Assembly: GCA_964413865.1 (NCBI GenBank)
Contig: CAYPUR010000003.1
Coordinates: 1-53,926 of the forward strand
Source of the DNA: an uncultured Verrucomicrobiota bacterium
GTDB lineage: Bacteria; Verrucomicrobiota; Verrucomicrobiia; Limisphaerales; J093
Length of the DNA: 53,926 bases
Direction of reading: 5' to 3'
Of the stretch, positions 1 through 53,926 are shown piece after piece. A model generated the notes under the pieces. That model did not search any database, had not been told where the DNA came from, and worked only from the letters and a program-made list of their open reading frames with translations. Both the position numbers and the translations under genes were made by a program. The first letter of the stretch is position 1; the number at the start of each line of letters is the position of its first letter.

Positions 1-53
1 GCCGGGTGCCCTCACCCGGCGTCAAGCCCCTGCACGCAAAATGAGAACTGCTG
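1..53. repeat. Repeat family A, partial copy cut by the window edge
   Basis: The reverse complement of 1-53 is identical by eye to 25896-25948 (cagcagttctcattttgcgtgcaggggcttgacgccgggtgagggcacccggc). It is close to 13494-13546. It contains the hairpin gccgggtg/cacccggc. Confidence 0.85.
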
Positions 54-99
54 GGATTTGTTTTGACCGGCGGGCGGGGCGATTGATAGCAATTGAATC

Positions 100-573
100 A
101 TGCGACACACCATTTCCGTGTTGGTCGAGAACAAGTTTGGCGTGCTGACGCGCGTGGCCGGTCTGTTTAGCGGACGCGGCTTCAACATCGACACGCTCAA
201 CGTTGCACCGACACAGGATTCGACCATGTCTCGCATGACGATCGTCACGCGGGGAAACGACGCGACGGTGGACCAGATCGTCAAGCAGCTCGAAAAGCTG
301 GTCGAGACCGTCAAGGTGCAGGACTTCCGGGAAGGCGAATTCGTCGATCGCGAGCTGGCCATGATCAAGGTGGGCGTCGACTCGAAGACGCGCGCCGAGG
401 TCATGCAGATCACCGACATCTTCAGGGCCAAGATCATCGACGTCCAGCCCAAGACGCTCACCATCGAGATCACGGGCGACGAGAGCAAGGTCGAGAAGTT
501 CATCGAGCTGATGAAGGCCTTCGGCATCCTCGAACTGACGCGGACGGGCAAGGTGGCTTTGCCCCGGAAATGA
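100..573 (+). CDS. ilvH: Acetolactate synthase small (regulatory) subunit
   Basis: ATG at 100. The 157-aa product has the ACT-domain N-terminus MRHTISVLVENKFGVLTRVAGLFSGRGFNIDTL typical of IlvH/IlvN. It lies directly upstream of ilvC. Confidence 0.9.
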   Translation: MRHTISVLVENKFGVLTRVAGLFSGRGFNIDTLNVAPTQDSTMSRMTIVTRGNDATVDQIVKQLEKLVETVKVQDFREGEFVDRELAMIKVGVDSKTRAEVMQITDIFRAKIIDVQPKTLTIEITGDESKVEKFIELMKAFGILELTRTGKVALPRK

Positions 574-763
574 GGCGGGATGGCGGGGCCGCGGGTACGG
601 CTTTCTATTTGACGCCTAGCGCCTCCTCCGGCGAACATCGGGTCTGGTTGGTTCGAATCCTGGCAACCGACACCCGGGTGGGAACAGGCGGATCGACAAA
701 GAGACAGAGACACAACCCGGTGTGGCTAAGCGAATGTCACACCACCATCACGGCATATCGACC

Positions 764-1864
764 ATGGCAACTATTGATTTCGGCGGCACACGGGAACAGG
801 TCATCACGCGCAAGGAATTCCCGATGGCCAAGGCGCGCAAGGTCCTCAAGAACGAGGTCATCGCCATCATCGGGTACGGCGTCCAGGGCCCGGCCCAATC
901 GCTCAACCTGCGCGACAACGGCTTCAATGTCATCGTCGGCCAGGCCAGCCAGTTCAAGCGCGACTGGGACCGCGCCATCCAGGACGGATGGAAACCGGGC
1001 AAGACGCTCTTCGAGATCGACGAGGCGGTCCGCCGGGCCACGATTGTCCAGTTCCTGGTCTCCGACGCCGCCCAGCGCGCCGTCTGGCCCGTCATCAAGG
1101 CCAACCTCAAACCGGGCGACGCCCTCTATTTCTCACACGGATTCTCGATTGCCTACAGGAAGCAGACCGGCGTCGTGCCTCCCGCCGACGTCGACGTCAT
1201 CATGGTCGCCCCGAAGGGATCCGGCACCTCGGTGCGCCGCAACTTCCTGACCGGCGCCGGCATCAACTCGAGCTTCGCCGTCGAGCAGGACGCCACTGGG
1301 CGCGCCGAGGAGCGCTGCCTGGCGATCGGGATCGGGATCGGATCGGGCTACCTCTTCCCCACCACGTTCGAACACGAGGTCTACAGCGACCTGACCGGCG
1401 AGCGCGGCGTGCTCATGGGCGCCCTGGCCGGCATCATGGAAGCCCAGTACGATGTGCTGCGCGCCAACGGCCACACGCCGAGCGAGGCCTTCAACGAAAC
1501 GGTCGAGGAACTGACCCAGAGCCTGATCCGGCTGGTCGACGAAAACGGCATGGACTGGATGTACTCGAACTGCTCGGCCACCGCCCAGCGGGGCGCGCTC
1601 GATTGGAAGCCGCGGTTCAGAAAGGCGGTCCTGCCGGTGTTCAAGGAGCTTTATCAGCGTGTCAAGACCGGCAAGGAATGCGCCCGAGTGCTCAAGGCGT
1701 GCGGCGCCCCCAATTACCAGGCCCAACTGCAGAAGGAACTGCGCGCCATTCGCGATTCCGAGATGTGGCAGGCCGGCGCCGCCGTGCGCGCTCTCCGGCC
1801 CAAGGAATCCGCCCGCGCCATCGCCAAAGGCACCAAGGGCATCTCGGGCCGCGCAGCCAATTGA
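764..1864 (+). CDS. ilvC: Ketol-acid reductoisomerase
   Basis: Rossmann motif VIAIIGYGVQGPAQSLNLRDNGFNV and the rest of the protein match KARI. The track start at 722 is GTG. In-frame ATGs occur at 734 and 764, and I chose 764 (MATIDFGG). Confidence 0.9.
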   Translation: MATIDFGGTREQVITRKEFPMAKARKVLKNEVIAIIGYGVQGPAQSLNLRDNGFNVIVGQASQFKRDWDRAIQDGWKPGKTLFEIDEAVRRATIVQFLVSDAAQRAVWPVIKANLKPGDALYFSHGFSIAYRKQTGVVPPADVDVIMVAPKGSGTSVRRNFLTGAGINSSFAVEQDATGRAEERCLAIGIGIGSGYLFPTTFEHEVYSDLTGERGVLMGALAGIMEAQYDVLRANGHTPSEAFNETVEELTQSLIRLVDENGMDWMYSNCSATAQRGALDWKPRFRKAVLPVFKELYQRVKTGKECARVLKACGAPNYQAQLQKELRAIRDSEMWQAGAAVRALRPKESARAIAKGTKGISGRAAN

Positions 1865-1872
1865 CACCGGTA

Positions 1873-1923
1873 CATTCCAACAAGACATTCCGTTGAGCGT
1901 TGAACGTTGAACGTTGAACGTTC
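1873..1923 (+). repeat. Left ~50-bp direct repeat of the island (includes heptamer array A, 1891-1923)
   Basis: cattccaacaagacattccgttgagcgttgaacgttgaacgttgaacgttc aligns by hand with 7543-7592 in the same orientation, with a few mismatches and one 1-nt gap. Confidence 0.8.
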
Positions 1924-1935
1924 TGAGTAAAACGT

Positions 1936-2144
1936 CGATGTTCCGGGGCGGTTGTTGCGCGGTTTGAATCGAGGGTTCAACGCTAAAACGGGGAGAGGAA
2001 ACGCTCAACGCTCAACGTTCAACGCTCAACGTTCAGAGCATGACGGCGATGTTCCGGGGCGGTTGTTGCGCCGTTTGAATCGAGGGTTCAACGCTGAAAA
2101 GGGGGAGAGGAAACGCTCAACGCTCAACCTTCAGAGTATGGCGG
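1936..2144. repeat. Two tandem units (~111 bp and ~98 bp), each ending in an inverted heptamer array (2000-2038 and 2112-2136)
   Basis: Both units begin cgatgttccggggcggttgttgcgcSgtttgaatcgagggttcaacgct...ggagaggaaacgctcaacgctcaac. Unit 2 lacks two heptamers. Confidence 0.85.
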
Positions 2145-2494
2145 CGCGCGGTGCGAAGGCTGGCGGCGAAGATGCGGATCAGTTCTTCCGTTTCGACAAG
2201 GACGTCGTCGAGCGCGGGAGGCGAGTCCACCAGAGGAACGCGCTGGGTGAGTCGCAGCCAGCGGCGAGATTCCTTCAGTTCTTTCAGACAGATGCTCAGT
2301 TTGTGGATGAAATCGTTGCGTGATTCAGCGGCTTGGGCTTCACCATGGTTCGGCAAGGCCGAAGTGCCAGAACGTAGCAACTGGCTGGCGACGTGATTTC
2401 CGGCTCGCGTTTGCGGCAGCCTCTCCGCCAGGCGTATGACCTGCGCCGCATAATCCAACAGCCGCTCTTCCAGGTCGTATTCCTTCGATGTCAT
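2117..2494 (-). CDS. Four-helix-bundle protein (23S rRNA IVS protein / Avd-like family)
   Basis: ATG at 2494, 125 aa. The segment SQLLRSGTSALPNHGEAQAAESRNDFIHKLSICLKELKESRRWLRL matches the four-helix-bundle (PF05635/TIGR02436-type) signature from memory. The last codons and stop lie inside a heptamer array. Confidence 0.85.
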   Translation of the reverse strand: MTSKEYDLEERLLDYAAQVIRLAERLPQTRAGNHVASQLLRSGTSALPNHGEAQAAESRNDFIHKLSICLKELKESRRWLRLTQRVPLVDSPPALDDVLVETEELIRIFAASLRTARRHTLKVER

Positions 2495-2550
2495 TTCTTC
2501 CTCCTTGCCGTGAACATGCCCAACCTCCGCTCCATTTTCAACCCAACCTT

Positions 2551-2622
2551 TGAGCGCTGAGCGTTAAACGTTGAGCGTTGAACGTTGAGCGCTGAGCGTT
2601 GAACGTTGAACGTTGAGCGTTC
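2551..2622 (+). repeat. Heptamer array D, ~10 units of TGARCGT
   Basis: Read directly: tgagcgc tgagcgt taaacgt tgagcgt tgaacgt tgagcgc tgagcgt tgaacgt tgaacgt tgagcgt tc. Confidence 0.9.
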
Positions 2623-2853
2623 TCGATGGATCTCGGTGCGAAGGCCGGCGCTGAAGCGCACGCACTTCAGATGGCTGAAAACTTTGATCCCGGCGACTGC
2701 CTCCGCCCCTCCCAACACCCGCATCGGCCCTGGCCGCCGCTTCCGGACAACGACAAGCCTCGCCGAAATTCCGCAAAATTCTCCGGCCGCTTCGCGGCTA
2801 AGAGAAAAGGGTAAAAGAGACAAAGAGCAAAGGATAACAACACAAGGAATCAC

Positions 2854-5800
2854 TCAGCGAACCAACCCACTCACCACCACACACCGAAACCCGAGGCACT
2901 GGTCGCGACCGTCGGGACGAACGTAGCCGCGAAACGAACACGACAGGGGCGAGGGATCGCCATCGACCCACGACCCGCCCCGCAACACGCGGAACTCCTT
3001 TCGCTTCTCGTCAGACCAGTTCGAGCACCACTCCCAGACATTGCCGCTCAGGTCCATGGCGCCGCAGTCCGCCTTGCCGCTCGGAAACAGACCCACCGCG
3101 CTCGTGTGCCCAAGGCCGGTCTGGCCGCAGTTGCAGTGCTGGGCGAAGTCGCCATCGTGCTCCGTGCCGCCCCAGGCAAAGTAGCGAGAACGGTCTTGTT
3201 TCTCCCCATCCCACTGAGCCGCCAGTTGCCACTCGTTCTCGTGGGGGAGACGGATTTCGAGGCTCCATTTCTCAGAGAGCCAACGGCAGAAGGCCACCGC
3301 CTCATACCAGCACACGCCAACGCGCGGATGGTTCGGTGTCTGAAAAACGGGGTCGTAATCCTCCGGCCCCTGCGCGTGCTGAGCCTCCCACCATTCCAGC
3401 ATCTCGGGTTCTTCCGCGGACGTCCAGGCCTTGGGGTGATGATAGCCATCCGGGGCCTTCACGAACGCCTCGAACTGCGCCACCGTGATCGGGTACTTGG
3501 CGATGAAGAACGCCCGCTTCTCCCCGTCCCGGACAAAGCCACGACCGAAATCCAGCGGCTTGTCGGCGGCTTGCTCGCCTCTGGGTCCGCACCAGACGAT
3601 GTTGGGCAGACCGTTGTCTTGCCCCACCCCTGGCGGCTGGTCCTCGAGCCATCCCCGAGCCGAAGCGGCTTCGGAGCGTTGGCCGATTTGTAGATCCCGC
3701 TGGCGGACAAGTCCATCCAATCGTTCGCGGATGACCTTGAGCTCCGCCTGGCCCTTGGCGGAGCGCTTGACGTCGTTAAGGCCGATCTCGCGAACGATCT
3801 GGCTGGCGAGCGAGGCCCGGCGCACGGAGGCAGAGTGCGAGGGTGCCGGCTCCGTGCAGAGCGAGACAGCGAGGCTACGAGCCAGGAGTGGCGAGTTGTT
3901 TTCATGGGCCTGGTAACCAGCGGCCAATCGGACCACCTCTTCCCAGTAGCCGCCGTCGTCGGTGATCAATCCAGCCGCGGACTCGAAGTCGAAGTGCTCG
4001 GCATCACAAACGTGCACGGCGGCCATGAACTCTTGGAGTTTGAAGGCCATGCCGAACTGGTGCCGGCCCTGAGCCACGAGCAGTCCCGCTCGGTGCTCGA
4101 TGAGGTGAATCACGTCTTTGGCCCAGTCCTCGCGTCTCTTAGCCGGCCACTTGTCGTGGGGTGGCAGTCCCGCCAGCGCATCGGCCAGGTCTTGTTCCGG
4201 AATGTAGATCGACGTTCCCTGGCGGTCGTCCGGAAGGCCTTTGAAGTCGCCCCGGTGGGCTCTGAACGCGAGTCTGCTCAGTTCGTTCTTGAACGCGAGA
4301 TCGCTCGTTTCGGCCTCCTTGAGCAAGTCTGGCAGGCCCTGCTTTGCCGGGCCTTGGGCGTCCCGTTCCTTGGTGGCCTCCCAGGCGAAGAGCAGCTCCT
4401 GGACGAAGAGCGCAAAGAGTTTAGCCCGTTTTTCGGGCAACTCGGCCCGGAGATGCAACTGGGCCATCAACGAGAGGAGATAGGGCGTGCGGGCCATCTC
4501 GTGTAGTTCCTCACGCTCGATGACCGCTTGGGTGAGGGAGTTCACGCGCTGAGAGGGAACATCGCGCCCCCGCGCCAGCAGTTCGGCATAGAAGCGCCCG
4601 ATGAACTCTCGAATTTTCTCGTCGTCCAGTCGTTCGATCTCAGCCTTCTGAAACCCGGGCACTTGCCACGCCTCATCCTGGTAAGAGACAGTGCGGCAAG
4701 TGACCACAAACCGGGTGCGTTCGAACGGCGGCGCGGTAAAGGCGGCCACCGTGTCGACCACGAACCGCTTCAATTCGTCCGGCACTTCGTCCAAGCCATC
4801 CAGGAAGACGATCGCCTGGCCGGCCTCGAGGGCTGCCTTTAAGGCTTGAGCCGCGCTTGGCCGGATGAGGGGAGGGAGTTGGCTCTCGATGAAATGCCAC
4901 ACGCGGTCGCCATCGACTCGGGCGAGGTTCGACTCGGGCGACTGGGCCAATTGATCGGCGAACTTCCGCAACTCGACGAAGACGGGAACCAGATGATTGA
5001 GGTCGCGGGGCCAGGCGAACTTCAACAGCTTGTCGCCACGGCGATAGCTGACTTCCAGGTGCTTCAGCCAGCCGGCAGCAGGTTCGAGGGCGTGCTGGGC
5101 CAGACAGAGGGCGAGGTGTTTCAGGAACGTCGACTTGCCCGAACCGGGCAAGCCCAGCACAGCGAGGCGCTTCTCAGTCGCCAACCGTTTGAGCATTGGC
5201 TCGGCGTCCGGCTCCAGTCTGCCACCACCCACCAAAAGATGGGGTTTGGCGTCGAGCGGGATGTAGACTTTCGCCAACCGAGGCGGCAGGCAGGGCTTGC
5301 CTGAGGAATCGGCGGTCGGCAGACAGCGCAGGCTGGCCTCCCCAATTTCGCAAAACAAGTGAGCCAGGTGGCGGCGGTAACCCTCGAGGGCCTGCGGAGA
5401 GGGTCGTGTCAAAGCTGCGGGAGACTTGGCTTGCCGTCGCCGATTCGGCTTGCGCACGCCCCCGGTTGCCTGGGGCGGCGGCGATCCCAGGAGCCAGGGG
5501 TGGCCGCGGTAGAACCGGGTGGGTTCGTTCTTGTCGGGCACCTCGATCTGGGTGGTGCCGTATTCTTCCGCCGACGCTGTTGGGAGAGCCTGCCAGGTTT
5601 GAGGGCAGATCATCGTTCCCCCGGGCGCGGCGCCAGCCCGGAGGCGGGCGGCCAGATCGGCACCGGTGGCGGCAAAGGACTTTCCATCGTCGAGGAAAGT
5701 AATCTCGCCGGAGGCGATACCGAATCGGAATAGAAAAGCCTGGTGCTCTTCGCGTCTGAGGTTCAGCCGGCGGCACTCCTCGTGCACCGCAACGGCGAAG

Positions 5801-6132
5801 CGATGCGCCTGGACCGCCTGTCGGACGGGAAAGCAGAAGCCGTCCCCGTGGTCCTGTTTCAGGTCGAGGACCGCCTCCCGGATGCGCGCCGCGCGCGCGC
5901 CGACACGCAGGACCTCAAACAACCATTCGCGAATCGATCGCTCGGCGTCGAGCGCGTCGGGCAAAAGACCCCGCAACTTCCGCTGCCGTCCGGTCGAGTC
6001 GGTGAGGTCATAGTTGATGATGAAGCCGGTGAACCGCGACGGCAGGGCGGCGGGGCTGACCGCACGAGCCGCTCTCGCCGGCTTCGGAGGGCGGCGCGAA
6101 GACAGGCCGCTGGATTTGTCATTCCGCTTCAT
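2854..6132 (-). CDS. Class III nucleotidyl cyclase-like domain + NACHT (STAND) NTPase + C-terminal FGE-sulfatase/C-type-lectin-fold domain
   Basis: Cyclase motifs are collinear: FIINYDLTDSTG, HGDGFCF, FRFGIASGEITF, ATGADLAARL (roughly nt 5503-6039). Walker A is GLPGSGKST and Walker B is IVFLDGLDEV. The C-terminal 253 aa (about 2857-3615) contain GVCWYEAVAFCRWL, NVWEWC, RVLRGGSW and GFRCV. The track start at 6222 is TTG; the first ATG is at 6132. Confidence 0.85.
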   Translation of the reverse strand: MKRNDKSSGLSSRRPPKPARAARAVSPAALPSRFTGFIINYDLTDSTGRQRKLRGLLPDALDAERSIREWLFEVLRVGARAARIREAVLDLKQDHGDGFCFPVRQAVQAHRFAVAVHEECRRLNLRREEHQAFLFRFGIASGEITFLDDGKSFAATGADLAARLRAGAAPGGTMICPQTWQALPTASAEEYGTTQIEVPDKNEPTRFYRGHPWLLGSPPPQATGGVRKPNRRRQAKSPAALTRPSPQALEGYRRHLAHLFCEIGEASLRCLPTADSSGKPCLPPRLAKVYIPLDAKPHLLVGGGRLEPDAEPMLKRLATEKRLAVLGLPGSGKSTFLKHLALCLAQHALEPAAGWLKHLEVSYRRGDKLLKFAWPRDLNHLVPVFVELRKFADQLAQSPESNLARVDGDRVWHFIESQLPPLIRPSAAQALKAALEAGQAIVFLDGLDEVPDELKRFVVDTVAAFTAPPFERTRFVVTCRTVSYQDEAWQVPGFQKAEIERLDDEKIREFIGRFYAELLARGRDVPSQRVNSLTQAVIEREELHEMARTPYLLSLMAQLHLRAELPEKRAKLFALFVQELLFAWEATKERDAQGPAKQGLPDLLKEAETSDLAFKNELSRLAFRAHRGDFKGLPDDRQGTSIYIPEQDLADALAGLPPHDKWPAKRREDWAKDVIHLIEHRAGLLVAQGRHQFGMAFKLQEFMAAVHVCDAEHFDFESAAGLITDDGGYWEEVVRLAAGYQAHENNSPLLARSLAVSLCTEPAPSHSASVRRASLASQIVREIGLNDVKRSAKGQAELKVIRERLDGLVRQRDLQIGQRSEAASARGWLEDQPPGVGQDNGLPNIVWCGPRGEQAADKPLDFGRGFVRDGEKRAFFIAKYPITVAQFEAFVKAPDGYHHPKAWTSAEEPEMLEWWEAQHAQGPEDYDPVFQTPNHPRVGVCWYEAVAFCRWLSEKWSLEIRLPHENEWQLAAQWDGEKQDRSRYFAWGGTEHDGDFAQHCNCGQTGLGHTSAVGLFPSGKADCGAMDLSGNVWEWCSNWSDEKRKEFRVLRGGSWVDGDPSPLSCSFRGYVRPDGRDQCLGFRCVVVSGLVR

Positions 6133-6291
6133 AGCGTGAGTGTGGGTGCGAGTGCGGATTGGCCGATGGGCGGGTTTGGTCGGGTGAGACTGCTCGGGTC
6201 TAGCGAGGCGCGCCTCAGACAAAAGCCAGTCCTCGTTTTCATGAGTAGTTCCCGTGTTTTCCGGCCCCTCTCTCCCGCGCCTCGCTCCTTA

Positions 6292-6361
6292 GAATCCTTG
6301 ACCCTTGAACGCAGCACAAAAACTTGACTTGTGTTTAACACGTTTCACCGGTCAAGGATTC
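6292..6361. promoter_or_regulatory. 12-bp perfect inverted repeat (gaatccttgacc / ggtcaaggattc) with a 46-nt AT-richer spacer
   Basis: The arms are 6292-6303 and 6350-6361. The right arm overlaps the stop codon of the CNB gene (6352-6354). The spacer contains the palindrome gtgtt-t-aacac (6331-6341). On the minus strand, aaggag follows the hairpin. Confidence 0.35.
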
Positions 6362-7389
6362 TCGAGATTCGGCGGCGGCTGGGCTTGGGGCTGGGTCCGT
6401 CGGCGATCGCGCAGGTCAGCTTTGAGCCGATAATGCCGCAACTCCGTTTCCAGTTGGATCAGCCGGTGCAGGATGACCGTGGTTTGCTCGACCGCCACAT
6501 GAGTGTTGGTGAACTGCGTCTCCTCGCGCAGTTTGGCCTTCTGCTCGGCCCGCACCTCGGAAACGAGAATGAGGATCGTCATGACGATGGCCTGGAGACT
6601 GACAAACATCGTAAGGCCATCGATGGTGGGCAGATCTTTCAACAGTTTGGGGCCATTGAATCCCAGCCAAACGGCCCAGAGGAGGAGGTTAGCCAGGGTG
6701 AACCAGAGCGAAGTCGAGACCTGTCTCGCCCAGTCGCAGAGGACCTGCCAGAGCGTTTTTTGGCATTCCGCCTGGGCGTCGCGGTCCTCCGGCCGGACGA
6801 GGCCGTCGCGTCGCACCGTCTTGGCCAGATGATCGGTGTGCCAGCGGAGCCGGTCGGCTACCTGGCGCAGGACCGCGAGGGCGGCGTCGGGGAATTGGCG
6901 CAACGTGTCCAGGAACGGCTCTCGAGGTACCACCAGGAGGCTGCAACCTTTGGGTGTAAAGGCTGTGGCCGTGCGCGTGCCGTTCTCGGCCAGGCAGGCC
7001 AATTCGCCGAAGAACTCGCCGGGTTCCCGTGTGTCCACCACCGCGTCCCTGGTGTTCTTCATCAACTTGTCGCGCAGGGGGTCTTTCGGCACGCTGGGGT
7101 GTGTGGGGATGATCAATTCCACACTGCCTTCGAGCACGATGAAAAACTCCTCACCCACGGAGTTGCGCTCGAAGATACTCGTCGCGGCCCCGAAGTCCCG
7201 GATGAAGACCTCCCGCGCGAGATGATCGAGGGCGGCCGTTGGAAGCTCACGAAAGAGGGTCGAGTCCTTGAGGTGGCGTTTGATCTCCGCCGGTGGAACA
7301 GGGATGCTCATCGGGAAGATTCTGAAAGAGCAATCGGACATAGGCAAGTCGCCAGTGTGGGCTGGAGAAACAGCATTGCGTCGGCCCAT
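6352..7389 (-). CDS. Cyclic-nucleotide-binding domain protein with C-terminal two-TM (DUF1003-like) module
   Basis: CNB signature FFGELACLAENGTRTATAFT. The C-terminus has two hydrophobic helices (WFTLANLLLWAVWLGF, GLTMFVSLQAIVMTILILV) followed by a charged coiled tail. In-frame ATG candidates are at 7389, 7341 and 7311. Confidence 0.8.
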   Translation of the reverse strand: MGRRNAVSPAHTGDLPMSDCSFRIFPMSIPVPPAEIKRHLKDSTLFRELPTAALDHLAREVFIRDFGAATSIFERNSVGEEFFIVLEGSVELIIPTHPSVPKDPLRDKLMKNTRDAVVDTREPGEFFGELACLAENGTRTATAFTPKGCSLLVVPREPFLDTLRQFPDAALAVLRQVADRLRWHTDHLAKTVRRDGLVRPEDRDAQAECQKTLWQVLCDWARQVSTSLWFTLANLLLWAVWLGFNGPKLLKDLPTIDGLTMFVSLQAIVMTILILVSEVRAEQKAKLREETQFTNTHVAVEQTTVILHRLIQLETELRHYRLKADLRDRRRTQPQAQPPPNLENP

Positions 7390-7542
7390 CGCCGATGCGG
7401 CGTGGAGGTTGGCGCAGTTATCACCAGATGCAGCGGGCGAGTATCAGGGTCCAACACCAGGATTTGACTCCGCCGGTCGAGGCTTTACCATACCGCCCGT
7501 GTGTCGAGGGTGTCGCGGCTCGCAGCCAACCGACACCCAGCG

Positions 7543-7592
7543 CATTCAACAAATCGTTCCGTTGAACGTTGAACGTTGAGCGTTGTACGTTC
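7543..7592 (+). repeat. Right ~50-bp direct repeat of the island (includes heptamer array E, 7559-7592)
   Basis: cattcaacaaatcgttccgttgaacgttgaacgttgagcgttgtacgttc is a direct-orientation match to 1873-1923. Confidence 0.8.
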
Positions 7593-7664
7593 GGTTCCAT
7601 CTGACTTGTGCATTGTGACTATGGCTATTCGAGGGGCGCATCGCGCGCCAGGTTCTTTCGTTCT

Positions 7665-9791
7665 ATGAGCCGCGTTCTCGCGACGGGTGTCGGGGCGCTC
7701 AGCCTCGCCTCGAGCCTGGCCGCGTCCGACGCGCCGGACGCCGGGCCGCTGGCGTCCGAGTGGACAGGCCCGCACGGGGGCCTGCCGCCGTTCGACCAGG
7801 TGCAGGCGGCGCATTTCAAACCGGCCTTCGAGACCGCGATCGGGGCCTATCGGGCCGAGATTCGACAGATTGCCGGCCAGGCCGCTCCGGCCGGTTTCGA
7901 CAACACGATTGCGGCGATCGAGAAGGCGGGGCGCACCCTGGACCGGGTCGAGGCCGTTTACGGCGTCTGGGGCTCGACGATGAGCACGCCGGAGTTCCGG
8001 TCCATCGAGCAGGAGCTCGAGCCGAAGCTGGCGGCGTTGCGCGATGAGGTCTATCAGAACGAGGCGCTCTTCAAGCGCATCGAGGCCGTCTACCAGTCGC
8101 CCGACAAGGCCCGGCTGACGCCCGAACAGCAGCGCCTTGTCTGGCTGCACCACACGGAGTTCGTCCGAGCCGGCGCGCGGCTCGACGCCGCCGGCAAGGC
8201 GCGCGTCGCGGCCATCAACCAGCGCCTTGCGACCCTGTACACCACGTTCAGTCAGAATCTCCTCGCCGACGAGGAAGGGTACGCCACGGTGATCGCGGAT
8301 GCGGCCGGCCTGGCCGGGCTGCCGGAGTCGTTCCGCGCGGCGGCGGCGGCCGAGGCGGAGGCGCGCGGGCAGAAGGGCCAGTGGGTGATCGCAAACACCC
8401 GATCGAGCGTCGAGCCGTTCCTGACCTACTCGACGCAGCGCGAGCTGCGCGAGCAGGTTTGGCGCAACTTCGTCAGCCGGGGCGATCATCCCGGCGCGCA
8501 CGACAACAAGCCCTTGATCTCAGAAATCCTCGGGCTCCGGGCCGAGCGGGCGCGGCTGCTTGGCTACGCGACCCACGCCCATTGGCGGCTCGAGAACTCG
8601 ATGGCCCGGACCCCCGAGCGGGCGATGGAGCTGATGGAAGCGGTCTGGAAGCCGGCGCTGGCCCGGGTGCGCGAGGAGGTCGCCGACATGCAGGCGATCG
8701 CCGATGCCGAATCCGCGGAAATCCGGATTGCGCCTTGGGACTACCGCTTCTACGCCGAGAAGGTTCGCAAGGCCAAGTACGACCTCGACGAGAACGAGGT
8801 GAAACCGTACCTGCAGCTCGGCAAGCTCCGCGAGGCCATGTTCTGGGCGGGCGGCCAGATCTATGGGCTGGTTTTCACGCCCGCGCCCGACGTCCCGGTG
8901 TATCATGGCGAGGTTCGTGTCTGGGAGGTTCGAGGCGCCGACGGACGCCACGTCGGGCTGTTCTATTTCGATCCGTATGCGCGGACGGGGAAGCGGTCGG
9001 GGGCCTGGATGAACGCGTATCGGAGCCAGGAACGGTTCGAGCGTCCGATCACGACGCTGGTCTCGAACAACTCGAATTTCATGAAAGGAGGGGCGGGCGA
9101 GCCTGTTCTGGTGTCCTGGGAGGATGCCAAGACCCTTTTCCACGAGTTCGGTCACGCGCTGCACGGCCTGTGTTCGGATGTGACCTACCCGTCGCTGTCG
9201 GGCACGCGCGTGCCGCGCGATTACGTCGAGCTGCCGTCGCAGATCAACGAGCGCTGGCTGGCGACGCCCGAGGTGCTCAACCGGTTCGCGCTCCACTCGA
9301 AGACCGGAGAGCCGATGCCGGCGGCGCTGGCCGGGCGCATCCAGAAGGCCTCGAAGTTCAACCAGGGGTTCGCCACGACCGAGTTCCTGGCCAGCGGCCT
9401 GATCGACATGAAACTGCACCTGGCCGGCGAGCGGGCGATCGACCCGGCGGCATTCGAGCGCGATGAACTCGAGCAGCTCGGCATGCCTTCCGAGATCGTC
9501 ATGCGCCATCGCATGCCCCAATTCGCCCATATCTTCGCCGGCGAAGGCTACTCCGCCGGCTACTACAGCTATCTCTGGGCCGACACGCTGACCGCCGATG
9601 CGGCGGAGGCGTTCCTCGAAGCCGGCGGCCTCTACGACAAGTCCGTCGCCGCGCGATTCAAACGCCACGTGCTCTCCGCGGGCAACACGGTCGAGCCGGC
9701 CGAGGCTTACCGGCAGTTCCGCGGGCGCGACGCCGGCATCGCGGCGCTCATGCGCGATCGGGGATTTCCGGTGCCTGCCGGGGCGAAGTGA
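7665..9791 (+). CDS. dcp: M3-family peptidyl-dipeptidase (Dcp-like), secreted
   Basis: Zinc motif HEFGHALH and M3 architecture throughout. ATG 7665 gives the signal-like N-terminus [20 protein letters not shown]. Confidence 0.85.
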
Positions 9792-9814
9792 CGCGCCGGG
9801 CCTTCGATCGCATT

Positions 9815-11137
9815 ATGAAACGCACTGACCACAAGACGGAACTCGCGGACCAGGCGCACCGCGATGCACCGGAAGACGCGGACGCCGTTCCAGACACCGC
9901 CACCGCCGAAAGCCGGCAGGGGGTCAAGTCCGTCCGAAGCCCCTCGAACCACGTTCCGCGCCTGCTCGAGAAGACGCGCGCGTTCCGCAATGCGGACGAG
10001 GTGCGCGGCCTGGGCCTTTATCCGTATTTCCGGACTATATCCTCGGCGCAGGACACCGAGGTCATCATCGGCGGGCGCAAGGTGCTGATGCTGGGATCCA
10101 ACAGCTACCTGGGATTGACCAACCACCCGAAGATCAAGGAAGCCGCCAAGGCGGCGGTCGACAAGTACGGGGGCGGTTGTGCCGGGTCGCGGTTCCTCAA
10201 TGGGACGCTGGACATCCATCTCGAACTCGAGGAGGCGCTGGCGCGGCTGGTGCAAAAGGAGGAGGTGCTGCTCTACAGCACCGGGTTCCAGGTCAACCTC
10301 GGGGTCATCAGCTCGCTGGTTGGCAAAGGGGAGTATGTGCTCGCCGACAAGAGCGATCACGCGAGCATCGTGGAAGGCTGCCTCCTGTGCCAGGGCAAGT
10401 TTGTCCGCTTCGCTCACAAGGACATGGCGGCGCTCGAGAACCGGCTTCAGATGATCGAGCGCGAGGCCGGCAAGCTGATTGTGGTCGACGGCGTGTTCAG
10501 CATGGAGGGCGACATCATCCAGCTTCCCGAGCTGTGCAAGGTGGCGAGGGAGTACGGGACCGTGATCATGGTGGACGACGCCCATGCCATCGGCGTGCTC
10601 GGGGATCGGGGGGCGGGCACGGCGAACCACTTCGGTCTGACCGACGAGGTGCACCTCATCATGGGGACGTTCAGCAAATCGCTCGCCAGCCTGGGCGGGT
10701 TCATCGCCTCCGACAAGGCCACGATCGATTACCTCAAACACCACTCGAAGCCGCTGATCTTCAGCGCCAGCATGAGCCCGGCAAACGTCGCCGCCGTGCT
10801 CGCCGCCCTCAAGATCATGACCGGCGAGCCGGAGCGCATCCAGCGGCTCTGGCACAACACCGACCGCATGAAGCAGGGCCTGCTGGCGCTCGGTTTTGAC
10901 CTTGGGGCATCGCAGACGCCGATCCTGCCGGTGTACGTGCGGGATCTGCTGACGACATTCAAGTTCTGCAGACAGCTCGAAGAGCAGGGCGTGTTCGTCA
11001 ACCCGGTCGTGTCGCCCGGCGTGCCGCCAGGCCAGGAACTGCTGCGCATCAGCCTCATGGCCACCCACACCGACAACCAGATCGATTTCGCCCTCGAAAT
11101 GATGGGCCGGGTTGGACGCGAGCTCGGTGTGATTTGA
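9815..11137 (+). CDS. Alpha-oxoamine synthase family PLP enzyme, serine palmitoyltransferase-like
   Basis: Motifs [28 protein letters not shown] and PLP-lysine motif [13 protein letters not shown] (the GTFSKS form is typical of Spt-like members). The alternative GTG 9788 overlaps the dcp stop. Confidence 0.8.
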
Positions 11138-11147
11138 GCCGCTGCCC

Positions 11148-12143
11148 ATGAAAGTGCTGCTGACTGGCGGCAACGGTTTCGTCGGCAGCCATATCCTGGA
11201 TGCGCTCTGCGCCCGGGACATTCCCGCGGTCCTCCTGGCGCGGCCAACCAGCAATCTGTGGTTCATCCGGGATCATCTGCCACGCGTCGAAGTGCGCCGC
11301 GGATCCGTGACCGATCCGGCCAGCCTGCGCGAGGCCCTGTCCGGCATCACACATGTCATCCACTGCGCCGGAACGACCAAGGCGCTGCGCCTCTCGGACT
11401 TCGATGCCGTCAACCGGGTCGGCACCGCCCACCTCGTGGACGCCCTCGACGCCCAAGCCGGCCAAATCCGGCGCCTCGTTCTGGTCTCGAGCCTGGCGGC
11501 CTGCGGCCCGGGCACCGCCCAAGCCCCCGCGCGCGAGACTGACACGCCGCACCCGGTTTCCGAATACGGACGCAGCAAGCTGGCAGCGGAACGCGAGGTG
11601 ACGGAACGTTGCCGCGTCGGGTGCACCATTCTGCGTCCGCCGGCCGTGTATGGCCCTCGGGATGGAGAGTTCCTGCGGCTGTATCGGACCGTGCAGCGCG
11701 GCTGGGCGCCTGCGATCGCGGGAGGGGGGCAGCCGCTGAGTCTGGTGTACGGTCCGGATCTGGCGTTGGCGGCGGTCGCTTGCCTGGATCACCCCGCGGC
11801 GGCAGGAAAGGTCTTTCACGTCGCCGGCGCCGAGGTGGCGACGGGAATGCAGGTGACCGACTTGATCGCGCGCGCATTGGGGTGCCGCGTGAAGCAGGTG
11901 CCCATTCCGGGCTGCCTCGTGCGTTTGGTTTGCGCCGCCGCCACTATGGGGGCGCGGCTCTCGGGACGGGCCAGCCTGCTGGCGCATGACAAGCACCGGG
12001 AGCTCCTGGCCGCGGGATGGGTGTGCGACGCGGGCCGTCTGCATCGGGAGTTGGGGGTGCGCTGTCCCACGCCGCTGTCCGCGGGCGCGGTCTCGACGCT
12101 GGCCTGGTATCGCGAACACCGGTGGCTGGCCTGGGATTCTTGA
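11148..12143 (+). CDS. NAD-dependent epimerase/dehydratase (extended SDR) family protein
   Basis: N-terminal Rossmann motif MKVLLTGGNGFVGSHI. It is 331 aa with ATG at 11148. Confidence 0.8.
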   Translation: MKVLLTGGNGFVGSHILDALCARDIPAVLLARPTSNLWFIRDHLPRVEVRRGSVTDPASLREALSGITHVIHCAGTTKALRLSDFDAVNRVGTAHLVDALDAQAGQIRRLVLVSSLAACGPGTAQAPARETDTPHPVSEYGRSKLAAEREVTERCRVGCTILRPPAVYGPRDGEFLRLYRTVQRGWAPAIAGGGQPLSLVYGPDLALAAVACLDHPAAAGKVFHVAGAEVATGMQVTDLIARALGCRVKQVPIPGCLVRLVCAAATMGARLSGRASLLAHDKHRELLAAGWVCDAGRLHRELGVRCPTPLSAGAVSTLAWYREHRWLAWDS

Positions 12144-13069
12144 AACCCTACGTTTTCATCGACTATGCGACCCAAGGGTACATCGCCCTTGTGGGTGTTC
12201 TGATTCTGCTGTTTCACAACCAGACCGTGCCATGCTGGCCGTGCCTCGTGGCGGTTCACGCGGCCTGCCTGGTCCTGGTGCATCTCCTCATCCAGTCGCA
12301 CGCCCGGTGGCGGTCCAACCGGTTCCTTGACTTCCTGCGGCATTTCTATCCGGTCCTGCTCTACACTGGATTCTATCGGGAGACGGGGATGCTCAACCAC
12401 ATGTTCGCGGGCGACTACCTGGATGTCCACTTCATCCGCCTCGAGGAAAGTCTCTTCGGCCTGCAGCCCTGCCTCTGGCTGATGGACACCTTCCCCTGCC
12501 TCGCGGTGAGCGAAGTGCTCTATGCCTCCTACTTCTCCTATTACATTATGATCTTCGGCGTGGGGCTTGCCCTCTTCGTCCGCCAGCGCCGGCAGTTCCA
12601 CCACTATGTGTCCGTGGTGTCGTTTGTCTTCTACCTTTGCTACCTGACCTACATCTGCCTTCCGGTCATGGGGCCGCGCGCCTTCTTCCGCGAGATCGAC
12701 GGGTTCCGGCTGCCCGATGCGATCCAGGCATCCGCGGGCCCGTTGGCGTACCCGGACGCCGTGACGCACGGCGTCTTCTTCAACATCATGGCCTGGATCT
12801 ACCGGAACTTCGAGAGCCCCGGCGCCGCCTTCCCGAGCAGCCACGTCGCGATCGCTCTCTGCACGGTCTGGTTCTCATTCCGCTACCTGCCGCGCATTCG
12901 ATGGCTGCATCTGGTTGTGGGGCTCCTCCTGTGTCTTTCAACCGTCTATTGCCGCTATCACTACGTGGTCGATGTCGTCGCCGGCGCCCTCACCGTCGCC
13001 ATCCTCCTCCCCCTGGCCAATCGCCTCTACCATCGGTTTCAAGCGCGCGAGGAAGCGATCGGCGAGTGA
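12140..13069 (+). CDS. PAP2-superfamily membrane protein (IPC/sphingomyelin-synthase-like PAP2_C type)
   Basis: Multi-TM protein with AFPSSHV and CRYHYVVDVVAG (H-H-D type catalytic motifs). The proposed TTG start at 12140 overlaps the SDR stop (TTGA). The start is uncertain. Confidence 0.65.
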   Translation: MKPYVFIDYATQGYIALVGVLILLFHNQTVPCWPCLVAVHAACLVLVHLLIQSHARWRSNRFLDFLRHFYPVLLYTGFYRETGMLNHMFAGDYLDVHFIRLEESLFGLQPCLWLMDTFPCLAVSEVLYASYFSYYIMIFGVGLALFVRQRRQFHHYVSVVSFVFYLCYLTYICLPVMGPRAFFREIDGFRLPDAIQASAGPLAYPDAVTHGVFFNIMAWIYRNFESPGAAFPSSHVAIALCTVWFSFRYLPRIRWLHLVVGLLLCLSTVYCRYHYVVDVVAGALTVAILLPLANRLYHRFQAREEAIGE

Positions 13070-13143
13070 GGCCCGCGGATGGGGGCCTCCAGCGCGCCCG
13101 TCTCGATCGCTGCATGCGTTTGAACCCGGGCCTCGCGCCCGCC

Positions 13144-13380
13144 TACTTCAGCACGGCGCGGACGTCGCGCAGAACCGCCTCGGGATTGGGGAACTGGCCG
13201 GTGGCCTTCTTCGAGTAGACGTTGCGTCCGTTCACACTCACCTCGAAGACGCCGCCCGAGGAGGGGACGAGCTTGAGCGACCCGATCTTGAACTTGAGAC
13301 CCAGCAGTTGCGCCGCCAGACCGACGGCATGGGGTTCGTAGTTTCAGGCCGCGCAGTACTCGATGACGATTTCCGGTTGC
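13144..13380 (-). CDS. SelW/Rdx-family selenoprotein (78 codons) with in-frame TGA = Sec at codon 13
   Basis: My translation: MQPEIVIEYCAA[TGA]NYEPHAVGLAAQLLGLKFKIGSLKLVPSSGGVFEVSVNGRNVYSKKATGQFPNPEAVLRDVRAVLK, then TAG. The CxxU motif is at the position of the Rdx CxxC/U redox centre. The gene is absent from the ORF track because of the TGA at 13342-13344. Confidence 0.75.
13310..13326 (-). promoter_or_regulatory. Candidate bacterial SECIS hairpin
   Basis: On the minus strand the hairpin is gccgtc-GGUCU-ggcggc (6 bp including one G-U pair). It starts 15 nt after the UGA and has G residues in the apical loop. Confidence 0.4.
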
Positions 13381-13493
13381 ATTGTGTATGGGCCAAACAT
13401 GGCCGACAAAACTCGACTCACTGACTGCCGATTCTGATCGTGGCTGAGTCTAGACGCGAGAACCGTCCGGGTCAAGGCGGCCCTCCCTGCTCC

Positions 13494-13657
13494 CAGCAGT
13501 TCTCACTTTGCTTGGAGGGCCCCGACGCCGGGTGAGGGCACCCGGCCTACAGCATCGAAGAATGCAGCGGTTGCAGGCCGGGTCGGGCCTGCCTGTCGCC
13601 AGGCAGGCCCGACCCGGCGCTCTGAGCGTTCTCAAAATGAGAAATGCCGCCCTGCAC
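13494..13657. repeat. Repeat family A, full copy with extra internal palindrome
   Basis: It aligns with 25896-26031. It carries the additional perfect palindrome gccgggtcgggcctgcctg-tcgc-caggcaggcccgacccggc. Confidence 0.85.
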
Positions 13658-13743
13658 CCGCGCGGCTGGCGGTTGGCCTTTTCACCTTGATCGCCTCATG
13701 GAGAGGCAACATCCTTCGCATCTCTGAGATGCGAGGCGAACAC

Positions 13744-14547
13744 ATGAAGCCGTCCCGCCAGGCAGTCGTCACCGTGGCTTCCGGGCAGCACGCCGAGATT
13801 CTGGACCGAACGTTCACCAGTTTTGGCCAGAATCCTTTTCTCGAGCTGCACGCCTTCATCCTGGGCGAACGCCTGCCCCAGCGGCAGTTGCCGGGCATTG
13901 TCTACCATCTTCGCGAGCCGGATCCGACGTACCAGCACTTTCTGCGGGAGATCTATTACCGCCGCTTTGCGCTCATCGATGAGCTGGAGTGCGATTACGC
14001 GCTGATCGTGGACAACCATGACGTCCTGTGCCTGCAGCCAATCCCCGAGCTTCCGGCTCTGCTGCGTGGGGCAGCCGTCGGGGCCTGTGTGGAGCATGCC
14101 GGGGGCAAGTACATCGCGGGTCAGGGATACACCAGTTCCTACGTCAACGCGGGAGTGACATTCTGGAACATTCAGGCGTCGCGGCGCATTCGCGCGGACG
14201 TCGTCGCGCGCGGTCGGGCGCGTTTTCGGAGCATCGAAGACCAGCTCACTCTCAACGAAGTGGTCCACACGCGCTACTATGACGACCTGATCCTGCTTCC
14301 GTGCCAGTACAACTACCGGCCTTGCCTGGCTCCAACACGGGTTCGCGGGTGGCCCACGGTAGATCACCTCGATGGCGTTCGCATCTATCACAATGTCTAC
14401 TCGCTCGATGCCGCGCGGAAGCTCATCCCGGTGGCCGCCAGGGCCGCGCTCGAGACCTTGGCGCCCGACGGGCAGGCGCTGACCCCCTTCCAGCGGTTCA
14501 AGCGGCGGGTGCGGCACCGGCTCTTCTACCGGCACCGGGTCGGGTGA
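13744..14547 (+). CDS. Glycosyltransferase family 8-like protein
   Basis: The segment YALIVDNHDVLCL ... YVNAGVTFWNI ... EDQLTLNEV is collinear with the GT8 core, with the DxD replaced by DNHD. ATG candidates are at 13729 and 13744. Confidence 0.55.
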   Translation: MKPSRQAVVTVASGQHAEILDRTFTSFGQNPFLELHAFILGERLPQRQLPGIVYHLREPDPTYQHFLREIYYRRFALIDELECDYALIVDNHDVLCLQPIPELPALLRGAAVGACVEHAGGKYIAGQGYTSSYVNAGVTFWNIQASRRIRADVVARGRARFRSIEDQLTLNEVVHTRYYDDLILLPCQYNYRPCLAPTRVRGWPTVDHLDGVRIYHNVYSLDAARKLIPVAARAALETLAPDGQALTPFQRFKRRVRHRLFYRHRVG

Positions 14548-14785
14548 TCGCGCCGCCGATTCGGCCCGTCGGGCGCAGCGCGGCCAAGCCGCAACCGAAG
14601 CGATCGAATCCTCGCGCACGTCTGGCTCCAACGCTCACCCTGGTCGCCACGCTGCGATAGCGCTCACGCGCAGGGGATGGTGTGGCGGGAACAAGAACTC
14701 AGCCCCAGAATTCACTCGCAGCTTGCGAGCAACTTAAACGATTGCAGAGCAGCGTGCGGGTCTCAGACCGTCCCAATCCACAGCC

Positions 14786-15700
14786 TTAAAGGCGGCGCTT
14801 GTTCACAGGCTTGAACGCGGCGCGATTGCGGAAAGAGAAGGCGCGGTTCCAGTCCGAGAACTTGAAGGCTTCGAGCATGCGCGCCGGCGCGGGGGCTCGC
14901 TCGATCAAGGCCCGCTTGAATCGCGCGCCGGCGGAGGGCGGCACGCACTCGTGGGGAGCGGTCCCCGGCTTGCCCCGGGCGGCGCATCCCTGCCACATGT
15001 TGGAATAGTCGCTCTGTTGCGGCACCTGTTGGAACAGCGTGCCTTCCGCATCCTTCCGGGCTTGCACGAACAGCAGGACCGGGTACGGGTTGATCAGGGG
15101 AGTGCGGGCCTTGATCGAGGCGGGATCGCTCACCTCGTACCACCGGCGACGCGGGCCGTATTCCATGGCGATGAGACGCTCGACGCTGAATCCGTTGTCC
15201 GCCGCGAAGATGCGGAAGAAGAGTTCCGGACTGTATTGGTAGAAGCCGTGGCCGAAGTAGTTGTTGGCTGTGGTGTGGAGAATCACCCGGCCGCCCACCC
15301 TCACCAGCTCCATGCAGTTGCGGATCGCCACGAGGAAGTTGAAGACGTGTTCGAGCGTTCCGCCGTCGTACACGACATCGAATTGCCCTTTGAGTTCAGA
15401 CGCGATGGGCTGATTCAGGTCGTGGACGGTCGTCGCCCCCTCGAAATCCGAGGCGTCGAGAGACTCGATCCGATGGGCGCCAAGCAGGCGAAAGAACGGC
15501 TCGGCGTAGCGTTCCCCTTGCTGTCCCGTGAACAACTCGGGGTGCCGGGCCGGATCGATGCCGTATTCCAGGAGCAACTGGCGCGATTCTCTGTTTCCGG
15601 GGAGGTAGCTTTGCCGGCCGAGCGTGATGGTGTTGGTGAACGGAATGCCCGACTTCATCCCCGCCACGAGTAGCCGTGCCGCTTCTGTGTCGATGGCCAT
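14786..15700 (-). CDS. Class I SAM-dependent methyltransferase-like protein
   Basis: FDVVYDGGTLEHVFNFLVAIRNCMELVRVGGRVIL resembles methyltransferase post-I/II motifs. ATG at 15700. Confidence 0.65.
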   Translation of the reverse strand: MAIDTEAARLLVAGMKSGIPFTNTITLGRQSYLPGNRESRQLLLEYGIDPARHPELFTGQQGERYAEPFFRLLGAHRIESLDASDFEGATTVHDLNQPIASELKGQFDVVYDGGTLEHVFNFLVAIRNCMELVRVGGRVILHTTANNYFGHGFYQYSPELFFRIFAADNGFSVERLIAMEYGPRRRWYEVSDPASIKARTPLINPYPVLLFVQARKDAEGTLFQQVPQQSDYSNMWQGCAARGKPGTAPHECVPPSAGARFKRALIERAPAPARMLEAFKFSDWNRAFSFRNRAAFKPVNKRRL

Positions 15701-15808
15701 AAGTTGATTTGATTGTTGGGAACGCGCCGATCCTCGAGCAAGCACAAAGGCCCGGCGCCGGCGCGGTGTGAAGGCCCGCGCGACCGGGCCTGGACGCAGG
15801 CCGCACGA

Positions 15809-16666
15809 TTACTGCGTGTGTCCGCCCTGTGCGGATCGCTTCCGATAGGCGAGAAACGACTGTTCGCCGAAATCGAACCGCACATACTGGTAGGTCTTGA
15901 GCCCCAGATCCACCGGTTCGAGGTCGGCGCAGCGCGATTCCACCCAGGCCCGCCATTCGGCATTCGACATGCGCGTCTGGTGCAGTTCGACGCCGTCGAC
16001 CACACTGGGAGTCGAACTGGTCGAGGCGATAAAGAGGCCGCCCTCGGTCAGATGCGATCGAATGTTGGCGAACAGCGGCTCGAGGTCGTCCCTATGGATA
16101 TGTTCCAGGACCTCCCACGCCGTGATCAGATCGCACTGGAGTCTCTCGCCATCGCGCAGCACCTCGAACGGCTTGGCGATATCGCAGGTGAAGAGGTTCC
16201 TGTTGGCGAGCCTGGCCCAGTTGGCGCGGCGGTGCTTCAGGGAATAGTCCGAACCTTCCAAACCCACGGCGATCCAGCCCAGCGCGGCGAAGTCGGCAAC
16301 CAACTGCCCGCCCGAACAGCCCAGATCCATCATCGCCAGCCTGCCTCGCCCGCTCCGCCGGCGGAAGTGCTCATGCATCAACAGCACGAACTTCCGATTG
16401 GTGCTGTTGTTGTACCGCGTCCCATGCGGCACCGCGTGGTCCGGGCTGTCGAACGCCACCGGATGCTTTGTCTCCACCTTCAGCACCGCGTCACGAACCG
16501 GTCCGCACCCCCGCCTGAGGAAAGGGCGATAGAGCGGAAACAACACCCAGTGCGCCCCCACGTAAACGCGCGCGTAGAGCGCCAGCCCCACCCGCCGCCA
16601 TTCGCCCTTGGCCAGCAGCCGGAGAGCTAGAGCGACGTTTTTTAGAAAGTACCTTATATAGAACAT
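15809..16666 (-). CDS. Class I SAM-dependent methyltransferase
   Basis: Motif I MMDLGCSGGQLVADF, then CDLITAWEVLEHI and HLTEGGLFIAS. ATG at 16666 lies in an AT-rich patch. Confidence 0.75.
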   Translation of the reverse strand: MFYIRYFLKNVALALRLLAKGEWRRVGLALYARVYVGAHWVLFPLYRPFLRRGCGPVRDAVLKVETKHPVAFDSPDHAVPHGTRYNNSTNRKFVLLMHEHFRRRSGRGRLAMMDLGCSGGQLVADFAALGWIAVGLEGSDYSLKHRRANWARLANRNLFTCDIAKPFEVLRDGERLQCDLITAWEVLEHIHRDDLEPLFANIRSHLTEGGLFIASTSSTPSVVDGVELHQTRMSNAEWRAWVESRCADLEPVDLGLKTYQYVRFDFGEQSFLAYRKRSAQGGHTQ

Positions 16667-16846
16667 GATCCAGAGCTGCCCAATGGGGTACAAGGCCCGC
16701 AAGCGCAAAAACTTAAGGGGTTGCGCTGCCGACGCAAGACGAATGTACGATGGGGCTCTTCCACACGCGCGGCTCGGCGCTCTGTGCCGCCCTGAATGCG
16801 TGTGCATTCGCTCACTCTTTCAGAACGGAGCACAGGTTGTCCGCCG

Positions 16847-17806
16847 TCAATCGACTTTCACCACGCCGGCCAGCTCGGACACGGCCGTCTCGATGCGCTG
16901 GCGCTCCGGCCCGCGGAACCGATGGAACGGTTCGGCCATGAAATCGCTGCAGAGTCCCAGGCACGACGCGGCGCACTTGATCCCTTTGATGATGGCCGAC
17001 GGGTGTTTGCCGACGCGGTAGAGGCGGTTCGACACTTCAAGCACGCGCTCTTGCAGGCCGCGTTCGCGGGGGAGATCGCCCCGGCGCGCCGCTTCGTACA
17101 GCGCCACATAGAGCCTGGGGAAGAGATTCGCGCCGCCGCTCACTCCGCCGTGTCCGCCCATCAGCACCGACGGCCCGAGCAATTCCTCCGGCCCGATCAT
17201 CAACGTCCAGTCCGGCCTGGCCGGCAGCATGCGCAGGGCGCGGTTGAAATAGATCAGATCTCCCGAACTGTCCTTCATCCCCAGGATGTGCGGCTGGTCC
17301 ATCGCCCACCGGACCGTCTCGAGATCGAGCGCGACCTTGGTGAGCGCCGGCATGTTGTAGAGGTAAAGGGGCAACGGGAGTTCGGGCAGCAGATGATCCA
17401 CGTACTCCCGCAATTCGGGCTGGCCTTCCGGCATGTAATAGGGCGGCGCCAGCACCACCGCGCTGGCCCCGTGCTCGGCTGCCGCCCGCGCCATCCCTGC
17501 CGCCTCGACGAAGGCCGTGTCGGTGATCCCGACCAGGACGGGCGCCCGCCCGGCCACCTGGCGGCAGACCCGCCCGATCAGGTCGGTCCGGAGGCGGTAA
17601 CCGAGGCTGGGGCCCTCGCCGGTCGTGCCCAGGATGAAGAGGCCGTGCACCCCGCCGCCCAGCAGGTGCTCGATCAGCCGTTCCAAACCGGCGACATCGA
17701 GCGCGTCACGATTCTCGAGGGGCGTGATCATCGGCGGGATGATTCCGCGAAGCGGACGGGGCAGCGTGGTCGAATTCACGCGGTGTCTATGGGCCACTGC
17801 GGCCAA
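16847..17806 (-). CDS. Dihydrodipicolinate synthase/N-acetylneuraminate lyase family protein
   Basis: GIIPPMITPL and GLFILGTTGEGPSL are DapA-family motifs. The start is non-ATG (TTG 17806 or GTG 17779), because the conserved GIIPP precedes the first ATG. Confidence 0.8.
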   Translation of the reverse strand: MAAVAHRHRVNSTTLPRPLRGIIPPMITPLENRDALDVAGLERLIEHLLGGGVHGLFILGTTGEGPSLGYRLRTDLIGRVCRQVAGRAPVLVGITDTAFVEAAGMARAAAEHGASAVVLAPPYYMPEGQPELREYVDHLLPELPLPLYLYNMPALTKVALDLETVRWAMDQPHILGMKDSSGDLIYFNRALRMLPARPDWTLMIGPEELLGPSVLMGGHGGVSGGANLFPRLYVALYEAARRGDLPRERGLQERVLEVSNRLYRVGKHPSAIIKGIKCAASCLGLCSDFMAEPFHRFRGPERQRIETAVSELAGVVKVD

Positions 17807-17851
17807 TTAGTCGAGCACGACCCGATGCACCGTGTGTTCGACCGGTCCGGC

Positions 17852-19246
17852 TCACCCTTCCCGGTCGCGGGCGTACCAATCGATCTTTCGCGTGGCGTAC
17901 ATCACCGCCCCGAGGGCCAGGAACAGCGCCACCGTGCCGAACAGCAGCGAGTACTCCTGTTGCCGCAGGATGATGAAGAGATAGCCATAAATGACCGACA
18001 AACCCAGGGCCGTCAGCCAGGCCCGCCGCGCCCCGCGCAGCACAAAGGCGCTGTAGGCCGCGATCAGAGCCGTCGCCGCCCCCGCCCCCGCCGCGTACGC
18101 CCAGGTGAAAGGGACGATCTCGCTCAGGGAGAGGAGCGCCAGGTAAAAGAGGCAAAGGGCCGCCCCGACCAGCGTGTATTGGAAAGGATGCACCGGCACA
18201 AGGGCGCGCACTTCGAAGAGGAAGAACGCCGTGAACACAAGGGCGAGGAACAGAATGCCGTACTTGATCGAGCGTTCGACGTAGCGATAACTGTCCACCA
18301 CGGGAAGCACGCTCACCCCGAACAAAGAGCTGGAAAGCACCTCGCCCGAAAGCAGGTCGCCCTCGTGATCGGACCACTGCTGCGGATAGCCGCGCCCGTA
18401 GTAGCTCACCAGCCAATCCGCCTCGAACCCGCTCGCGCTGACCTTGCGCTCCGCCGGCAGGAACGCGCCGTCGAAACTCGGATCCGGAAAAGGCGACGTC
18501 AGCCGCACGCGGTTCGACATCCCGAACGGGGCGAAGCGCAGGCTCCCGCTGCCATTGAGATTGAGCGAAAACTCGAAGGCGATCGACTCGGCATCGAACG
18601 GCATCCCGGGCACACGCGCCCGGATCGTCGGCCCGAGACTCCCCGCCCTGCCGCCCGGGGCCAGGGTCAGCGTCTCCTCGCCCCATTTCACCCGCAACGC
18701 CTCGTTGGCCCCCCGCAGATCGGTGATCCCCATCACGACCGCGGCCTCGTCCCACAAAATGTCCTCCCCGGCCACCTTCCAGTCCGCAAACGACGGCTTG
18801 GCAAAGCGTCCCTTCACATCGAGGGCCGATCGGTACACCACCGCCTCGTAGATGCCCCGATGCAGGCGGTCCGGACGCAGATCGCCCGTGACCGAGAGGT
18901 CGATCGGCAGGAAATGCGCGCGGGCGACAACGGTCTCCGTGACCTCGTGCCGTTCCGCCCGGCCGTCGACGATCTGCTCCTTCCAGGCCTTCACGTGCCT
19001 CTGGTAAGGCACCACCAGAACCGGCCCCGCAACCACCTGTGGATTGCCCCAGGTCGATGTGATGTTGGCGATCGCTTCGCGGTGCCGCGCGCGCCGTTCG
19101 GAAAGAACGCCGCGAATCAGCGTCAGCGGCACCAATCCCAGCAGGATCAGACACCCGATCGCCGCCATCTTGAAGAGAATGCGGGTGCGGGCGGCCGGGC
19201 CGGGGGATCGTTCCGAGAATGCAGGCGAAGGGGAGGACGAGTTCAT
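17852..19246 (-). CDS. creD: CreD-like inner membrane protein
   Basis: N-terminal TM helix plus a large periplasmic domain plus a C-terminal cluster of TM helices. The overall layout matches the CreD family as I recall it. ATG at 19246. Confidence 0.6.
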   Translation of the reverse strand: MNSSSPSPAFSERSPGPAARTRILFKMAAIGCLILLGLVPLTLIRGVLSERRARHREAIANITSTWGNPQVVAGPVLVVPYQRHVKAWKEQIVDGRAERHEVTETVVARAHFLPIDLSVTGDLRPDRLHRGIYEAVVYRSALDVKGRFAKPSFADWKVAGEDILWDEAAVVMGITDLRGANEALRVKWGEETLTLAPGGRAGSLGPTIRARVPGMPFDAESIAFEFSLNLNGSGSLRFAPFGMSNRVRLTSPFPDPSFDGAFLPAERKVSASGFEADWLVSYYGRGYPQQWSDHEGDLLSGEVLSSSLFGVSVLPVVDSYRYVERSIKYGILFLALVFTAFFLFEVRALVPVHPFQYTLVGAALCLFYLALLSLSEIVPFTWAYAAGAGAATALIAAYSAFVLRGARRAWLTALGLSVIYGYLFIILRQQEYSLLFGTVALFLALGAVMYATRKIDWYARDREG

Positions 19247-19659
19247 GATGGGCCTTTCTTGAGTTGAGACATGGCTGCACCGAGGATCCACTGGATCGAC
19301 TGGCAACTGCGAGCGTTCATGGCGATGACGGCGACGCAATGGGAATACGCCAGCTTCACATACTTTGCAATACAAAGTTCAACGCAGTGTTCGTGTCCCG
19401 GGAGCGCATCCGGCGCCCGGCGCCGCCCTCACGACCCGCGCGCCGAAATCCTCGCCTCGGGCCACCAGGAAGAGCGCGAAGGCGAGCACCGAGGTCAGGA
19501 TGGGGTCTCGGCTATTCCCTAAAACAGCACTGCGGTCCGCACATCGCCGCTCCTTCGTGTTCTTCAATTCTTCGTGGTGAAAACCCAGTCATTCCCGAAC
19601 ACCTGAAGGCGGCGGTCGGGGGCACAAACGCGCCATTGCGCGCGGGCCCGGGCTCGGTC

Positions 19660-21243
19660 ATGCTGCGGTCCATGCACGAGCCTGGACAACTGGACGAGCT
19701 GATGATCTGCCGCCTGGATGCGGGGCGCCGGGAGCTGACGCCGTGCACGGTCGTGATTTTCGGGGCGAGCGGCGATCTGACGGCGCGCAAACTGATCCCG
19801 GCGTTGTACCATCTGCATCGGGACAGGCAATTGCCGGAACCGTTTCGCGTGGTCGGCTTCGCCCGAAGAGAGAAGACGGATGATTCGTGGCGGGCCGAAC
19901 TGGGGGAGGCGATGGCGCAGTTTTCCAGAACCAAGCCGGTGGATGCGGCGGAATGGGAGACGTTTGGGCGGAGGCTTTCGTATTGCCGGGGGGATGTGGA
20001 CGACCTGGCGGCCTACAAAAGGCTGGCCGAACACCTCGGCGCCTTCGGTGATCCGCGGCTGAGCCGCAATCTCCTTTTTTATCTTGCGGTTTCGCCGAGC
20101 CAATTCGGGGGCGTGGTTGGGCGGTTGGGAGAGGTCGGGCTGCTGCAGCGGGATCCGGAGCCGTCGTTTTGGCAGCGGGTGGTGGTCGAGAAGCCTTTTG
20201 GCCACGACCTGGCCTCGGCGCGGGGCCTCAACGCGGATCTGACGGGCTCGGTGCACGAGAAGAGCATCTTTCGCATCGATCATTACCTCGGCAAGGAGAC
20301 GGTGCAGAACATCCTGATGTTCCGGTTTTCGAACGCGATCTTCGAGCAGATCTGGTCGCGGCAGTCCGTGGATCACGTGCAGATCACGGTGAGCGAGACG
20401 CACGGCGTGGGGGAGCGGGGCGGGTATTACGAGGAGGCCGGGGCGTTGCGTGACATGGTGCAGAATCACCTGCTGCAAGTGCTGGCGCTCGTGGCGATGG
20501 AGCCGCCGGTGTCGCTCGCGGCCGAATCGGTTCGCGATGAAAAGGTGAAACTGCTCGAGTCGATCCGGCCCATCCCGCCTGCGTCCGTGGCGCGGCAGGT
20601 GGTTCGGGGGCAGTACATGGCCGGGCCCGGCAGCGACAGCAGCAGCGAGCCGGTCCCGGGTTACCGTCAGGAATTGAAGGTCAAGCCGGACTCGAGCGTG
20701 GAGACATACGTGGCGCTCAAGCTCGCGATCGACAACTGGCGCTGGTCGGGTGTGCCCTTTTATCTGCGGACCGGCAAGCGCCTCCCGCTGGGCGCCAGCG
20801 AGGTGCGCGTCGAATTCCGGCGGACGCCGACCGTTCTTTTTGCGGCGCAGTGCGGGCCGACGCTCGACGCGAACGCGCTCACGCTGCGGCTGCAGCCCGA
20901 CGAGGGGATTTCGCTTCGCTTCAACGGGAAGGTGCCGGGGGCCAGCACGGCGCTGCGGCCGGTGCGCATGCACTTCTCGTACGACGTCACCTTTGGCGCC
21001 TACACACCGGAGGCGTACGAACGGCTGCTTCTCGAGGCGCTGGGCGGGGACGCCACGCTGTTCATACGACGGGACGAGGTCGAGACAGCCTGGGGTATCG
21101 TGGACGCGATCCGCGAAGGATGGGCGGGGCAACCGCTCACCGCCCGGGAGTTCTACGCCGCCGGAAGCTGGGGGCCAGTGGCGGCCGACGCGTTGCTGGC
21201 GTCCGACGGGCGCGTGTGGCGCAATCCCTACCCGATCGTGTGA
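19660..21243 (+). CDS. zwf: Glucose-6-phosphate dehydrogenase
   Basis: Motifs VIFGASGDLTARKLIPALY and RIDHYLGKE. ATG at 19660 (alternative 19672). Confidence 0.9.
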   Translation: MLRSMHEPGQLDELMICRLDAGRRELTPCTVVIFGASGDLTARKLIPALYHLHRDRQLPEPFRVVGFARREKTDDSWRAELGEAMAQFSRTKPVDAAEWETFGRRLSYCRGDVDDLAAYKRLAEHLGAFGDPRLSRNLLFYLAVSPSQFGGVVGRLGEVGLLQRDPEPSFWQRVVVEKPFGHDLASARGLNADLTGSVHEKSIFRIDHYLGKETVQNILMFRFSNAIFEQIWSRQSVDHVQITVSETHGVGERGGYYEEAGALRDMVQNHLLQVLALVAMEPPVSLAAESVRDEKVKLLESIRPIPPASVARQVVRGQYMAGPGSDSSSEPVPGYRQELKVKPDSSVETYVALKLAIDNWRWSGVPFYLRTGKRLPLGASEVRVEFRRTPTVLFAAQCGPTLDANALTLRLQPDEGISLRFNGKVPGASTALRPVRMHFSYDVTFGAYTPEAYERLLLEALGGDATLFIRRDEVETAWGIVDAIREGWAGQPLTAREFYAAGSWGPVAADALLASDGRVWRNPYPIV

Positions 21244-21261
21244 GACACCGGTCTTCAGTCG

Positions 21262-22002
21262 ATGAACACCATCGAGTTGCTGCCCTTTCCTGACGCCGCC
21301 TCGCTGGCCGCTGCGGCCGGTCGGAGATGGGCGGCCGAGGTGACGGCCGGGGCGACCCACGGCAAGGCCTTCTCGGTGGCCCTGTCCGGGGGGCGAATTG
21401 CCGCTCCGCTGTATGCGGCTGCGGTTGCAGCCTCGAGAGGCGGGGGCGATCTCTGGCGCGAGGTCGAGTTCTTTTTCGCCGACGAACGCTGGGTGCCGCT
21501 GGACGATCCGGAGAGCAACTATCGCCTCGCCCGCGAGCATCTGTTCGATCCGCTCGGGATCGCCGATCGGCGCATTCATCCGTTCTCCGTCAGTGCGGAC
21601 ACCGAGTTCGCGGTGGCTCAGGCCCAGGCGGAAGTCCTGCGCGCCACAACGATGAGCCAAAGCGGGGATCCCATGTTCGATCTGGTGCTGCTCGGCATGG
21701 GCGAAGACGGGCATGTCGCGTCGCTCTTTCCCGACGCGCCCCCGGCGGTGATCGAGAGCCGGGCCGTGTACCTGGCTGTGACCGGCCCGAAGCCGCCCCC
21801 GCGGCGGGTGACCCTCAGTTATGCCGTCCTGGCCGCCGCGCGCCGCGTCTGGGTTCTGGCGTCCGGGCCGGGGAAACGGGCGGCGCTCGAAGCCTCGCTG
21901 GCCCCCGGGGGAAGGACGCCGTTGGCGCGCGTGCTGCAGTCACGCAAGCAGACGGTGATCCTGACCGATGTCGCGTTCATTGACCGAGGACGCGCAGGAT
22001 GA
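21262..22002 (+). CDS. pgl: 6-phosphogluconolactonase
   Basis: Motifs FFFADERWVP and LLGMGEDGHVASLFP. It lies directly after zwf. Confidence 0.9.
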   Translation: MNTIELLPFPDAASLAAAAGRRWAAEVTAGATHGKAFSVALSGGRIAAPLYAAAVAASRGGGDLWREVEFFFADERWVPLDDPESNYRLAREHLFDPLGIADRRIHPFSVSADTEFAVAQAQAEVLRATTMSQSGDPMFDLVLLGMGEDGHVASLFPDAPPAVIESRAVYLAVTGPKPPPRRVTLSYAVLAAARRVWVLASGPGKRAALEASLAPGGRTPLARVLQSRKQTVILTDVAFIDRGRAG

Positions 22003-22795
22003 TCTCGACCGGGCTGTCCTCGCGGGGCAGGGCTTTGCCACGGACCTGGTGGATCTCGTCGTCGCTGCGATCGGGCCAGGGATTGTTCACCAGGGCGGAG
22101 GCGTCGGTGATGAGGGAGACGATCGATCCGCCGCGCTGCGCGGCGAAGTCGCCGTTGACCAGAAACGATCCGTTGTAGAGCCAGCCGCGCGATCCGCCCG
22201 AGCGGGCCGGGGACTCGATCTTGACGAAGTCCGCGAGCGGGCGCCGCACCTCCTTGCGTCCGCGCTGCCATCCGACCTCGATGCCGATGCGGTCTCCTGG
22301 GAGGGGGCTGCGGGGGTCGTCGTGCAGGAAGTTCGTGTTTGCGGGCTTGACGCCGAGCAGGAGCATGGCGAGGTGGATGTCGCGGGGCGCAGCCTCGGTG
22401 CGGAAGATGCTCTCGTGCACCTTGCCGGTGGTCGTCACCACCGCGTACTCGATGAGGCCGGCGCGTTGGTTGACGGCGGCGGGAAACCGCGCCGTGCGCG
22501 CGGTCCGATCGAGCGTAACGAGTCCGATCCGGTGAATGCCGGAGCCGAAATCAACGGAACAGGCTTCAGGTGCATGGAGACTGAGGATTCCCTTCCCAGG
22601 AACGCGTTGCGCCCATGAACCCGTCATGGCGGGGGACGAGACGTCCCCCCTCCTGAAAGGTTCCTGGGAAGCGGTTGCATCGCCGGGCGCGCTGGCGGCC
22701 TGGGGCGGGAGTGCGCCCAGCAGGAGCGCCAGGAAGATGCCGCGCGGGCCGGATCCGGGGCGGCGGCGCCCGGGCGAGGCCGGTGGTGCGGTCAT
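21977..22795 (-). CDS. Secreted hypothetical protein
   Basis: ATG 22795 overlaps the stop of the upstream gene (ATGA). It has a signal-like N-terminus MTAPPASPGRRRPGSGPRGIFLALLLGALPPQAAS and non-repetitive globular composition afterwards. The track's 528-aa form is an upstream extension. Confidence 0.6.
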   Translation of the reverse strand: MTAPPASPGRRRPGSGPRGIFLALLLGALPPQAASAPGDATASQEPFRRGDVSSPAMTGSWAQRVPGKGILSLHAPEACSVDFGSGIHRIGLVTLDRTARTARFPAAVNQRAGLIEYAVVTTTGKVHESIFRTEAAPRDIHLAMLLLGVKPANTNFLHDDPRSPLPGDRIGIEVGWQRGRKEVRRPLADFVKIESPARSGGSRGWLYNGSFLVNGDFAAQRGGSIVSLITDASALVNNPWPDRSDDEIHQVRGKALPREDSPVEIILRVLGQ

Positions 22796-24018
22796 TGGAG
22801 GGCGGCGCGGCTGCGGGCCAGGGCGATCAGGGCAAAGCCCGTGCCATACGGCTGGTGATAATCGTAGAAGGGGTAATCCCACCAGGACCCGTCCTTTTCC
22901 TGAAGCGGGAGCAGGATCGCCGCCAATCGCGCGTGGTGTGCCCGGGCGCGTTCGGGTTCGAGTTCGTCGGCGCACAGGGCGGCGTAGAAATGGCCGTAGT
23001 AATAAAAATAGCCGGCCACCTGGAACCACGATTCGTGGGGGACGGGGCGCTTGCGTCCGATGGAGAGCCAGCCGATGCGGTCGTTGAAGCGTTCGAGCCA
23101 CGTATCGAGGACGGTGTCGGTGATGTTGGTCTCGCCCCACCAGCGGAGGGCGATGTTGCAGGCCTGGGAGCGGCCCAGGCTGCCGGCCGGGCGATTGATG
23201 CCGCGCATGGGCCGCCACTTCAGATCCTCCGAGTAGGCATAGCTGAAGTCGGGCTTCTGCTGGCGTTTGAGGGACGCCACACCACGATCGACGAGGCCCT
23301 GTGGAATCTCGATTCCGATCTGTTTGGCTTCCCGGAACGCCACGAGGACGGTGGCAGTCACGAAGCTGGTGGAATCGGCGGCCGGCTGCTGCGCGCCCAC
23401 CCGGAAGTCGTAATAGCCCCAGCCGCCGTCGACCGATTCGTAGCGGCGCAGCAGACCGATCTGGCCGCGGATGACATCGGCGATGAGTTGCCGGCGGTCG
23501 GAATCGGGGGATGCATGGCGGTGCATGGCTGCCAGGGCCTGGATGCCGTAGGCGTGGCCCCACACATTGTAGAGCGCCACGGCATCGGCACGGCGCAGGC
23601 GGGGCAGGTTGTCGAGCAGCCAGGCCTCGCCGAGTTCGAGCGCCGCACGCACGGTCGGGTCGCGGTCCGCTGCGCCCGTTTCGATCAGGGCCTGCACGGC
23701 CAGCGCGGTCACGCCGGACCGAAACGCCTCATGCGCACCCGGCACGGGCGCGAAGATGTTGAGGTTTTTTGTGCGGCGGGCCGATCCCCACGAGCCGTTC
23801 TTGTTCTGGCTCTCGAGCAGGAACCGGACACCGCGGTCCACGGCGCGGTCCATGACTGCGGCGCTGGGCGGCGCGTTGGTGTCGGCGCGGGCGCGGGCAA
23901 GGGCGAAGCCGCAGAGCGCCAAACAGAGCAGCAGCCCGAGGGCCCCTAGCCTGCATTTCTCACCAGTGGGGCGGTCGCGGCATTCCTGACGGTTCGTGGG
24001 TGAGATTTCCGGGTCCAT
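22792..24018 (-). CDS. Secreted prenyltransferase/squalene-cyclase-repeat (alpha/alpha toroid) protein
   Basis: Signal peptide followed by repeated QW-like motifs: SQNKNGSWGS, ESVDGGWGYYD, LQEKDGSWWDY. ATG at 24018 (alternative 24060). Confidence 0.65.
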   Translation of the reverse strand: MDPEISPTNRQECRDRPTGEKCRLGALGLLLCLALCGFALARARADTNAPPSAAVMDRAVDRGVRFLLESQNKNGSWGSARRTKNLNIFAPVPGAHEAFRSGVTALAVQALIETGAADRDPTVRAALELGEAWLLDNLPRLRRADAVALYNVWGHAYGIQALAAMHRHASPDSDRRQLIADVIRGQIGLLRRYESVDGGWGYYDFRVGAQQPAADSTSFVTATVLVAFREAKQIGIEIPQGLVDRGVASLKRQQKPDFSYAYSEDLKWRPMRGINRPAGSLGRSQACNIALRWWGETNITDTVLDTWLERFNDRIGWLSIGRKRPVPHESWFQVAGYFYYYGHFYAALCADELEPERARAHHARLAAILLPLQEKDGSWWDYPFYDYHQPYGTGFALIALARSRAALQ

Positions 24019-24071
24019 GGAACGCGACCTGATTTCGGTGTCGAGGTTCAAGGGAAGCATCGCATCGGCGT

Positions 24072-25613
24072 CTACTCGGGCTTCGAGAGCAGAATCGTGT
24101 CTCCTTCGGCAAGGCCTTCGACGATCTCGATGTTCTTGCCGTCCGATTCGCCGGTGCGGACCGAGCGTTTCTCGGCCTTGCCGTTGGCGACGCGGACAAA
24201 GACATGTTTGCCGTCCCCTTCGCCGAACACAGCCTGAACGGGCGCGACCAGGGCGTTGGCTGAGGTCGAGTCGGTGAGCGTGACCTTGCAGTTCATGCCC
24301 GGCTGCAATTCCGCCGGGCCGCCGGGAGCGAGGCTGAGGGTTGCGCCGAAGCCCCCGGTCACGAGGGGGACACGGTCCACGGACTCGATCCTGACGGGCA
24401 CTATGCGATTCGGGAGGGCGACAGGCGCGGCCTCGCCCGTCATGCCGATCCTGGTCTTGCCAAGGTCGGCCTCGGGCACGACGGCCTTGATCTGAAAGCG
24501 GTCGGGGTTGACCACGGTCATGAAGATCTCGTAGGGGGCGAGCTTCCCACCGCGCACGAGCTTCTTGGTCACCACCGGCCCGGTGGTCCATTTGCCGGCT
24601 TCGCAGGCCCCGTGCATGACGACGCCGTCCGCGGGCGCCCGGACATCCAGGGCCGCCAGATCCGTCTTGAGATCGTCGAGCCGCTTCTGGGCCTTCTTCT
24701 GATCGCGGGCCAGTTTCTCGACCTCGAGCTGTTTTCGTGTGAGGGCCTTCGGAAGCGTCTCCTCGGCGAGTGCGAGCGCCAGTTCCTGGTCTCGCTTCTG
24801 GGACAGCAGGTTCTCGGTCTCGCGCGGAATAGCGGTCTCGAGCTCGCGCTCGGTGGTGGCCCGGAGATTATCGAGGCTGAACCTGGCTGTCTCGACCTCG
24901 AACTCCTGGCGTTTGAGGATGATCTCCTCCGTCTGCTCGGTGAGATCGTCGGCCTCGTACATCTGGCGGAGCTGCTTGAGTTCCTCGGCGGCGTTGGCGA
25001 GGCGTTGTTCGGCGCTCTTGACGTTGAAGTTGGCCGACCTGATCCGCCGCTCTCGCCCCTGCGTCTCGAAATACTCCTGGTCCTCGTCCACGACACGGCG
25101 GCTGCGGCGGGCGGCGGCGAGCCGTTGCGGCGTTGTGTCCTTGAGGCTGGCGAGTTCGGCGCGAGCCAGTTCGAGGGCGATCGCCGCGCCCGGCGCGTCC
25201 TGTTCGAGGTCGGCGATCTGCTCGCGCAGCTTGTCGGTGTCGAGTCGCACAAGCGCATCGCCGGCCCTCACGGGCGCTCCATGAGACACCGCCTCCACAA
25301 CCGTCAGATCCGCCCACGCCTTCGGTTCGAGGCGGACGGGATGCATTTCGACGGCTTCGAGCACTGCGTCGAACTGGACGACGCGTTTGATCGAGCCGCG
25401 CCCGGTGACATGCGAAGCCGGTTCCTTCGGCGCAGCGGGCGCCGCGGCGGCGGGCGCGGCGTCCGGCTTGCACGAACCAGCGGGCGCCGCGGCCGCAGGG
25501 ACGACCGCGGCCGTTGATCGACCGGGGGATGTTGATTTGCAGCCCACGGATGCCAGGGATACGACAACGATCAGGGCCGCAACGGAGCAAGGCGATGAAC
25601 GGGGAGAACGCAT
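24072..25613 (-). CDS. HlyD/membrane-fusion-family periplasmic adaptor lipoprotein
   Basis: Lipobox LASVGC, lipoyl-like VRAGDALVRLDTDKL ... LDVRAPADGVVMHG, a long coiled coil and a beta-barrel C-terminus. ATG at 25613. Confidence 0.8.
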   Translation of the reverse strand: MRSPRSSPCSVAALIVVVSLASVGCKSTSPGRSTAAVVPAAAAPAGSCKPDAAPAAAAPAAPKEPASHVTGRGSIKRVVQFDAVLEAVEMHPVRLEPKAWADLTVVEAVSHGAPVRAGDALVRLDTDKLREQIADLEQDAPGAAIALELARAELASLKDTTPQRLAAARRSRRVVDEDQEYFETQGRERRIRSANFNVKSAEQRLANAAEELKQLRQMYEADDLTEQTEEIILKRQEFEVETARFSLDNLRATTERELETAIPRETENLLSQKRDQELALALAEETLPKALTRKQLEVEKLARDQKKAQKRLDDLKTDLAALDVRAPADGVVMHGACEAGKWTTGPVVTKKLVRGGKLAPYEIFMTVVNPDRFQIKAVVPEADLGKTRIGMTGEAAPVALPNRIVPVRIESVDRVPLVTGGFGATLSLAPGGPAELQPGMNCKVTLTDSTSANALVAPVQAVFGEGDGKHVFVRVANGKAEKRSVRTGESDGKNIEIVEGLAEGDTILLSKPE

Positions 25614-25895
25614 ATTACCAGGTGTAAGGCGAGAAGTGTAACGCGAGAACACGGCCCGCTTCTAGAGCAGACGCGGCAAAGACACAAGTCCGGGTTGAGG
25701 CGCTCGCCGGGCCGGAGCATCTGGAGGTTGTCGATGGAAATCGAGTCTGCGCCGCGTGGGGGCCTGCCTGCCGCGCCGCTGCGCATTGCGGCGCAGGCAG
25801 GGCACGCGGCCTACACCGGCAATCTCCATCCGTTGTCGGCCCGGTGCCCTCACCGGGCGACAGAACACCGACAACAACCAGATGCCCCGCGACCG

Positions 25896-26031
25896 CAGCA
25901 GTTCTCATTTTGCGTGCAGGGGCTTGACGCCGGGTGAGGGCACCCGGCCTACAGCATCGAAGAATGCAGCGGTTGTAGGCCGGGTCCCCCGACCCGGCGC
26001 CCTGAGCGCTCTCAAAACGAGAACCGCTGCC
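25896..26031. repeat. Repeat family A, full copy
   Basis: Terminal inverted repeats are cagcagttctcattttg and ctcaaaacgagaaccgctg (2 mismatches). Internal hairpins are gccgggtg/cacccggc and gccgggtc/gacccggc. Confidence 0.85.
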
Positions 26032-26080
26032 GCGACCGGGGTGTTGAGATGCGGGCGATGGCGTGGTATTGACTGGGCGC

Positions 26081-27817
26081 ATGGGACTTGGGACAGAGAC
26101 AGCGCAGACGGAGCGCCGGGCGATCGCTGGCCGGCAGGGGCGCGGCCCGATGCCGTCGCGGCGTCCCCGCGTGTGGCGGTTGGCGTGGCGAACCGCGGGC
26201 GCGGTTGGCGCGGGTCTGCTCCTGTTTGGCGGGGTCTGCTTGTACGGCTGGCGGTTCGGCTTCACTCCACTGCCTGAACCGGTGCCGGGAGGCGCGTGGA
26301 CGCCGCTTCGGCCGGCCCAGCCCGCCGAATTGACGCGCAGCGGCTATTGGTACTGGGTGGACGAGTTCAACCGGGGGACCGTCGTCAACCGCAGAAGCGA
26401 CATCATCCACGGCTGGACGCTCTTCGACTGGGCTCAAACCGGCCATTTGACGGAGACCAACCGCGCCGGGCTTGCCGCGTTCTTTGGAGGCAACCCGGCG
26501 CTCGAGGCCTGTTTCCGCGGCGCGTTGGCCGCGGGAAAAACGGACGCTAACCTGTGGGAACGCCGGCGTGTGGGCCGCGACCTGGCCGGACACACCCGGC
26601 TTGTCAACCACGCCGCCTGGAAGGCCCTCGAAGCCGAGCAAGCGGGGCGGACCGCCGCGGCGCTCGGGCGCCTGCTCGAGGGCTGGCAAGTGTGCGCGAA
26701 CTCCGGCGCCGAAGGCTTGACGCGGCCCGAGTTGGGAACGCTCGCGGGGGCGTGGCGCCGACTGGCGCTCGAAGGTCCGGGGCTCGATCCATCCGAGGGG
26801 CTGCAACTGATCGCAGGACTGGCGGCCGTGCGGGAGGCGCTCCCCCGGATCGATGTCGAGTTCCTGCGCGCCGTGCATTCCAGGCAGGAGGTGTTCGGGC
26901 GTGCGGCCTCTGAGGGTCTGCTGCCGCGCGCGGCCGGACGCCGGTTCTGGGCGGCATTCAGCCGGATGACAGGAGAGACGCTGGAGATCCTGGGGAACCT
27001 TGCCAGCCGGATCATGGGGGGGAGCCGCAACATTCCCGCCAACGACGGGCGCGGCATCCGCCACCTGGCCGAACCGTGCGGCGAATTGCTCCGGCACATG
27101 CAGATGCGGGTCGGACGCCCGGCGGATCTCGACCAGGTCCGCGACGCCTATGTCAGCCGGGTCCTGGCGGCCTTGCGTGGGGCGGCGGACGATGAGGCGA
27201 TGGAACAGGCCGCGGCCCTGCAAAGCGCGTTCGCGGCCCGTTCGTTTCCGAGCCGCTTTTTCGACCGCCCGGCGGCGTGGCGTTCGATCGCGGAGTTTCC
27301 CCCGGTGCGTCCGCTGGTCGAGGAGGCGCGCGCGGCCCGGACAACGCTCGAATCGTGTCGCCTGGTGCTCGCCTTGCGGCTCTACCGCGATCGTCACGGC
27401 GAGTGGCCGGAGCGCATCGAGGCGCTGGCGCCGGAATGGCTGCCGGAGATACCCAACGATCCGTTCACGGGGGAATCGTTCGCGTATCAGCGCGAAGGGA
27501 ACGGCTGGCTGGTCCGGGCGGTCCACCCGGACGCGCGGGCGCCGGAACCGGCCGAGGACGGCATCTTGTTCCATTCCGCCGAGCCGGCGGAGGCTCGTCT
27601 GCTGCGTCTAATCACGGGCCAGGGCACGCGGATCACGGGCGTCATGGACGTGCAAATGCTCCAGCGCTACGGGCTGGTGCCCAAGGGCCTGTCGGGGTTT
27701 CTCAGCCAAGTTCGCACAAACCAGCCCCTCGCCCAGGCCCTCTCGGCTGTCATCCCGGCCGTGTCCGATCTGCGCGCGCTGATCCGCCTCCAGGATACCA
27801 GGGGCGCATCGCGCTAG
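26081..27817 (+). CDS. Membrane-anchored hypothetical protein
   Basis: Long ORF with an N-terminal TM helix (AGAVGAGLLLFGGVCLYGW) and non-shadow composition. The opposite-strand ORF 26012-27574 is R/P-rich. The start is uncertain (GTG 26063, ATG 26081 or 26150). Confidence 0.6.
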   Translation: MGLGTETAQTERRAIAGRQGRGPMPSRRPRVWRLAWRTAGAVGAGLLLFGGVCLYGWRFGFTPLPEPVPGGAWTPLRPAQPAELTRSGYWYWVDEFNRGTVVNRRSDIIHGWTLFDWAQTGHLTETNRAGLAAFFGGNPALEACFRGALAAGKTDANLWERRRVGRDLAGHTRLVNHAAWKALEAEQAGRTAAALGRLLEGWQVCANSGAEGLTRPELGTLAGAWRRLALEGPGLDPSEGLQLIAGLAAVREALPRIDVEFLRAVHSRQEVFGRAASEGLLPRAAGRRFWAAFSRMTGETLEILGNLASRIMGGSRNIPANDGRGIRHLAEPCGELLRHMQMRVGRPADLDQVRDAYVSRVLAALRGAADDEAMEQAAALQSAFAARSFPSRFFDRPAAWRSIAEFPPVRPLVEEARAARTTLESCRLVLALRLYRDRHGEWPERIEALAPEWLPEIPNDPFTGESFAYQREGNGWLVRAVHPDARAPEPAEDGILFHSAEPAEARLLRLITGQGTRITGVMDVQMLQRYGLVPKGLSGFLSQVRTNQPLAQALSAVIPAVSDLRALIRLQDTRGASR

Positions 27818-27926
27818 CCCGGATTCCTCACCACTTTTTGCCCCAGCCCGGATTTCGTTGTCATCTTCCCGGTGATGAGAAATCCGGGCTAATGCGCCTT
27901 GCTGCCAGCGAGCCATCCGGGCTAGG
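27814..27926. repeat. Repeat family B: nested double palindrome
   Basis: Outer arms are ctagcccggat (27814-27824) and atccgggctag (27915-27925). Inner arms are agcccggatttc and gaaatccgggct (about 27845-27890). The inner ~54 bp recurs inverted at 53871-53926. Confidence 0.8.
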
Positions 27927-27934
27927 CTGCCCCG

Positions 27935-28642
27935 ATGCGCAATCCGATCATTGCGGCCCTTGACGTGCCGACTGCGGAGCGGGCGTTGGCTCTGGCGGAG
28001 CAGTTGGCTCCTGTGGTTGGCGCGTTGAAGGTCGGCAAGGAGCTTTTCACGAGCGAAGGGCCAGGGCTGGTCCGTCGACTGCGCGCAACAGGCGCAGCCG
28101 TGTTTCTCGACCTGAAGTTCCATGACATCCCAAACACCGTGGCCAGGGCCGTCGAGGCAGCGGTCCGGTGCGGCGTCCAGATGCTGACCATCCACACCAG
28201 CGGCGGCACGGCCATGATGCGGGCGGCGGAGCAGGCGGCTCGGACGACGGCCGACGCCCTCGGAGGCGAGGCGCCGCTCGTGCTCGGGGTGACTGTGCTG
28301 ACCAGCCTTGACGATGCGGCTCTCGAGGAGTTGGGAATCGGGGGAGGAACGGCCGGGCAGGTCGGGCGCCTGGCCCGGTTGGCGGTGAACTCCGGTCTGC
28401 GCGGGTTGGTCTGTTCGCCGCTCGAGCTGCGGATGTTGCGAGCCGCACTCCCGAACCACGTGCAACTGGTCACGCCCGGCATCCGCCCGGCGGGCGCCGG
28501 TCACGACGATCAGAAGCGGACGATGACTCCCCAGGAAGCCCTCAAGGCAGGCGCGAACTGGCTGGTCATCGGACGCCCGATCTGCGCCGCGCCCGATCCG
28601 CGCGCGGCGGCCGAGCGCATTCTCGCGGGCCTGGCACACTAG
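27935..28642 (+). CDS. pyrF: Orotidine-5'-phosphate decarboxylase
   Basis: Motifs IIAALDVP, LKVGKELF, FLDLKFHDIPNTV and LVIGRPI. Confidence 0.9.
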   Translation: MRNPIIAALDVPTAERALALAEQLAPVVGALKVGKELFTSEGPGLVRRLRATGAAVFLDLKFHDIPNTVARAVEAAVRCGVQMLTIHTSGGTAMMRAAEQAARTTADALGGEAPLVLGVTVLTSLDDAALEELGIGGGTAGQVGRLARLAVNSGLRGLVCSPLELRMLRAALPNHVQLVTPGIRPAGAGHDDQKRTMTPQEALKAGANWLVIGRPICAAPDPRAAAERILAGLAH

Positions 28643-28803
28643 CCCGCATAGCAGTCACCTTTGCGAAGTCTGACCGCGATGTGCACAGTCGGGGTGTGAA
28701 ATAAGCGGGCTAGGCGGCCGGTCTTTTGCGTTGCTAGGGCGGGATGTCTTTCTCTACCTTCGCCCCAGCAAGTTTCCTGCTGCTTCAGCTTCGATGAGAC
28801 GCT

Positions 28804-30441
28804 ATGAAACCGCGAAGACAAACCGCCTCGACGCGAATGGCGAGGGCTCAAAAGGCCTCGAGGGCAGCCAAGAACCGGCCGGCCACGGCCAGTCGGCCCG
28901 CGCGGCGCGATCGGCCTCGGGCGGTTTTGACGAAGCCCAAAGGCCCCGTCGAGGCCGTGCGGCCCACACCAGCCGCGAAGAAGAGAGCGCCAAAGAAGAC
29001 AGTCAAGACAGTCCTCAAGCAGCCGCCGGTGAAGAAGGCGGCCGCAAAGAAGACAGCCGGCGCGGCGCCAAACCGGCCCCGAACTGTTGCGGCGAAACCG
29101 AAACGCGCGGTCAGGACGGTGCGGCCCAAGACCACCGTGCGGAGGGTCACCCGTGCAGCACAACCGAAGGAGGCGGCTGCGCCGGTTGTCGGACCGGCGG
29201 GTCCTGCGACAAAGGCAAGCGGCCCGATGCCGAGGCCGTGGCGCATCCCGCCGATCCTGCTTGAAGGCGACGAGATGCCGGCGCCGCTCATCAGCGGTCC
29301 CGGACGCCGTTTCGCGCTGGGACCAACGCCGCCGATGCCGCCATCGCCGGCATTGGCGCTGGGGGCCGATGCGGGGCGGCTTCCTGCTGCGTATGGGACG
29401 CGGCGGCTGTGGCTGGCGGCGCGCGATCCCCAATGGCTTTATGCCAATTGGGATCTCAGTTCCGAGGAGATGCAGGAACGCGAAGGACGCGCGGTGTCGG
29501 GGCACCTGACCCTGCGCATCCACGAGAACGCGGTGGGCCCTGCGCCGGTGCTCGAGATTCCGCTGGCACGAGGTGTGCGCTCCTGGTTTGTGCGCGTCGG
29601 GCGGGGCGGAGTGGAGTACATCGCGGAACTGGGGTGTGCGGAGCCTGGTCTTGGCTGGCAAACCGTCCTCACATCGAACCCCGTCACGGCTCCACCCGAC
29701 GGCCCCGCGACGGCGGCCGAGACGGAGTTTGCGACGATCCCGATCGATGTTCCGTTCGCGGCGGTCGTCGAGCAGGCGGCCGAGGCTGCGCGCCAGGAGG
29801 AGTCGCTGGCGCAGGCTCTGGACGCGTTGCGGGACCAGGGCTTTGCCGATCTTCCGAGCGCCAAGGAGGTGCGCGCGCCCGTCTGGACCGAGGCCCAGGA
29901 ACGGGCTCTGGCGGAAGTCCTGCGCGTGGATGCGCAGCGGCGCGTCTGGGTGAGTTCTCTCGACGTGACCGGCCTGATCGCGGAGCGGTTGGGTCCGGCG
30001 GCTGAGAAGGAGCGCGGCGGCGAGATCGAGCGGCCAAGTTCCCCGGCCGGGGGCTTCGCGGCGGGCGAGGCGGGCGGGATTTCGAGTCCGTCCGGCGAAG
30101 GGCGTGCCATCGAGCGGGAGCGGGGTTTCTGGTTCAACGTGAATGCGGAGCTGGTTGTTTACGGAGCCACCGAGCCCGATGCGCAGGTCACGATTGCGGG
30201 CCGGGCGATCAAGCTGCGGCCCGACGGCAGTTTCAGCCTGCGGTTCGCCTTGCCGGACGGCGAGTATGAGCTGCCGGTGGTGGCGCGGTCGGGATCTGGC
30301 GATGATGGGCGGAGCGCGAAGCTGCAGTTCCGGCGCCACACCGAGTACCGCGGGGCCGTCGGGGCCCATCCGCGGGATCCCCGGCTGGCTCCTCCGCATC
30401 CCGAGAGCATCGCGTCGGCCGGGACGCGTCAGCCCGGCTGA
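28804..30441 (+). CDS. DUF4912-like protein with a lysine/alanine/proline-rich basic N-terminal region
   Basis: The basic low-complexity first ~150 aa are followed by YGTRRLWLAARDPQWLYANWDLS, which I recall as typical of DUF4912. It sits immediately upstream of a GH57 gene, the usual partner. Confidence 0.65.
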   Translation: MKPRRQTASTRMARAQKASRAAKNRPATASRPARRDRPRAVLTKPKGPVEAVRPTPAAKKRAPKKTVKTVLKQPPVKKAAAKKTAGAAPNRPRTVAAKPKRAVRTVRPKTTVRRVTRAAQPKEAAAPVVGPAGPATKASGPMPRPWRIPPILLEGDEMPAPLISGPGRRFALGPTPPMPPSPALALGADAGRLPAAYGTRRLWLAARDPQWLYANWDLSSEEMQEREGRAVSGHLTLRIHENAVGPAPVLEIPLARGVRSWFVRVGRGGVEYIAELGCAEPGLGWQTVLTSNPVTAPPDGPATAAETEFATIPIDVPFAAVVEQAAEAARQEESLAQALDALRDQGFADLPSAKEVRAPVWTEAQERALAEVLRVDAQRRVWVSSLDVTGLIAERLGPAAEKERGGEIERPSSPAGGFAAGEAGGISSPSGEGRAIERERGFWFNVNAELVVYGATEPDAQVTIAGRAIKLRPDGSFSLRFALPDGEYELPVVARSGSGDDGRSAKLQFRRHTEYRGAVGAHPRDPRLAPPHPESIASAGTRQPG

Positions 30442-30461
30442 CCGCTGGCCGCTATCTCACT

Positions 30462-32036
30462 ATGCCTGGCTATCTCGCGCTCATCCTGCACGCCCATCTG
30501 CCGTTCGTCCGGCATCCGGAGCACGAACGCTTTCTCGAAGAGAGCTGGCTGCACGAGGCGATCACCGAGACCTACCTGCCGCTGGCGGATCTGATCGAGC
30601 GCTGGCGCGAGGACCGGCTCAACGTGCGCCTGACGCTGACGCTGACGCCGACGCTCTGTTCGATGCTGAGCGATCCGCTGCTGCAATCCCGGTACGAACG
30701 GCGGTTGTCGGCGCTGATCGAGCTGGCCGAGAAGGAAGTCCATCGGACGTGCTGGGACGCCGGGTGTCGTCCTTTGGCCGAGGCCTATGTCGATCGGTTC
30801 ACCCGCCTGCGAGCCCAGTGGCACGCATGCGACCGGAATCTGCTCGGGGTGTTTCGCGCGCTGCAGAACCAGAATCGCATCGAGATCGTCACCAGCGCGG
30901 CGACGCATGCCGTGCTGCCCCTGCTCAGGGATCAACCCGCGGCGATGCGCGGACAGATCCTCACGGCCAGGGATCACTATCGAGCCTGTTTCGGACGCGA
31001 TGCGGTCGGATTCTGGCTGCCGGAATGCGCTTATGCGCCGGGGGTCGAGGGGTTTTTGCGGGAGGCGAACCTGCGGTGGTTTGTGGTCGACACCCATGGG
31101 CTGACGAATGCCACGCCGCGTCCGCGCTACGGCACCTATGCTCCGGTGTTCACCCCGGAGGGGCTCGCCGTTTTTGGGCGCGACATCGAGTCGGCGCGCC
31201 AGGTCTGGAGCCGCAATGAGGGCTACCCGGGCGACCCGCGGTATCGCGATTTCTATCGCGACATCGGTTTCGATCTCGATTTCGACTATGTGCGGCCTTA
31301 CCTGCCTTCGCCGGATCATCGCGGTTTCACCGGGATCAAGTATCAGAGCATCACGGGAGGGAAAGGCGGGAAACGCTGCTACAGTCCAGCCGATGCCCAG
31401 CGGGCCGTGACCGCCCAAGCCGCCCACTTCCTCGAAGCGCGCGGGCGTCAACTGGCGCGTCTGGCGGAGGTCATGGAACAGCCGCCGATTCTGACGGCCC
31501 CCTACGATGCCGAGTTGTTTGGGCACTGGTGGCACGAGGGTCTGGCGTTTCTCGATGCCGTGGTGCGAGGCGCATCGGACCGGGGCTCGGACTTCACGTT
31601 TGTGACGCCGACGGATTACTTGCGTCGGCACGCGACCCATCAGGTGACGCGTCCGAGCCCCTCGACCTGGGGCGAGGGAGGCCACTTGCGCGTCTGGCTG
31701 AACGAGAAGAACGAGTGGATCCAGCCCCATTTGCGCGTCGCGGAGCAGCGACTGACCGCCCTGGTCCGGCGCTATCCCGAGCCGGGCGAATTGGTGGACC
31801 GCGCCTTGCGGCAGGCGGCCCGCGAGCTGGTGCTGGCGCAGGCGAGCGATTGGCCCTTCATTTTGCACGCGGGCACCAGCCCGGACTACGCGCAGCGGCG
31901 CGTGACCGCGCATCTGGGTCGGTTTCAGGATCTGTATGACATGCTGATGGCGGGGGCCATCAACGAAGCCGGCTTGAGGGAGATGGAGTCGGTTGACAAC
32001 CTCTTTCCTAATCTTGACTGGCGGTCCTGGCGGTGA
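30462..32036 (+). CDS. GH57-family 1,4-alpha-glucan branching enzyme-like protein
   Basis: The N-terminus MPGYLALILHAHLPFVRHPE ... and the length (524 aa) match GH57/DUF1957 enzymes. Confidence 0.8.
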   Translation: MPGYLALILHAHLPFVRHPEHERFLEESWLHEAITETYLPLADLIERWREDRLNVRLTLTLTPTLCSMLSDPLLQSRYERRLSALIELAEKEVHRTCWDAGCRPLAEAYVDRFTRLRAQWHACDRNLLGVFRALQNQNRIEIVTSAATHAVLPLLRDQPAAMRGQILTARDHYRACFGRDAVGFWLPECAYAPGVEGFLREANLRWFVVDTHGLTNATPRPRYGTYAPVFTPEGLAVFGRDIESARQVWSRNEGYPGDPRYRDFYRDIGFDLDFDYVRPYLPSPDHRGFTGIKYQSITGGKGGKRCYSPADAQRAVTAQAAHFLEARGRQLARLAEVMEQPPILTAPYDAELFGHWWHEGLAFLDAVVRGASDRGSDFTFVTPTDYLRRHATHQVTRPSPSTWGEGGHLRVWLNEKNEWIQPHLRVAEQRLTALVRRYPEPGELVDRALRQAARELVLAQASDWPFILHAGTSPDYAQRRVTAHLGRFQDLYDMLMAGAINEAGLREMESVDNLFPNLDWRSWR

Positions 32037-32157
32037 GACGGAGCCCGGCGGGCGCAGAGGGCGCGCAGGCTTCGCCGCCGGTGAAACATTTTGACCACAG
32101 TCGCGTGGCCGATTAATGATACTCAGACAACGAACGGGCGAATAAAGGCGTAATCGG

Positions 32158-32895
32158 ATGAATCTGGCGTGGATGGTTTTTGCGAAATCGGAAGTCAATC
32201 TGGCGTATGTCTGGGAGAAGGCGTCGATCGAGGCTCGGATCATCATCATCATCTTGTTGATCTTCTCGATCTTCGCCTGGTCCATCATGGCGACCAAGGC
32301 GGTCGAAATGCGCCGTGCCCGGCGGCTGAATCAGTATTTCGACGCCGAGTTCCAGGCGCAGAAGACGGTCTTCGCCATCTATGATCGGCGCGTTCAGGTG
32401 GATGGATGTCCGCTCTTTTCCGTCTATCAGGCGGGATGTCAGGAGTTGGACGCGCGCCTGCGGGGCGCCGAGGGGACGCCCCGGGGAGAGCACATCTCGC
32501 TGACGTCGATGGAACATATCAAGCGGACGCTCGAACGCTCGGTGGCGCAGCAGGCACTGCGGCTTGAATCGGGCTTGATTCTGCTGGCGATCGCGGTCAG
32601 CGGCTCGCCGTTCATGGGCCTGCTGGGGACGGTGTGGGGGGTGATGGGCGCCTTTGGCGGCATTGCGCAGGCCGCGGCCACGGGCGGCGATGCCGGCCTG
32701 ACGGCGATGGCGCCGGGCGTTGCAGGGGCGCTGATAACGACTGTCGCGGGCTTGCTCGTTGCGATCCCGTCGATGTTCGGCTATAACTGGCTCGTGCACA
32801 ATCTGAGGGTCCTGACCGTCGAATTAGACAACTTTGCGCAGCAGTTGGTGTCGAACATGGAGATCGAATACCTGAGTGACAATGACCTCCGATGA
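32158..32895 (+). CDS. tolQ: MotA/TolQ/ExbB proton-channel protein
   Basis: Motif GLLGTVWGVMGAFGGIA plus three TM helices. The tolR, tolB and pal genes lie downstream. Confidence 0.85.
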   Translation: MNLAWMVFAKSEVNLAYVWEKASIEARIIIIILLIFSIFAWSIMATKAVEMRRARRLNQYFDAEFQAQKTVFAIYDRRVQVDGCPLFSVYQAGCQELDARLRGAEGTPRGEHISLTSMEHIKRTLERSVAQQALRLESGLILLAIAVSGSPFMGLLGTVWGVMGAFGGIAQAAATGGDAGLTAMAPGVAGALITTVAGLLVAIPSMFGYNWLVHNLRVLTVELDNFAQQLVSNMEIEYLSDNDLR

Positions 32896-33250
32896 ATCCA
32901 GCGATCTGACGCAGCAGACGATTGACCCCGGCAAGAACCAGCCGGGCGTGCTCTGCGGTCATTGCGACCACGTCAATCACGGGGGGCGCACCGAATGTGA
33001 AGTCTGCGGTTCGCAGCTCTACGTCAAGTGCGCGCAGTGCGGGGTGCAAGCCCCGCGCGTCTACACCCGCTGCCCCAAGTGCCGGCATCGGCTCAAGGGC
33101 CACATCGCCCTATCAAGACGGTCCAGGGACAAGCTGCGGCGCGTGCCCTCTTCGTCGGACAAAGCGAACCGACAGCTCATCTGGGCGGCTGCGCTGGTGG
33201 TGGTGCTGATCGTCATCGCAACGTTCTTTGTGATGCGTTACAAGGGGTGA
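32882..33250 (+). CDS. Double zinc-ribbon protein with C-terminal TM anchor
   Basis: CGHCDHV..CEVCG and CAQCG..CPKCRHRL give four CxxC pairs. The C-terminal helix is LIWAAALVVVLIVIATFFV. ATG 32882 overlaps the tolQ end by 14 nt. Confidence 0.6.
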   Translation: MTSDESSDLTQQTIDPGKNQPGVLCGHCDHVNHGGRTECEVCGSQLYVKCAQCGVQAPRVYTRCPKCRHRLKGHIALSRRSRDKLRRVPSSSDKANRQLIWAAALVVVLIVIATFFVMRYKG

Positions 33251-33271
33251 GGATGTCTGGAGGCGCGTGAC

Positions 33272-33697
33272 ATGCGGCGGTTTTCCCAACGCAATACGTT
33301 GGTGACGCTGAGCGACATCAACATCACGCCGTTGCTCGACCTCGCGTTCGTGCTCCTGATCATCTTCATGATCACCACCCCCCTGCTCGTCCAGGAGCAC
33401 AGCATGGACATCCGACTGCCCGACGGCGGGGGCTCGAGCGTCCGCGTGGAGCGGAAGGATCTCAGGACGGTGGAGATCAGCCGGGACGGGCGCTACATGC
33501 TCGACAGGCGGGAGATTGCTTTGGACGACATCGAGCGACAGTTGGTGGCCACGTTCGCCACCAATCGCCAGATGGTCGTCAACATCCGGGCCGACGAGGA
33601 AGCCAGGATTAAGCAACTCTATCCCGTCATCGATCGCTGCACGCGCAACGGCATCACGCGGTTGAGCCTGGGCACGGAGGAGGCGGGACGACCATGA
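33272..33697 (+). CDS. tolR: ExbD/TolR biopolymer transport protein
   Basis: The N-terminal segment INITPLLDLAFVLLIIFMIT is typical of this family. Confidence 0.85.
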   Translation: MRRFSQRNTLVTLSDINITPLLDLAFVLLIIFMITTPLLVQEHSMDIRLPDGGGSSVRVERKDLRTVEISRDGRYMLDRREIALDDIERQLVATFATNRQMVVNIRADEEARIKQLYPVIDRCTRNGITRLSLGTEEAGRP

Positions 33698-34632
33698 ATC
33701 GACTGCGATACCAGTGCTTCTGCGCGTCGACGGCCTTGCACGGCTTGCTGCTGGTGCTCTTCGTGGCTGGGTCCGGTTTCAAGGCGATGCACCGCGAGCC
33801 GGAATCGGTGGTGCTGCCGCTCCTGGACATCATCTCGATGCGGCTTGTGGACGCGGCCGTGGTCGGGGGCGGCGACCCGAGGGGCGGGGCGGCGCCCGAG
33901 CGCCAGCCTGTGCAGACGCCCCCCTCACGCCCTGACCCCGTGAAACCGGAGCCCGTGGCGCCTCCAAAAGAGAAGGAGACCGCCAAGCCCGCTCCTGTCG
34001 TCAAGAAATCGGAACCCAAGCCGACGAAGGTGGAGACGCAGAAGGCACCCGAGCCGGACCCGAAGGATTTCAGCGAGAAGGCGCCGACCAAGCCGAAACG
34101 CAAGATCGAGGTGAGCAAGAGCCTCGTGACGCGCAGGCCGCAGGATGACGCCGCCGCACGCAAGAGAGCGGCCGAGCGGGCGGAGGCCGAGGCGGAGGCC
34201 GAAGCCGCCCGCCAGGACGAGCGCGCCCGCCAGGCCCGCAGCGGACAGGTCAGGGGCGCTCTCTCCAAGCTGCAGGGCAATCTCTCCGATCGCAGCGTGG
34301 TTGCGGTTCCGTATGGTCCGGGGGGCGGGGGCGAGACATACGCGGGCTACGGGCTGTACGTCCGCATGGTTTACGAGCGCGCCTGGCGTCCGCCGGTGGG
34401 GGTGCCCGAGCGCAGCAGCGTGGTGACGGCCCGCATCGTGATCGCCCGTGACGGGAGCGTGGTGTCCGCCGAGATTGTGGAACGGTCCAAGGTGCCGGCG
34501 CTGGACCAATCGGTGACGTCCGTGCTGGGTCGGGTGACGACGATCGGGGAGCCATTCCCCGAGGGCTCGAAAGACGAGCGAAAGACCTTTCTGATCGAGT
34601 TTGATTGGAAGGCAAGACAAGGCATGGGATGA
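33694..34632 (+). CDS. TolA/TonB-like energy transducer
   Basis: N-terminal TM helix, a P/K/E-rich linker plus an AEAEAEAEA coil, and a TonB-C-like C-terminal domain. It has ATGA overlaps with both neighbours. Confidence 0.7.
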   Translation: MNRLRYQCFCASTALHGLLLVLFVAGSGFKAMHREPESVVLPLLDIISMRLVDAAVVGGGDPRGGAAPERQPVQTPPSRPDPVKPEPVAPPKEKETAKPAPVVKKSEPKPTKVETQKAPEPDPKDFSEKAPTKPKRKIEVSKSLVTRRPQDDAAARKRAAERAEAEAEAEAARQDERARQARSGQVRGALSKLQGNLSDRSVVAVPYGPGGGGETYAGYGLYVRMVYERAWRPPVGVPERSSVVTARIVIARDGSVVSAEIVERSKVPALDQSVTSVLGRVTTIGEPFPEGSKDERKTFLIEFDWKARQGMG

Positions 34633-35816
34633 GCAAAAGCATATACTCCTTAGGGTTTGCGTTGGTGCTGGCCGGATGCTGCGCCGGGGTCGGGACTCGG
34701 GCTGGCGAGGCCGAGCGGATCCGGATTTCCGCGGAGGCGTGGTCGACCACGCCGCCCATTCCGATTGCGATGAACGGGTACTCGGGCGAAGTCGATCGTG
34801 TGCTGCGGTTCGATCTGGAGATTGCGGGCTTCAAGTTCGTCGGCGAGAGCGATTCGAGCTGCCAGTACGTCCTGAAGGGCGGCAACTCGGGCCAGGTTGA
34901 AGGGCGGCTCACGGACGCCTTGAAACGGGCGACGTTGTTTGCCAAGGCCTACAGTGGAGGCAGCGTGCGCAGTCAGGCGCACGCCCTGGCGGATGATGTG
35001 GTGCTTGCCGTGACGGGCAAGCCGGGCATCGCCCGCACGAAGATCGCCTTCAAAGTCAGCCACGGCCAGACCAGCGAGATCTACGTGGCGGACTACGACG
35101 GCCACGGCGCGGTGGCGGCCACCCAGGACAAGAGCATCGCGGCGGCGCCGACCTGGCGTCCGGGCCACCGCATGCTCGTCTACACCACCTACAAGCTGAA
35201 CAACCCCGACATCGTCTCGCACGACCTGGACTCGCAGGAGCGGCGGGTGGTGGCCCGGTACTCGGGCTCGAACATCAGCCCGGCGGTGTCGCCGGACGGG
35301 CGGCGGGTGGCCATGGTCTTGAGCAAGGCGGGCAGCCCGGATGTGTACGTGGCCAACATCGACGGGACGGGGCTCAAGCAACTGACCCGGACCCGCGAGG
35401 ACGAATCCTCCCCGTGTTGGTCGCCGGATGGGCGGACGATCTGTTTTGCCACGCGCATCGATGGCCGGCGCACGCTGGCGCAGGTGCCCTCGGATGGGGG
35501 CGCGATCCAGCGGATTGCGACCTCGGGGGTTGTGAACCCGACCGAACCGGACTGGTCGCCGGACGGCAAGACCATAGCATTCACGGCGCAGATGGGGGGA
35601 TTCGAGATCTGCCTGGTCAAGGCCGGTGGCGGCGAGGCCAAGCTGTTGACATCGGGCGAGGATCCCTGCTGGGCGGCCAATTCCCGGACACTGGTTTTCA
35701 CCAAGCGCGGCAGTGGGGGAAAGCGGTTCTTATCTTTGCTTGACGTCCCCACCAAACAGTCCAAGGATGTCCTTCAAAATATCGGTATTTCCTCCCAGCC
35801 AAGCTGGGCCAGGTAG
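34629..35816 (+). CDS. tolB: TolB beta-propeller protein
   Basis: Repeated SP(D/C)G..(I/V)AF blades: ISPAVSPDGRRVAM, SPCWSPDGRTICF, EPDWSPDGKTIAF. It has a signal peptide. Confidence 0.85.
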   Translation: MSKSIYSLGFALVLAGCCAGVGTRAGEAERIRISAEAWSTTPPIPIAMNGYSGEVDRVLRFDLEIAGFKFVGESDSSCQYVLKGGNSGQVEGRLTDALKRATLFAKAYSGGSVRSQAHALADDVVLAVTGKPGIARTKIAFKVSHGQTSEIYVADYDGHGAVAATQDKSIAAAPTWRPGHRMLVYTTYKLNNPDIVSHDLDSQERRVVARYSGSNISPAVSPDGRRVAMVLSKAGSPDVYVANIDGTGLKQLTRTREDESSPCWSPDGRTICFATRIDGRRTLAQVPSDGGAIQRIATSGVVNPTEPDWSPDGKTIAFTAQMGGFEICLVKAGGGEAKLLTSGEDPCWAANSRTLVFTKRGSGGKRFLSLLDVPTKQSKDVLQNIGISSQPSWAR

Positions 35817-35842
35817 ACATGATTTGTCGGTCTAACGCATTT

Positions 35843-36478
35843 ATGAAACGCTCGGCTTTCCTGAATCTGCTCCTGATCGGTCTGTTTGTTGTGGCCGGTG
35901 GCGTCGGCTGCAAGAAGACCAAGAAACCGGTGACTCCTCTGGCGTCGATGGGATCGATGGTGCCCGAGAGCAGCGCCGAGCGGCGCGGCCCGATCACGCC
36001 GCCGACCGTGACGGAGGGGGCCAATGTGGGGGGGGCGGAGCCGACGGTTGCCACGCCGCTCACCGACCCTTCGACCGGCTTCACGGCGCAGGCGGACATC
36101 AACACGATCGAAGGGATGATCCCGGACGCCGGCCACTTCGCCGGGCAGACGATCTACTTCGAGTTCGACAGCTCGGTCGTGCGAACCTCGCAGCATTCCC
36201 AATGCAATGCGGTCGGGGACGATCTCAAGACGAGGTCCGAGGCCAAGCTCATGATCGACGGCCACTGCGACGAGCGTGGCACCGAGGAGTATAACCGCGC
36301 GCTGGGTGAACGGCGCGCCCTGGCCGCACGCGAGTACCTGATCCGTTACGGGATCGCTGCCGAGCGCATCTTCACGCGCAGTTTCGGCGAAGACCGTCCG
36401 GCCGATCCGGGCCATACCGAGGCGGCCTGGACCGCAAACCGGCGGGCTGAGTTCATTCTGCTGCTTCCGCCCAAGTAA
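35843..36478 (+). CDS. pal: Peptidoglycan-associated lipoprotein (OmpA-like)
   Basis: Lipobox VAGGVGC. OmpA-like core IDGHCDERGTEEYNRALGERRALAAREYL ... NRRAEF. Confidence 0.85.
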   Translation: MKRSAFLNLLLIGLFVVAGGVGCKKTKKPVTPLASMGSMVPESSAERRGPITPPTVTEGANVGGAEPTVATPLTDPSTGFTAQADINTIEGMIPDAGHFAGQTIYFEFDSSVVRTSQHSQCNAVGDDLKTRSEAKLMIDGHCDERGTEEYNRALGERRALAAREYLIRYGIAAERIFTRSFGEDRPADPGHTEAAWTANRRAEFILLLPPK

Positions 36479-36577
36479 TCGAATCGGGCTCGGCGCTCCG
36501 CATGGCGGGGGGAAGCGGTTTTCGGCGCTTTACACGCCGGGGGGTGTGAATTAGTTTCCTCCAGCGGGTTGACGCAT

Positions 36578-36751
36578 ATGAATAGCATTCTGGCAGTGTG
36601 GGGATTGAGTGGTGGCGAGATCGTTTTGTTGCTCGTCGTCATCCTCATCCTGTTCGGAGCGAAGAAGATTCCCGAATTCGCCAAGGGCCTGGGGGAGGGT
36701 ATCAAAGAGTTCAGGAAGACTTCGAAAGACACACCCGACACGAAAGCATGA
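36578..36751 (+). CDS. tatA: Twin-arginine translocase TatA/E family protein
   Basis: Motif [36 protein letters not shown]. The track start 36569 is TTG; ATG is at 36578. Confidence 0.85.
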
Positions 36752-37074
36752 TTTTTATGGTTCCTTTTCTCGCAGCATTTGGATTGGGCGGCACCGAGCT
36801 GATCCTGATTGTTCTAGCGGTGCTGATCCTGTTTGGGGCGAAGAAGATTCCCGACTTCGCGAAGGGTTTGGGCCAGGGCATCAAGGAATTCAAGAAAGCG
36901 TCGCGCGAGGTGCAGGAGGAGATCGAGCGCGCAGGCGAAGAGTTGAATCCCCCGCCCCCGCCCCGGCCTCCGCTTTCCTCCGGCTATACACCGCCTGCCG
37001 AGTCCGTTCATCCTGCCGAACCCGTAGCCTCTTCTTCCGGTTCGACGCCCTCCGCGCCTTCGTCCAATCCCTGA
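36748..37074 (+). CDS. Second TatA/TatB-family protein with a Pro/Ser-rich tail
   Basis: Motif [40 protein letters not shown] 36748 overlaps the stop of the first tatA (ATGA). Confidence 0.8.
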
Positions 37075-37099
37075 TCGAGGGCGGCATCGTTGTCTCCTT

Positions 37100-38101
37100 A
37101 TGGCCGACCCGATTGAAGAGCCGCGCCTTGAGGAAGTCGAAGAAGGCGGCGGCCCGGTCAAGTCGTTCCTCGAACATCTCGAGGATCTGCGCTGGGTCCT
37201 GATCAAGAGCGGTACCGCCGTGATGATTTGCATGGTGGTCTGCCTGCTCGCCGTCAACCAGTTGGTGACTGTTCTCAAGTTGCCGCTCGAACGCGCCCGC
37301 AAGCTCAACCGGCCAACCAAACAGCAGGTCGAACTCTATCTTGGCACCAACCGGTTGGCCACATTGCCCGCAACAGGTTCACCCTTCGATGCGTTGCCGC
37401 TGGCGTCCAACCGGGTCACCCGATTCGAAATCGGGCCGGTCATGGTGGGTGAACAGCAGGTGCTGGCGCTCCGTCCGATGACGAATTCCGCGGTGAGCGA
37501 AGCGGGCCGGGGGCCGGGGCTGATTTTCCTCGATCCGATGGCGCCTTTCTTCTCGTCGCTGTACATCGCCTTCTTTGGCGGCATGGTGATCGCCGCACCG
37601 CTTGTCGTCTATTATGTGGGGCAGTTCATCGTGCCGGCGCTCAAGCGCAAGGAGAAGAGGTACGGCTTTCGCGCTTTCGGAATCGGCGCCGGCCTTTTCG
37701 TCACCGGGGTCTGCTTCTGCTACTTCGTGCTCCTGCCGCTGGCGCTCCGGGCGGCGGAGGCCTACTCGCTCTGGATGGGGGTTCAGATGCCCGACTGGCG
37801 GGCTGAGGCCTACTTCAGCATGGCCACCAAATTCATGCTCGGCATGGGACTCGGCTTCGAGATGCCGGTGATTCTGCTCGCCCTCGTCAAGATCGGCGTT
37901 CTCGACTACGCCAAGCTGGCGGGGATGCGCCGCTACATGATCGTCATCAACCTGGTGCTCGGAGCCTTGCTGACGACTCCAGAGGTCCTCACCCAGGTGC
38001 TCATGGCGATCCCGCTCCAGTTCCTCTACGAGTGTTCGGTCTGGATTGCCTGGTACTGGGAACGGAAGGCGAAGCGCGCCCAGGCCGCCGCCGCCGGCTA
38101 G
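37100..38101 (+). CDS. tatC: Twin-arginine translocase subunit TatC
   Basis: Six-TM protein starting ...FLEHLEDLRWVLIKS. It lies after the tatA pair. Confidence 0.9.
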   Translation: MADPIEEPRLEEVEEGGGPVKSFLEHLEDLRWVLIKSGTAVMICMVVCLLAVNQLVTVLKLPLERARKLNRPTKQQVELYLGTNRLATLPATGSPFDALPLASNRVTRFEIGPVMVGEQQVLALRPMTNSAVSEAGRGPGLIFLDPMAPFFSSLYIAFFGGMVIAAPLVVYYVGQFIVPALKRKEKRYGFRAFGIGAGLFVTGVCFCYFVLLPLALRAAEAYSLWMGVQMPDWRAEAYFSMATKFMLGMGLGFEMPVILLALVKIGVLDYAKLAGMRRYMIVINLVLGALLTTPEVLTQVLMAIPLQFLYECSVWIAWYWERKAKRAQAAAAG

Positions 38102-39237
38102 GAAGCCAGCGCGTTCATGGTCTTGACCGGAATGTCCCGGGCCTGGGGATCGACCAGCGCAGGCTGGCGCGCCGCGTCGAAGCGATAGCCGTCGTCGGGC
38201 GCGAGCGGCCACACGATGGGCGCGAGGCAGAGGACGGCGGCCTGGAATCCCTGCACGGTCGCGCCCAGATTGCCGGTGTGCGCCGAGTTGTCGGCCTCGT
38301 TCTCGATCACGAACGGATTCTCAAAGCCGCGCTGCATCAACGTCTGGAGGAAGCCGCGCCAATCCATGCTGTCGTTGCCGCCGAACCCCGGCAGCATCGG
38401 CTCGTAGTGATGCCGGTCCCAGTCGTGTGCGGGGATGGGCACGCCCGCTTTCTTGGCGAGCGCCGGATCGACGGTCTGCATGGGATAGAGCGCCCCCCAA
38501 TGGACTCGCGCCGGGCTGCGCAGGGTGCGCGTGCCCTTGATGTGGACGCGGTGGATGCGGCTCATGTCGGACGCGTTGAGGACGTCGATGGGATCGATGT
38601 TCTGCCAGACGTCGTGGGACGGGTCGTAGGTCTCGCCGTGGGCGCGGCTCGGGACGAGGGCGTACATGAGCTTGCGCGCCGCGAGGGTGCCCGGGAGATT
38701 ATTGTACGTCGTGGGACTGCTGGCCGGACGCCACCCTTCCATCGGACAGTTCTCGTACAGGAGCGTGACGCCGAGGCCCTCGGCGTAACGCACGATCGGA
38801 TTGAAGACGCGGACGAACTCATCGAGGTTCTTCTCGAAGCCGCGGTCCTCCACACCCAGATCGTAGTTGTAGCCCACGAACGTGCCCACCTTCACGTTGT
38901 TGCGGTCGCCGCCGCACAGATGGGCGATGCGGATGAGTTTGAGCAGGTGGTTCTGATTCGCCAGCTTCTGGGCAGGGTCGCCGCCGATGAGGTTCTCGTA
39001 GGCGCCGACCGAGAAACGCATCCCTTCGCGCTGGCACGTCTCGATCAGGCGCTTGGCGTCGTCGGGTCCGAACGTTTCGTAGTCGAGGTGCGTCGCCACG
39101 TGATCGGTGCGCGTGCCGTCGCGCCGAAACACGCACAGTTCCATGCCCTGCGCGCCAATGCGTCTTGTGTGCGCGAGAACCTGATCAAACGTCAAGGACT
39201 TGAAGGCCGAGGTCATGACCCAGATGGGATTATTCAT
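38098..39237 (-). CDS. Sugar phosphate isomerase/epimerase (xylose-isomerase-like TIM barrel) family protein
   Basis: ATG at 39237 (MNNPIWVMTSAF...). The composition and length fit the family. The assignment is from recalled family resemblance only. Confidence 0.55.
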   Translation of the reverse strand: MNNPIWVMTSAFKSLTFDQVLAHTRRIGAQGMELCVFRRDGTRTDHVATHLDYETFGPDDAKRLIETCQREGMRFSVGAYENLIGGDPAQKLANQNHLLKLIRIAHLCGGDRNNVKVGTFVGYNYDLGVEDRGFEKNLDEFVRVFNPIVRYAEGLGVTLLYENCPMEGWRPASSPTTYNNLPGTLAARKLMYALVPSRAHGETYDPSHDVWQNIDPIDVLNASDMSRIHRVHIKGTRTLRSPARVHWGALYPMQTVDPALAKKAGVPIPAHDWDRHHYEPMLPGFGGNDSMDWRGFLQTLMQRGFENPFVIENEADNSAHTGNLGATVQGFQAAVLCLAPIVWPLAPDDGYRFDAARQPALVDPQARDIPVKTMNALAS

Positions 39238-39486
39238 GGCGATAGGAATTCCATAATCGCGCCTCGCCGGCAAGCAAAGCTTCGGCGAAGCAGAAGGATG
39301 GACGGCTCACCCGCATATTGACACTCCGTCCGTGCACGGGGCGGTCAGACCCCGCAAGAGGACTCTATGCGGGTTGGAAAGGCAAAACTGCGCCAAGTCC
39401 GAGATTCAGACAGAGAAATGCAGCGCACTGTTCCCATGGCGGAACACCTTCAGAACCGATGCAAGGCTCTTGGTTGCCCTTCCGGG

Positions 39487-39891
39487 CTAAGGCTTGCTGG
39501 TGATGCGCCCCCACTCGATGCCCTGCGCGGCGGCGTACTTGGCGAGGGCCTTCTCGTGCATGATCAGGACCGCGCGCACGATGCTCGAGTCGTCTGCGCG
39601 CCCTGCCTCGCTGAGGTAGTCGGGAATGATGTCCACCTTCTTGTGCGCGTAGGTGAGGGCGAACACCGCGGCAGCCAGAGCGCTGTACGGCAGATCCTTG
39701 TAGGCGCCCTCGGCGAAATCCTCGATCGCGTTGGCGAGAAAATCGAGTTGGTCCACCAGATGCGGATACCCGGGAGCAGCAATCTGCGCGAACTCGGCTT
39801 TCCAAAGCGGCAGCCTCCGCAGCACATTCTCGACAACCGCCGGGGTGATCAGCCGCGCACCGTGAATCACATAGTCTGCAATCTCAGGCAT
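39487..39891 (-). CDS. Hypothetical protein, DUF1232-like motif
   Basis: ATG at 39891. YAHKKVDIIPDYLSEAGRADDSSIV resembles the DUF1232 Y..P.DlIPD....G..DD core. Confidence 0.45.
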   Translation of the reverse strand: MPEIADYVIHGARLITPAVVENVLRRLPLWKAEFAQIAAPGYPHLVDQLDFLANAIEDFAEGAYKDLPYSALAAAVFALTYAHKKVDIIPDYLSEAGRADDSSIVRAVLIMHEKALAKYAAAQGIEWGRITSKP

Positions 39892-40215
39892 GCGCCCGAC
39901 CCTAGCAGGGCCCTCCGCCAAGTAAATCGCAAAGAAGGGGGGGGCGGCGCAGACCCGAAGACCTCCACGGTTGCGTGAGGCGATCTGGATGAACCCAAAG
40001 AACGCTGTCACAAGAGCGGTTCCCCGCCGCGACGAGATCAAAGAGCCGTTGGCGAAGGCTTCGGATGCATTTACGCTGTTCGCTGGCCGCTCGGGCTCCC
40101 GACAAACGCTTCCTGGCGAATGCGCCTATCGGTCTCGCGAGAGAGGCGGCTGCCATTGATCTTCGCTAACCCAAGGCTGAGGCGGGACAAGGGCGTGATT
40201 GGATTTGAGGTTATG

Positions 40216-40256
40216 TTTTGGCGCCCGGTTCGTCAGGTGGCGGACGGGCGCCAAAA
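40216..40256. other. 12-bp perfect stem hairpin (ttttggcgcccg / cgggcgccaaaa) with a 17-nt loop
   Basis: Read directly. It lies in a ~520-bp stretch with no convincing ORF. Confidence 0.6.
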
Positions 40257-40417
40257 CCACGCCGCGGGAAGTGTGGCGGACACGATGCCGAAGGAACATC
40301 AGAGAGCCGCACGCCAGATGAACATGCCGCTCTGCCGAGCTGGTGACCTGGCCGTTCGCCGATCTGTGCCCGCCGGCGCCGCTTGTGGATTCATCAACCC
40401 CGTGCGAGAATTCCGCC

Positions 40418-40645
40418 ATGACCAGAGAACAAGTCGAGTCGGCGGTGGCGAGTGGGGTCCCGTTTGCCTTGCTCATGGCCGACGGGAAGGAGTACTTGGT
40501 CCCTCATCGCGATTACATCTCATTGCCGCCTAAGGCATCTTACGTGATCGTCTACGACGATAACGGGCATTTCACGGTTTTACCGCTCCTCACCATGACG
40601 GGGCTTCAGTCCAGCATTGCCGGTGCCAGCGCCAAAGAGAAATAG
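40418..40645 (+). CDS. Small hypothetical protein (75 aa)
   Basis: ATG at 40418. The globular-looking sequence MTREQVESAVASGVPFALLMADGKEYLVPHRDYISLPPKASYVIVYDDNGHFTVLPL has no recognised family. Confidence 0.4.
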   Translation: MTREQVESAVASGVPFALLMADGKEYLVPHRDYISLPPKASYVIVYDDNGHFTVLPLLTMTGLQSSIAGASAKEK

Positions 40646-40881
40646 GTTTGCCGCGAAGCCGAAGGGCTTGGCGTGAGGTCATGGCCTGTGTCGGGCAAAC
40701 GGCCGCAACCCACTTCCGTGTTGCCCTGGATTCGCGTCATTCGTGGTTCATTTCTGGCTTGTTCGTCGACCACGGATTGCACGGATGGGCGAGGCGCCGG
40801 GGTTGTGGGCTGGAAAGGGTGCACCGGACGATGGGCGCTCCAGAGGTGTTCGCTTTGTTCTTCGGCTGGGCATTCGCCCGG

Positions 40882-42705
40882 CTACAGGTCGAGGGACTTG
40901 GCTTCCAGGCGGCGGAGTTCGTTTTCCCAGGCCCGGCGCTGCTCCTCGGTCACACCGGGATCGGGCAGAAGGCTGCGTCGAGTGCAATTGACCAGGGCCT
41001 GGAGGGTCTGGTAGCGCCGCGTCTCCTCGATGGCCGGCGGGAGGTTGTCCGCCACGCGTTCGAGCACTTCCTTGAACTTGAGCGTCCGGCCCGATTGGCG
41101 GGTCCGGGCCTTGAGTTCCGAGCGAAGCGAGGCGAACGCGGCAGCGGAGTAACTGCGCGTGACCGTCTCGAGTTCCGCCATTTGCGGCTTGGTCAGGTCG
41201 GCATTGAGCGCCGGTTTCACGGTCCAGCGGAGGAACTCCTCGCGGTCGGGGCCTTCCGGATCGAGAGTGGGGATGATGAGGTCGCCGACGCGTCCGGGCC
41301 GGCGCAGATCGGGCGAGAGGAGGTGGATGCGGGCGGTGACCAGGAGCCAGATGACGCGTCCGCGCAACTGGGGATCGGACATCATGGCCTGGATTTTGCC
41401 GGTGAGGCGCCGTTCGGTCTCGTGGGTGTGGGCGCCGACGCCGCCAAACTGGGTATCGGCCTCATCGATGAAGATGAGCACTTTCGACAGGGCGTTGAGG
41501 ACGCGGCGGAGGCGTTCGAAGATGACGTCGGTCTGGCCGAACCACTGGCTGCGGATGTTCTTGAGCACCAGGACGACGATGTCGAGCTCGGCGGCGACGG
41601 CTTCGAAGATGAAGGTCTTGCCGCCGCCAATCGGGCCGCAGACCGCGGCCCCGGCAAGGGCCTCGGGTCCGGACAGGGCCAGGCGCGGGATCAGTTCCTT
41701 GGCGAGGAACTCCTTGAGGCGGCGGAATCCGACCACATCGGTGAGCCGATGGGACGGTTTCTTGAACTCGACGATGTCCTCGCCCAACTGACTTTGAATG
41801 AAGGACTCGACCTTGGCGACGACGTCGGTCTGGGTCAGGGGGCGTTCTTCATGCGACGCCCCTTTGAGCAACTGCATGACCGCCTGCAGCGAGAGCCCGG
41901 CCGTCCACTGCGCCAGGCCGGCCGCGGAGGTCCCGAGCTTGGCGCGGGCCTGTTCGGGCAGGGCGGCTTCGAACCAGGCGATGAAATGGGCGCGCACAGA
42001 CGCGTCGGGGGCGGGGACCTCGACTTCGAGCAGTTGGGGCAGGCGCGCGATGCGGTGATGGAGCAGGCTGCGCGACTCGGCGATCAGCACCACGGAATCG
42101 CCACCCGTGAGGAAACCCGGATCGCTGAACCAGTCATGACAGATGCCGATGCGCTGGCGGTCGACGTCGGAGAGGCTGGCGATGGGCGCGTCGGGCATCA
42201 GGAGGTCGGCGCCCTCGATGAGGATGAGGAGGTTTTCGGCCAGGAGAGGTTTGCCGCCAAGGACGGTGCGCGAGCAGAGGCAGATCTGGCGCAGGAGTTC
42301 GAGGGCCAGGGTCGGGTTGTTGACGGCGCGTCGCAGCGTGTCGTCGTAGGTCTGAAGGACCAGGTCGAGGTCGGTGGCGGCCTTGCCCTTGGCCAGCATG
42401 CGCTGGACGGCCAGGGCGTTGCTGTCGTAGCCGCTGCGCCAGCGCAGCCAGGCATCGCGGACTTTCTCGGCATCGGCCTCGTGGTGGAATCGGATCGGCC
42501 CGTTCAACTCGTAGGTGATGACGACCAGGCCGGGAAGATCCCACTGGGCCGTGAGGAAGGGAATCAGCGGCACATAGGCGTCTGAACCGTCGGCGGCCGT
42601 GCAGAACAGATCGTAGATGTTGCCGGTGAGAACGACCGACCGGGCCTGCCCGGCATTGAGGATGCGCCCGGCCTGCCGCAGGAAGTCATGAGGGGGGGCG
42701 TTCAT
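40882..42705 (-). CDS. Classic-clade AAA+ ATPase with a long, apparently degenerate AAA-like N-terminal half
   Basis: Walker A is GPIGGGKT and Walker B is VLIFIDEAD. The second region of homology is LSPDLRRPGRVGDLI. The N-terminal half has SVVLTGNIYD and LLILIEGADLL at the equivalent positions. ATG 42705 overlaps the ABC ATPase stop. Confidence 0.8.
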   Translation of the reverse strand: MNAPPHDFLRQAGRILNAGQARSVVLTGNIYDLFCTAADGSDAYVPLIPFLTAQWDLPGLVVITYELNGPIRFHHEADAEKVRDAWLRWRSGYDSNALAVQRMLAKGKAATDLDLVLQTYDDTLRRAVNNPTLALELLRQICLCSRTVLGGKPLLAENLLILIEGADLLMPDAPIASLSDVDRQRIGICHDWFSDPGFLTGGDSVVLIAESRSLLHHRIARLPQLLEVEVPAPDASVRAHFIAWFEAALPEQARAKLGTSAAGLAQWTAGLSLQAVMQLLKGASHEERPLTQTDVVAKVESFIQSQLGEDIVEFKKPSHRLTDVVGFRRLKEFLAKELIPRLALSGPEALAGAAVCGPIGGGKTFIFEAVAAELDIVVLVLKNIRSQWFGQTDVIFERLRRVLNALSKVLIFIDEADTQFGGVGAHTHETERRLTGKIQAMMSDPQLRGRVIWLLVTARIHLLSPDLRRPGRVGDLIIPTLDPEGPDREEFLRWTVKPALNADLTKPQMAELETVTRSYSAAAFASLRSELKARTRQSGRTLKFKEVLERVADNLPPAIEETRRYQTLQALVNCTRRSLLPDPGVTEEQRRAWENELRRLEAKSLDL

Positions 42706-43703
42706 GCGAGCGGATGGGGATGAGGATCGGTTCGAGGCGCGTTGAGTCGGGTTTTCGATTCGCGCCAATAGGCCACATGCTGGTGGCGGTCGCATGGCGG
42801 GTCCGGTTCGAAAACCACGCGGCGGATTTCCTCGCGTTGGGCCGTGAAGCGCTCGAAGTCGCGGGAGGTCTTGCTATCGAAGACGGGGGTCGGTTTGTCA
42901 TAGACAACAGTCGCTCCCGGGGCTTCGGCGTGGCCTTCCTTGCGCCAGTCCCAGCGTTGCGAGAGGCCCACGAGGCGGTCGCCGACGTAGATGGCCTCGT
43001 TCAATTCGTGAGTGACGATGATGAGCGTGTAGGGAGGGCGGTTGCCTTGCCGCACCGCCTTTTGATTCTCCTCGTAGAGGTTCAGCAGCATGTACTGGAG
43101 TTCCTCGCGCGTGGCCTCATCGAGCGCTCCAAAGGGCTCGTCGAGAAGAATGATCTCCGGTTTCATGATCATGGCCTGGGCCAACGCGACCCGCTGGCGC
43201 ATGCCGCCGGACATCTCGTGCGGATAGAGGTCCATCGCGTCTCCGAGCTTCACCTTATCGAGCATCTCACCCGCGGCCCGCCACTGGTCGCGCCGCACGC
43301 GGCGCCAGCGCAGCCGGCGAAGGCACCGGAAGGCGAGGCTTGTCTGATCGAGCATCGGGCCGATGGCCACGTTTTGGCGGGCGGTCAGAAAGGGGAACAG
43401 CGAGTATTGCTGGTAGACAATGCCTCGATCCCGTCCGGGGGCATCGATGACCTTGCCTTCGTGCCCGCTCTCGGCCGAGAAGAGCCGCAGCTCGCCCGCG
43501 CGGGGCGGGTGGGTGCCGACGATGGCGCGCAGGAGGGTGGACTTGCCGCATCCGCTCGGTCCGACCATCGAGAGGAACTGGCCGCGCCGGAGCCGGAGGT
43601 TGACATCGAAGAGAACGGCTTTGGCGCCGAAGCCGTGGCTCACGCCGCGGCATTCGAGGGCGATGTCGCCCGCTGCGGGACTGGCATCACCTTCGGGGTT
43701 CAT
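42702..43703 (-). CDS. ABC transporter ATP-binding protein (NitT/TauT-like)
   Basis: Motifs GPSGCGKSTLL, MSGGMRQRVALAQA and ILLDEPFGALD. Confidence 0.85.
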   Translation of the reverse strand: MNPEGDASPAAGDIALECRGVSHGFGAKAVLFDVNLRLRRGQFLSMVGPSGCGKSTLLRAIVGTHPPRAGELRLFSAESGHEGKVIDAPGRDRGIVYQQYSLFPFLTARQNVAIGPMLDQTSLAFRCLRRLRWRRVRRDQWRAAGEMLDKVKLGDAMDLYPHEMSGGMRQRVALAQAMIMKPEIILLDEPFGALDEATREELQYMLLNLYEENQKAVRQGNRPPYTLIIVTHELNEAIYVGDRLVGLSQRWDWRKEGHAEAPGATVVYDKPTPVFDSKTSRDFERFTAQREEIRRVVFEPDPPCDRHQHVAYWRESKTRLNAPRTDPHPHPLA

Positions 43704-44490
43704 ACCAAGGGCACAGCTTGCGTTGGAGCAGGTGCAACAGCGAGTCCATGCCGAAGCCAAATGCGGCGAGGATGGCGAGGTACGGATAGACGACGCTCAT
43801 GTTGAGGAGCTTGGACTGGAGGCGGATGCGGTAGCCAAAGCCGACATCGCCCACGACCATTTCCGCGGCGATGAGGTAGACCATGGCCGGGCCGATCGAG
43901 AGCCGGACGGCGTCGATGAACCTGGGCAGCACCTGGCGGAAGATGATGGTCCAGACCACCTCCATGTGGGAGGCCCCCAGGGTGTAGGCTTTGTAGAGAA
44001 GTTCGTCCGGGAACTCCTTGACCGCCAGATTCACCGTGAGGGTCATGGTGGGCAGGACGCCGAATGCGATCATCGCCACGTACATGTTGTTGCCGGTCCC
44101 CACCAGGACGAAAAAAACGGCCAGCGCGGCGGTGGGAGGCACCTTCGCAAGCAGGGAGAGCGGCGGGTGCAGAAAACCCTCGATGGGAGTGAAACAGCCC
44201 ATCGCGAGGCCGAGCAGGAGCGACGCCGCCACGCCGCCGCCCAGGCCCAGGAAGAGGCGTTGTCCGCTCGCGACGGCGTCGATCACCAGCCAGCGCTCTC
44301 CGCTGCGCCGGTTGACCTCGATGGCGCTTTGCAGGCCCTTCTGCAATTGGCTCCAGCGCGGAATGGTCGTGTCGTCCGGATTCCGCTGGTACTGCCGGTG
44401 GGCCAGGAAGGTGTAGCCGCCGAGCATGAGCAGGACCGAGAGCGCGCCCAGGAAGGCTGCCGTCGAGGATTTGATGGGGCGACGGATCAT
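43687..44490 (-). CDS. ABC transporter permease (NitT/TauT-like)
   Basis: 267-aa multi-TM protein with ATG at 44490, located between the SBP and ATPase genes. Confidence 0.8.
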   Translation of the reverse strand: MIRRPIKSSTAAFLGALSVLLMLGGYTFLAHRQYQRNPDDTTIPRWSQLQKGLQSAIEVNRRSGERWLVIDAVASGQRLFLGLGGGVAASLLLGLAMGCFTPIEGFLHPPLSLLAKVPPTAALAVFFVLVGTGNNMYVAMIAFGVLPTMTLTVNLAVKEFPDELLYKAYTLGASHMEVVWTIIFRQVLPRFIDAVRLSIGPAMVYLIAAEMVVGDVGFGYRIRLQSKLLNMSVVYPYLAILAAFGFGMDSLLHLLQRKLCPWYEPRR

Positions 44491-44625
44491 GGCGCGCCGT
44501 TTCCGGATGCCGGGCGCGCGGGGCCGATGTCGCTCGCGCCGGCGCTTCTGGTGTCGGTTCGGTTGATCACGCGATTGGCCAGGACCAGATGGACCTCATT
44601 GGCCAGAGACACGGTGCGCACGGCG

Positions 44626-45696
44626 TTACTTCTTCTCGGCCACGGCGCGGATGTAGTCGGGATCGAAGCGCAGGGCCACCGCGCCCGCTTCCGCGCGGCT
44701 GCCGTAGCCGATCTTCGGCGCCGTGGGGACAATCTCCTGTTTCGTGCAGAAATCGACCACGCGTTGGGTGACGGCCTTGAGTTCCGGGCCGGTGAAGAGG
44801 TCGAGAGCGGCCTTGGGCGTGGCATAGAAGCGCGTCTGCTGGACCACCTTTTTCATCGACGCCAGATCGAGGTGGCTGAATTTCTCGCCCAGGGCGATCA
44901 ACGTGTCGTCGCACGTGGCGGGATCGGCGAGGCGCTGATTGACCTGATAGAATGCGTCGACGACCGCGCACGCGAATTCCCTGCCGCCCGGTTTGTCGAG
45001 CGAGGCCTGGGCCATGACAACCGAATCGATGATTTCGTTGGGGATCGAGGTCGAGTCAAAAAGCACATGGACGTCCTTGCGTTTGTTGAGCGTCTCGAGA
45101 ACGAACGGGTTCCAGACGATGATCGCCTCGATCTCCCGCTGTTTTTGCTGGAGGGCGACCGCGGCGGCGCCGGGATCCATGTTGGTGAACTTGTAGTCCT
45201 CGGGGCGTTCGCCAAGGAGTTCGAGGTTGCGGTTGAAGCAGTACTCGGAAACGCTCTTGGCCAGGCCGAAGACCTTCCGGCCCCGCAGTTGCCTGATGTT
45301 CGCGATCGTCTTCGGAACGATCAGGGCATCCGCCCCGGCGCTGGTCGAGGTCGGCACAATCACGACGGACGGGCGTCCCAAGGCCGGATTCAACGCGTCG
45401 AGTGTCGTCATGCACACCGCGTCGCATTGGCCCGCGCCGTACATGGTCAGACACGGATCGTACTCGGCCTCCTTGAGGACAATGTCGACACCCCATTTGT
45501 CCTCGATCGGGCCGGTCTCTCCCTCGCGTCCATCGATGAGTTTGAACACGTGCGCGACGCCGAACGCGCTCCAGGACGGATACTCGCTCCAGGCGAGCGA
45601 GAAGGCGGGCGCGGGCAGGGCGGACGGGGCGCAGATCATGAGCGCCGCGCCAACAAGCCAGGCGGCGGGGGCGAGGGCGAATCGAGTGCTTTTCAT
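44626..45696 (-). CDS. ABC transporter periplasmic substrate-binding protein (NMT1/TauA-like)
   Basis: ATG at 45696 (MKSTRFALAPAAWLVGAALMICAPSALPA signal). It has a type II PBP-like pattern. The upstream part of the track ORF is R/P/S-rich and overlaps PspA. Confidence 0.75.
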   Translation of the reverse strand: MKSTRFALAPAAWLVGAALMICAPSALPAPAFSLAWSEYPSWSAFGVAHVFKLIDGREGETGPIEDKWGVDIVLKEAEYDPCLTMYGAGQCDAVCMTTLDALNPALGRPSVVIVPTSTSAGADALIVPKTIANIRQLRGRKVFGLAKSVSEYCFNRNLELLGERPEDYKFTNMDPGAAAVALQQKQREIEAIIVWNPFVLETLNKRKDVHVLFDSTSIPNEIIDSVVMAQASLDKPGGREFACAVVDAFYQVNQRLADPATCDDTLIALGEKFSHLDLASMKKVVQQTRFYATPKAALDLFTGPELKAVTQRVVDFCTKQEIVPTAPKIGYGSRAEAGAVALRFDPDYIRAVAEKK

Positions 45697-45736
45697 GGGA
45701 ATCGGGGCGGTTCGAGTGGGGGGGTGCATGCGAAGT

Positions 45737-46555
45737 TCATTCGGGCAGTGCCGAGGACTTTTCGGCGGCGGGTGGCGCGGCCTCTTTCTTCTCTTCGATG
45801 CCGAGCAGGGCGTCGAACTCGGTGCTGGCGGTGGTCCGGCGGGCGTAATCGAGGAACTCGGCCTCCTGCGCCTTGACGTCGGTGCCGGCCATCTCCTTCG
45901 AGACGCGGGCCTCGGCCCGGATCTCCTGGCGCATCTGGCGCAAGCGCTGCAGTTCCTCGGCCGAGCCGTCCTTGGCGATGCCGGCGAAGGTGTCGGCCAG
46001 GTCGCGCTCCTGCTTGGCGGTGATGATGTCGGCCACGGCGTCCGAGGCCTCGGCTTTGACCTTCTCGACATCCCGCAGGAGTTGCTGCAACTGAACCTTA
46101 TGCTCGCCGATGGTCTTGCGGTATCCTTCGACGTCGCGCTCGTTCTCAGCGATGCGCTCCTGCTTTTCAGCGAGGGTCGACGAGAAGTCGTTGTAGGCGG
46201 CGAGACATTTCTTGTAGTCCTCGTCGATATGGATCGCCTCCTTGGATTTGCCCGACGCCTGGAGGCGCTCGACAGTCTGCTTGGCCTTGGCGAGCGCGCC
46301 GGCCTTGAGCCGTTCGAGTTGCTGGACATCCTCGCTGAGGCGCTTCACGGTGGCGATCTTGGTCTCCTGCTGTGCGATGAGGCCCGCCACCGCCTGTTTG
46401 TAGATCTGGATCTGGGAGATCTTCTCCCGGACAATCTGGTCGTACTTGGCCCGCACGACATGCGGATTGGCATCGATGACGCGACGGGCGGAGTCCATCT
46501 GCCCGGTCAACAAGTAACCGAGGGCTTTGAACCAGCGGACAAGAGCGCCGAACAT
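45737..46555 (-). CDS. PspA/IM30 (ESCRT-III-like) family protein
   Basis: N-terminal amphipathic helix MFGALVRWFKALGYLL followed by a continuous coiled coil of PspA length and layout. Confidence 0.75.
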   Translation of the reverse strand: MFGALVRWFKALGYLLTGQMDSARRVIDANPHVVRAKYDQIVREKISQIQIYKQAVAGLIAQQETKIATVKRLSEDVQQLERLKAGALAKAKQTVERLQASGKSKEAIHIDEDYKKCLAAYNDFSSTLAEKQERIAENERDVEGYRKTIGEHKVQLQQLLRDVEKVKAEASDAVADIITAKQERDLADTFAGIAKDGSAEELQRLRQMRQEIRAEARVSKEMAGTDVKAQEAEFLDYARRTTASTEFDALLGIEEKKEAAPPAAEKSSALPE

Positions 46556-46559
46556 AGAC

Positions 46560-47339
46560 TTATCCTTTCGTTTCCGAGGTGGGGACCGCCATCGCGTGGC
46601 GGCTGCCGATTGGGGTTTCGTTTAACAGAGAAGCAACCTGTTCTTCAACCGTCTTCGCGACGGCGAGGCTCTGATCGAGCTCTTCGCGCAGCCTGGCCAA
46701 CTCGCGCGACGATCCCTGGCCGGTGCCGAGGTTTTGCACCCCGACGAGCGTGTCGCTCAGTTGTTTCACGGTGGCCTGGATGTCCGCAATCAGCCGCTCA
46801 CGCTGGTCGAGCAGAGGCTGCCGGGCGGCTGTGGAATTCAACTGCCGGGCGGTCTGCCACAGCTTGCCGGTCTGGGCAACGGCCTCGACACCCTGGCGGA
46901 AGACCTCCTGGACCCGCGCCCTGAGGTCGACGATAAGCGGGAGATGGGCGGAACTGGCGGCGGCCTCGGCTTCGTCGAACGCGCGCAACAAAGACCGGAG
47001 ATCCCGCAGCGCGGTCTCGGGCCGGGGATCCTTGTCCGCTTCGGCCAACTGGCGGTCCAGGTCGTCCAGGGCGCGCTGGGCCGCCTGGCCCTCCTCGATC
47101 AGGACTTCATCGGTCACTTGACGCGCCAGGCGCTCGCCGCGAAGCGTCAACTGCGTCACAAACGACCCGGCCGCGATCAGCACGCCGGCCAGGCCGGCGA
47201 ACAGGGCAAAGCCGGCTCTCCAGCCGAAGGACCACGCCGCCGTGAGCGCCGTCATCCCGGCGATGAACGGGCCGATGACCAGCGGATGACCGGCCAGGCG
47301 CAGGACGATGCGGTTTCGGATTTTTTGAGCGTCAGGCAT
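46560..47339 (-). CDS. Two-TM coiled-coil membrane protein
   Basis: ATG at 47339. TM helices are VIGPFIAGMTALTAAWSF and FALFAGLAGVLIAAGSFV, followed by a long helical region. It ends 4 nt before the PspA start. Confidence 0.55.
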   Translation of the reverse strand: MPDAQKIRNRIVLRLAGHPLVIGPFIAGMTALTAAWSFGWRAGFALFAGLAGVLIAAGSFVTQLTLRGERLARQVTDEVLIEEGQAAQRALDDLDRQLAEADKDPRPETALRDLRSLLRAFDEAEAAASSAHLPLIVDLRARVQEVFRQGVEAVAQTGKLWQTARQLNSTAARQPLLDQRERLIADIQATVKQLSDTLVGVQNLGTGQGSSRELARLREELDQSLAVAKTVEEQVASLLNETPIGSRHAMAVPTSETKG

Positions 47340-47485
47340 CCCGAAATTGAACTTGATCAGTGCCAAATATGCATCGGGTTCAAGTCCGTGGACAGTCTTT
47401 TTGCCACGGCGTCGAGCCGTGCCGCGCCCGCGGGGCGCGCCGGCCTGCACCCACGGACAGCAGGTGACGCTGATGTCAGGCTGCA

Positions 47486-49066
47486 TTAGTAGGGCAACTG
47501 GCCAACAACGAAGAGCACGGTCTGACCTTCGCCGCCGGCCACAGTGCTCGGGTCGGCCTGAGTGCGCAGGCGATCGGGATTGATCCCATGGGCGCGCAGG
47601 GCCTGGGCGACGGCCTCGGCTCGGGCCTGGGCGAGCCGCCTGTTGGCCTCGGCGTCGCCCTCGGCTCGAGTCTGTCCAATAATGCGGACATAGAACTCGG
47701 GGAACGATTCGAGCCGGCGGGCGAGGGCCTGCAGATCCCGCTCGCTCGCCTGACTGACGGTCGCGGAGCCGCGCGCGAAAACCACAGGCTCGGCCCGCAG
47801 CTCGCCCACAGGCTGCAACTGGCTCCATTGCTCAGGGCTCAGCGCCCGGATCGCCTGGTCGGACCGCACCTGCTCGTCGGCGGCCGCGCTGGGCCCAAGT
47901 CCGGGGATGACGTCCGCACCTTTGGCTGGATGGAACTGTTCGCGCTGCATGGTGGCGAGGATCTGATCGAAATACAGGGTGCTGTACTTGCCCCCCAGCG
48001 GATCGCTGGCCAGGGCACGGGTCTTGAGCAACACATCCATCACCCGCCCGATGATGTCTTCGAGGGAGTCGACGCCCGATCGGGACGGGGCCTGCGTCAG
48101 GCCGAAGTGCATGTAATTCTCGAGGGTGCTCTTCCACTGAATGCCCTGGACCACCCGCCTGGCCTGGGCCTCATCGAGGCTCTCGGCGCCTGTCTGGCGG
48201 GCATCCTCGCGGACCAGCCGCGGCAGGCCGTCGGGTTCCTGGCTGTACGCATAGGCGGCCCGGCAGTAGGCCTCGACGAAGGCCTTGACCCGGTCGGGTT
48301 GATCGCGCAGGAACTGCCGCTGGGCAACCAGCACATCGACGATGTATCCCTTGAGTTTCGAGCTATCGAGCAGGACGTGCACGCCGGGCTCCGCCAGCGC
48401 CTTGGTCACGTACGGCTCCCAGAGGGCGAAGGCCCTCTTCTCGCCGGGCTTGGCCGCGCGCAACTGGCTGTACACGGCCGGCGGGCCATCCGCCTCGATC
48501 CACCAGCGTTCGGGGAGTTGGGGCAGATTGAAGTGGGCCACGACCACGCGCGCGAGGAATTCGCTGGGCGAGTTGGGCGTGAGCACAATCCGGGCTTCGG
48601 GCGAGTTCAGATCCTGGAGGCTCTGCACCGAGCCGGCGCCCGCCACCAGGGCGTCGCTCCCCTTGGTCTCGTCCAAAACCAGCACGATCGTGCCCGGAAA
48701 ATCCCCGAGACGCGCGCCGGCGACCAGAAGCGAATCGATCGTGAAGGCGGCGAGATGGGCTTTGCCGTCCTGCAGCGCCTTGAGGCGGGCGGAGAAGTCG
48801 CCTCGGTCCTCGCGCACCGTGTAGCGGATCTGGCGCGCCTTGAGCTGCTGCTTGAGCGCTTCCGAGCGCAGGAGGGCATAGCCGCTGAACGCGTCGGCGG
48901 CGACAACCAACTCCTCGCGGTATTGGCTGCTCGATCCGGTGTCGCCGTGCAGTTTCTCCCGCAGGTACGGGTGCACCAGGTATCGGTATGCCACGCCCAA
49001 GACGGCGAGAATCAGACACCATACCACCGCGGCAATCAGACATCCCCTGGCGCGCTTTTCGCTCAT
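47486..49066 (-). CDS. TM-anchored substrate-binding-domain / OmpA-like C-terminal fusion protein
   Basis: N-terminal TM helix, a PBP-like middle region, and the C-terminal segment FARGSATVS ... RIIGQTRAEGDAEANRRLAQARAEAVAQAL (OmpA-like). ATG 49066 is 2 nt after the VWA stop; TTG 49072 is the alternative. Confidence 0.7.
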   Translation of the reverse strand: MSEKRARGCLIAAVVWCLILAVLGVAYRYLVHPYLREKLHGDTGSSSQYREELVVAADAFSGYALLRSEALKQQLKARQIRYTVREDRGDFSARLKALQDGKAHLAAFTIDSLLVAGARLGDFPGTIVLVLDETKGSDALVAGAGSVQSLQDLNSPEARIVLTPNSPSEFLARVVVAHFNLPQLPERWWIEADGPPAVYSQLRAAKPGEKRAFALWEPYVTKALAEPGVHVLLDSSKLKGYIVDVLVAQRQFLRDQPDRVKAFVEAYCRAAYAYSQEPDGLPRLVREDARQTGAESLDEAQARRVVQGIQWKSTLENYMHFGLTQAPSRSGVDSLEDIIGRVMDVLLKTRALASDPLGGKYSTLYFDQILATMQREQFHPAKGADVIPGLGPSAAADEQVRSDQAIRALSPEQWSQLQPVGELRAEPVVFARGSATVSQASERDLQALARRLESFPEFYVRIIGQTRAEGDAEANRRLAQARAEAVAQALRAHGINPDRLRTQADPSTVAGGEGQTVLFVVGQLPY

Positions 49067-49068
49067 GG

Positions 49069-50046
49069 TCAACGGCCCTTGAACAGACGGCGGATAACGA
49101 CGAAAACGAACGCGGCCACGAAAGCGAGAATGATCAGCCAGGATGGGCCGTCAGAATGGCCCCCACGAGGCGGCCGGCTCGGCCCGGGCGGCGCAGCCGG
49201 CGCGGGGGCAGCGGGTGGCGCCGGCGCGCTTGCGGCCGGCTGAAGGTCCTCGGCGGGCCGCGTGGACTCCGGTTGCGCGGTTTGGCGCGGTTTTTCCCCG
49301 ATCGGATGGTTCCCGGAAGCCGAGAGGGCCTGCAAGGCCGCGGCGGCCACCTCGGGCGGCAGGGACGCCAACTCGACGAAGGCGTCGGCCTGGGCGGTGT
49401 CGGTGCGCGGCCGGCTCACCTCGGCCAGGACTTCCGCCACCGCCCGTTCGAGCGAAGCGGCGTCGTTGGCGCGGCGATAGGAGTGGGCTCTGCGGGCCAG
49501 GGTGTGGTCCTGCCGCATCGCCACACCGATCACATCCATCGTGATGCCGCGCGCGAGCACCTCCGGCGCATACCGGTCCACCAGGTTCTGGTCCTGCGCC
49601 TCGCCGTCGGTGACGACGAGGAGACGGTAGGTGCCGTACCCGAACTGCGCGGCCCGCTCCTGCAAGAGGCGGTCTGCTCCTTGCTTGATATGGCGCCCCA
49701 GCGGCGTGTTCCCGTACGGCTCGAGCCGGTCAATGGCGGACGTCAACTCGTCGTCGTTGCGCGGCCCCAGCCGGTAGACCCACGGATCCCGGACGTCGCG
49801 GGCGCTGAAGACGAGCAGACCGATGTGTGTGGTGGGTGGGATCTGGCGCAAGACGGTCTTGAGCGCCGTCTTGGCCGCGGCCATCTTGCTCCCGTCTCCC
49901 CCCGGCATTCGGTCCTTCATCGATCCGGACGCATCCAGGACAATGACCACGCTGTCGTGGGAGTCCTGAGCGCAGAGACGCGCCGTGCCCGGGCTCAAGG
50001 CGGCGAGGACCAGGATCGACAACCAACCCCAGGGCGTTTGGCTCAT
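49069..50046 (-). CDS. Secreted VWA-domain protein with a Pro/Ala linker and C-terminal TM anchor
   Basis: Signal peptide, MIDAS motif VVIVLDASGSM, and C-terminal helix WLIILAFVAAFVFVVI. Confidence 0.8.
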   Translation of the reverse strand: MSQTPWGWLSILVLAALSPGTARLCAQDSHDSVVIVLDASGSMKDRMPGGDGSKMAAAKTALKTVLRQIPPTTHIGLLVFSARDVRDPWVYRLGPRNDDELTSAIDRLEPYGNTPLGRHIKQGADRLLQERAAQFGYGTYRLLVVTDGEAQDQNLVDRYAPEVLARGITMDVIGVAMRQDHTLARRAHSYRRANDAASLERAVAEVLAEVSRPRTDTAQADAFVELASLPPEVAAAALQALSASGNHPIGEKPRQTAQPESTRPAEDLQPAASAPAPPAAPAPAAPPGPSRPPRGGHSDGPSWLIILAFVAAFVFVVIRRLFKGR

Positions 50047-50096
50047 AGAAAACTCCGGTGTGAATGCGGACTGGTTCTTGTCTGAGGCGCGCCTCC

Positions 50097-51944
50097 CTAG
50101 AAGTCGAAGTCCGACTGCGTGGTGGCCTCGGCGGCGACGCGGACGATGCGGAACTCGACCCGCATGTTCTTCTTGGCCTCGTCCATGTTCGAGGGCTTGG
50201 CGACGAACGGCTCGCGGATGCCGACGCCAACGGGCTGGATCTGCGTCTTGTCAATCGTGAGGCCCTTGCTCTTGGCGTACTCGACAATCGAGTCGAGCAC
50301 CGCCTCGGCCCGACTGCGGGACAGGTTCAAGGCCGCCTGCATGGTTTCACGCGGATTGCTGTCGGGCACGCCGTCGAAGGCGCCGCTCTCGATGAGCCGC
50401 GTCAGCTCGGCGGTGCTGCCCAGATCGAGCGCTTTCCCGTTGAGGGAATAGGAGTAGTTGCCCTGGCTGCCGACCCGCTTGAGCACGCCCCGCGCCAGGC
50501 CCGCTTTCACCAGGTCCAGCAGCGTCTTGGTCGGGTCGGCATGGCCGCGAACCGCCACGACTGCATTGCCGAAACGCGCCGCCGTTTCGACGACCCGCTG
50601 GAACTCGGCGCCGTACTGCACGGCACTGAACTCCGTCTGGTTCGGCTCGAAGTTGATCGTGAAGGAGAGGATCGTGCGTTCGTCCAGGGCGCCCCCGGCG
50701 CTCAGTTGCTCGATCTCGCTTCGCACCGCCTCGGCGCGGAACCGCTCGCCGCGCTCGATCTGCGTCTTGCTCAGGTAGCTCAGGAACAACGGCGACTTGT
50801 AATCGAGCCCCGAGGGGAAGAGCCCCATGCGCTCGCGCGCATAGCCCCGGCTGACCGCCAGGTCGAGAGCTGACTTCTGGAAGGCCTCGAATCCGGTGAG
50901 GTTGCCTTGCTCGAGGAAGAACGCCACGTTGCCGGGATAGCCGACGAACGTGCAGTCCGCCACCAATCCGTGGGCGTCATCGAGCACGGGAATGGTCTTC
51001 TGCCCGTAGATGTTCTGCGTGATCTGGAGCAGGGCCTTGTAGGGCGCGGATCCGGAGGTCTCGTACTGCTTCTTCAGATCGAGAACCTCCTCGCATGCCT
51101 TGAGATAGCCGGCGACAAACTTGCTGACCAGTTCCTTGTTCGCGTCGTAAAAGTCCTTCCGACACACATAGACGTCCGCGATCGAGCGCGAAAGCTGGGC
51201 GGTCGAGACCAGCACACGCGCCCCCTTCACCGTCGTTTCCGCGCCGGTGCCCACGCTTGTGAGGCCCCCGCAGAGGCCCACCATGTCGGGGGTGATCGCG
51301 AAACAGGCGTCAATGTCGTTGCGCTTGCGAAACAGCTCGGGCGGCGAGTCCGGCGAGGCGGACAGGTCCTTGGCCCAAATCACCCGGATATCGTTCCAGG
51401 TCAGTTGGGCAGATTTCAGGACGTCGTCGAGCATGCCGACGTGCGGGCCGCACTGCTGGAGGGCGACGGTCTTGCCTTTCAAGTCGCCGAGGGTCCGCAA
51501 CGCCTCGCGCGCCACCAGGTGATCCCCGGCGGACCACGTCATCTGGAGAATGACCACGCCCTTGGTGCGGGGATCGGAGCCGATGACTTCCGACGCCAAT
51601 CCCACCATGTGAAACGTCCCGCGCAGAAACGGTGTCTTGCCCGCCCGATAGTCCCGCACCTGCTGGACGAAATCGTCCGCCGGGGCCAGGCGCAGGTTGA
51701 GCCCCTGCTTCTGAAAGATCGTGCCGGGCTGCGTCGTGAGCCCTCCGTTGGCGTGGAATGTGGCAACGTCGCCTCCCCAGGTAATCACGGGAACCTGCAG
51801 CGGGGCCGTTTGAGTCACCGCACCCACGGGTCCCGGCCCGACAAGATCGGCGAAGCGTGTTTCCTGGGCCGCCAGCGGCCAGAGAGCCATAATCATGGCG
51901 ACGGCCGAGATGCGGAAGAAGTGAGGCCAGCATTGCGTTTTCAT
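50097..51944 (-). CDS. Secreted substrate-binding-domain / OmpA-like C-terminal fusion protein
   Basis: ATG at 51944 (MKTQCWPHFFRISAVAMIMALWPLAA). It has a PBP-like N-terminal region. The C-terminus is AVRGHADPT ... LNLSRSRAEAVLDSI ... NMRVEFRIV. The track's extra 224 aa upstream overlap the opposite-strand lipoprotein gene. Confidence 0.7.
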   Translation of the reverse strand: MKTQCWPHFFRISAVAMIMALWPLAAQETRFADLVGPGPVGAVTQTAPLQVPVITWGGDVATFHANGGLTTQPGTIFQKQGLNLRLAPADDFVQQVRDYRAGKTPFLRGTFHMVGLASEVIGSDPRTKGVVILQMTWSAGDHLVAREALRTLGDLKGKTVALQQCGPHVGMLDDVLKSAQLTWNDIRVIWAKDLSASPDSPPELFRKRNDIDACFAITPDMVGLCGGLTSVGTGAETTVKGARVLVSTAQLSRSIADVYVCRKDFYDANKELVSKFVAGYLKACEEVLDLKKQYETSGSAPYKALLQITQNIYGQKTIPVLDDAHGLVADCTFVGYPGNVAFFLEQGNLTGFEAFQKSALDLAVSRGYARERMGLFPSGLDYKSPLFLSYLSKTQIERGERFRAEAVRSEIEQLSAGGALDERTILSFTINFEPNQTEFSAVQYGAEFQRVVETAARFGNAVVAVRGHADPTKTLLDLVKAGLARGVLKRVGSQGNYSYSLNGKALDLGSTAELTRLIESGAFDGVPDSNPRETMQAALNLSRSRAEAVLDSIVEYAKSKGLTIDKTQIQPVGVGIREPFVAKPSNMDEAKKNMRVEFRIVRVAAEATTQSDFDF

Positions 51945-52217
51945 GACAATCCTTTTGCGTTCGCGTCCTGTATCTCTCATCGCCGCGCACGGTTCCGTCA
52001 GCCGCGCGCGAAACATCCGTCTCTTCGACCACAAGCCTCCCCCCTCACGGGCCGGAAGCGCGGCGCCACAACTTTGAGCGGATGAAATCGGGAGAGTGGT
52101 AACCGGTTTCAACCGCGGGGGCGAGTATAGTTCGTGAGGGGCTTTATAACGCCGGGCCGCGGGTCCGCAAATGCAAAAGGCTTGACGGTCCGGCCCGATG
52201 TGATTGCATTCTGGCAC

Positions 52218-52604
52218 ATGAAGACGAACCTTTCGGCCCTGATCGCCGGTTTGTGCCTGATCGCCCTGACGGTCGGTTGTTATCACTCGGTGGACGGCCG
52301 CACACGGGCCGGCAAGCCGTTTGTGAAAGACCGGATCGAGAGCCGCTACGAGCGCCCGCTTGACCAGATCTTCGAAGCGGCCCGGGAGGTGCTGGCATTC
52401 AACGGCACCCTCACCGGCGAGAACAGGATCTCGAACAGCCTCGAAGCCAGAGTCGACAACAACAAGGTCTGGGTGAAGCTCGACGAAGTCGAACCCAACA
52501 TCTGCCGCGTCATGGTCCAGGCGCGCAAGAGCGGTGGAGGCGGCAATGTCGCCCTGGCCAGCGAGATCGACAAGCAGATCGCCCTGCAGCTCCAGGCACG
52601 GTAG
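52218..52604 (+). CDS. Small lipoprotein (DUF3568-like)
   Basis: ATG at 52218, lipobox LTVGC, 128 aa. The ending VMVQARKSGGGGNVALASEIDKQI resembles DUF3568 as I recall it. Confidence 0.6.
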   Translation: MKTNLSALIAGLCLIALTVGCYHSVDGRTRAGKPFVKDRIESRYERPLDQIFEAAREVLAFNGTLTGENRISNSLEARVDNNKVWVKLDEVEPNICRVMVQARKSGGGGNVALASEIDKQIALQLQAR

Positions 52605-52625
52605 AGGCGCGGGCATTGGTTCTCG

Positions 52626-53870
52626 TCACGCCGACGGGGGTGGAGTCTGCCGCGGGGGCGGGCCTCCCATCTTCAGCCCCAGCCGTTTTTCATACGAGCC
52701 GAGCGCAACCGCTCGGCTCTCTTTCTTTGCACGCAGTTCGAGGCCGATCGTGGCCATCCGCCGCCGCGCCGCCTCCGCCGCCGCGCTCTCGGGTGAGCGC
52801 TCGATGATCCGCTCGAGCGTCTGCCGGGCCAGGGCGACATCGCCCCCTTCACGGGCCTGCAACTCCGCCAGCAGGTTGAGCCAGCGGGTGACCTGCGCCT
52901 CCGGCGCGCACGGCTGGGCGACCAACTGTTCGAGTTGCTCGGCGGCCAAATCGAGCCGCCCGAAATCGCACGCATAGACCACCGCCAGCTCCTCGCGCGC
53001 CTGGCTATCGAGCGGGAATCGCTCCAACTGCCGCACCAGGACCTCCGCCCGCCCGGCCGGATCGGGCGCCGGCGGTTTGAGTCCCTCGAAGTCCGGGCGC
53101 AACCCGAGGCGCTCCTCATGCCGGGTGAGTCTCAGCGGTTTGCGCTCGGCGGTGCCGGCCAGGAACTCCGCCGAGGCCAGGTGCGCCAGCCGCTGGTGCG
53201 CATGGTAGGCCTCCGGAGAGTCGGGAAAAAGACCGACAATCCGCTGGAACGTCTCACGGGCCGCAACCGGATCTTTCAGATACTTGAGCTGCCAGTCCGC
53301 CAGCCGCGTGAAGGCATAGGCCACGTTCTTAGAGGCATGCACCGGCTGGCTGGCAATCCGCTCGATGGTCTCCGTCGCAGCCGGGAGGTCATGGAGATTG
53401 TCCGCCTGGATTTCGGCCAGCATCATCAGGCCGCGGAAATGCGTCGGGAACACTTCGAGTTGTTTCTCGAGCTCCGCCACCGCCTCGATGTACCGTCCGG
53501 TCTTCTGGCGCGCCTCGGCGATCGAAAAGAACGGCTCCGGATCGGGCGGCACATCGCCGCCGTCATAGAGCTGGCCGAATTTGCGCCCGACCGACCCCGC
53601 AAGATGCGGGGCCCAGATAATGGCCAGGATGAGACCGCCCACGGCGGCCATCGGGATCCCGACGAAGGCCGCGCCGTAATCGAAGCGTCCCACAATCGGC
53701 CCGACCACCAGCCCCAAGAACAGAAGGTCGGCCAGCGTCAGCAGCCAGCGCTTGAGGAGGCCGGGGCGGTCGTCGCTCTTCTTCCACCAGGCGGTCAGCA
53801 GCCAGACCGCCAGGGCCGCCCCGCCCAGCGCCCCCACGATCCGCCCTGCGATGGCCCAGAAATCAGTCAT
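52626..53870 (-). CDS. Membrane-anchored TPR-like repeat protein
   Basis: ATG at 53870. Three or four N-terminal TM helices are followed by helical-repeat segments (e.g. GRYIEAVAELEKQLEVFPTH). Confidence 0.65.
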   Translation of the reverse strand: MTDFWAIAGRIVGALGGAALAVWLLTAWWKKSDDRPGLLKRWLLTLADLLFLGLVVGPIVGRFDYGAAFVGIPMAAVGGLILAIIWAPHLAGSVGRKFGQLYDGGDVPPDPEPFFSIAEARQKTGRYIEAVAELEKQLEVFPTHFRGLMMLAEIQADNLHDLPAATETIERIASQPVHASKNVAYAFTRLADWQLKYLKDPVAARETFQRIVGLFPDSPEAYHAHQRLAHLASAEFLAGTAERKPLRLTRHEERLGLRPDFEGLKPPAPDPAGRAEVLVRQLERFPLDSQAREELAVVYACDFGRLDLAAEQLEQLVAQPCAPEAQVTRWLNLLAELQAREGGDVALARQTLERIIERSPESAAAEAARRRMATIGLELRAKKESRAVALGSYEKRLGLKMGGPPPRQTPPPSA

Positions 53871-53926
53871 GGCCCGGATTTCTCACGACCGGGAAGATGA
53901 CAACGAAATCCGGGCTCTGGCAAAAC
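53871..53926. repeat. Repeat family B, inverted copy running to the window edge
   Basis: The reverse complement gttttgccagagcccggatttcgttgtcatcttcccggtcgtgagaaatccgggcc matches 27836-27890 with a few mismatches. It abuts the ATG of the TPR gene. Confidence 0.8.

Follow-up and report, generated by a model that had tools for sequence, protein, structure and literature searches.

How a block of accessory genes came to lie between two core genes, and by what route, is the question raised by the spacer between ilvC and dcp in an uncultured Verrucomicrobiota bacterium. The window analyzed here is a 53,926-nt contig, in which the two genes are separated by a 5.6-kb island flanked by direct repeats.

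An island between ilvC and dcp

The genes proposed in the original prediction were all recovered in profile searches: a four-helix-bundle gene, a NACHT fusion that also has an FGE-sulfatase domain, a cNMP-binding gene that also has a DUF1003 domain, and the flanking ilvC and dcp (Table 1). As had been noted, the three cargo genes are encoded on the minus strand, opposite to ilvC and dcp. Strain-specific content spans 1924-7512, and its GC content is not atypical. None of the cargo genes has an ortholog among 30 relatives, in keeping with the view that the island is accessory rather than housekeeping. Domain searches of the island ORFs found no recombinase domain and, as anticipated, no integrase or transposase; the island also has no tRNA. 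Neither an integrase nor an excisionase, nor a fragment of either, was found within the island or on the rest of the 54-kb contig (C3); PF00589 has 19 matches in the genome, none of them on this contig. No recombinase or remnant having been found, the event that created the island was not observed.

Table 1. Positions of the main features in the window.
Feature	Position	Strand	Remarks
ilvC (ketol-acid reductoisomerase), left flank	848-1864	+	TIGR00465, E=2.7e-92
Left direct repeat	1844-1923	+	Last 7 codons of ilvC including stop, 26-nt spacer, (CGTTGAR)4.6 array
Three tandem ~111-nt units (array plus ~70-nt unit)	1891-2133		Arrays 1891-1922 (+), 2000-2035 (-), 2112-2133 (-)
Four-helix-bundle gene (Avd/23S-IVS protein family)	2117-2494	-	TIGR02436, E=2e-21; PF05635, E=7e-13
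(CGTTGAR)10 array	2550-2621	+	Upstream of the four-helix-bundle gene
Conserved noncoding element	2786-2834	-	Immediately 3' of the NACHT gene stop; pyrimidine-rich tract and GCCGC-GAA-GCGGC hairpin (2786-2798)
Cyclase-NACHT-FGE-sulfatase fusion gene	2854-6132	-	Pfam NACHT and FGE-sulfatase
DGR-VR-like 3' end	about 2857-2990	-	VR homology
FGE/C-type-lectin fold	about 2878-3537	-	Pfam PF03781, C terminus
NACHT domain	about 4591-5166	-	Pfam
Class III cyclase-like domain	about 5494-6027	-	Profile search
Second dispersed intergenic repeat, copy	6251-6351		Between two cargo genes; 26 hits across 25 contigs of this genome
cNMP-binding and DUF1003 gene (two transmembrane helices)	6352-7389	-	PF00027, E=9e-14; PF06210, E=1e-6
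Segment common to the different island of congener G002	7451-7512 (62 nt)		With the right repeat, orthologous right junction
Right direct repeat	7513-7592	+	Pseudo-ilvC end, spacer, (CGTTGAR)4.6 array at 7560-7591
dcp (peptidyl-dipeptidase, M3 family), right flank	7665-9791	+	NF007624, E=1.8e-178

Direct repeats had been placed at 1873-1923 and 7543-7592, and both are found there; the similarity continues 29 nt further to the left, however, so that each copy measures 80 nt and not 50. The copies are ~80% identical, and their full alignment scores 78, compared with a mean of 13.8 and a maximum of 26 for shuffled sequences (0 of 2,000 shuffles reached 78). The left copy does not begin 9 nt past the ilvC stop codon (1862-1864), as had been thought, but inside the gene, whose final 21 nt (7 codons, counting the stop) it includes. 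The right copy includes a decayed ilvC pseudo-3' end, its TGA stop changed to CGA, and stops 73 nt short of the likely dcp ATG, close to the ~70 nt originally given. In each copy, the 32 nt at the 3' side make up the tandem heptamer array, to which all exact blocks of at least 10 nt between the copies are confined (longest, 20 nt). The non-array part gives 41 aligned columns at 76% identity, a score reached by 0 of 2,000 shuffles. The island lacks the terminal inverted repeats, short target-site duplication, and transposase of an IS element, transposon, or MITE; its ends are direct rather than inverted and 80 nt long, and no transposase domain is present.

Occupancy of the spacer in related genomes

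Among the six sequences that sample this locus, the spacer is found in at least three states: empty, with the repeat in single copy; filled with a 1.1-kb cargo; or filled with the 5.6-kb cargo. The empty site, for which a comparison with relatives had been proposed, is present in congener G005 (contig C185), where ilvC and dcp lie 69 nt apart with one copy of the repeat between them, and again in metagenome contigs L033 and L034. The island flanks (54-1903 and 7513-13071) both align to G005 at ~95%, and the two alignments overlap there by the same 59 nt. Positions 54-1903, comprising the left flank and most of the left repeat, align to the empty-site contig L021, whose single repeat copy matches 1836-1879 at 95%, and the window aligns to empty-site contigs from 7513 onward; the breakpoints between presence and absence coincide with the repeat. 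ilvC is intact in every occupancy state, with 98 to 99% amino acid identity to its congeners, and dcp shows 94 to 96%.

Congener G002 and contig L035 have the different, 1.1-kb cargo. It holds a PF05635 gene as well (E=6e-20), one that lies on the other strand and has no sequence relationship to that of the window. The spacer holds two unrelated four-helix-bundle cassettes in two species. The window genome (G000) and G002 have 62 nt and the right repeat in common at 91% identity (7451-7552, matched only in G002 and L035), and their right repeat copies differ jointly from the true ilvC end, whereas the left arms of the two alleles are unrelated. On these alignments, the two occupied states are shown to have a common derived right junction. 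A promoter scan placed a sigma-70-like site, a consensus match only, at 7464-7491 on the plus strand, directed toward dcp.

Flank identities are 96.6% and 95.6% between G000 and G005 and 96.0% and 94.0% between G000 and G002. The three lineages are about equidistant, with G000 marginally nearer to the empty G005 than to G002, and a recent insertion fits these distances no better than does an ancestral occupied state with later loss. Eight genomes from six other genera of the family do not have ilvC next to dcp, and the locus therefore has no outgroup. Since the repeats have diverged further from each other (~80% identity) than the flanks have between species (94 to 97% identity), either the event that created the repeats long predates the species or the two copies differed from the outset.

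The empty sites and the unique half of the repeat support the proposal that this is an accessory island whose direct repeats are the footprint of recombination, with the caveat that the contig carries no recombinase and that the island is a mosaic. We conclude that the island is real and strain specific, and that it lies at a recombination hotspot without mobility genes of its own; the locus is an ordinary but well-documented hotspot of gene exchange.

Heptamer arrays

The repeat unit CGTTGAR is near-palindromic, with an AACGTT core, and TRF reported a period of 7 for the arrays, which comprise ~3 to 14 copies (3 to 14 under the strict pattern). Arrays of three or more units number 29 in the genome, 27 of them intergenic, and arrays are present in all six genomes of the genus; for these reasons, they are not by themselves diagnostic of the locus. 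The original prediction had asked whether its 50-bp motif is simply ubiquitous between genes. This is true of the array half only; for the ilvC-end half, a whole-genome search returned nothing beyond the two copies described here. In the window, an array-derived 13-mer has 13 occurrences, all within 1891-7579, against 0.08 expected, and three further arrays lie inside the island. The left island junction coincides exactly with the end of an array, and the joint found there between array and 70-nt unit recurs twice more in tandem, one copy keeping a relic gene end. The tandem units form an 84% repeat (1903-2021 and 2014-2133 are 90% identical over 120 nt), and the relic, in the second unit, derives from the 3' end of the four-helix-bundle gene (2019-2060, minus strand, encoding ...RRHALNVER and a stop).

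The STRR sequences of heterocystous cyanobacteria are dispersed intergenic heptamer tandem repeats. The same description applies to the TAACTGA repeats of Beggiatoaceae, Cyanobacteria, and Bacteroidetes, which were suspected of playing a part in gene rearrangement at expanded intergenic regions (PMC4679880). The CGTTGAR arrays resemble both in their 7-nt tandem units, in being dispersed in many copies over dozens of loci, nearly all intergenic, and in breaking assemblies. They differ in the heptamer with its AACGTT core, in the phylum in which they occur, and in their placement: they lie at the boundaries of islands and, in inverted pairs, on either side of four-helix-bundle genes.

Two parts of a mosaic island

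Rather than being one element, the island is a mosaic that joins an Avd-like four-helix-bundle cassette, surrounded by inverted heptamer arrays and with a tandemly duplicated tail, to a two-gene cyclic-nucleotide module, which is a conserved pair. The array at 2550-2621 is the probable breakpoint between the cassette and the NACHT module. The inverted arrays that bracket the four-helix-bundle gene have arms at 2000-2033 and 2567-2600 that are 97% complementary, and the stop codon of the gene lies inside an array. PF05635 proteins resemble Avd, and the family is the commonest Pfam family in DGR-associated neighborhoods (PMC10053308). Like 23S rRNA intervening sequences (IVS) and the Avd genes of DGRs, the cassette has a PF05635/TIGR02436 gene within inverted repeats capable of pairing into a long stem. 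Unlike an IVS, it lies outside any rRNA gene and its inverted repeats are heptamer arrays; unlike a DGR Avd gene, it adjoins neither a reverse transcriptase (RT) nor a template repeat (TR). The cassette does not qualify as a 23S rRNA IVS element despite the PF05635 ORF and the inverted repeats, as neither rRNA nor any Rfam family was found within 1-12000.

The closest relative of the fusion protein, encoded at G021:C41 and 48% identical to it, is a genuine DGR target, in which the VR/TR pair differs at template adenines only and an RT is adjacent. The noncoding element downstream of the window's NACHT gene is 92% identical over 49 nt to an element downstream of that target, and the hairpin is predicted in both. 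Further target-side features of a DGR are the C-terminal PF03781 domain and the PF05635 gene downstream. No TR-like copy of 2781-3160 and no DGR RT was found in the 91%-complete assembly; the only two RTs found are one on C236 with a group II intron-type N terminus and one on C123 (a 576-aa frame), presumed to be of the same type. In this assembly, then, no complete DGR accompanies the island. Judged from these features, the cyclase-NACHT module looks like a DGR target that was cut off from its template repeat and RT at the array at 2550-2621.

Origin of the island

Integrase-less hotspots of horizontal transfer ("genomic islets") are reportedly found between conserved core genes (for example, Oliveira et al. 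2017), with cargo turning over by homologous recombination in the flanks. The ilvC-dcp locus resembles these in that one core-gene spacer holds nothing, one cargo, or another, with no mobility genes and with defense-like content; it differs from a plain hotspot of this kind in the 80-nt duplication of a core gene end, which flank-mediated replacement neither needs nor makes. The account that we favor, and consider probable, is that of a hotspot spacer that underwent an old duplicative event and later exchange of its interior. A single such event, before the split of the two occupied lineages, would have produced both repeats, most likely by single-crossover (Campbell-type) integration of a circular DNA bearing a copy of the ilvC end, spacer, and array. 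Host recombination would then have exchanged and rearranged the interior, with the heptamer arrays and their AACGTT core offering microhomology and the conserved flanks serving as anchors. The empty allele would represent the original state or else the product of a deletion between the two repeats. The present island is a passive mosaic without mobility genes.

A possible but rather unlikely alternative is that the island is ancestral to the genus and that the empty site arose secondarily in the G005 lineage, by RecA-dependent or slippage deletion between repeats that are themselves a relic of the rearrangement that first joined ilvC to dcp. The occupied lineages are not each other's closest in the flanks, yet they have the derived right junction in common; the ilvC-dcp adjacency is limited to this genus, and the divergence of the repeats exceeds that between species. 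However, the three-taxon comparison is unrooted and involves small differences, the junction could equally have been spread by homologous exchange between lineages, and the single copy in G005 has no clear left/right chimerism, its pre-array segment (ACGCCCCGTTCC) being unlike that of either G000 copy.

We find it more doubtful that the island is a decayed integrative element, inserted by a tyrosine or serine integrase site-specifically into the ilvC 3' end. The attP would have been an imperfect mimic of the gene end, leaving ilvC intact, with attL at 1844-1923 and attR at 7513-7592, and the integrase and most of the element would have been lost later. Duplication of a gene 3' end with a displaced, decaying far copy is a hallmark of such integrations, and imperfect repeats are expected where attP merely mimics attB. 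The locus further resembles integrase-type islands and prophage remnants in the intact target gene, the single-copy empty site in relatives (G005, L033, and L034), and the accessory, defense-like cargo, and the 62 nt beside the right repeat, conserved next to two different cargos, recall a P arm. Against this, no site-specific recombinase gene or remnant lies at either end, the island and contig being free of integrase and excisionase sequences, and no related integrase-bearing element was found at ilvC in the six genus genomes or in two contig collections. The occupied alleles also have only one arm in common, the sole long identical block in the ~80% repeats is a generic microsatellite, and the GC content is unexceptional.

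Slightly less likely still, in our estimation, is that four-helix-bundle genes bracketed by inverted arrays of a cassette-specific heptamer are an undescribed class of small mobile cassettes that enter and rearrange intergenic heptamer arrays, with ilvC-dcp as one landing pad and with the arrays, as recombination substrates, having also captured the severed DGR-target cyclase-NACHT module. Already disfavored, and very improbable, is the reading in which the repeats are irrelevant to the island, a heptamer element that is ubiquitous between genes simply having a copy in each of the two intergenic regions beside unrelated genes: the array half is indeed widespread in the genome and genus and recurs inside the island, but the half around the ilvC stop is significantly similar between the copies and found nowhere else, the empty site aligns to both copies over the same stretch, and the breakpoints fall at the repeat.

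A probable cyclic-nucleotide module

DGR-diversified sensors of conflict systems that combine STAND/NACHT with a C-type-lectin (FGE) fold have been described (PMC10907252 and PMC7159879). The fusion protein resembles them in its central NACHT domain, C-terminal FGE/CLec fold, and VR-like end, in the conserved element downstream of the VR, and in having a closest relative with a true VR/TR pair and RT. It differs in that its assembly has no template repeat or DGR RT, and in its N-terminal effector, a class III cyclase-like domain with a paired cNMP-binding membrane protein. A profile of the N-terminal domain, built with 31 relatives, matches PDB cyclases (3mr7, E=1.8e-27). The cNMP-binding/DUF1003 gene has a probable start at 7311 and a database copy of 319 aa. 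Three independent metagenome contexts (L090, L094, and L043) each place a gene of this kind directly upstream of one that encodes the cyclase-like domain. We assigned functional roles to all of the cargo from domains and gene order; on this basis, the cyclase-NACHT-FGE sensor probably makes a cyclic nucleotide that is in turn probably read by the two-transmembrane-helix, cNMP-binding protein encoded upstream.

The pair follows the gene logic of Pycsar, a nucleotide cyclase, here of class III type, adjoining an effector in which a cNMP-binding domain is fused to transmembrane helices. Unlike the Pycsar cyclase, that of the island is fused to NACHT and FGE domains, and the fusion protein gave no PADLOC hit to PycC models; the cNMP-binding domain gave only weak PADLOC matches (E about 3e-8), these being to PycTIR and effector models. 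The membrane part of the island effector is DUF1003, and its defense role is putative. We found no published description of a cyclase-NACHT module, and the word "cyclase" is not mentioned in PMC10907252 or PMC10053308. Under the unlikely mobile-cassette reading, the cyclase-NACHT module may be a new STAND-gated cyclic-nucleotide defense system.

The ilvC-dcp spacer occurs in three allelic states

The source assembly, G000, is a draft of 4.98 Mb in 395 contigs with a GC content of 64.5%; the window is its contig C3, and gene content was assessed over window positions 1 to 10,000 (see table). The GC content of the island is not atypical and gives no signal of foreign origin.

Features of the ilvC-dcp locus and of related array loci in G000 (window positions unless a contig is named)
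Feature	Position	Strand or orientation	Remark
ilvC	848-1864	+	left flank
Array inside island	2000-2035	inverted	
Array inside island	2112-2133	inverted	
Four-helix-bundle gene	2117-2494	-	TIGR02436/PF05635 family
Array inside island	2550-2621	direct	
NACHT + FGE-sulfatase fusion	2854-6132/6222	-	1092-1122 aa
cNMP-binding + DUF1003 gene	6352-7389	-	
dcp	ATG at 7665, end 9791	+	right flank
Four-helix-bundle-associated array locus	C1:64580-65078		
Four-helix-bundle-associated array locus	C140:490-571		

In the congener G005, dcp (C185:3609-5789) and ilvC (C185:5859-6872) are 69 nt apart, and this spacer holds a single repeat copy with two to three heptamers. Window positions 54-1903 and 7513-13071 align by blastn to the G005 contig at ~95%, and both alignments cover one common stretch of 59 nt there, a pattern that marks a site with a single copy. 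Two metagenome contigs, L033 and L034, match G005 exactly over the aligned stretch that spans the junction and its spacer. The original prediction had proposed checking relatives for an empty site, with ilvC and dcp adjacent and one repeat copy between them, and G005 and both metagenome contigs have this arrangement.

A second congener, G002, and metagenome contig L035 have 1126 nt between ilvC and dcp, with different cargo. The PF05635 gene there (E = 6e-20) lies on the opposite strand and has no detectable sequence similarity to the one in the window; after it come inverted (AAATCTC)n arrays together with a short stub of PEP-CTERM type. In this 1.1-kb cargo the arrays and the stub lie at L022 3559-3913 (G002:C44), and the stub is an ORF of 29 aa on the minus strand, similar to an orphan sorting signal of the PEP-CTERM kind, MKPIVPEPSRSAILGAIGLLAYGALRRRT. 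G002 and the window have in common the right repeat and the adjoining 62 nt on its left side (91% identity over window 7451-7552), and no other sequence is shared between the two islands. Both right copies depart in shared ways from the real end of ilvC, which makes the right junction orthologous; the left repeat of G002 ends after CATTC, without an array. A sigma-70-like site (TTGACT-16-TACCAT, window 7464-7491, plus strand), directed towards dcp, lies within the 62-nt segment common to both occupied alleles. It is a match to consensus only (1 found versus 0.7 expected), and might provide a promoter for dcp where the island parts it from ilvC.

One ilvC-dcp spacer thus exists in three allelic states with base-resolved breakpoints. 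Different contigs carry ilvC and dcp in eight genomes that represent six further genera of the family. No orthologues of the NACHT and cNMP-binding genes were found in 30 relatives.

The bounding repeats combine a locus-specific half with a dispersed array

Both repeat sequences quoted in the original prediction are present in the window, but the extent of ~50 bp given there was too short. Similarity reaches further left, to positions 1844 and 7513 (repeat family D19), so the bounding repeat is 80 nt long, with ~80% identity between copies. The left copy includes the last seven ilvC codons and the stop; the right copy contains a decayed, frame-broken ilvC pseudo-end in which TGA has become CGA. 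The last 32 nt, at the 3' end of each copy, are a tandem array of the heptamer CGTTGAR. The 5' half (41 aligned columns, 76% identity, a score reached by 0 of 2000 shuffles) has no further copy elsewhere in G000, and is the locus-specific part of the repeat.

Searching the whole genome for the motif therefore gave a divided answer, unique for the 5' half and ubiquitous for the array. Arrays of at least three units number 29 in G000, on 23 contigs, 27 of them intergenic and several at contig ends. Since arrays occur genome-wide and in all 6 genomes of the genus, the array half is no evidence of insertion. Within the 54-kb window, no CGTTGAR arrays were found beyond those of the two repeats and the three inside the island. 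The island and its repeats are real, and its reading as an accessory island bounded by direct repeats is supported.

Other dispersed sequences are also present. Outside the window, many CGTTGAR arrays are directly followed by a ~50-nt motif, CGYTTCYGGTTCATGGTCCCCGCGCGCATTCAACCG.TGAATGTCAACGC (C63:21228-21280, C73, C127, C67, C59, and others), whose core, GGTTCRTGGKCCC, occurs 12 times in G000. A second heptamer, (GGTTGAT)n, also forms arrays, which often lie directly against CGTTGAR arrays (C30, C313, C351, C110, C59). A second dispersed intergenic repeat of ~60-125 nt occupies window 6251-6351, between the NACHT and cNMP-binding genes, and gave 26 hits on 25 contigs of G000.

Three ~111-nt units stand in tandem at the left end of the island; each joins an array to a unit of ~70 nt (families D2 and D4), and the array/unit joint is identical in all three. 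The second unit keeps a relic four-helix-bundle 3' end (RRHALNVER-stop versus RRHTLKVER-stop). The AACGTT core of the heptamer is palindromic, so that oppositely oriented arrays still match at 6 of 7 positions, and the left junction of the island is the exact end of an array. These two features suggest that the arrays may act as microhomology in island rearrangements.

Polarity and mechanism

Flank identities are 96.6% (left) and 95.6% (right) for G000-G005, 96.0% and 94.0% for G000-G002, and 96.1% and 94.8% for G005-G002. The three lineages are thus near-equidistant, with no outgroup, and the occupied pair, G000-G002, is not the closest pair. On sequence comparison, insertion into an empty site and one old duplicative event with subsequent loss in G005 would fit equally well.

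The original prediction noted that the island lacks an integrase or transposase, and this was borne out: no recombinase or transposase domain was found in any island ORF, and contig C3 carries no integrase. A tRNA or tmRNA att site is excluded, as Rfam and tRNA scans of the region returned no relevant tRNA or known RNA family. Nor are the arrays att sites of the one array-adjacent recombinase gene, on C30, because the C30 protein ends like housekeeping XerC/D. The three allelic states, the base-resolved breakpoints, and the lack of a mobility gene together implicate host recombination and simple heptamer arrays in cargo capture and loss. In the most likely history, duplicative recombination at the end of ilvC would have come first, long ago, followed by cargo turnover through host recombination, aided by the heptamer arrays, and the island would today be passive and mosaic.

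Four-helix-bundle genes are associated with period-7 arrays

Four of the six TIGR02436 matches in G000, the window's own included, have period-7 arrays nearby, and at three of these loci (C3, C1, and C140) the arrays form inverted pairs, with a different heptamer at each. Across G000 and 12 relatives, a period-7 array lies within 500 nt of the gene at 16 of 30 TIGR02436 loci (L050-L079), and an inverted pair of one heptamer is found at 7 of the 30, the heptamer varying between cassettes; for comparison, arrays have a background density of 0.02 per kb. Four-helix-bundle genes are therefore strongly associated with flanking period-7 arrays. Cassette-specific heptamers include AGCGGTC, GGGTTGA, CAGAATC, GTGATCA, TCAGAGG, CCGACGA, and AATGGAG. 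A search for empty sites of other four-helix-bundle cassettes compared 11 congener loci with G000, where one was orthologous, at a contig end. The arrangement resembles 23S rRNA intervening sequences in that an ORF is enclosed by inverted repeats, but here it lies outside rRNA. PF05635 has been described as an Avd-like family (PMC10053308).

The cargo encodes a cyclase-like domain and a cNMP-binding protein

Pfam alone gave no identity for the N-terminal domain of the NACHT protein, a stretch of ~200 residues with 186 distant relatives. A single-sequence AlphaFold model of this domain was unusable (mean pLDDT of 36.5), and PDB sequences were instead searched with a profile that combined the query domain with 31 of these relatives. 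The profile matched class III nucleotidyl cyclases of solved structure (3mr7, E = 1.8e-27; Ma1120, about 1e-19), and the alignment shows conservation of both metal-binding aspartates.

The cNMP-binding/DUF1003 family is rare (11 database hits). In three independent metagenome contexts the gene is directly followed by one for this same cyclase-like domain. On L090 the domain is a protein of its own (277 aa, 57% identity, 4-nt overlap); on L094 the match has 32% identity and E = 1e-18; and on L043 the domain is part of a fusion with a protein kinase, and an AAA_16 STAND ATPase comes next. This recurrent adjacency identifies the pair as a conserved module. In this variant of the module, on L043 and contigs carrying P0003, the order is the cNMP-binding/DUF1003 gene, a protein that combines a weak cyclase domain and a Ser/Thr kinase, and the AAA_16 STAND ATPase; upstream, in divergent orientation, is a 122-aa gene without a Pfam match. 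The cargo shares with Pycsar the logic of a cyclase and a cNMP-binding effector, but has no PycC model match, and PADLOC returned no system-level match for it.

The best NACHT-FGE homologue of the window protein (48% identical) is on G021:C41. The 3' end of its gene has a repeat copy downstream, from which it differs only at adenines of the downstream copy, and the locus also encodes a 428-aa RVT_1 protein; together these mark a genuine DGR target. Such STAND/NACHT-CLec targets have been described (PMC10907252, PMC7159879). The locus (L049, G021:C41:6001-20000) holds at ~3699-9274 a complete DGR from another family of the order: the NACHT-FGE target, a variable repeat, the conserved 49-nt element, a template repeat ~280 nt downstream, a 114-aa ORF without a Pfam match, and the 428-aa reverse transcriptase. 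The target is read through one TGA and one TAA, possibly reflecting an error in the assembly or a pseudogene. Window 2786-2834 is 92% identical to the 49 nt that follow the G021:C41 stop, and this element includes a GCCGC-GAA-GCGGC hairpin. No DGR template repeat was found in the window's 91%-complete assembly. G000 has two reverse transcriptase genes, C236:4330-5613 and C123:1083-1700 (576-aa open frame); both were set aside as DGR enzymes, the former having an N-terminus of the group II intron type (…RFYSLYDKIYRR…) and the latter being presumed to be of that type too.

Significance

As an island, this is an ordinary object of a known kind; less ordinary are its cyclase-STAND module and the way in which arrays accompany four-helix-bundle genes. 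Comparison of the locus sets the boundaries of the cargo and its accessory status. The cargo merits its own study, as a conserved pair of a cNMP-binding membrane protein and a STAND protein that has a cyclase domain and is related to sensors diversified by DGRs. The ilvC-dcp spacer provides a clean case, at the sequence level, of a chromosomal hotspot with gene flux in a Verrucomicrobiota genus that is uncultured.

What the first reader, a model, noticed from the sequence alone, without database searches (positions are those of the whole stretch)
2854..7389. Candidate STAND-gated cyclic-nucleotide defence pair: cyclase-NACHT-FGE/lectin fusion plus cNMP-binding 2-TM partner
Seen in sequence: two co-directional minus-strand genes sit in an accessory island. 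The 1092-aa protein fuses three parts. The first is an N-terminal domain collinear with every core motif of class III nucleotidyl cyclases, with both metal aspartates apparently present (YDLTDST and HGDGF, then FRFGIASGE and ATGADLAARL). The second is a NACHT P-loop (GLPGSGKST / IVFLDGLDEV). The third is a C-terminal FGE-sulfatase/C-type-lectin-fold domain. The gene just upstream encodes a CNB domain (FFGELA...RTATA) fused to two TM helices. Established knowledge: Pycsar and CBASS pair a nucleotide cyclase with an effector that binds the product, and Pycsar effectors are CNB domains fused to TM helices. Bacterial NACHT/STAND proteins are anti-phage sensors with N-terminal effectors and C-terminal sensors. 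Cyclase-STAND fusions exist in actinobacteria, but there they carry HTH outputs. Inference: ligand sensing by the lectin-like domain could drive NACHT oligomerisation and activate the cyclase, whose cNMP would open or disrupt the membrane through the CNB-TM protein. To my knowledge this wiring is not a described system.
Basis: partly seen in the sequence, partly recalled or inferred. Interest (0 to 1): 0.85.

Follow-up and report, generated by a model that had tools for sequence, protein, structure and literature searches.

The report
NACHT-gated cyclase with cNMP-binding membrane partner
Two neighbouring genes in a probable Verrucomicrobiota genome look like an immune alarm circuit, in which a NACHT receptor protein carries its own cyclic-nucleotide-making domain and the adjacent membrane protein carries the matching cyclic-nucleotide-binding domain; the same pairing recurs in six other loci, but no function has been tested.

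Summary
Window 2854-6132(-) encodes a 1092-aa protein with three parts: a class III cyclase-like domain, a NACHT domain and an FGE-sulfatase-like (FGS) domain. Window 6352-7311(-) encodes a cNMP-binding domain fused to DUF1003.

The cyclase domain gets no Pfam hit on its own. Three results still place it with class III cyclases:
- An exhaustive HMMER search found 195 relatives.
- A 7-sequence profile without canonical cyclases hits solved adenylyl cyclases at E 4e-7.
- An AlphaFold model (pLDDT 93.6) matches Ma1120 adenylyl cyclase (TM 0.74/0.82).

Both metal aspartates and the transition-state arginine are present. The ribose asparagine is Asp, and the base-specifying residues are non-canonical.

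The decisive evidence is gene order. In seven distinct loci, a CNB-DUF1003 gene lies immediately 5' of a gene carrying this cyclase domain. The partner module varies: fused or separate NACHT-FGS, kinase plus AAA_16, or MoxR-like ATPase plus an FGS protein. The closest NACHT-FGS relatives lack both the cyclase and the CNB gene.

The most likely function is a Pycsar-like cNMP defence circuit with a STAND sensor. Cyclase-NACHT and NACHT-FGS architectures are already catalogued (Kibby 2022, Chakravarti 2026). I found no description of the DUF1003 receptor or of the conserved cyclase-receptor cassette. It is a new variant of a known kind, and its function is untested.

The parts
2854..6132 (-). Gene A: 1092-aa cyclase-NACHT-FGS protein (ATG at 6132; the open frame extends to a TTG at 6222)
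   Evidence: ORF list. Identical to P0001, 1092 aa. The N-terminus is homologous to that of P0132.
5488..6042 (-). Class III nucleotidyl-cyclase-like domain, aa 31-215. Metal Asp42 and Asp97 and Arg163 are present. Asp159 sits at the Asn position and Gln93 at the Lys position.
   Evidence: Exhaustive phmmer, 195 relatives. Profiles hit solved cyclases at E 5e-27 and E 4e-7. AF2 pLDDT 93.6. Foldseek top hit Ma1120, TM 0.74/0.82, E 2e-9. Conservation; coordinates.
5167..5487 (-). Linker plus pre-NACHT helical segment (YRRHLAHLF... PPRLAKVYIPLD). The segment is shared with relatives that lack the cyclase.
   Evidence: Aligned by eye with the N-termini of P0002-P0006. The 68% query coverage of all NACHT-FGS relatives begins here.
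4591..5166 (-). NACHT NTPase domain: Walker A GLPGSGKST (nt 5128-5154) and Walker B IVFLDGLDEV (nt 4783-4812)
   Evidence: Pfam PF05729, 29.3 bits against a cut-off of 26.7, residues 353-544 of the 1122-aa ORF. Motif coordinates.
2878..3537 (-). C-terminal FGE-sulfatase / C-type-lectin-fold (FGS) domain, non-catalytic type; presumed ligand sensor
   Evidence: Pfam PF03781, E 4.7e-42. The best solved relative is SUMF2/pFGE 1y4j. Over the stretch where I recall FGE's catalytic Cys pair to lie (own knowledge), neither the query nor SUMF2 has two cysteines.
6133..6351 (-). 219-nt spacer between the two genes. It holds no predicted terminator or Rfam element.
6352..7311 (-). Gene B: 319-aa CNB-DUF1003 protein (the open frame extends to an ATG at 7389, 345 aa)
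   Evidence: ORF list. Database call P0121 is 319 aa.
6895..7200 (-). Cyclic-nucleotide-binding domain with an intact phosphate-binding cassette (FGELA ... RTATA)
   Evidence: Pfam PF00027, E 8.6e-14. A profile hits PKA, PKG and CRP CNB domains. G, F-G-E, R and A are invariant across 9 homologues.
6436..6702 (-). DUF1003 module: two hydrophobic helices (aa 201-218 and 232-250 of the 319-aa protein) plus a C-terminal helical tail. Presumed membrane effector.
   Evidence: Pfam PF06210, 28.9 bits against a cut-off of 27.4. Hydropathy; coordinates.
2542..2623 (.). (CGTTGAA/CGTTGAG)n heptamer array at the 3' edge of the pair
   Evidence: These arrays occur nowhere else in the 54-kb window except around this insert.
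7547..7592 (.). Heptamer array at the 5' edge of the pair. It is 87% identical over 46 nt to the copy at 1878-1923.

Best explanation
The two genes form a cyclic-mononucleotide alarm circuit of the Pycsar type, with an explicit STAND receptor acting as the trigger.

Shown by computation:
- Gene A fuses a class III cyclase homologue that keeps its metal-binding and transition-state residues to a NACHT NTPase and a non-catalytic FGE-sulfatase/lectin-fold domain.
- Gene B fuses a CNB domain with an intact phosphate-binding cassette to a two-helix DUF1003 membrane module.
- The cyclase domain and CNB-DUF1003 travel together as a cassette across seven loci, while the NTPase and sensor part is exchanged.

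Inferred steps:
1. The FGS domain binds a ligand, most likely a phage or other invader molecule.
2. The NACHT module oligomerises on NTP.
3. Oligomerisation brings the N-terminal cyclase domains together. Class III cyclases are active only as head-to-tail dimers with active sites at the interface (established knowledge), so induced proximity switches synthesis on.
4. The 3',5'-cNMP, whose base is unknown, binds the CNB domain of gene B.
5. The DUF1003 module then perturbs the membrane by pore formation or depolarisation, giving growth arrest or abortive infection.
For: Cyclase identity:
- 195 relatives at E <= 1e-3 in an exhaustive search of 1.84 billion proteins. Of 103 scanned, 26 match Pfam Guanylate_cyc.
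- A 7-sequence profile with no canonical cyclase hits 3mr7 and Ma1120 at E 4e-7. The 33-sequence profile gives E 5e-27.
- AF2 model pLDDT 93.6, pTM 0.89. The top 50 Foldseek PDB hits are all class III adenylyl or guanylyl cyclases or cyclase domains (one an engineered phytochrome-cyclase fusion); the best is 4wp8, TM 0.74/0.82.
- Asp42 is invariant in the 31- and 33-sequence alignments. Across the 103-sequence alignment the columns corresponding to Asp42, Gly96-Asp97 and Arg163 are at least 90% conserved.

Functional link between the two genes. CNB-DUF1003 lies immediately 5' and co-directional in all of these loci:
- the window;
- L009-12: CNB | stand-alone cyclase P0132 (56% identical) | start of a NACHT-like gene, with overlapping stop and start codons;
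- L013-16: CNB | cyclase-X P0133 | NACHT-FGS, 1040 aa;
- L008: CNB | cyclase-X;
- L002/3: CNB | cyclase-protein kinase, followed by an AAA_16 gene in the longest contig of this set (5,190 nt, ENA ERZ1426525; gene table only, no DNA held);
- the P0135 locus: CNB | cyclase-X | AAA_5;
- L098-100: CNB | cyclase-X | AAA_5 | FGS protein.
All of these except the P0135 locus (gene table only, no DNA held) were re-detected with my own HMMs.

Fission and fusion of the same modules is classic Rosetta-stone evidence. L013's NACHT-FGS is barely alignable to ours, so the association is not simply inherited.

The cyclase and the CNB gene are present or absent together. The closest NACHT-FGS relatives, P0002-4 (57-66% identical), lack the cyclase. 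P0002 and P0003, the two whose neighbourhoods were looked up, have no CNB gene beside them.

Immune character:
- The NACHT-FGS family swaps its N-terminal domains: TIR, HNH, DUF4062, trypsin, PNP_UDP, metallophosphatase.
- Relatives of the cyclase domain carry TIR, EAD1, EAD7, NB-ARC, NACHT, TPR and FGS.
- L013 sits among relaxase, primase and transposase genes.
- L102 has four tandem NACHT-FGS paralogues.
- The literature places STAND-fused cNMP cyclases in an 'immune clade' (10.64898/2026.08.12.744502) and FGS among NACHT antigen-receptor-type sensors (10.1101/2022.07.19.500537).

The FGS domain is closest to the solved SUMF2/pFGE structure, and no cysteine pair is seen in the aligned C-terminal stretch of either protein, which fits binding rather than catalysis.
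Against: - No experiment exists for any member.
- The query's cyclase domain alone misses Pfam Guanylate_cyc, even at E <= 1.
- The ribose-orienting Asn is Asp159, and the base-specifying positions are non-canonical.
- Within the CNB-linked subclade some members have lost a catalytic residue. P0135 has GEE for GDG, the L002 protein has ADN for GDG, and the L008 protein and P0139 lack the Arg in register. Activity is therefore not guaranteed across the clade.
- The window locus is not in a defence island; its flanks are ilvH, ilvC, an M3 peptidase, an aminotransferase, an epimerase and PAP2.
- PADLOC recognises neither protein as part of a known system. The only hits are to the CNB part of PycTIR models.
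- More distant CNB-DUF1003 proteins (23-29% identical) occur without any cyclase neighbour, next to ABC transporters or in Myxococcota genomes. The architecture also has non-cassette uses.
- A 219-nt spacer separates the two genes here, and co-transcription is not shown.
- The system is rare: no close relative among 185,579 GTDB species representatives, in the JGI metagenome scan or in IMG/VR.
Confidence: 0.6

Rival explanations
1. This is a physiological, non-immune cNMP signalling module. The FGS domain senses an endogenous or environmental ligand, the NACHT-gated cyclase makes cAMP or cGMP, and CNB-DUF1003 is a cNMP-regulated membrane protein (a channel or transport regulator) that adjusts physiology rather than killing the cell.
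For: - Housekeeping flanks and no neighbouring defence genes.
- Distant CNB-DUF1003 proteins sit beside ABC-transporter operons, conserved over several contigs.
- Generic CNB proteins next to canonical cyclases are common in Gammaproteobacteria such as Halioglobus.
- The top structural matches are ordinary adenylyl cyclases, not PycC.
- There are no PADLOC system hits.
Against: - The distribution is sporadic and rare.
- The sensor and NTPase part is shuffled around a constant cassette.
- The NACHT-FGS family exchanges TIR, HNH, trypsin and PNPase N-domains.
- One locus has a mobile-element context.
- The nearest cyclase relatives carry EAD and TIR domains.
Confidence: 0.22
2. The cyclase-like domain is catalytically dead in this protein. 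It serves as a nucleotide-binding or oligomerisation adaptor, and CNB-DUF1003 responds to the host's own cAMP or cGMP pool.
For: - Asn to Asp at position 159, and non-canonical base-specifying residues.
- No direct Pfam hit.
- Some subclade members have lost GDG or the Arg.
- Kaur et al. 2020 (PMC7159879) note that several cNMP cyclase domains fused to the vWA component of conflict systems are catalytically inactive.
Against: - In this protein both metal Asp residues and the Arg are intact. Asp42 is invariant in the 31- and 33-sequence alignments, and the corresponding columns are at least 90% conserved in the 103-sequence alignment.
- Strict adjacency to a receptor whose phosphate-binding cassette is invariant is hard to explain if no ligand is made locally.
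- Asn substitutions in class III cyclases lower the rate but do not abolish it (own knowledge).
Confidence: 0.13
3. The adjacency is fortuitous: two unrelated accessory genes happened to land in the same insert.
For: A 219-nt spacer separates the genes and no operon evidence exists.
Against: Seven distinct loci share the same order and orientation, at 40-69% identity for the CNB gene and 27-59% for the cyclase domain, often with a 10-50-nt gap or overlapping codons.
Confidence: 0.03

Closest known systems
Pycsar / Pucsar (PycC or PucC cyclase plus a cNMP-binding TM or TIR effector)
   Same: The logic is the same: a class III-fold mononucleotide cyclase sits next to a gene whose product joins a CNB domain to a membrane module. 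In Pycsar and Pucsar the outcome is abortive infection (PMC11224242; bioRxiv 10.64898/2026.08.12.744502).
   Different: - The cyclase is not of the PycC/PucC clade. It gets no PADLOC PycC hit, and none of the 50 best structural matches is described as a Pycsar cyclase; they are adenylyl and guanylyl cyclases.
- The cyclase is covalently joined to a NACHT-FGS receptor, so the trigger is explicit.
- The effector is an N-terminal CNB domain plus a C-terminal 2-TM DUF1003. It is not the 3-TM pJV1-spdB3-type PycTM/PucTM.
- The gene order is effector first.
Bacterial NACHT (bNACHT) / STAND antiphage receptors with N-terminal effector and C-terminal FGS sensor (Kibby et al., bioRxiv 10.1101/2022.07.19.500537; PMC13581612)
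   Same: - Tripartite architecture of effector, NACHT and sensor.
- An FGS 'antigen-receptor-type' C-terminus.
- Family-wide swapping of N-terminal effectors.
- cNMP cyclase is one of the N-terminal domains catalogued there.
   Different: - The N-terminal domain is a signal generator, not a direct killer, so a second protein is needed.
- That second protein (CNB-DUF1003) and its conserved linkage are not described in those papers.
- I found no report that a cyclase-NACHT protein has been tested.
'Immune clade 1' cNMP cyclases fused to NACHT or AP-ATPase (Chakravarti et al. 2026, bioRxiv 10.64898/2026.08.12.744502)
   Same: This is probably the same broad clade. The cyclase's nearest relatives carry NACHT, NB-ARC, EAD, TIR and TPR domains.
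   Different: The preprint names the clade but leaves it uncharacterised. Its text does not mention a DUF1003 receptor. I could not check its tree or accession table.
VMAP-MoxR-vWA ternary conflict systems with an N-terminal cNMP cyclase and an FGS domain (Kaur et al. 2020, PMC7159879)
   Same: Relatives L098-100 and the P0135 locus have cyclase-X followed by an AAA_5 / MoxR-like ATPase, and in L098-100 by a large FGS-ending protein. This resembles that system.
   Different: The window locus has no MoxR or vWA gene and uses NACHT instead. The CNB-DUF1003 gene is an addition that is not described there.

Membership tests
Class III nucleotidyl cyclase (CHD, Pfam PF00211) | Matches PF00211 at the gathering threshold | tested here: not met
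   No hit even at E <= 1 for the query. 26 of its 103 nearest relatives do match.
Class III nucleotidyl cyclase (CHD, Pfam PF00211) | Profile-level homology to solved class III cyclases | tested here: met
   A 7-sequence profile without canonical cyclases gives E 3.7e-7 to 3mr7 and about 5e-7 to Ma1120. The 33-sequence profile gives E 5.3e-27.
Class III nucleotidyl cyclase (CHD, Pfam PF00211) | Cyclase homology domain fold | tested here: met
   AF2 pLDDT 93.6. The 50 best Foldseek PDB hits are all class III cyclases or cyclase domains; 4wp8_B has TM 0.74/0.82 and E 2e-9.
Class III nucleotidyl cyclase (CHD, Pfam PF00211) | Two metal-binding aspartates | tested here: met
   Asp42 (YDL) and Asp97 (GDG). 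Asp42 is invariant in the 31- and 33-sequence alignments, and both are at least 90% conserved in the 103-sequence alignment.
Class III nucleotidyl cyclase (CHD, Pfam PF00211) | Transition-state Asn...Arg pair | tested here: inconclusive
   Arg163 is present and at least 90% conserved. The Asn position is Asp159 in the query and mostly Ala or Gly in the immune-type relatives.
Class III nucleotidyl cyclase (CHD, Pfam PF00211) | Base-specifying Lys/Asp (ATP) or Glu/Cys-type (GTP) residues | tested here: not met
   Gln93 aligns with the Lys position. Lys151, Ser152 or Gly150 align with the Asp position, depending on gap placement. The substrate cannot be predicted.
Class III nucleotidyl cyclase (CHD, Pfam PF00211) | cNMP synthesis | not testable with these tools
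   Needs an enzyme assay or LC-MS.
Pycsar / Pucsar | Cyclase of the PycC/PucC clade | tested here: not met
   No PADLOC PycC hit for gene A. The preprint 10.64898/2026.08.12.744502 places STAND-fused cyclases in a separate clade.
Pycsar / Pucsar | Adjacent effector combining a CNB domain with a TM or TIR module | tested here: met
   cNMP_binding plus DUF1003 with two hydrophobic helices.
Pycsar / Pucsar | TM effector of the PycTM/PucTM (3-TM pJV1-spdB3) family | tested here: not met
   PADLOC hits cover only the CNB part of PycTIR-type models, and there is no PycTM hit. The architecture is CNB at the N-terminus and 2 TM at the C-terminus.
Pycsar / Pucsar | Phage defence by abortive infection | not testable with these tools
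   Needs a phage challenge.
Bacterial NACHT STAND receptors | NACHT NTPase with Walker A and Walker B | tested here: met
   PF05729, 29.3 bits against 26.7. GLPGSGKST and IVFLDGLDEV are present.
Bacterial NACHT STAND receptors | N-terminal effector, NACHT, C-terminal sensor, with effector swapping among relatives | tested here: met
   Relatives carry TIR, HNH, DUF4062, trypsin, PNP_UDP or metallophosphatase domains, or only a short tail.
Bacterial NACHT STAND receptors | Antiphage activity | not testable with these tools
   No experiment. NCBIfam antiphage_EruA gives only a partial 23.8-bit hit against a cut-off of 1000.
Formylglycine-generating enzyme (catalytic FGE/SUMF1) | FGE-sulfatase fold | tested here: met
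   PF03781, E 4.7e-42.
Formylglycine-generating enzyme (catalytic FGE/SUMF1) | Catalytic cysteine pair | tested here: not met
   The best solved relative is SUMF2/pFGE, which I recall to be the inactive paralogue (own knowledge). Over the C-terminal stretch where I recall the FGE Cys pair to lie, the query reads GGSWVDGDPSPLSCSF and carries a single Cys.
DGR-diversified FGS/C-type-lectin target | Template repeat matching the 3' variable region, plus a reverse transcriptase nearby | tested here: not met
   Sensitive blastn of 2854-3500 against the whole window finds no repeat. Pfam was run only on seven flanking ORFs up to 14547 and showed no reverse transcriptase. The 23S_rRNA_IVP four-helix-bundle gene at 2117-2494 is the only hint.
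VMAP-MoxR-vWA ternary system | MoxR ATPase and vWA genes beside the cyclase-bearing gene | tested here: not met
   The window flanks hold none. The relatives L098-100 and the P0135 locus do have an AAA_5 / MoxR-like gene.

The most novel reading that the evidence does not exclude
The cyclase domain and CNB-DUF1003 form a portable, previously undescribed 'signal plus receptor' output cassette. It plugs into at least three unrelated NTPase and sensor chassis: NACHT-FGS, protein kinase plus an AAA_16 ATPase, and MoxR-like ATPase plus an FGS protein.

This would make DUF1003 a new class of cNMP-gated membrane effector. It would also give the first Pycsar-like pathway whose trigger is an identifiable pattern-recognition receptor. 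The nucleotide could be non-canonical, given the unusual base-specifying residues.
Probability: 0.45. Interest if true: 0.75.

Novelty: new variant of a known kind. Interest (0 to 1): 0.62.

Why it matters
As far as I know, how the cyclase senses infection in Pycsar-type systems is poorly understood. Here the cyclase is hard-wired, or in relatives genetically linked, to a STAND receptor with a lectin-fold sensor. Ligand, switch, messenger and effector can therefore each be mutated and assayed separately.

The finding would also assign a first function to DUF1003, as a cNMP-gated membrane effector. It would show that second-messenger output cassettes are exchanged between STAND and MoxR-type immune chassis. 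And it would give experimental access to the uncharacterised 'immune clade 1' of cNMP cyclases.

Tried and rejected
- **Word-index search, N-domain alone.** The homology search with the N-domain alone returned nothing, not even the self-match. The exhaustive HMMER search was needed instead.
- **Single-sequence AF2.** The model was useless (pLDDT 35.5). It was redone with an alignment.
- **First alignment for structure prediction.** It was rebuilt without them.
- **GTDB genome scan with the CNB-DUF1003 alignment.** The search pattern fell on the generic phosphate-binding cassette. Only relatives at 37% identity or less came back, and the full-length CNB-DUF1003 matches were 26-30% identical. 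Cyclases near those loci are ordinary signalling cyclases. The organism range and a presence/absence survey could therefore not be obtained.
- **Metagenome scan with the cyclase subclade.** The first attempt had no usable pattern. The second found one unrelated response-regulator cyclase.
- **IMG/VR scan.** No hit.
- **Island presence/absence in near-identical strains, via the exact IlvH protein.** All contigs were under 2.2 kb and ended inside ilvC, so they were uninformative.
- **DGR hypothesis.** It was prompted by an Avd-family four-helix-bundle gene lying next to an FGS gene. It is rejected for this window because there is no TR/VR pair.
- **Rfam and promoter/terminator scans.** The Rfam scan (1-14000) found no match and the promoter/terminator scan (1800-7700) found nothing above shuffle expectation.
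- **Catalytic FGE reading of the C-terminal domain.** Rejected.

Full report
**What is there**

The finding's coordinates match two co-directional minus-strand ORFs. Gene A is 2854..6132(-), 1092 aa from the ATG; the open frame runs on to a TTG at 6222. It is identical to database protein P0001. Gene B is 6352..7311(-), 319 aa from M27; the open frame runs on to 7389.

Pfam gives these hits:
- Gene A: NACHT (29.3 bits against a cut-off of 26.7) and FGE-sulfatase (E 4.7e-42).
- Gene B: cNMP_binding (E 8.6e-14) and DUF1003 (28.9 bits against 27.4).

The first 340 residues of gene A have no hit in Pfam, NCBIfam or PADLOC.

**Is the N-domain a cyclase?**

Alone against PDB sequences it gives only weak hits, to the class III cyclases 5d0g (E 0.005) and 3mr7 (E 0.03). 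A word-index search found nothing.

An exhaustive phmmer search of 1.84 billion representatives found 195 proteins at E <= 1e-3. In an alignment of 33 domain segments, the first metal Asp is invariant. GDG, FRxG and AxR are at least 90% conserved.

Of 103 full-length relatives, 26 match Pfam Guanylate_cyc. The others carry TIR, TPR, AAA_16, protein kinase, EAD1, EAD7, NB-ARC, NACHT and FGE-sulfatase domains.

A profile of only the seven closest members, none a canonical cyclase, hits solved adenylyl cyclases at E 4e-7. The wider profile reaches E 5e-27.

With the alignment, AlphaFold2 gives pLDDT 93.6 and pTM 0.89. The single-sequence run had given 35.5. The 50 best Foldseek matches in the PDB are all class III adenylyl or guanylyl cyclases or cyclase domains, one of them an engineered phytochrome-cyclase fusion. 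The best is Ma1120 (4wp8_B, TM 0.74/0.82, E 2e-9).

Homology and fold are therefore settled. Catalytic competence is only likely:
- Asp42, Asp97 and Arg163 are present.
- The ribose-orienting Asn is Asp159.
- The adenine- or guanine-specifying positions are Gln93 and Lys151/Ser152.
- A few subclade members have lost GDG or the Arg.

**What are the other domains?**

All 120 listed relatives of the NACHT-FGS part cover only about 42-71% of the query, that is, everything except the cyclase domain. The closest relatives, P0002-P0004 (57-66% identical), have only a 55-aa tail in its place. Other relatives carry TIR, HNH, DUF4062, trypsin, PNP_UDP or metallophosphatase domains there. This is the effector-swapping pattern of bacterial NACHT immune receptors.

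The C-terminal domain is closest to the solved structure of SUMF2/pFGE. I recall SUMF2 to be the catalytically inactive paralogue of FGE (own knowledge). The query has only one cysteine in the stretch where FGE's catalytic pair should lie. It is therefore an FGS-type binding domain rather than an enzyme.

Gene B's CNB domain is a bona fide PKA/PKG/CRP-type domain. Its phosphate-binding cassette is invariant across homologues. It is followed by two hydrophobic helices and a helical tail.

**The decisive evidence: gene order**

Close homologues of gene B are rare: 11 clusters in 5.8 billion proteins. Every one on a contig long enough to show the next gene is followed by a gene that begins with the same cyclase domain. 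The converse holds as well: each close cyclase relative with enough upstream sequence is preceded by a CNB-DUF1003 gene. The loci are:
- **L002/L003 (with two further ENA contigs).** CNB-DUF1003 | cyclase-protein kinase (580 aa in the complete copies), followed by an AAA_16 ATPase gene (639 aa) in the longest ENA contig, for which only the gene table is held.
- **L008.** CNB-DUF1003 | cyclase-X.
- **L009-12.** CNB-DUF1003 | a stand-alone 277-aa cyclase (P0132, 56% identical) | a gene that starts like a NACHT protein. Stop and start codons overlap.
- **L013-16.** CNB-DUF1003 | cyclase-X (P0133) | a separate 1040-aa NACHT-FGS protein, among relaxase, primase and transposase genes.
- **P0135 locus.** CNB-DUF1003 | cyclase-X | AAA_5 ATPase.
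- **L098-100.** CNB-DUF1003 | cyclase-X | AAA_5 / MoxR-like ATPase | a 976-aa FGS protein.

My own HMMs re-found each pair for which DNA is held; the P0135 locus is known only from its gene table.

L013's NACHT-FGS is barely alignable to ours. The association is therefore modular rather than inherited as a block. The window's close NACHT-FGS relatives P0002 and P0003 have no CNB gene beside them.

The conserved unit is thus cyclase plus CNB-DUF1003. The NTPase and sensor part is interchangeable, and in the window it is fused to the cyclase.

More distant CNB-DUF1003 proteins (23-29% identical) have no cyclase neighbour. The architecture therefore also exists outside the cassette.

**Mechanism**

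Shown by computation: the domain identities, the conserved catalytic and ligand-binding residues, and the conserved linkage.

Inferred: ligand binding by FGS drives NACHT oligomerisation. This brings the N-terminal cyclase domains into the head-to-tail dimer that class III cyclases need for activity (established knowledge). The resulting cNMP binds gene B. The DUF1003 module then perturbs the membrane, by analogy with the Pycsar and Pucsar TM effectors (PMC11224242; bioRxiv 10.64898/2026.08.12.744502). I put this whole chain at 0.6.

Rivals and their weights:
- Non-immune cNMP signalling: 0.22.
- A dead cyclase acting as an adaptor: 0.13.
- Chance adjacency: 0.03.

**Context in the window**

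The flanks are housekeeping genes: ilvH, ilvC, an M3 peptidase, an aminotransferase, an epimerase and PAP2. The aminotransferase clusters at 90% identity or more with Verrucomicrobiota MAG proteins.

The insert spans about 1865-7607 and has GC 0.62 against 0.657 for the rest of the window. Besides genes A and B it holds a four-helix-bundle (23S_rRNA_IVP) gene at 2117-2494(-). It is bracketed by (CGTTGAA)n heptamer arrays that occur nowhere else in the 54 kb.

There is no other defence gene nearby and no DGR template repeat. No Rfam element or convincing terminator was found in the parts of the window scanned.

**Comparison with what is known**

Kibby et al. (bioRxiv 10.1101/2022.07.19.500537) list cNMP cyclases among the N-terminal effectors of bacterial NACHT proteins. 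They list FGS as an antigen-receptor-type C-terminus and cNMPBD among the adaptors.

Chakravarti et al. (bioRxiv 10.64898/2026.08.12.744502) define an uncharacterised 'immune clade 1' of cNMP cyclases fused to NACHT or AP-ATPase.

Kaur et al. 2020 (PMC7159879) describe cNMP cyclase and FGS domains in MoxR-vWA ternary systems.

None of these texts, nor a full-text search for DUF1003 with 'cyclic nucleotide', describes a CNB-DUF1003 receptor or the conserved cassette. The window pair also fails membership of Pycsar proper. Its cyclase is not of the PycC clade, and its effector is not of the 3-TM PycTM/PucTM family.

**Verdict**

It is a new variant of a known kind: a Pycsar-like circuit gated by a STAND receptor, with a new type of receptor-effector. 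It is rare and wholly untested. Interest 0.62.

Noticed in passing
window 1878-1923, 1989-2038, 2097-2133, 2542-2623, 7547-7592: Arrays of the heptamer CGTTGAA/CGTTGAG occur only around this insert in the whole 54-kb window (17 matches against 0 expected). They bracket the four-helix-bundle gene and the gene pair. The outer copies, 1878-1923 and 7547-7592, are 87% identical direct repeats 5.7 kb apart. Short-read contigs carrying the identical IlvH or gene A protein are only 1.4-3.7 kb long (L001, L104-109); this would fit assembly breaks at a genome-wide repeat, but that was not checked.
   Followed up: partly
window 2117-2494 (-): A 125-aa four-helix-bundle protein (PF05635 23S_rRNA_IVP, TIGR02436) lies directly downstream of the FGS-ending gene. 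To my knowledge this is the same Pfam family as the DGR accessory protein Avd. No template/variable repeat pair exists in the window. Pfam on the flanking ORFs up to 14547 showed no reverse transcriptase, but the rest of the window was not scanned for one. It may be a DGR remnant or unrelated.
   Followed up: partly
L009 2170-2400; L102 7880-8130: In split relatives, the C-terminal tail of the upstream effector and the N-terminal tail of the NACHT protein share a motif of about 25 aa, rich in G, Q and N. In L009 the pair is ISIQVNKLIRGQITGEQHTTGDINN and VSNKVGSVSRGQVVGTQTAKTINN. In L102 it is HITMNIGQVSGQVIGKQIIKGGQTN and VRINIRKAIGPVTGTKVVEGNEIN. In both cases 0 of 500 shuffles reach the observed score. 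This is the gene-pair signature of NLR-associated amyloid signalling motifs (bioRxiv 10.1101/2020.01.06.895854). In L009 the motif would couple a cyclase to a NACHT protein. In the window, the covalent fusion replaces it.
   Followed up: partly
L102 1-10980: Four NACHT-FGS paralogues lie in tandem, and the last (P0002) is preceded by a small protein of unknown function. This resembles an expanded immune-receptor array in the closest cyclase-less relatives.
   Followed up: no
L002 15-383 (-); L099 147-1219 (-): A conserved gene of 122-190 aa with no Pfam hit lies upstream of CNB-DUF1003 in the opposite orientation in several cassette loci. In L098-100 and the P0135 locus it is accompanied by a GerE-type HTH gene. 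It is absent from the window. It could be a regulator of the cassette.
   Followed up: no
L098-L100 and the P0135 locus: Here the cassette is followed by an AAA_5 / MoxR-like ATPase and, in L098-100, a large FGS-ending protein. The layout resembles the VMAP-MoxR-vWA ternary systems of Kaur et al. 2020, although Pfam did not detect a vWA domain.
   Followed up: partly
L040-L065 (GTDB loci, for example Halioglobus): Generic CNB-domain proteins in many Gammaproteobacteria sit beside canonical class III cyclases on the opposite strand. These are ordinary cAMP modules. They were picked up only because the scan pattern fell on the phosphate-binding cassette.
   Followed up: no
window 9788-11137 (+): The flanking class I/II aminotransferase clusters at 90% identity or more with proteins named from Verrucomicrobiota MAGs. 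The window therefore probably comes from that phylum.
   Followed up: partly

Follow-up and report, generated by a model that had tools for sequence, protein, structure and literature searches.

The minus-strand frame at 13382..13143 of the window, that is, of the whole 53,926-nucleotide stretch of DNA analysed here, is very probably a functional gene, monocistronic, encoding a SelW-like selenoprotein of 79 residues, in which a UGA codon would be decoded as selenocysteine (Sec13) through a SECIS hairpin. Judged by its sequence, the gene most likely encodes a genuine CxxU selenoprotein that acts as a thiol/selenol oxidoreductase. Support in silico extends to the family, the fold, a conserved TGA, selection on the hairpin at the RNA level and the presence of the Sec machinery.

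The coding sequence (13143..13382, minus strand) consists of an ATG at 13382-13380, 11 sense codons, a TGA at 13346-13344, 66 sense codons and a TAG at 13145-13143. Read through, with the TGA given as U, it translates as MQPEIVIEYCAA-U-NYEPHAVGLAAQLLGLKFKIGSLKLVPSSGGVFEVSVNGRNVYSKKATGQFPNPEAVLRDVRAVLK, 79 residues followed by the TAG, and the assignment draws on this translation, on profile matches, on orthologues and on an AlphaFold2 model. The TGA is the only one in the frame. An earlier note, made from the letters of the window, had described a minus-strand frame with an internal TGA; that frame is present and its translation is identical, whereas the boundaries given for it, 13380 and 13144, were off by 2 and 1 nt and, if taken literally, lead to a wrong reading frame. 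The start codon (13380..13382, minus strand) was placed on the basis of homologues: of 47 distinct coding sequences from Verrucomicrobiota, 44 have methionine at this column, and the sequence upstream of it is not kept as coding. A TTG at 13475, which would open a frame of 110 codons, was considered as an alternative start and rejected, since both same-genus relatives carry an in-frame TGA in that stretch, 17 codons upstream of the ATG, and the methionine at 13382 aligns across homologues. In the list of open reading frames for the window, the selenoprotein frame is represented by a single 43-aa piece ending at the TGA, and past the TGA the list holds no in-frame piece of at least 40 aa. Hence, a standard gene caller would miss the gene, just as the earlier note had said of ORF callers.

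The protein obtained by reading through the TGA belongs to the Rdx family. It matched Pfam Rdx (PF10262) with an E-value of 8.3e-19 and 68 bits against a cut-off of 22.6; the match extended over residues 5-75, thus spanning the TGA, and covered profile positions 2-73 of 74. The NCBIfam model TIGR02174 (CXXU_selWTH) was matched at 59.1 bits, with a cut-off of 34.2, and a six-frame search of the genome returned the locus at 59.9 bits with one TGA inside the match. The score against the NCBIfam equivalog NF041051 (SelTWH_Campy), 81.2 bits, lies below its cut-off of 88, and the protein was consequently filed only in the broader subfamily and not under the Campylobacter equivalog. Seven solved proteins were matched by sequence, among them 2fa8, 2oka, 2obk, 2ojl, 3dex and 2p0g. 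In the best two of these matches, the segment IEYCAA-U-NY is aligned to IRYCTQCNW (2fa8) and ITYCTQCQW (2oka), and the TGA therefore falls on the second cysteine of the CxxC motif. The first position of the putative CxxU motif is the TGC codon of Cys10 (13353..13355, minus strand), which corresponds to the first cysteine of CTQC in 2fa8; both Cys10 and position 13 are invariant in an alignment of 57 sequences. The TGA at 13344..13346 (minus strand) would accordingly stand for Sec13, the second CxxU position. These results bear out two earlier proposals, namely, that the sequence on both flanks of the TGA belongs to the Rdx/SelW family, now backed by Pfam, TIGR02174, the alignment to solved proteins and Foldseek, and that the TGA occupies the second position of CxxC/CxxU, as seen from IEYCAAU against IRYCTQC of 2fa8.

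The structure was modelled with AlphaFold2 from 57 homologues (pLDDT 89.8, pTM 0.78). In the model, strand beta-1 comprises residues 4-10 and helix alpha-1 residues 16-27, so C10-A-A-U13 is predicted to lie at the strand-helix junction. The predicted fold is the thioredoxin-like beta-alpha-beta-beta-beta-alpha one. A Foldseek comparison of the model with 2fa8 gave a TM-score of 0.96 and an rmsd of 0.9, and the top 21 PDB matches were all bacterial SelW-related proteins (TM 0.88-0.96, rmsd about 1 angstrom), followed in rank by mouse SelW (2npb) and thioredoxins.

The TGA is conserved among homologues. A search of 40 related genomes besides the window's own yielded 15 matches to the selenoprotein. 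All 12 near-full-length matches that cover the Sec column, each from a related Verrucomicrobiota genome, have exactly one TGA there (13 when the window's own is counted); the other three comprise one match that starts past the Sec column and two contig-end fragments with one TGA each somewhere along their length. Two of these 12 are orthologues from genomes of the same genus, 97% and 94% identical, with the same TGA. A wider scan with one genome per species gave 80 loci, 79 of them full-length, from Verrucomicrobiota, Fictibacillus and other Bacillaceae, Desulfuromonadales, Planctomycetota, Alphaproteobacteria and others, at least five phyla in total. The CxxU position is TGA in 79/79 of the full-length loci and a cysteine codon in none, which answers the earlier question of whether homologues have Cys or Sec at this column: the homologous loci have TGA, and the solved CxxC proteins have their second cysteine. 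The N-terminal peptide M-x-x-E/x-I-x-I-E-Y-C is also kept while its codons vary synonymously, and I7, Y9 and C10 do not vary in any of the Verrucomicrobiota copies. Such conservation at the protein level, accompanied by synonymous change, rules out both a pseudogene and a downstream start.

These data bear directly on two simpler readings of the locus. It might be a pseudogene, a former CxxC Rdx gene whose TGT or TGC became TGA and which no longer gives a full-length protein; only one substitution separates TGC from TGA, and ordinary ORF logic calls no gene here. A decayed gene would, however, be hard to reconcile with a TGA shared by all 79 full-length loci from several phyla, with a clade in which no Cys-codon homologue came to light, with flanks that are both conserved as amino acids under synonymous variation, and with a covarying hairpin at SECIS distance. 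We consider this reading very improbable and, as far as comparative sequence data can tell, effectively refuted already by conservation. It is equally improbable that translation truly stops at the TGA and that the cell makes a shorter Rdx fragment from a downstream start, a reading that public annotations follow with calls of 52-58 aa for homologues, even though most database homologues are called as proteins of 43-62 aa that cover only 50-73% of the query (for instance P0004, a 58-aa NCBI 'SelT/SelW/SelH family protein'). In the window, the first in-frame ATG, GTG or TTG past the TGA would give 32 aa only. Moreover, because the 12 codons before the TGA encode beta-1 and the first redox cysteine, a product begun past the TGA would miss both, and with them the whole CxxU centre. 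The earlier note had named N-terminal codons lying outside the family as a finding that would overturn the selenoprotein reading; instead, the peptide that these 12 codons encode is kept in every homologue and makes up beta-1 in the model.

Two further observations were made on the same set of sequences. The gene's own stop codon is TGA in 32 of the 80 coding sequences (79 homologues and that of the window), so within each of these mRNAs of about 240 nt UGA would be read once as Sec and once as stop, about 200 nt apart. A distant, longer homologue of 131 aa (P0037; GCA_040960765.1, JBFOMR010000578.1, 2001-2396 of the fetched locus) has GGC (Gly) at the Sec column, in the context IEYCEMG-SY, and no hairpin was found at that column. 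It appears, from its sequence, to be an Rdx protein in which the second redox position has been lost.

We then return to the selenoprotein reading and to the RNA element on which it depends. The candidate SECIS (13312..13328, minus strand) is a hairpin GCCGUC/GGUCU/GGCGGC with a 6-bp stem and a loop at 13322-13318, assigned from the minimum free energy fold, covariation and frozen synonymous sites. Its first base follows the UGA after a gap of exactly 15 nt, and the predicted minimum free energy fold contains it. The folding energy of the region is no better than that of shuffled sequences (z = -0.62 over 62 nt; an equally good fold was reached by 50 of 200 shuffles) and, in a genome with 64.5% G+C, such stability is no evidence for the element. 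Covariation was analysed in an ungapped alignment of 74 distinct sequences anchored at the UGA. The covariation score was 0.348 against 0.135 in shuffles, a value reached by 0/500 of them. Across the 74 sequences, 86% of the cells of the five inner pairs are paired, and sliding the 3' partners by 1-3 columns as a control lowered pairing to 22-61%. Changes on both sides were seen in four of the six pairs, for example C-G to U-A or G-C, C-G to G-C, and U-G to C-G or G-C; the sixth, outermost pair is held in only 23 of the 74 sequences, that of the window included. The loop reads GGUCU, AGUCU or AGUUU in 64/74, and alignment positions G26 and U27 are at least 90% conserved.

The codons that underlie the hairpin provide a second line of evidence. 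Among 47 distinct Verrucomicrobiota coding sequences, codons 19-21 and 23 show zero synonymous variation (GCC in 47/47, GTC in 46/46, GGT in 38/38 and GCG in 35/35), against a codon entropy of 1.6-1.8 bits at other four-fold degenerate codons of the same gene. On this comparison of sequences, we regard the frozen synonymous sites as direct evidence of RNA-level selection exactly where a SECIS should be. An Rfam scan of 13000-13600 at E<=10 returned no SECIS family and two matches, both at chance level. As a criterion for a bacterial SECIS we used a stem-loop just 3' of the UGA whose small apical loop includes a G (PMC1088965), supplemented by covariation; the locus has a stem of 5-6 bp, a GGUCU loop, a distance of 15 nt past the UGA, and covariation. 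The 6-bp hairpin with a GGUCU loop, 15 nt downstream and compatible in geometry with a SECIS, had been proposed beforehand; the distance of 15 nt proved exact, and covariation now supports it. The locus also offers a clean, covariation-supported SECIS inside a coding sequence, in which codon choice and the amino acids A-V-G-L-A alike are set by the RNA structure.

The machinery for Sec insertion was sought in the 91%-complete assembly, since its absence had been put forward as grounds for abandoning the selenoprotein reading, and all four components were found: tRNA-Sec (62.6 bits; anticodon tca according to ARAGORN), SelB (285.9 bits, 306.3 summed), SelA (481 bits) and SelD (374 bits). SelD itself has one in-frame TGA, at SCAGU-ASKLG, the known catalytic Cys/Sec site. 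The selD gene of this genome (C78:2905-3825, minus strand; 1390-2586, minus strand, of the fetched locus) is thus a selenoprotein gene in its own right, with the TGA at MSSCAG-U-ASKLG. Past this TGA there is a hairpin with a 9-bp stem and a GGUCC-type loop about 27 nt downstream; given this type of loop, one SelB could plausibly read both the selD and the SelW-like elements. A Sec-type molybdopterin oxidoreductase (FdhA) and selU were not detected in the 91%-complete assembly, and SelD and the SelW-like protein are the only selenoproteins identified in the genome. Two broader screens were discarded. A genome-wide heuristic for a TGA plus a hairpin produced 1,253 candidates, almost all of them wrong-frame noise at 64.5% G+C, and was unusable; a search for Sec/Cys paralogues, in which TGA-bridged frames of high GC3 were compared by BLAST with the genome's own ORFs, gave 338 matches, mostly shadow frames of paralogues, and would have missed Rdx and SelD regardless.

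The inventory of tRNAs also bears on the possibility that this organism has a changed code in which TGA means Trp or Gly (NCBI tables 4 and 25), so that position 13 would not be Sec. Two database homologues (P0005, P0034) are indeed recorded with W at this position, and the record of P0005 matches its own DNA only if TGA is read as W. Nevertheless, tRNA-Sec is the sole tRNA of the genome with a UCA anticodon, tRNA-Trp having CCA; SelA, SelB and the other conserved proteins searched contain no internal TGA; the 32 of 80 coding sequences noted above terminate at TGA; and the family motif would be lost if its second redox position were Trp or Gly. Reassignment is, in our estimate, the least credible of the alternatives, even below a pseudogene or a downstream start, and decoding of the UGA as Sec is retained as the working interpretation.

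From these results, a route from gene to activity may be outlined. In SelB-dependent recoding, Sec is delivered to a UGA after SelB has bound a hairpin in the mRNA. We infer that, during translation of the SelW-like mRNA, the UGA at 13346-13344 would not be read as a stop; SelB, together with GTP and Sec-tRNA(Sec), would bind the hairpin at 13328-13312 and insert Sec at position 13. This would create the redox centre C10-A-A-U13 at the beta-1/alpha-1 junction of a thioredoxin-like fold. The selenolate could then attack an oxidised substrate (a disulfide or sulfenic acid, or perhaps a selenium species), whereupon a selenenylsulfide with Cys10 would form and be reduced again by the cellular thiol system. 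The cycle between U13 and C10 is suggested by the motif and the fold.

As for its surroundings, the gene stands alone on the minus strand, between a plus-strand gene ending at 13069 and a plus-strand gene starting at 13687. A putative promoter, TTGACC-17 nt-TAGACT (13447..13475, minus strand), precedes the ATG by about 65 nt; 12950-13750 contains no other sigma-70-like match, with 0.1 expected there, and neither hexamer varies in the two relatives of the same genus. The site falls within a stretch of about 140 nt of upstream sequence conserved in both relatives, with divergence further upstream. No Shine-Dalgarno motif is visible before the ATG at 13382, and no intrinsic terminator was found past the stop of the selenoprotein gene, where there is no U-tract. 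About 28 nt past the TAG (TAGGCGGGCGCGAGGCCCGGGTTCAAAC; window 13115-13145, minus strand) are nearly invariant in three genomes of the genus and are followed by divergence. A remnant of tRNA-Sec downstream of the gene, as might be expected from the arrangement in relatives, was looked for and dismissed, as no tRNA and no Rfam match were found there. In the upstream intergenic region (13494-13657), beyond the promoter-like site, there are about 22 additional palindromic nt (CCTGCCTGGCGACAGGCAGGCC) that are missing from the 97%-identical relative.

In related genomes, the SelW-like gene is found embedded among the sel genes. A tRNA-Sec is found directly downstream of it in 20 of 46 Verrucomicrobiota loci, with selD next in 13. 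On a complete Verrucomicrobiae chromosome (OY969763.1, about 2,714,000-2,719,100), the order Rdx-selC-selD-selA-selB occupies one strand over about 5 kb. In Bacillaceae, selD is divergent from Rdx in 10/10 loci, and in Fictibacillus selA follows Rdx within about 100 nt in both genomes checked. The genome of the window shows no such linkage: Rdx is on contig C3, tRNA-Sec on C255 and selD on C78, and the arrangement in relatives therefore serves as context for the finding and does not belong to it. For fdhA, a cluster of the Sec-decoding genes with the selenoprotein gene has been published (PMC1794560), and a SelW-like gene in that role would be a variant of this pattern. Since the gene is built into the sel cluster in relatives, one could imagine the SelW-like clade not as a generic redox protein but as a dedicated partner of the Sec pathway, for example reducing selenium or passing it on to SelD, or protecting the Sec of SelD, an idea that we consider unlikely. 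In a more conservative version, the SelW-like protein, not FdhA, may be the passenger selenoprotein that travels with a mobile Sec-decoding cassette and justifies it in the phyla concerned. Under either version, the sel linkage would have been lost in the window's genome. The recurrent embedding of this clade in sel clusters is the only lead from the present analysis that could bear on the function of bacterial SelW-like proteins.

The main value of the locus lies in annotation, as the gene is invisible to stop-to-stop calling. In public databases, most homologues from the clade are stubs of 43-62 aa that start past the TGA, or carry W in place of U (P0005, P0034). Such records amount to a systematic mis-annotation of the SelW-like clade. 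As the gene escapes calling and its homologues are recorded as stubs or with W, the selenoproteomes of Verrucomicrobiota MAGs are probably under-counted. The biology of the SelW-like family is unchanged by the finding.

It remains to compare the locus with known systems. For the RNA element, the reference is the E. coli fdhF SECIS, which we take to be the model SelB-binding element, with a short G+C-rich stem, a GGUC-type apical loop and a fixed short distance 3' of the UGA. The frame in which the loop is read, GGU CUG, is the same in both; the GGUCU loop of the present locus has its first G 25 nt away from the U of the UGA, about one codon further from the UGA than in fdhF, and the 6-bp stem shows no evident bulged U. 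For the protein, mouse SelW (2npb) shares the family, the CxxU motif and the fold class (Foldseek E 1.5e-4, TM 0.68). In contrast, the eukaryotic SECIS is a structurally different element located in the 3'UTR, the identity to the window protein is only about 25%, and the partner interactions of eukaryotic SelW should not be assumed for it. The Cys-type bacterial Rdx structures, namely, Agrobacterium Atu0228 (2fa8) and those from Pseudomonas (2oka, 2obk), Bordetella (2ojl), Streptomyces (3dex) and Vibrio (2p0g), are closer: they show 30-40% identity over the full length and TM-scores of 0.88-0.96, with the redox motif in the same place. They differ in having CxxC and about 20-25 more residues at the C-terminus, whereas the window protein has CxxU and would need the Sec machinery.

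The closest counterparts are the bacterial SelW-like selenoproteins with CxxU and a downstream SECIS, which Zhang, Fomenko and Gladyshev catalogued in 2005 from the Sargasso Sea, where they formed the most abundant selenoprotein family with 48 genes (PMC1088965). They were catalogued again by Zhang et al. 2006, according to whom few Cys homologues of this family occur in organisms that use Sec (PMC1794560). No specific mention of members from Verrucomicrobia was found in PMC1088965 or PMC1794560, the name having 0 occurrences in the latter. The present gene resembles those in the catalogue in its length of about 75-80 residues, its thioredoxin-like fold, its CxxU motif with Sec in the second position, a SECIS just past the UGA with a G in a small apical loop, and the scarcity or lack of Cys homologues within Sec users. 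The gene itself is new and had not been called, while bacterial members of the SelW-like family were already known about twenty years ago; nothing about the new member is different in kind, and it is best described as a Verrucomicrobiota representative of that family which ORF logic had missed.

What the first reader, a model, noticed from the sequence alone, without database searches (positions are those of the whole stretch)
40882..51944. Nine-gene, ~11-kb operon coupling PspA/IM30, AAA+ ATPase, VWA, OmpA-anchored binding proteins and an ABC importer
All nine genes are on the minus strand with short gaps or overlaps: 50 nt; 2 nt (or a TTGA overlap); 146 nt; 4 nt; 40 nt; 135 nt; a 17-nt overlap; and an ATGA overlap. 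The transcription order starts with a secreted SBP-OmpA fusion, a VWA protein (MIDAS DASGSM, TM-anchored), a TM-anchored SBP-OmpA fusion and a 2-TM coiled-coil protein. It continues with PspA/IM30, then NMT1-like SBP, permease and ATPase, and ends with a classic AAA+ ATPase. Three paralogous binding-protein domains, two peptidoglycan-anchoring OmpA domains, a membrane-remodelling PspA and an unfoldase-type ATPase in one transcription unit do not correspond to any characterised system I know. The layout suggests an envelope-spanning sensing, repair or transport machine.
Basis: partly seen in the sequence, partly recalled or inferred. Interest (0 to 1): 0.7.

Follow-up and report, generated by a model that had tools for sequence, protein, structure and literature searches.

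The report
Conserved PspA–AAA+ envelope gene cassette
This is a real nine-gene cassette, conserved in order across many bacterial phyla, that pairs a PspA/Vipp1-like (ESCRT-III-type) membrane protein with its own Cdc48-like ATPase and cell-wall-anchored transporter parts; a shorter version was predicted in 2024, but none has been tested experimentally.

Summary

Three refinements:
- The PspA call falls below Pfam's cut-off. It is backed by 30 of 44 orthologs and by an AlphaFold model whose best PDB matches are Vipp1.
- The AAA+ protein has a degenerate N-terminal AAA domain in front of an active one.
- The 2-TM protein belongs to a family with no Pfam model.

The order G1-G9 recurs in 57 complete loci from Verrucomicrobiota, Acidobacteriota, Desulfobacterota, Sumerlaeia, CSSED10-310 and other lineages, and no other neighbour is conserved. 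The PspA-like gene and the AAA+ gene also occur alone as a dyad. PspA's C-terminal EFDxLxGL…LPE tail is invariant in both layouts.

Best explanation: the core is an ESCRT-III-like polymer turned over by a dedicated unfoldase. In the cassette it is recruited to a peptidoglycan-tethered ABC importer complex.

Ravi et al. 2024 (mSystems) already described a six-gene relative computationally. They did not mention the VWA gene or the three binding proteins. I found no experimental work. A single transcript is unproven, because the cassette splits after G4 or G6 in some genomes.

Verdict: new variant of a predicted kind; interest 0.6.

The parts
50097..51944 (-). G1: secreted binding protein. Signal peptide, NMT1/SsuA-like type-II SBP domain (about aa 50-390), and a divergent OmpA/MotB-like C-terminal domain with a ~60-aa insertion. 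Ends in DFDF-COOH, conserved in >=90% of orthologs.
   Evidence: Pfam NMT1 29.6 bits and OmpA 18 bits. NMT1 in 27/27 and OmpA in 22/27 orthologs. PADLOC ZorB/MotB E 1.7e-4 on aa 530-606. Conservation. N-terminal signal-like segment.
49069..50046 (-). G2: periplasmic VWA protein. Signal peptide, VWA domain with an intact MIDAS (DASGSM at 49918-49935), Pro/Ala-rich linker, and a C-terminal TM anchor (49081-49137) with a basic tail.
   Evidence: Pfam VWA 53 bits. MIDAS residues >=90% conserved across 49 sequences. Hydropathy.
47486..49066 (-). G3: inner-membrane-anchored binding protein. N-terminal TM (48989-49045), NMT1/SsuA-like SBP domain, and an OmpA-like peptidoglycan-binding domain (47555-47791).
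   Evidence: Pfam OmpA 53 bits and NMT1 19.8 bits. YiaD/Pal-like matches. hhalign against the G6 family gives prob 95.8%, E 6.6e-9.
46560..47339 (-). G4: TM hairpin (47229-47285 and 47157-47213) plus a cytoplasmic all-helical domain carrying a conserved LDxLxxxLxxxDxDPRxExxLRDLR motif. The family has no Pfam model. Probable membrane anchor for G5; it always sits directly upstream of G5 in cassette loci.
   Evidence: AF2 model pLDDT 75.6. No significant fold, Pfam or PDB match. The family has 823 representatives of 50%-identity clusters. Position relative to G5.
45737..46555 (-). G5: divergent PspA/Vipp1 (IM30)-like protein of the ESCRT-III superfamily. Conserved N-terminal helix (46499-46555), long helical hairpin, and a predicted low-confidence (likely disordered) tail with EFDxLxGL (45797-45820) and terminal LPE (45740-45748).
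   Evidence: Pfam PspA_IM30 E 0.0075. It is the commonest Pfam match, in 30/44 orthologs, best E 3.6e-5. AF2 model has Vipp1 6zvr/8qbw/7o3x as top Foldseek hits, E 8.6e-4, about 250 columns. Both termini are invariant in cassette and dyad loci.
44626..45696 (-). G6: stand-alone periplasmic SBP with a signal peptide, of the NMT1/SsuA/TauA superfamily. Distant relative of TIGR03427.
   Evidence: TIGR03427 E 9e-44, full length but below cut-off. TauA 6ssy E 1.8e-4.
43687..44490 (-). G7: ABC importer permease of the TauC/SsuC/NtrB type.
   Evidence: Pfam BPD_transp_1 63.5 bits. TauC and SaoP similarity.
42702..43703 (-). G8: ABC transporter ATPase (NtrCD/TauB-like) with a ~80-aa C-terminal extension.
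   Evidence: Pfam ABC_tran 109 bits. TIGR01184 165 bits.
40882..42705 (-). G9: two-domain classic-clade AAA+ protein.
- D1 is degenerate (41806-42705): VVLTGNIYD replaces Walker A.
- D2 is active (40885-41805): Walker A GPIGGGKT 41614-41637, pore loop WFG 41536-41544, Walker B IFIDEAD 41455-41475, SRH/Arg fingers 41281-41316.
- There is no room for an MIT or Cdc48-N domain.
   Evidence: Pfam AAA 55.9 bits. Best PDB matches are VAT at 84 bits and Cdc48/p97; Vps4B scores only 38 bits. hhalign of the N-half against the C-half gives E 0.001 over 174 columns and aligns LLILIEGAD with Walker B. Motif conservation is also, and coordinates are.
47340..47485 (-). 146-nt G3|G4 spacer: a possible sub-operon boundary.
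   Evidence: L030 and L047 carry G4-G9 without G1-G3. L127/L128 break one junction further on, after G4. No promoter or terminator consensus was found.
44491..44625 (-). 135-nt G6|G7 spacer: a possible sub-operon boundary and the preferred site for insertions.
   Evidence: G1-G6 is followed by unrelated genes in L011, L018, L024, L035, L111, L114 and L136. Toxin-antitoxin-like genes and a sulfatase gene are inserted here in L020, L031, L040 and L066. An extra ~130-147-aa ORF sits here in 9 loci.

Best explanation
The cassette is a bacterial ESCRT-III-like membrane-remodelling or repair module joined to a peptidoglycan-tethered ABC importer complex.

Core (G5 + G9):
- G5 is a PspA/Vipp1-type protein that binds the cytoplasmic face of the inner membrane through its conserved N-terminal helix and polymerises there (inferred from the family).
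- G9 is a two-domain Cdc48-like AAA+ protein, inferred from family behaviour to form a hexamer. It has a degenerate D1 and an active D2 with a pore loop.
- G9 is inferred to engage G5's invariant, predicted-disordered C-terminal tail (EFDxLxGL…LPE) and thread subunits out of the polymer. This would give ATP-driven turnover, analogous to Vps4 acting on ESCRT-III.

Nine-gene version:
- G4, a TM hairpin with a helical cytoplasmic domain encoded 4 nt upstream of G5, is inferred to recruit G5 to a specific site.
- That site would be marked by a type-I ABC importer (G6-G8).
- The site would also be marked by three periplasmic proteins that fix it to the cell wall: G1 (soluble SBP-OmpA), G3 (membrane-anchored SBP-OmpA) and G2 (membrane-anchored VWA with a live MIDAS).
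- The solute is unknown. The nearest transporter families handle sulfonate, taurine, nitrate or urea-type substrates.

Shown: gene content, domain identities, topology, conservation and the separability of the dyad.
Inferred: polymerisation, tail recognition, recruitment by G4, and what the periplasmic module senses or imports.
For: Gene models, spacings and domain calls:
-.

G5 is PspA/Vipp1-like:
- Pfam PspA_IM30 covers nearly the full length at E 0.0075.
- It is the top family in 30/44 orthologs.
- The AF2 hairpin model matches Vipp1 structures first.

G9 is a classic-clade, translocating AAA+:
- It has Walker A, Walker B, SRH and an aromatic pore loop.
- Its closest structures are VAT and Cdc48.
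- It has a degenerate D1.

G5 and G9 are the only genes shared by the cassette and the dyad-only loci. G5's N-terminus and C-terminal LPE tail are invariant in both layouts. The tail therefore tracks the one constant partner.

Cassette conservation:
- Order G1-G9 is complete in 36 + 21 loci across several phyla.
- Boundaries are exactly G1 and G9.
- G1-type proteins are found almost only in this context (72 of 80 G1-seeded loci).

Other points:
- G4 always abuts G5 in cassette loci.
- G2's MIDAS residues are >=90% conserved.
- G3's OmpA domain scores above the Pfam cut-off.
- Ravi et al. 2024 independently proposed ATP-dependent membrane remodelling for this PspA/AAA+ pairing.
Against: - No experiment exists for any member.
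- G5 scores below Pfam's PspA cut-off. A profile search of PDB sequences found no PspA or Vipp1. Foldseek TM-scores are low (0.3-0.4), as is usual for long hairpins in different conformations.
- G9 lacks an MIT domain, and the G5 tail does not match known MIM consensus motifs. Docking is therefore pure inference.
- G4 shows no detectable relation to Snf7, PspA, PspB/C or LiaI.
- The cassette is split in some genomes. Physical coupling of the ABC and periplasmic module to the PspA/AAA+ core is therefore not obligatory.
- Nothing here identifies the solute or an inducing stress.
Confidence: 0.5

Rival explanations
1. Several independent systems happen to be kept side by side. These would be an ordinary solute ABC importer with extra binding proteins (G1, G3, G6-G8), a VWA protein, and a separate PspA/AAA+ stress module. 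They would share genomic proximity or regulation but form no physical machine.
For: The PspA/AAA+ dyad functions alone in many genomes. The cassette splits after G4 or G6 in at least nine loci and tolerates insertions at G5|G6 and G6|G7. The window has gaps of 146 and 135 nt at G3|G4 and G6|G7.
Against: Identical order is kept in 57 complete loci from distant phyla with unrelated flanks. G1 is almost never found outside the cassette. G4-G5 and G8-G9 junctions suggest translational coupling (4-nt gap; ATGA overlap). Cross-phylum conservation is unusually high for binding proteins (G1 62-70% identity).
Confidence: 0.17
2. A true ESCRT-like budding or scission machine. The PspA-like polymer and AAA+ would drive inner-membrane vesiculation or neck scission. 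The wall-anchored binding proteins and the VWA protein would select the cargo or the site.
For: An ESCRT-III-superfamily protein is paired with a classic AAA+. Archaeal ESCRT loci also carry an SBP (ProX), which Makarova et al. 2024 interpret as cargo binding. The periplasmic parts are strongly conserved.
Against: No ESCRT-I/II, wH or adaptin-like genes are present. Characterised PspA/Vipp1 proteins act in membrane maintenance and repair (reviews). There is no evidence of vesicles in these uncultured lineages. The dyad exists without any cargo module.
Confidence: 0.1
3. Membrane-protein extraction or quality control. G9 would act like Msp1, Cdc48 or FtsH to pull tail- or hairpin-anchored proteins (for example G2 or G4) out of the inner membrane. 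The PspA-like protein would seal or stabilise the bilayer.
For: G9's closest relatives are unfoldases of the Cdc48/VAT/FtsH/PAN group. G2 is tail-anchored and G4 is a hairpin protein with cytoplasmic termini.
Against: In dyad-only loci the sole conserved partner is G5 itself. G5's invariant terminal motif argues that G5 is the client. No protease gene is linked.
Confidence: 0.1
4. A MoxR/VWA-type chaperone system, like RavA-ViaA or BatA-E, in which the AAA+ protein works directly on the VWA protein.
For: An AAA+ gene and a MIDAS-bearing VWA gene co-occur in one cluster.
Against: G9 is a classic-clade AAA+ and does not hit the MoxR models AAA_3 or AAA_5. The VWA domain is predicted to be periplasmic and the ATPase cytoplasmic. 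The AAA+ protein occurs without any VWA in dyad loci and in L030/L047.
Confidence: 0.03

Closest known systems
Predicted bacterial PspA/TM-'Snf7'/inactive-AAA+AAA operons with ABC ATPase, permease and PBPB-OmpA (Ravi et al., mSystems 2024, PMC11237479; example OGG56892.1, Ca. Handelsmanbacteria)
   Same: The component classes match: PspA-like protein, two-domain AAA+ with an inactive N-terminal copy, ABC ATPase, permease, SBP fused to OmpA, and a TM-anchored helical protein. The functional idea also matches: ATP-dependent membrane remodelling linked to transport.
   Different: - The published example has six genes in another order: PspA, PBPB-OmpA, permease, ATPase, TM-Snf7, AAA-AAA.
- This cassette has nine genes. 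It adds a periplasmic VWA protein, a second SBP-OmpA and a stand-alone SBP.
- VWA is not mentioned in the paper or its supplement.
- I could not confirm Snf7 homology for the TM protein.
- I could not fetch OGG56892.1 to compare directly.
Archaeal and eukaryotic ESCRT-III + Vps4 (CdvB/CdvC; Snf7/Vps4)
   Same: An ESCRT-III-superfamily polymer-forming protein is encoded next to a classic-clade AAA+ with a substrate pore loop. The polymer subunit has a conserved motif at its predicted-disordered C-terminus.
   Different: - G5 belongs to the PspA/Vipp1 branch, not the Snf7 branch.
- G9 has no MIT domain and has two AAA domains (D1 degenerate).
- G9 is closer to VAT/Cdc48 (84 bits) than to Vps4 (38 bits).
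- The tail motif is not a known MIM.
- There are no ESCRT-I/II components.
Classical Psp, Lia and Vipp1 systems (E. coli PspF-ABC, B. subtilis LiaIH, cyanobacterial Vipp1/IM30)
   Same: A PspA/IM30-family effector has an N-terminal membrane-binding helix. A small membrane protein encoded next to it could act as an anchor, as PspB/C or LiaI do.
   Different: - No PspB, PspC, LiaI or Toastrack domain is present.
- The linked AAA+ is not the sigma54 activator PspF: there is no Sigma54_activat hit.
- G5 is larger (272 aa, with longer hairpin helices) and scores below Pfam's cut-off.
NitT/TauT-family ABC importers (SsuABC, TauABC, NrtABCD; TIGR03427 urea-carboxylase-linked SBP)
   Same: G6-G8 have the standard parts: SBP, BPD_transp_1 permease and ATPase.
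   Different: All equivalog scores fall below cut-off, so the substrate is unknown. Two further paralogous SBP domains are fused to OmpA-like wall anchors, which is not a feature of the characterised importers.
OmpA/MotB/Pal-type peptidoglycan anchors and MoxR-VWA/Bat systems
   Same: G3, and probably G1, carry OmpA-like domains with the N-x2-L-x3-RA-x2-V helix. G2 carries a MIDAS VWA domain on a membrane anchor, as BatA/B do.
   Different: There is no MotA, TolQ or ExbB partner and no MoxR-type ATPase. The VWA domain is predicted to face the periplasm.

Membership tests
PspA/IM30 (Pfam PF04012), ESCRT-III superfamily: G5 | Scores above the curated Pfam gathering threshold | tested here: not met
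   16.3 bits against a cut-off of 33.9. Even so, it is the commonest Pfam match among orthologs (30/44, best E 3.6e-5).
PspA/IM30 (Pfam PF04012), ESCRT-III superfamily: G5 | ESCRT-III-type fold: long alpha1/alpha2-3 hairpin followed by alpha4 and alpha5 | tested here: met
   The AF2 model has helices 31-100, 112-196, 200-241 and 246-250, with hairpin pLDDT 85-95. Top Foldseek PDB hits are Vipp1 6zvr, 8qbw, 7o3x, 9eom and 7o3w, E 8.6e-4 to 5e-3, about 250 aligned columns.
PspA/IM30 (Pfam PF04012), ESCRT-III superfamily: G5 | N-terminal helix alpha0 used for membrane binding | tested here: inconclusive
   A strongly conserved N-terminal segment MFxAxxRWxKAxGYLLTGQ is predicted helical at residues 3-16, but at low pLDDT. 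Membrane binding itself cannot be tested here.
PspA/IM30 (Pfam PF04012), ESCRT-III superfamily: G5 | Self-assembly into rings, rods or carpets on membranes | not testable with these tools
   Needs purified protein and EM.
ESCRT-III + Vps4 system | ESCRT-III-superfamily gene linked to a classic-clade AAA+ gene | tested here: met
   G5 and G9 are adjacent in the dyad loci, or lie in the same cassette, in nearly all 160 loci examined. G9 has SRH and pore-loop motifs.
ESCRT-III + Vps4 system | Vps4 architecture: N-terminal MIT domain plus a single AAA domain | tested here: not met
   The degenerate AAA D1 begins at about residue 20, so no MIT domain can fit. There are two AAA domains. The Vps4B match is only 38 bits against 84 for VAT. 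CdvC scores 34.7 bits against a cut-off of 650.
ESCRT-III + Vps4 system | Snf7-family (PF03357) subunit | tested here: not met
   No Snf7 hit was found for G4 or G5, or among 43 + 109 G4 relatives or 44 G5 relatives.
ESCRT-III + Vps4 system | C-terminal MIM motif on the polymer subunit that docks the ATPase | tested here: inconclusive
   An invariant terminal EFDxLxGL…LPE is present in all 81 G5 sequences, cassette and dyad alike. It does not match the MIM1/MIM2 consensus, and binding was not tested.
Ravi et al. 2024 PspA/AAA+/ABC/PBPB-OmpA operon class | PspA-like gene with an 'inactive classical AAA + classical AAA' protein | tested here: met
   compared.
Ravi et al. 2024 PspA/AAA+/ABC/PBPB-OmpA operon class | ABC ATPase, permease and an SBP fused to OmpA in the same operon | tested here: met
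   G8, G7, G3 and G1.
Ravi et al. 2024 PspA/AAA+/ABC/PBPB-OmpA operon class | Membrane-anchored divergent Snf7 protein | tested here: inconclusive
   G4 is the only candidate (TM hairpin plus helices). Tests for Snf7/PspA similarity were negative:
- hhalign against the G5 family: prob 2-5%.
- Foldseek best hit is IncA at E 0.24; CdvB scores E 1.5.
- No PDB or Pfam signal.
The reference protein OGG56892.1 could not be retrieved.
E. coli-type Psp regulon (PspF-ABC) | Sigma54-activator AAA+ (PspF) together with PspB/PspC | tested here: not met
   No Sigma54_activat, PspB or PspC hits in any of the nine proteins.
MoxR AAA+ / VWA chaperone pairs | MoxR-type ATPase and a cytoplasmic VWA partner | tested here: not met
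   G9 hits only PF00004 (classic AAA). G2 has a signal peptide and a C-terminal TM, which predict a periplasmic VWA domain.
NitT/TauT ABC importers | SBP, BPD_transp_1 permease and ATPase of this family | tested here: met
   All equivalog-level models fall below cut-off, so no substrate can be assigned.
OmpA-like peptidoglycan-binding domain (PF00691) | Domain above threshold, with the N..L..RA..V helix | tested here: met
   G3 scores 53 bits against a cut-off of 27.2 and has YiaD/Pal structural relatives. G1 is weaker: 18 bits, 22/27 orthologs, and only the RA helix aligns to G3, so its domain is probable but divergent.
Known anti-phage defence systems (PADLOC) | Specific match to a defence-system protein model | tested here: not met
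   Only generic domain-level hits: MotB, SMC-like coiled coil, ABC and AAA.

The most novel reading that the evidence does not exclude
Bacteria possess a genuine ATP-driven ESCRT-like machine. A PspA/Vipp1-type polymer would be cycled by a dedicated Cdc48-like AAA+ that recognises its C-terminal tail. In the nine-gene form the machine would be wired across the envelope. Wall-anchored binding proteins and a VWA protein would choose the site or cargo, and the polymer would then bud, cut or reseal the inner membrane there. This would contradict recent statements that a Vps4-type partner is absent from bacteria (PMC7619361, PMC10936438).
Probability: 0.15. Interest if true: 0.9.

Novelty: new variant of a known kind. 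Interest (0 to 1): 0.6.

Why it matters
How bacterial ESCRT-III relatives (PspA, Vipp1) are disassembled and recycled is an open question.

- This cassette and the bare G5-G9 dyad give a concrete, widespread candidate pair that can be tested directly. The pair consists of a very conserved PspA-like protein with an invariant C-terminal tail and a pore-loop AAA+ encoded next to it.
- The nine-gene form adds a defined set of periplasmic, wall-anchored partners.
- If the parts work together, it would be the first case of an ESCRT-III-type polymer physically tied to peptidoglycan and to an ABC transporter.
- It is common in Verrucomicrobiota and is also found in Acidobacteriota, Desulfobacterota and several candidate phyla. 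It may therefore matter for envelope physiology in abundant soil, sediment and water bacteria.

Tried and rejected
Searches that found nothing useful:
- **G5 sequence against PDB.** Neither the single sequence nor a profile found PspA or Vipp1. Only structure prediction plus Foldseek and Pfam counts across orthologs gave support.
- **G4 as a TM-anchored Snf7 or PspA.** All tests were negative: hhalign against the G5 family, Pfam on 43 and 109 relatives, PDB profiles and Foldseek. I therefore leave G4 as an unassigned family.
- **Promoters and terminators.** The consensus scan found no promoter, and terminator-like sites were at chance level.
- **RNA elements.** Rfam and tRNA scans of the whole window found nothing.
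- **Other conserved neighbours.** A search for regulators or extra components around cassette and dyad loci found none across phyla.
- **Literature.** Searches for an experimental study, or for a description including VWA, found none. Popp et al. 2022 does not mention this context.

Ideas rejected:
- MoxR-VWA system.
- PspF-type regulation.
- Anti-phage defence system.
- Tol/Mot-type motor.

Not done:
- I ran no further search on G9, because its top hits would only repeat close relatives.
- OGG56892.1 could not be fetched by accession.

Full report
**1. Observation**

The region 40882-51944 holds nine intact minus-strand ORFs:

| Gene | Coordinates | Length |
|---|---|---|
| G1 | 50097-51944 | 615 aa |
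| G2 | 49069-50046 | 325 aa |
| G3 | 47486-49066 | 526 aa (alternative TTG start at 49072) |
| G4 | 46560-47339 | 259 aa |
| G5 | 45737-46555 | 272 aa |
| G6 | 44626-45696 | 356 aa |
| G7 | 43687-44490 | 267 aa |
| G8 | 42702-43703 | 333 aa |
| G9 | 40882-42705 | 607 aa |

The many long ORFs on the opposite strand overlap these genes in a 62-70% G+C sequence. I take them to be non-coding.

**2. Domain identities**

- **G1.** It has an NMT1-type binding-protein domain (29.6 bits; found in 27 of 27 orthologs).
  - Its OmpA-like C-terminal domain is weak and interrupted: 18 bits in the window protein, found in 22 of 27 orthologs, with a PADLOC MotB hit at E 1.7e-4.
  - Only the N-x2-LS-x2-RA-x2-V helix aligns to G3's OmpA domain.
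- **G2.** It has a signal peptide and a VWA domain whose MIDAS residues are >=90% conserved across 49 sequences. A proline-rich linker and a C-terminal TM anchor with a basic tail follow. The VWA domain should therefore face the periplasm.
- **G3.** It has an N-terminal TM segment, an SBP domain and a clear OmpA domain (53 bits; relatives include YiaD and Pal).
- **G6.** It matches no Pfam model, but it aligns end to end with TIGR03427 (E 9e-44, below cut-off) and distantly with TauA.
- **The three SBP domains.** They are anciently diverged paralogs. hhalign gives G3-G6 prob 95.8%, G1-G3 89% and G1-G6 39%.
- **G7 and G8.** They are an ordinary TauC/SsuC-type permease and an NtrCD/TauB-type ATPase.

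**3. The PspA-like protein G5**

The Pfam PspA_IM30 hit is below threshold (16.3 bits against 33.9). PDB sequence searches found nothing, either with the single sequence or with a profile. Three lines of evidence still point to PspA/Vipp1:

- The Pfam alignment spans nearly the whole model.
- PspA_IM30 is the commonest Pfam match among 44 orthologs (30 hits, best E 3.6e-5).
- An AlphaFold model built on 26 homologs predicts a short N-terminal helix, a long hairpin (31-100 and 112-196, pLDDT about 85-95) and further helices. Its best Foldseek matches in the PDB are Vipp1 structures (6zvr E 8.6e-4, then 8qbw, 7o3x, 9eom, 7o3w) over about 250 columns.

I therefore accept G5 as a divergent member of the PspA/Vipp1 branch of the ESCRT-III superfamily.

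**4. The AAA+ protein G9**

- The C-terminal half carries Walker A (GPIGGGKT), an aromatic pore loop (W-F-G), Walker B (IFIDEAD) and the second region of homology with arginines (PDLRRPGRVGD). All are conserved across 60 sequences.
- The closest solved relatives are VAT (84 bits) and Cdc48/p97. Vps4B scores only 38 bits.
- The N-terminal 300 residues align to the C-terminal half (hhalign E 0.001, 174 columns). 'LLILIEGAD' lies over Walker B, and 'VVLTGNIYD' occupies the position where Walker A should be.
- G9 is thus a degenerate D1 followed by an active D2. This D1 starts near residue 20, so there is no MIT or Cdc48-N domain.
- This is the 'inactive classical AAA + classical AAA' protein of Ravi et al. 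2024.

**5. The 2-TM protein G4**

- G4 has cytoplasmic termini, a TM hairpin and a helical cytoplasmic domain with a conserved LDxLxxxLxxxDxDPRxExxLRDLR motif.
- Its family is large: 823 representatives of 50%-identity clusters.
- I found no link to Snf7, PspA or any other family:
  - hhalign against the G5 family gave 2-5% probability.
  - Pfam scans of 43 and 109 relatives found nothing relevant.
  - PDB profile searches were empty.
  - The best Foldseek hit was IncA at E 0.24, with CdvB at E 1.5.
- If G4 corresponds to the 'TM + divergent Snf7' protein of Ravi et al., I could not confirm that homology.

**6. Comparative genomics**

*G5-seeded scan of species-representative genomes.* This returned 80 loci, tallied:

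- 36 carry the complete colinear G1-G9.
- About 18 carry only G5 followed by G9. Ten of these have full flanks, and nothing else is conserved around them.
- 4 carry G1-G6 followed by unrelated genes. One is the complete genome CP170459.
- 2 carry G4-G9 without G1-G3.
- 1 lacks G9.

*G1-seeded scan of metagenome contigs*:

- 21 more are complete cassettes.
- There are splits after G6, and after G4 in one cassette seen on two contigs (L127 and L128).
- There is one deeply divergent full cassette, with G5 at 33% and G9 at 49% identity.

*Further points:*

- Complete cassettes come from MAGs labelled Verrucomicrobiota (the majority), Acidobacteria, Desulfobacterota, Sumerlaeia, CSSED10-310 and others. 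Hydrogenedentota and Omnitrophota contigs carry the cassette as far as they extend.
- Identity to the window is about as high across phyla as within Verrucomicrobiota (for example G1 62-70%, G5 60-70%). This suggests horizontal spread, very strong constraint, or both.
- No other gene is conserved next to the cassette. The TPR protein upstream in the window (52626-53870) is shared only with the closest relatives.
- Insertions occur only at G5|G6 and G6|G7.
- The window itself is about 94% identical in DNA to two Verrucomicrobiota MAGs. Its G+C content is uniform.

**7. A feature that bears on mechanism**

In all 81 G5 sequences the N-terminal MFxAxxRWxKAxGYLLTGQ is strongly conserved. The C-terminal EFDxLxGL, a variable Pro/Ala/Glu/Lys linker and a terminal LPE are invariant. 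This holds in both cassette and dyad loci. G9 is the only partner common to both layouts. An invariant terminal motif on a low-confidence, probably disordered tail is therefore best read as the handle by which G9 engages G5. That is inference, by analogy with MIM-MIT docking in ESCRT-III/Vps4 and with degron tails of other AAA+ clients.

**8. Most likely mechanism**

The core is an ESCRT-III-like polymer (G5) on the cytoplasmic face of the inner membrane, turned over by a dedicated AAA+ unfoldase (G9). In the nine-gene form:

- G4 probably anchors or recruits G5. G4 is encoded 4 nt upstream of G5 and always adjacent to it.
- The permease and ATPase (G7, G8), with their three binding proteins and the VWA protein, form a complex fixed to peptidoglycan through the OmpA-like domains.

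Whether this complex imports a solute, senses envelope state, or simply marks a site where inner membrane and wall are tethered cannot be decided here.

The rivals, each listed with evidence in the Rival explanations section, are:
- Independent systems that merely sit side by side.
- A true budding or scission machine.
- A membrane-protein extraction system.
- A MoxR-VWA-like chaperone.

**9. Comparison with what is known**

- Ravi et al. 2024 (mSystems, PMC11237479) already reported the PspA/two-domain-AAA+ dyad. [quoted passage not shown]
- Their example has six genes in a different order. VWA appears nowhere in the paper or its supplement.
- The 2025 review PMC7619361 still states that a Vps4-like ATPase appears absent in bacteria. 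Makarova et al. 2024 confine ESCRT systems to archaea and eukaryotes, while noting a ProX binding protein in some archaeal ESCRT loci.
- I found no experimental study of this pair.
- The cassette is not a PspF-type Psp regulon, a MoxR-VWA system or a catalogued defence system.

**10. Verdict**

- Novelty: a new, larger variant of a computationally predicted but experimentally untouched kind.
- Interest: 0.6. The cassette offers a direct handle on how bacterial ESCRT-III relatives are recycled, and it shows an unexplained coupling to wall-anchored binding proteins.

Noticed in passing
window 51945-52625: A 681-nt stretch with no gene lies between the TPR gene and G1. It has no Rfam match and no sigma70-like promoter. 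It is about 94% conserved with the closest MAGs, L001 and L002. It could hold the cassette's promoter or leader.
   Followed up: partly
window 52626-53870 (-): A protein with three N-terminal TM segments and TPR repeats (TPR_6, TPR_14, YfiO-like) sits upstream of the cassette on the same strand. It is conserved only in the three closest relatives (L001, L002, L004), so it is not part of the cassette.
   Followed up: yes
window 37100-39273: TatC (37100-38101, + strand) ends where a xylose-isomerase-like TIM-barrel gene on the opposite strand (38098-39273) ends, giving a convergent 4-nt overlap. The short ORFs between 39365 and 40533 have no family match.
   Followed up: no
L007, L017, L019, L022, L023, L025, L026, L032, L034, between G6 and G7 (e.g. 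L017:12054-12452): An extra conserved ORF of about 130-147 aa occupies the G6|G7 spacer in nine Verrucomicrobiota/Limisphaerales loci. It is absent from the window, and its function is unknown.
   Followed up: partly
L020:10850-13100 and 14226-15066; L066:12561-13087; L031:12121-14810; L040:12107-13534: Small toxin-antitoxin-like or HNH-like ORFs, or a sulfatase-like gene on the opposite strand (assigned from its N-terminal motif only, not scanned against Pfam), are inserted inside the cassette. The insertions occur only at the G5|G6 or G6|G7 junctions.
   Followed up: partly
L071, L010, L014: Contigs carrying the bacterial cassette, or part of it, sit in bins labelled Bathyarchaeia archaeon, Bifidobacteriaceae and Bryobacteraceae. 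The first two look like mis-binned contigs, because the genes are 63-73% identical to Verrucomicrobiota versions.
   Followed up: no
L129:2329-13344: A complete cassette in the same order but deeply divergent: G5 33%, G4 30% and G9 49% identity to the window. The architecture is therefore older than the tight cluster of 60-97% relatives suggests.
   Followed up: partly
window 50100-50111 (G1 C-terminus): G1 ends in DFDF-COOH, conserved in >=90% of orthologs across phyla. An acidic terminal motif could be a ligand for the MIDAS site of the neighbouring VWA protein G2. This is speculation and was not tested.
   Followed up: no
L061, L063, L073, L078, upstream of G5: In four Acidobacteriota/Thermoanaerobaculia dyad loci, a conserved protein of about 220-240 aa lies just upstream of the PspA-like gene on the same strand (cluster C6). 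It was not identified.
   Followed up: no
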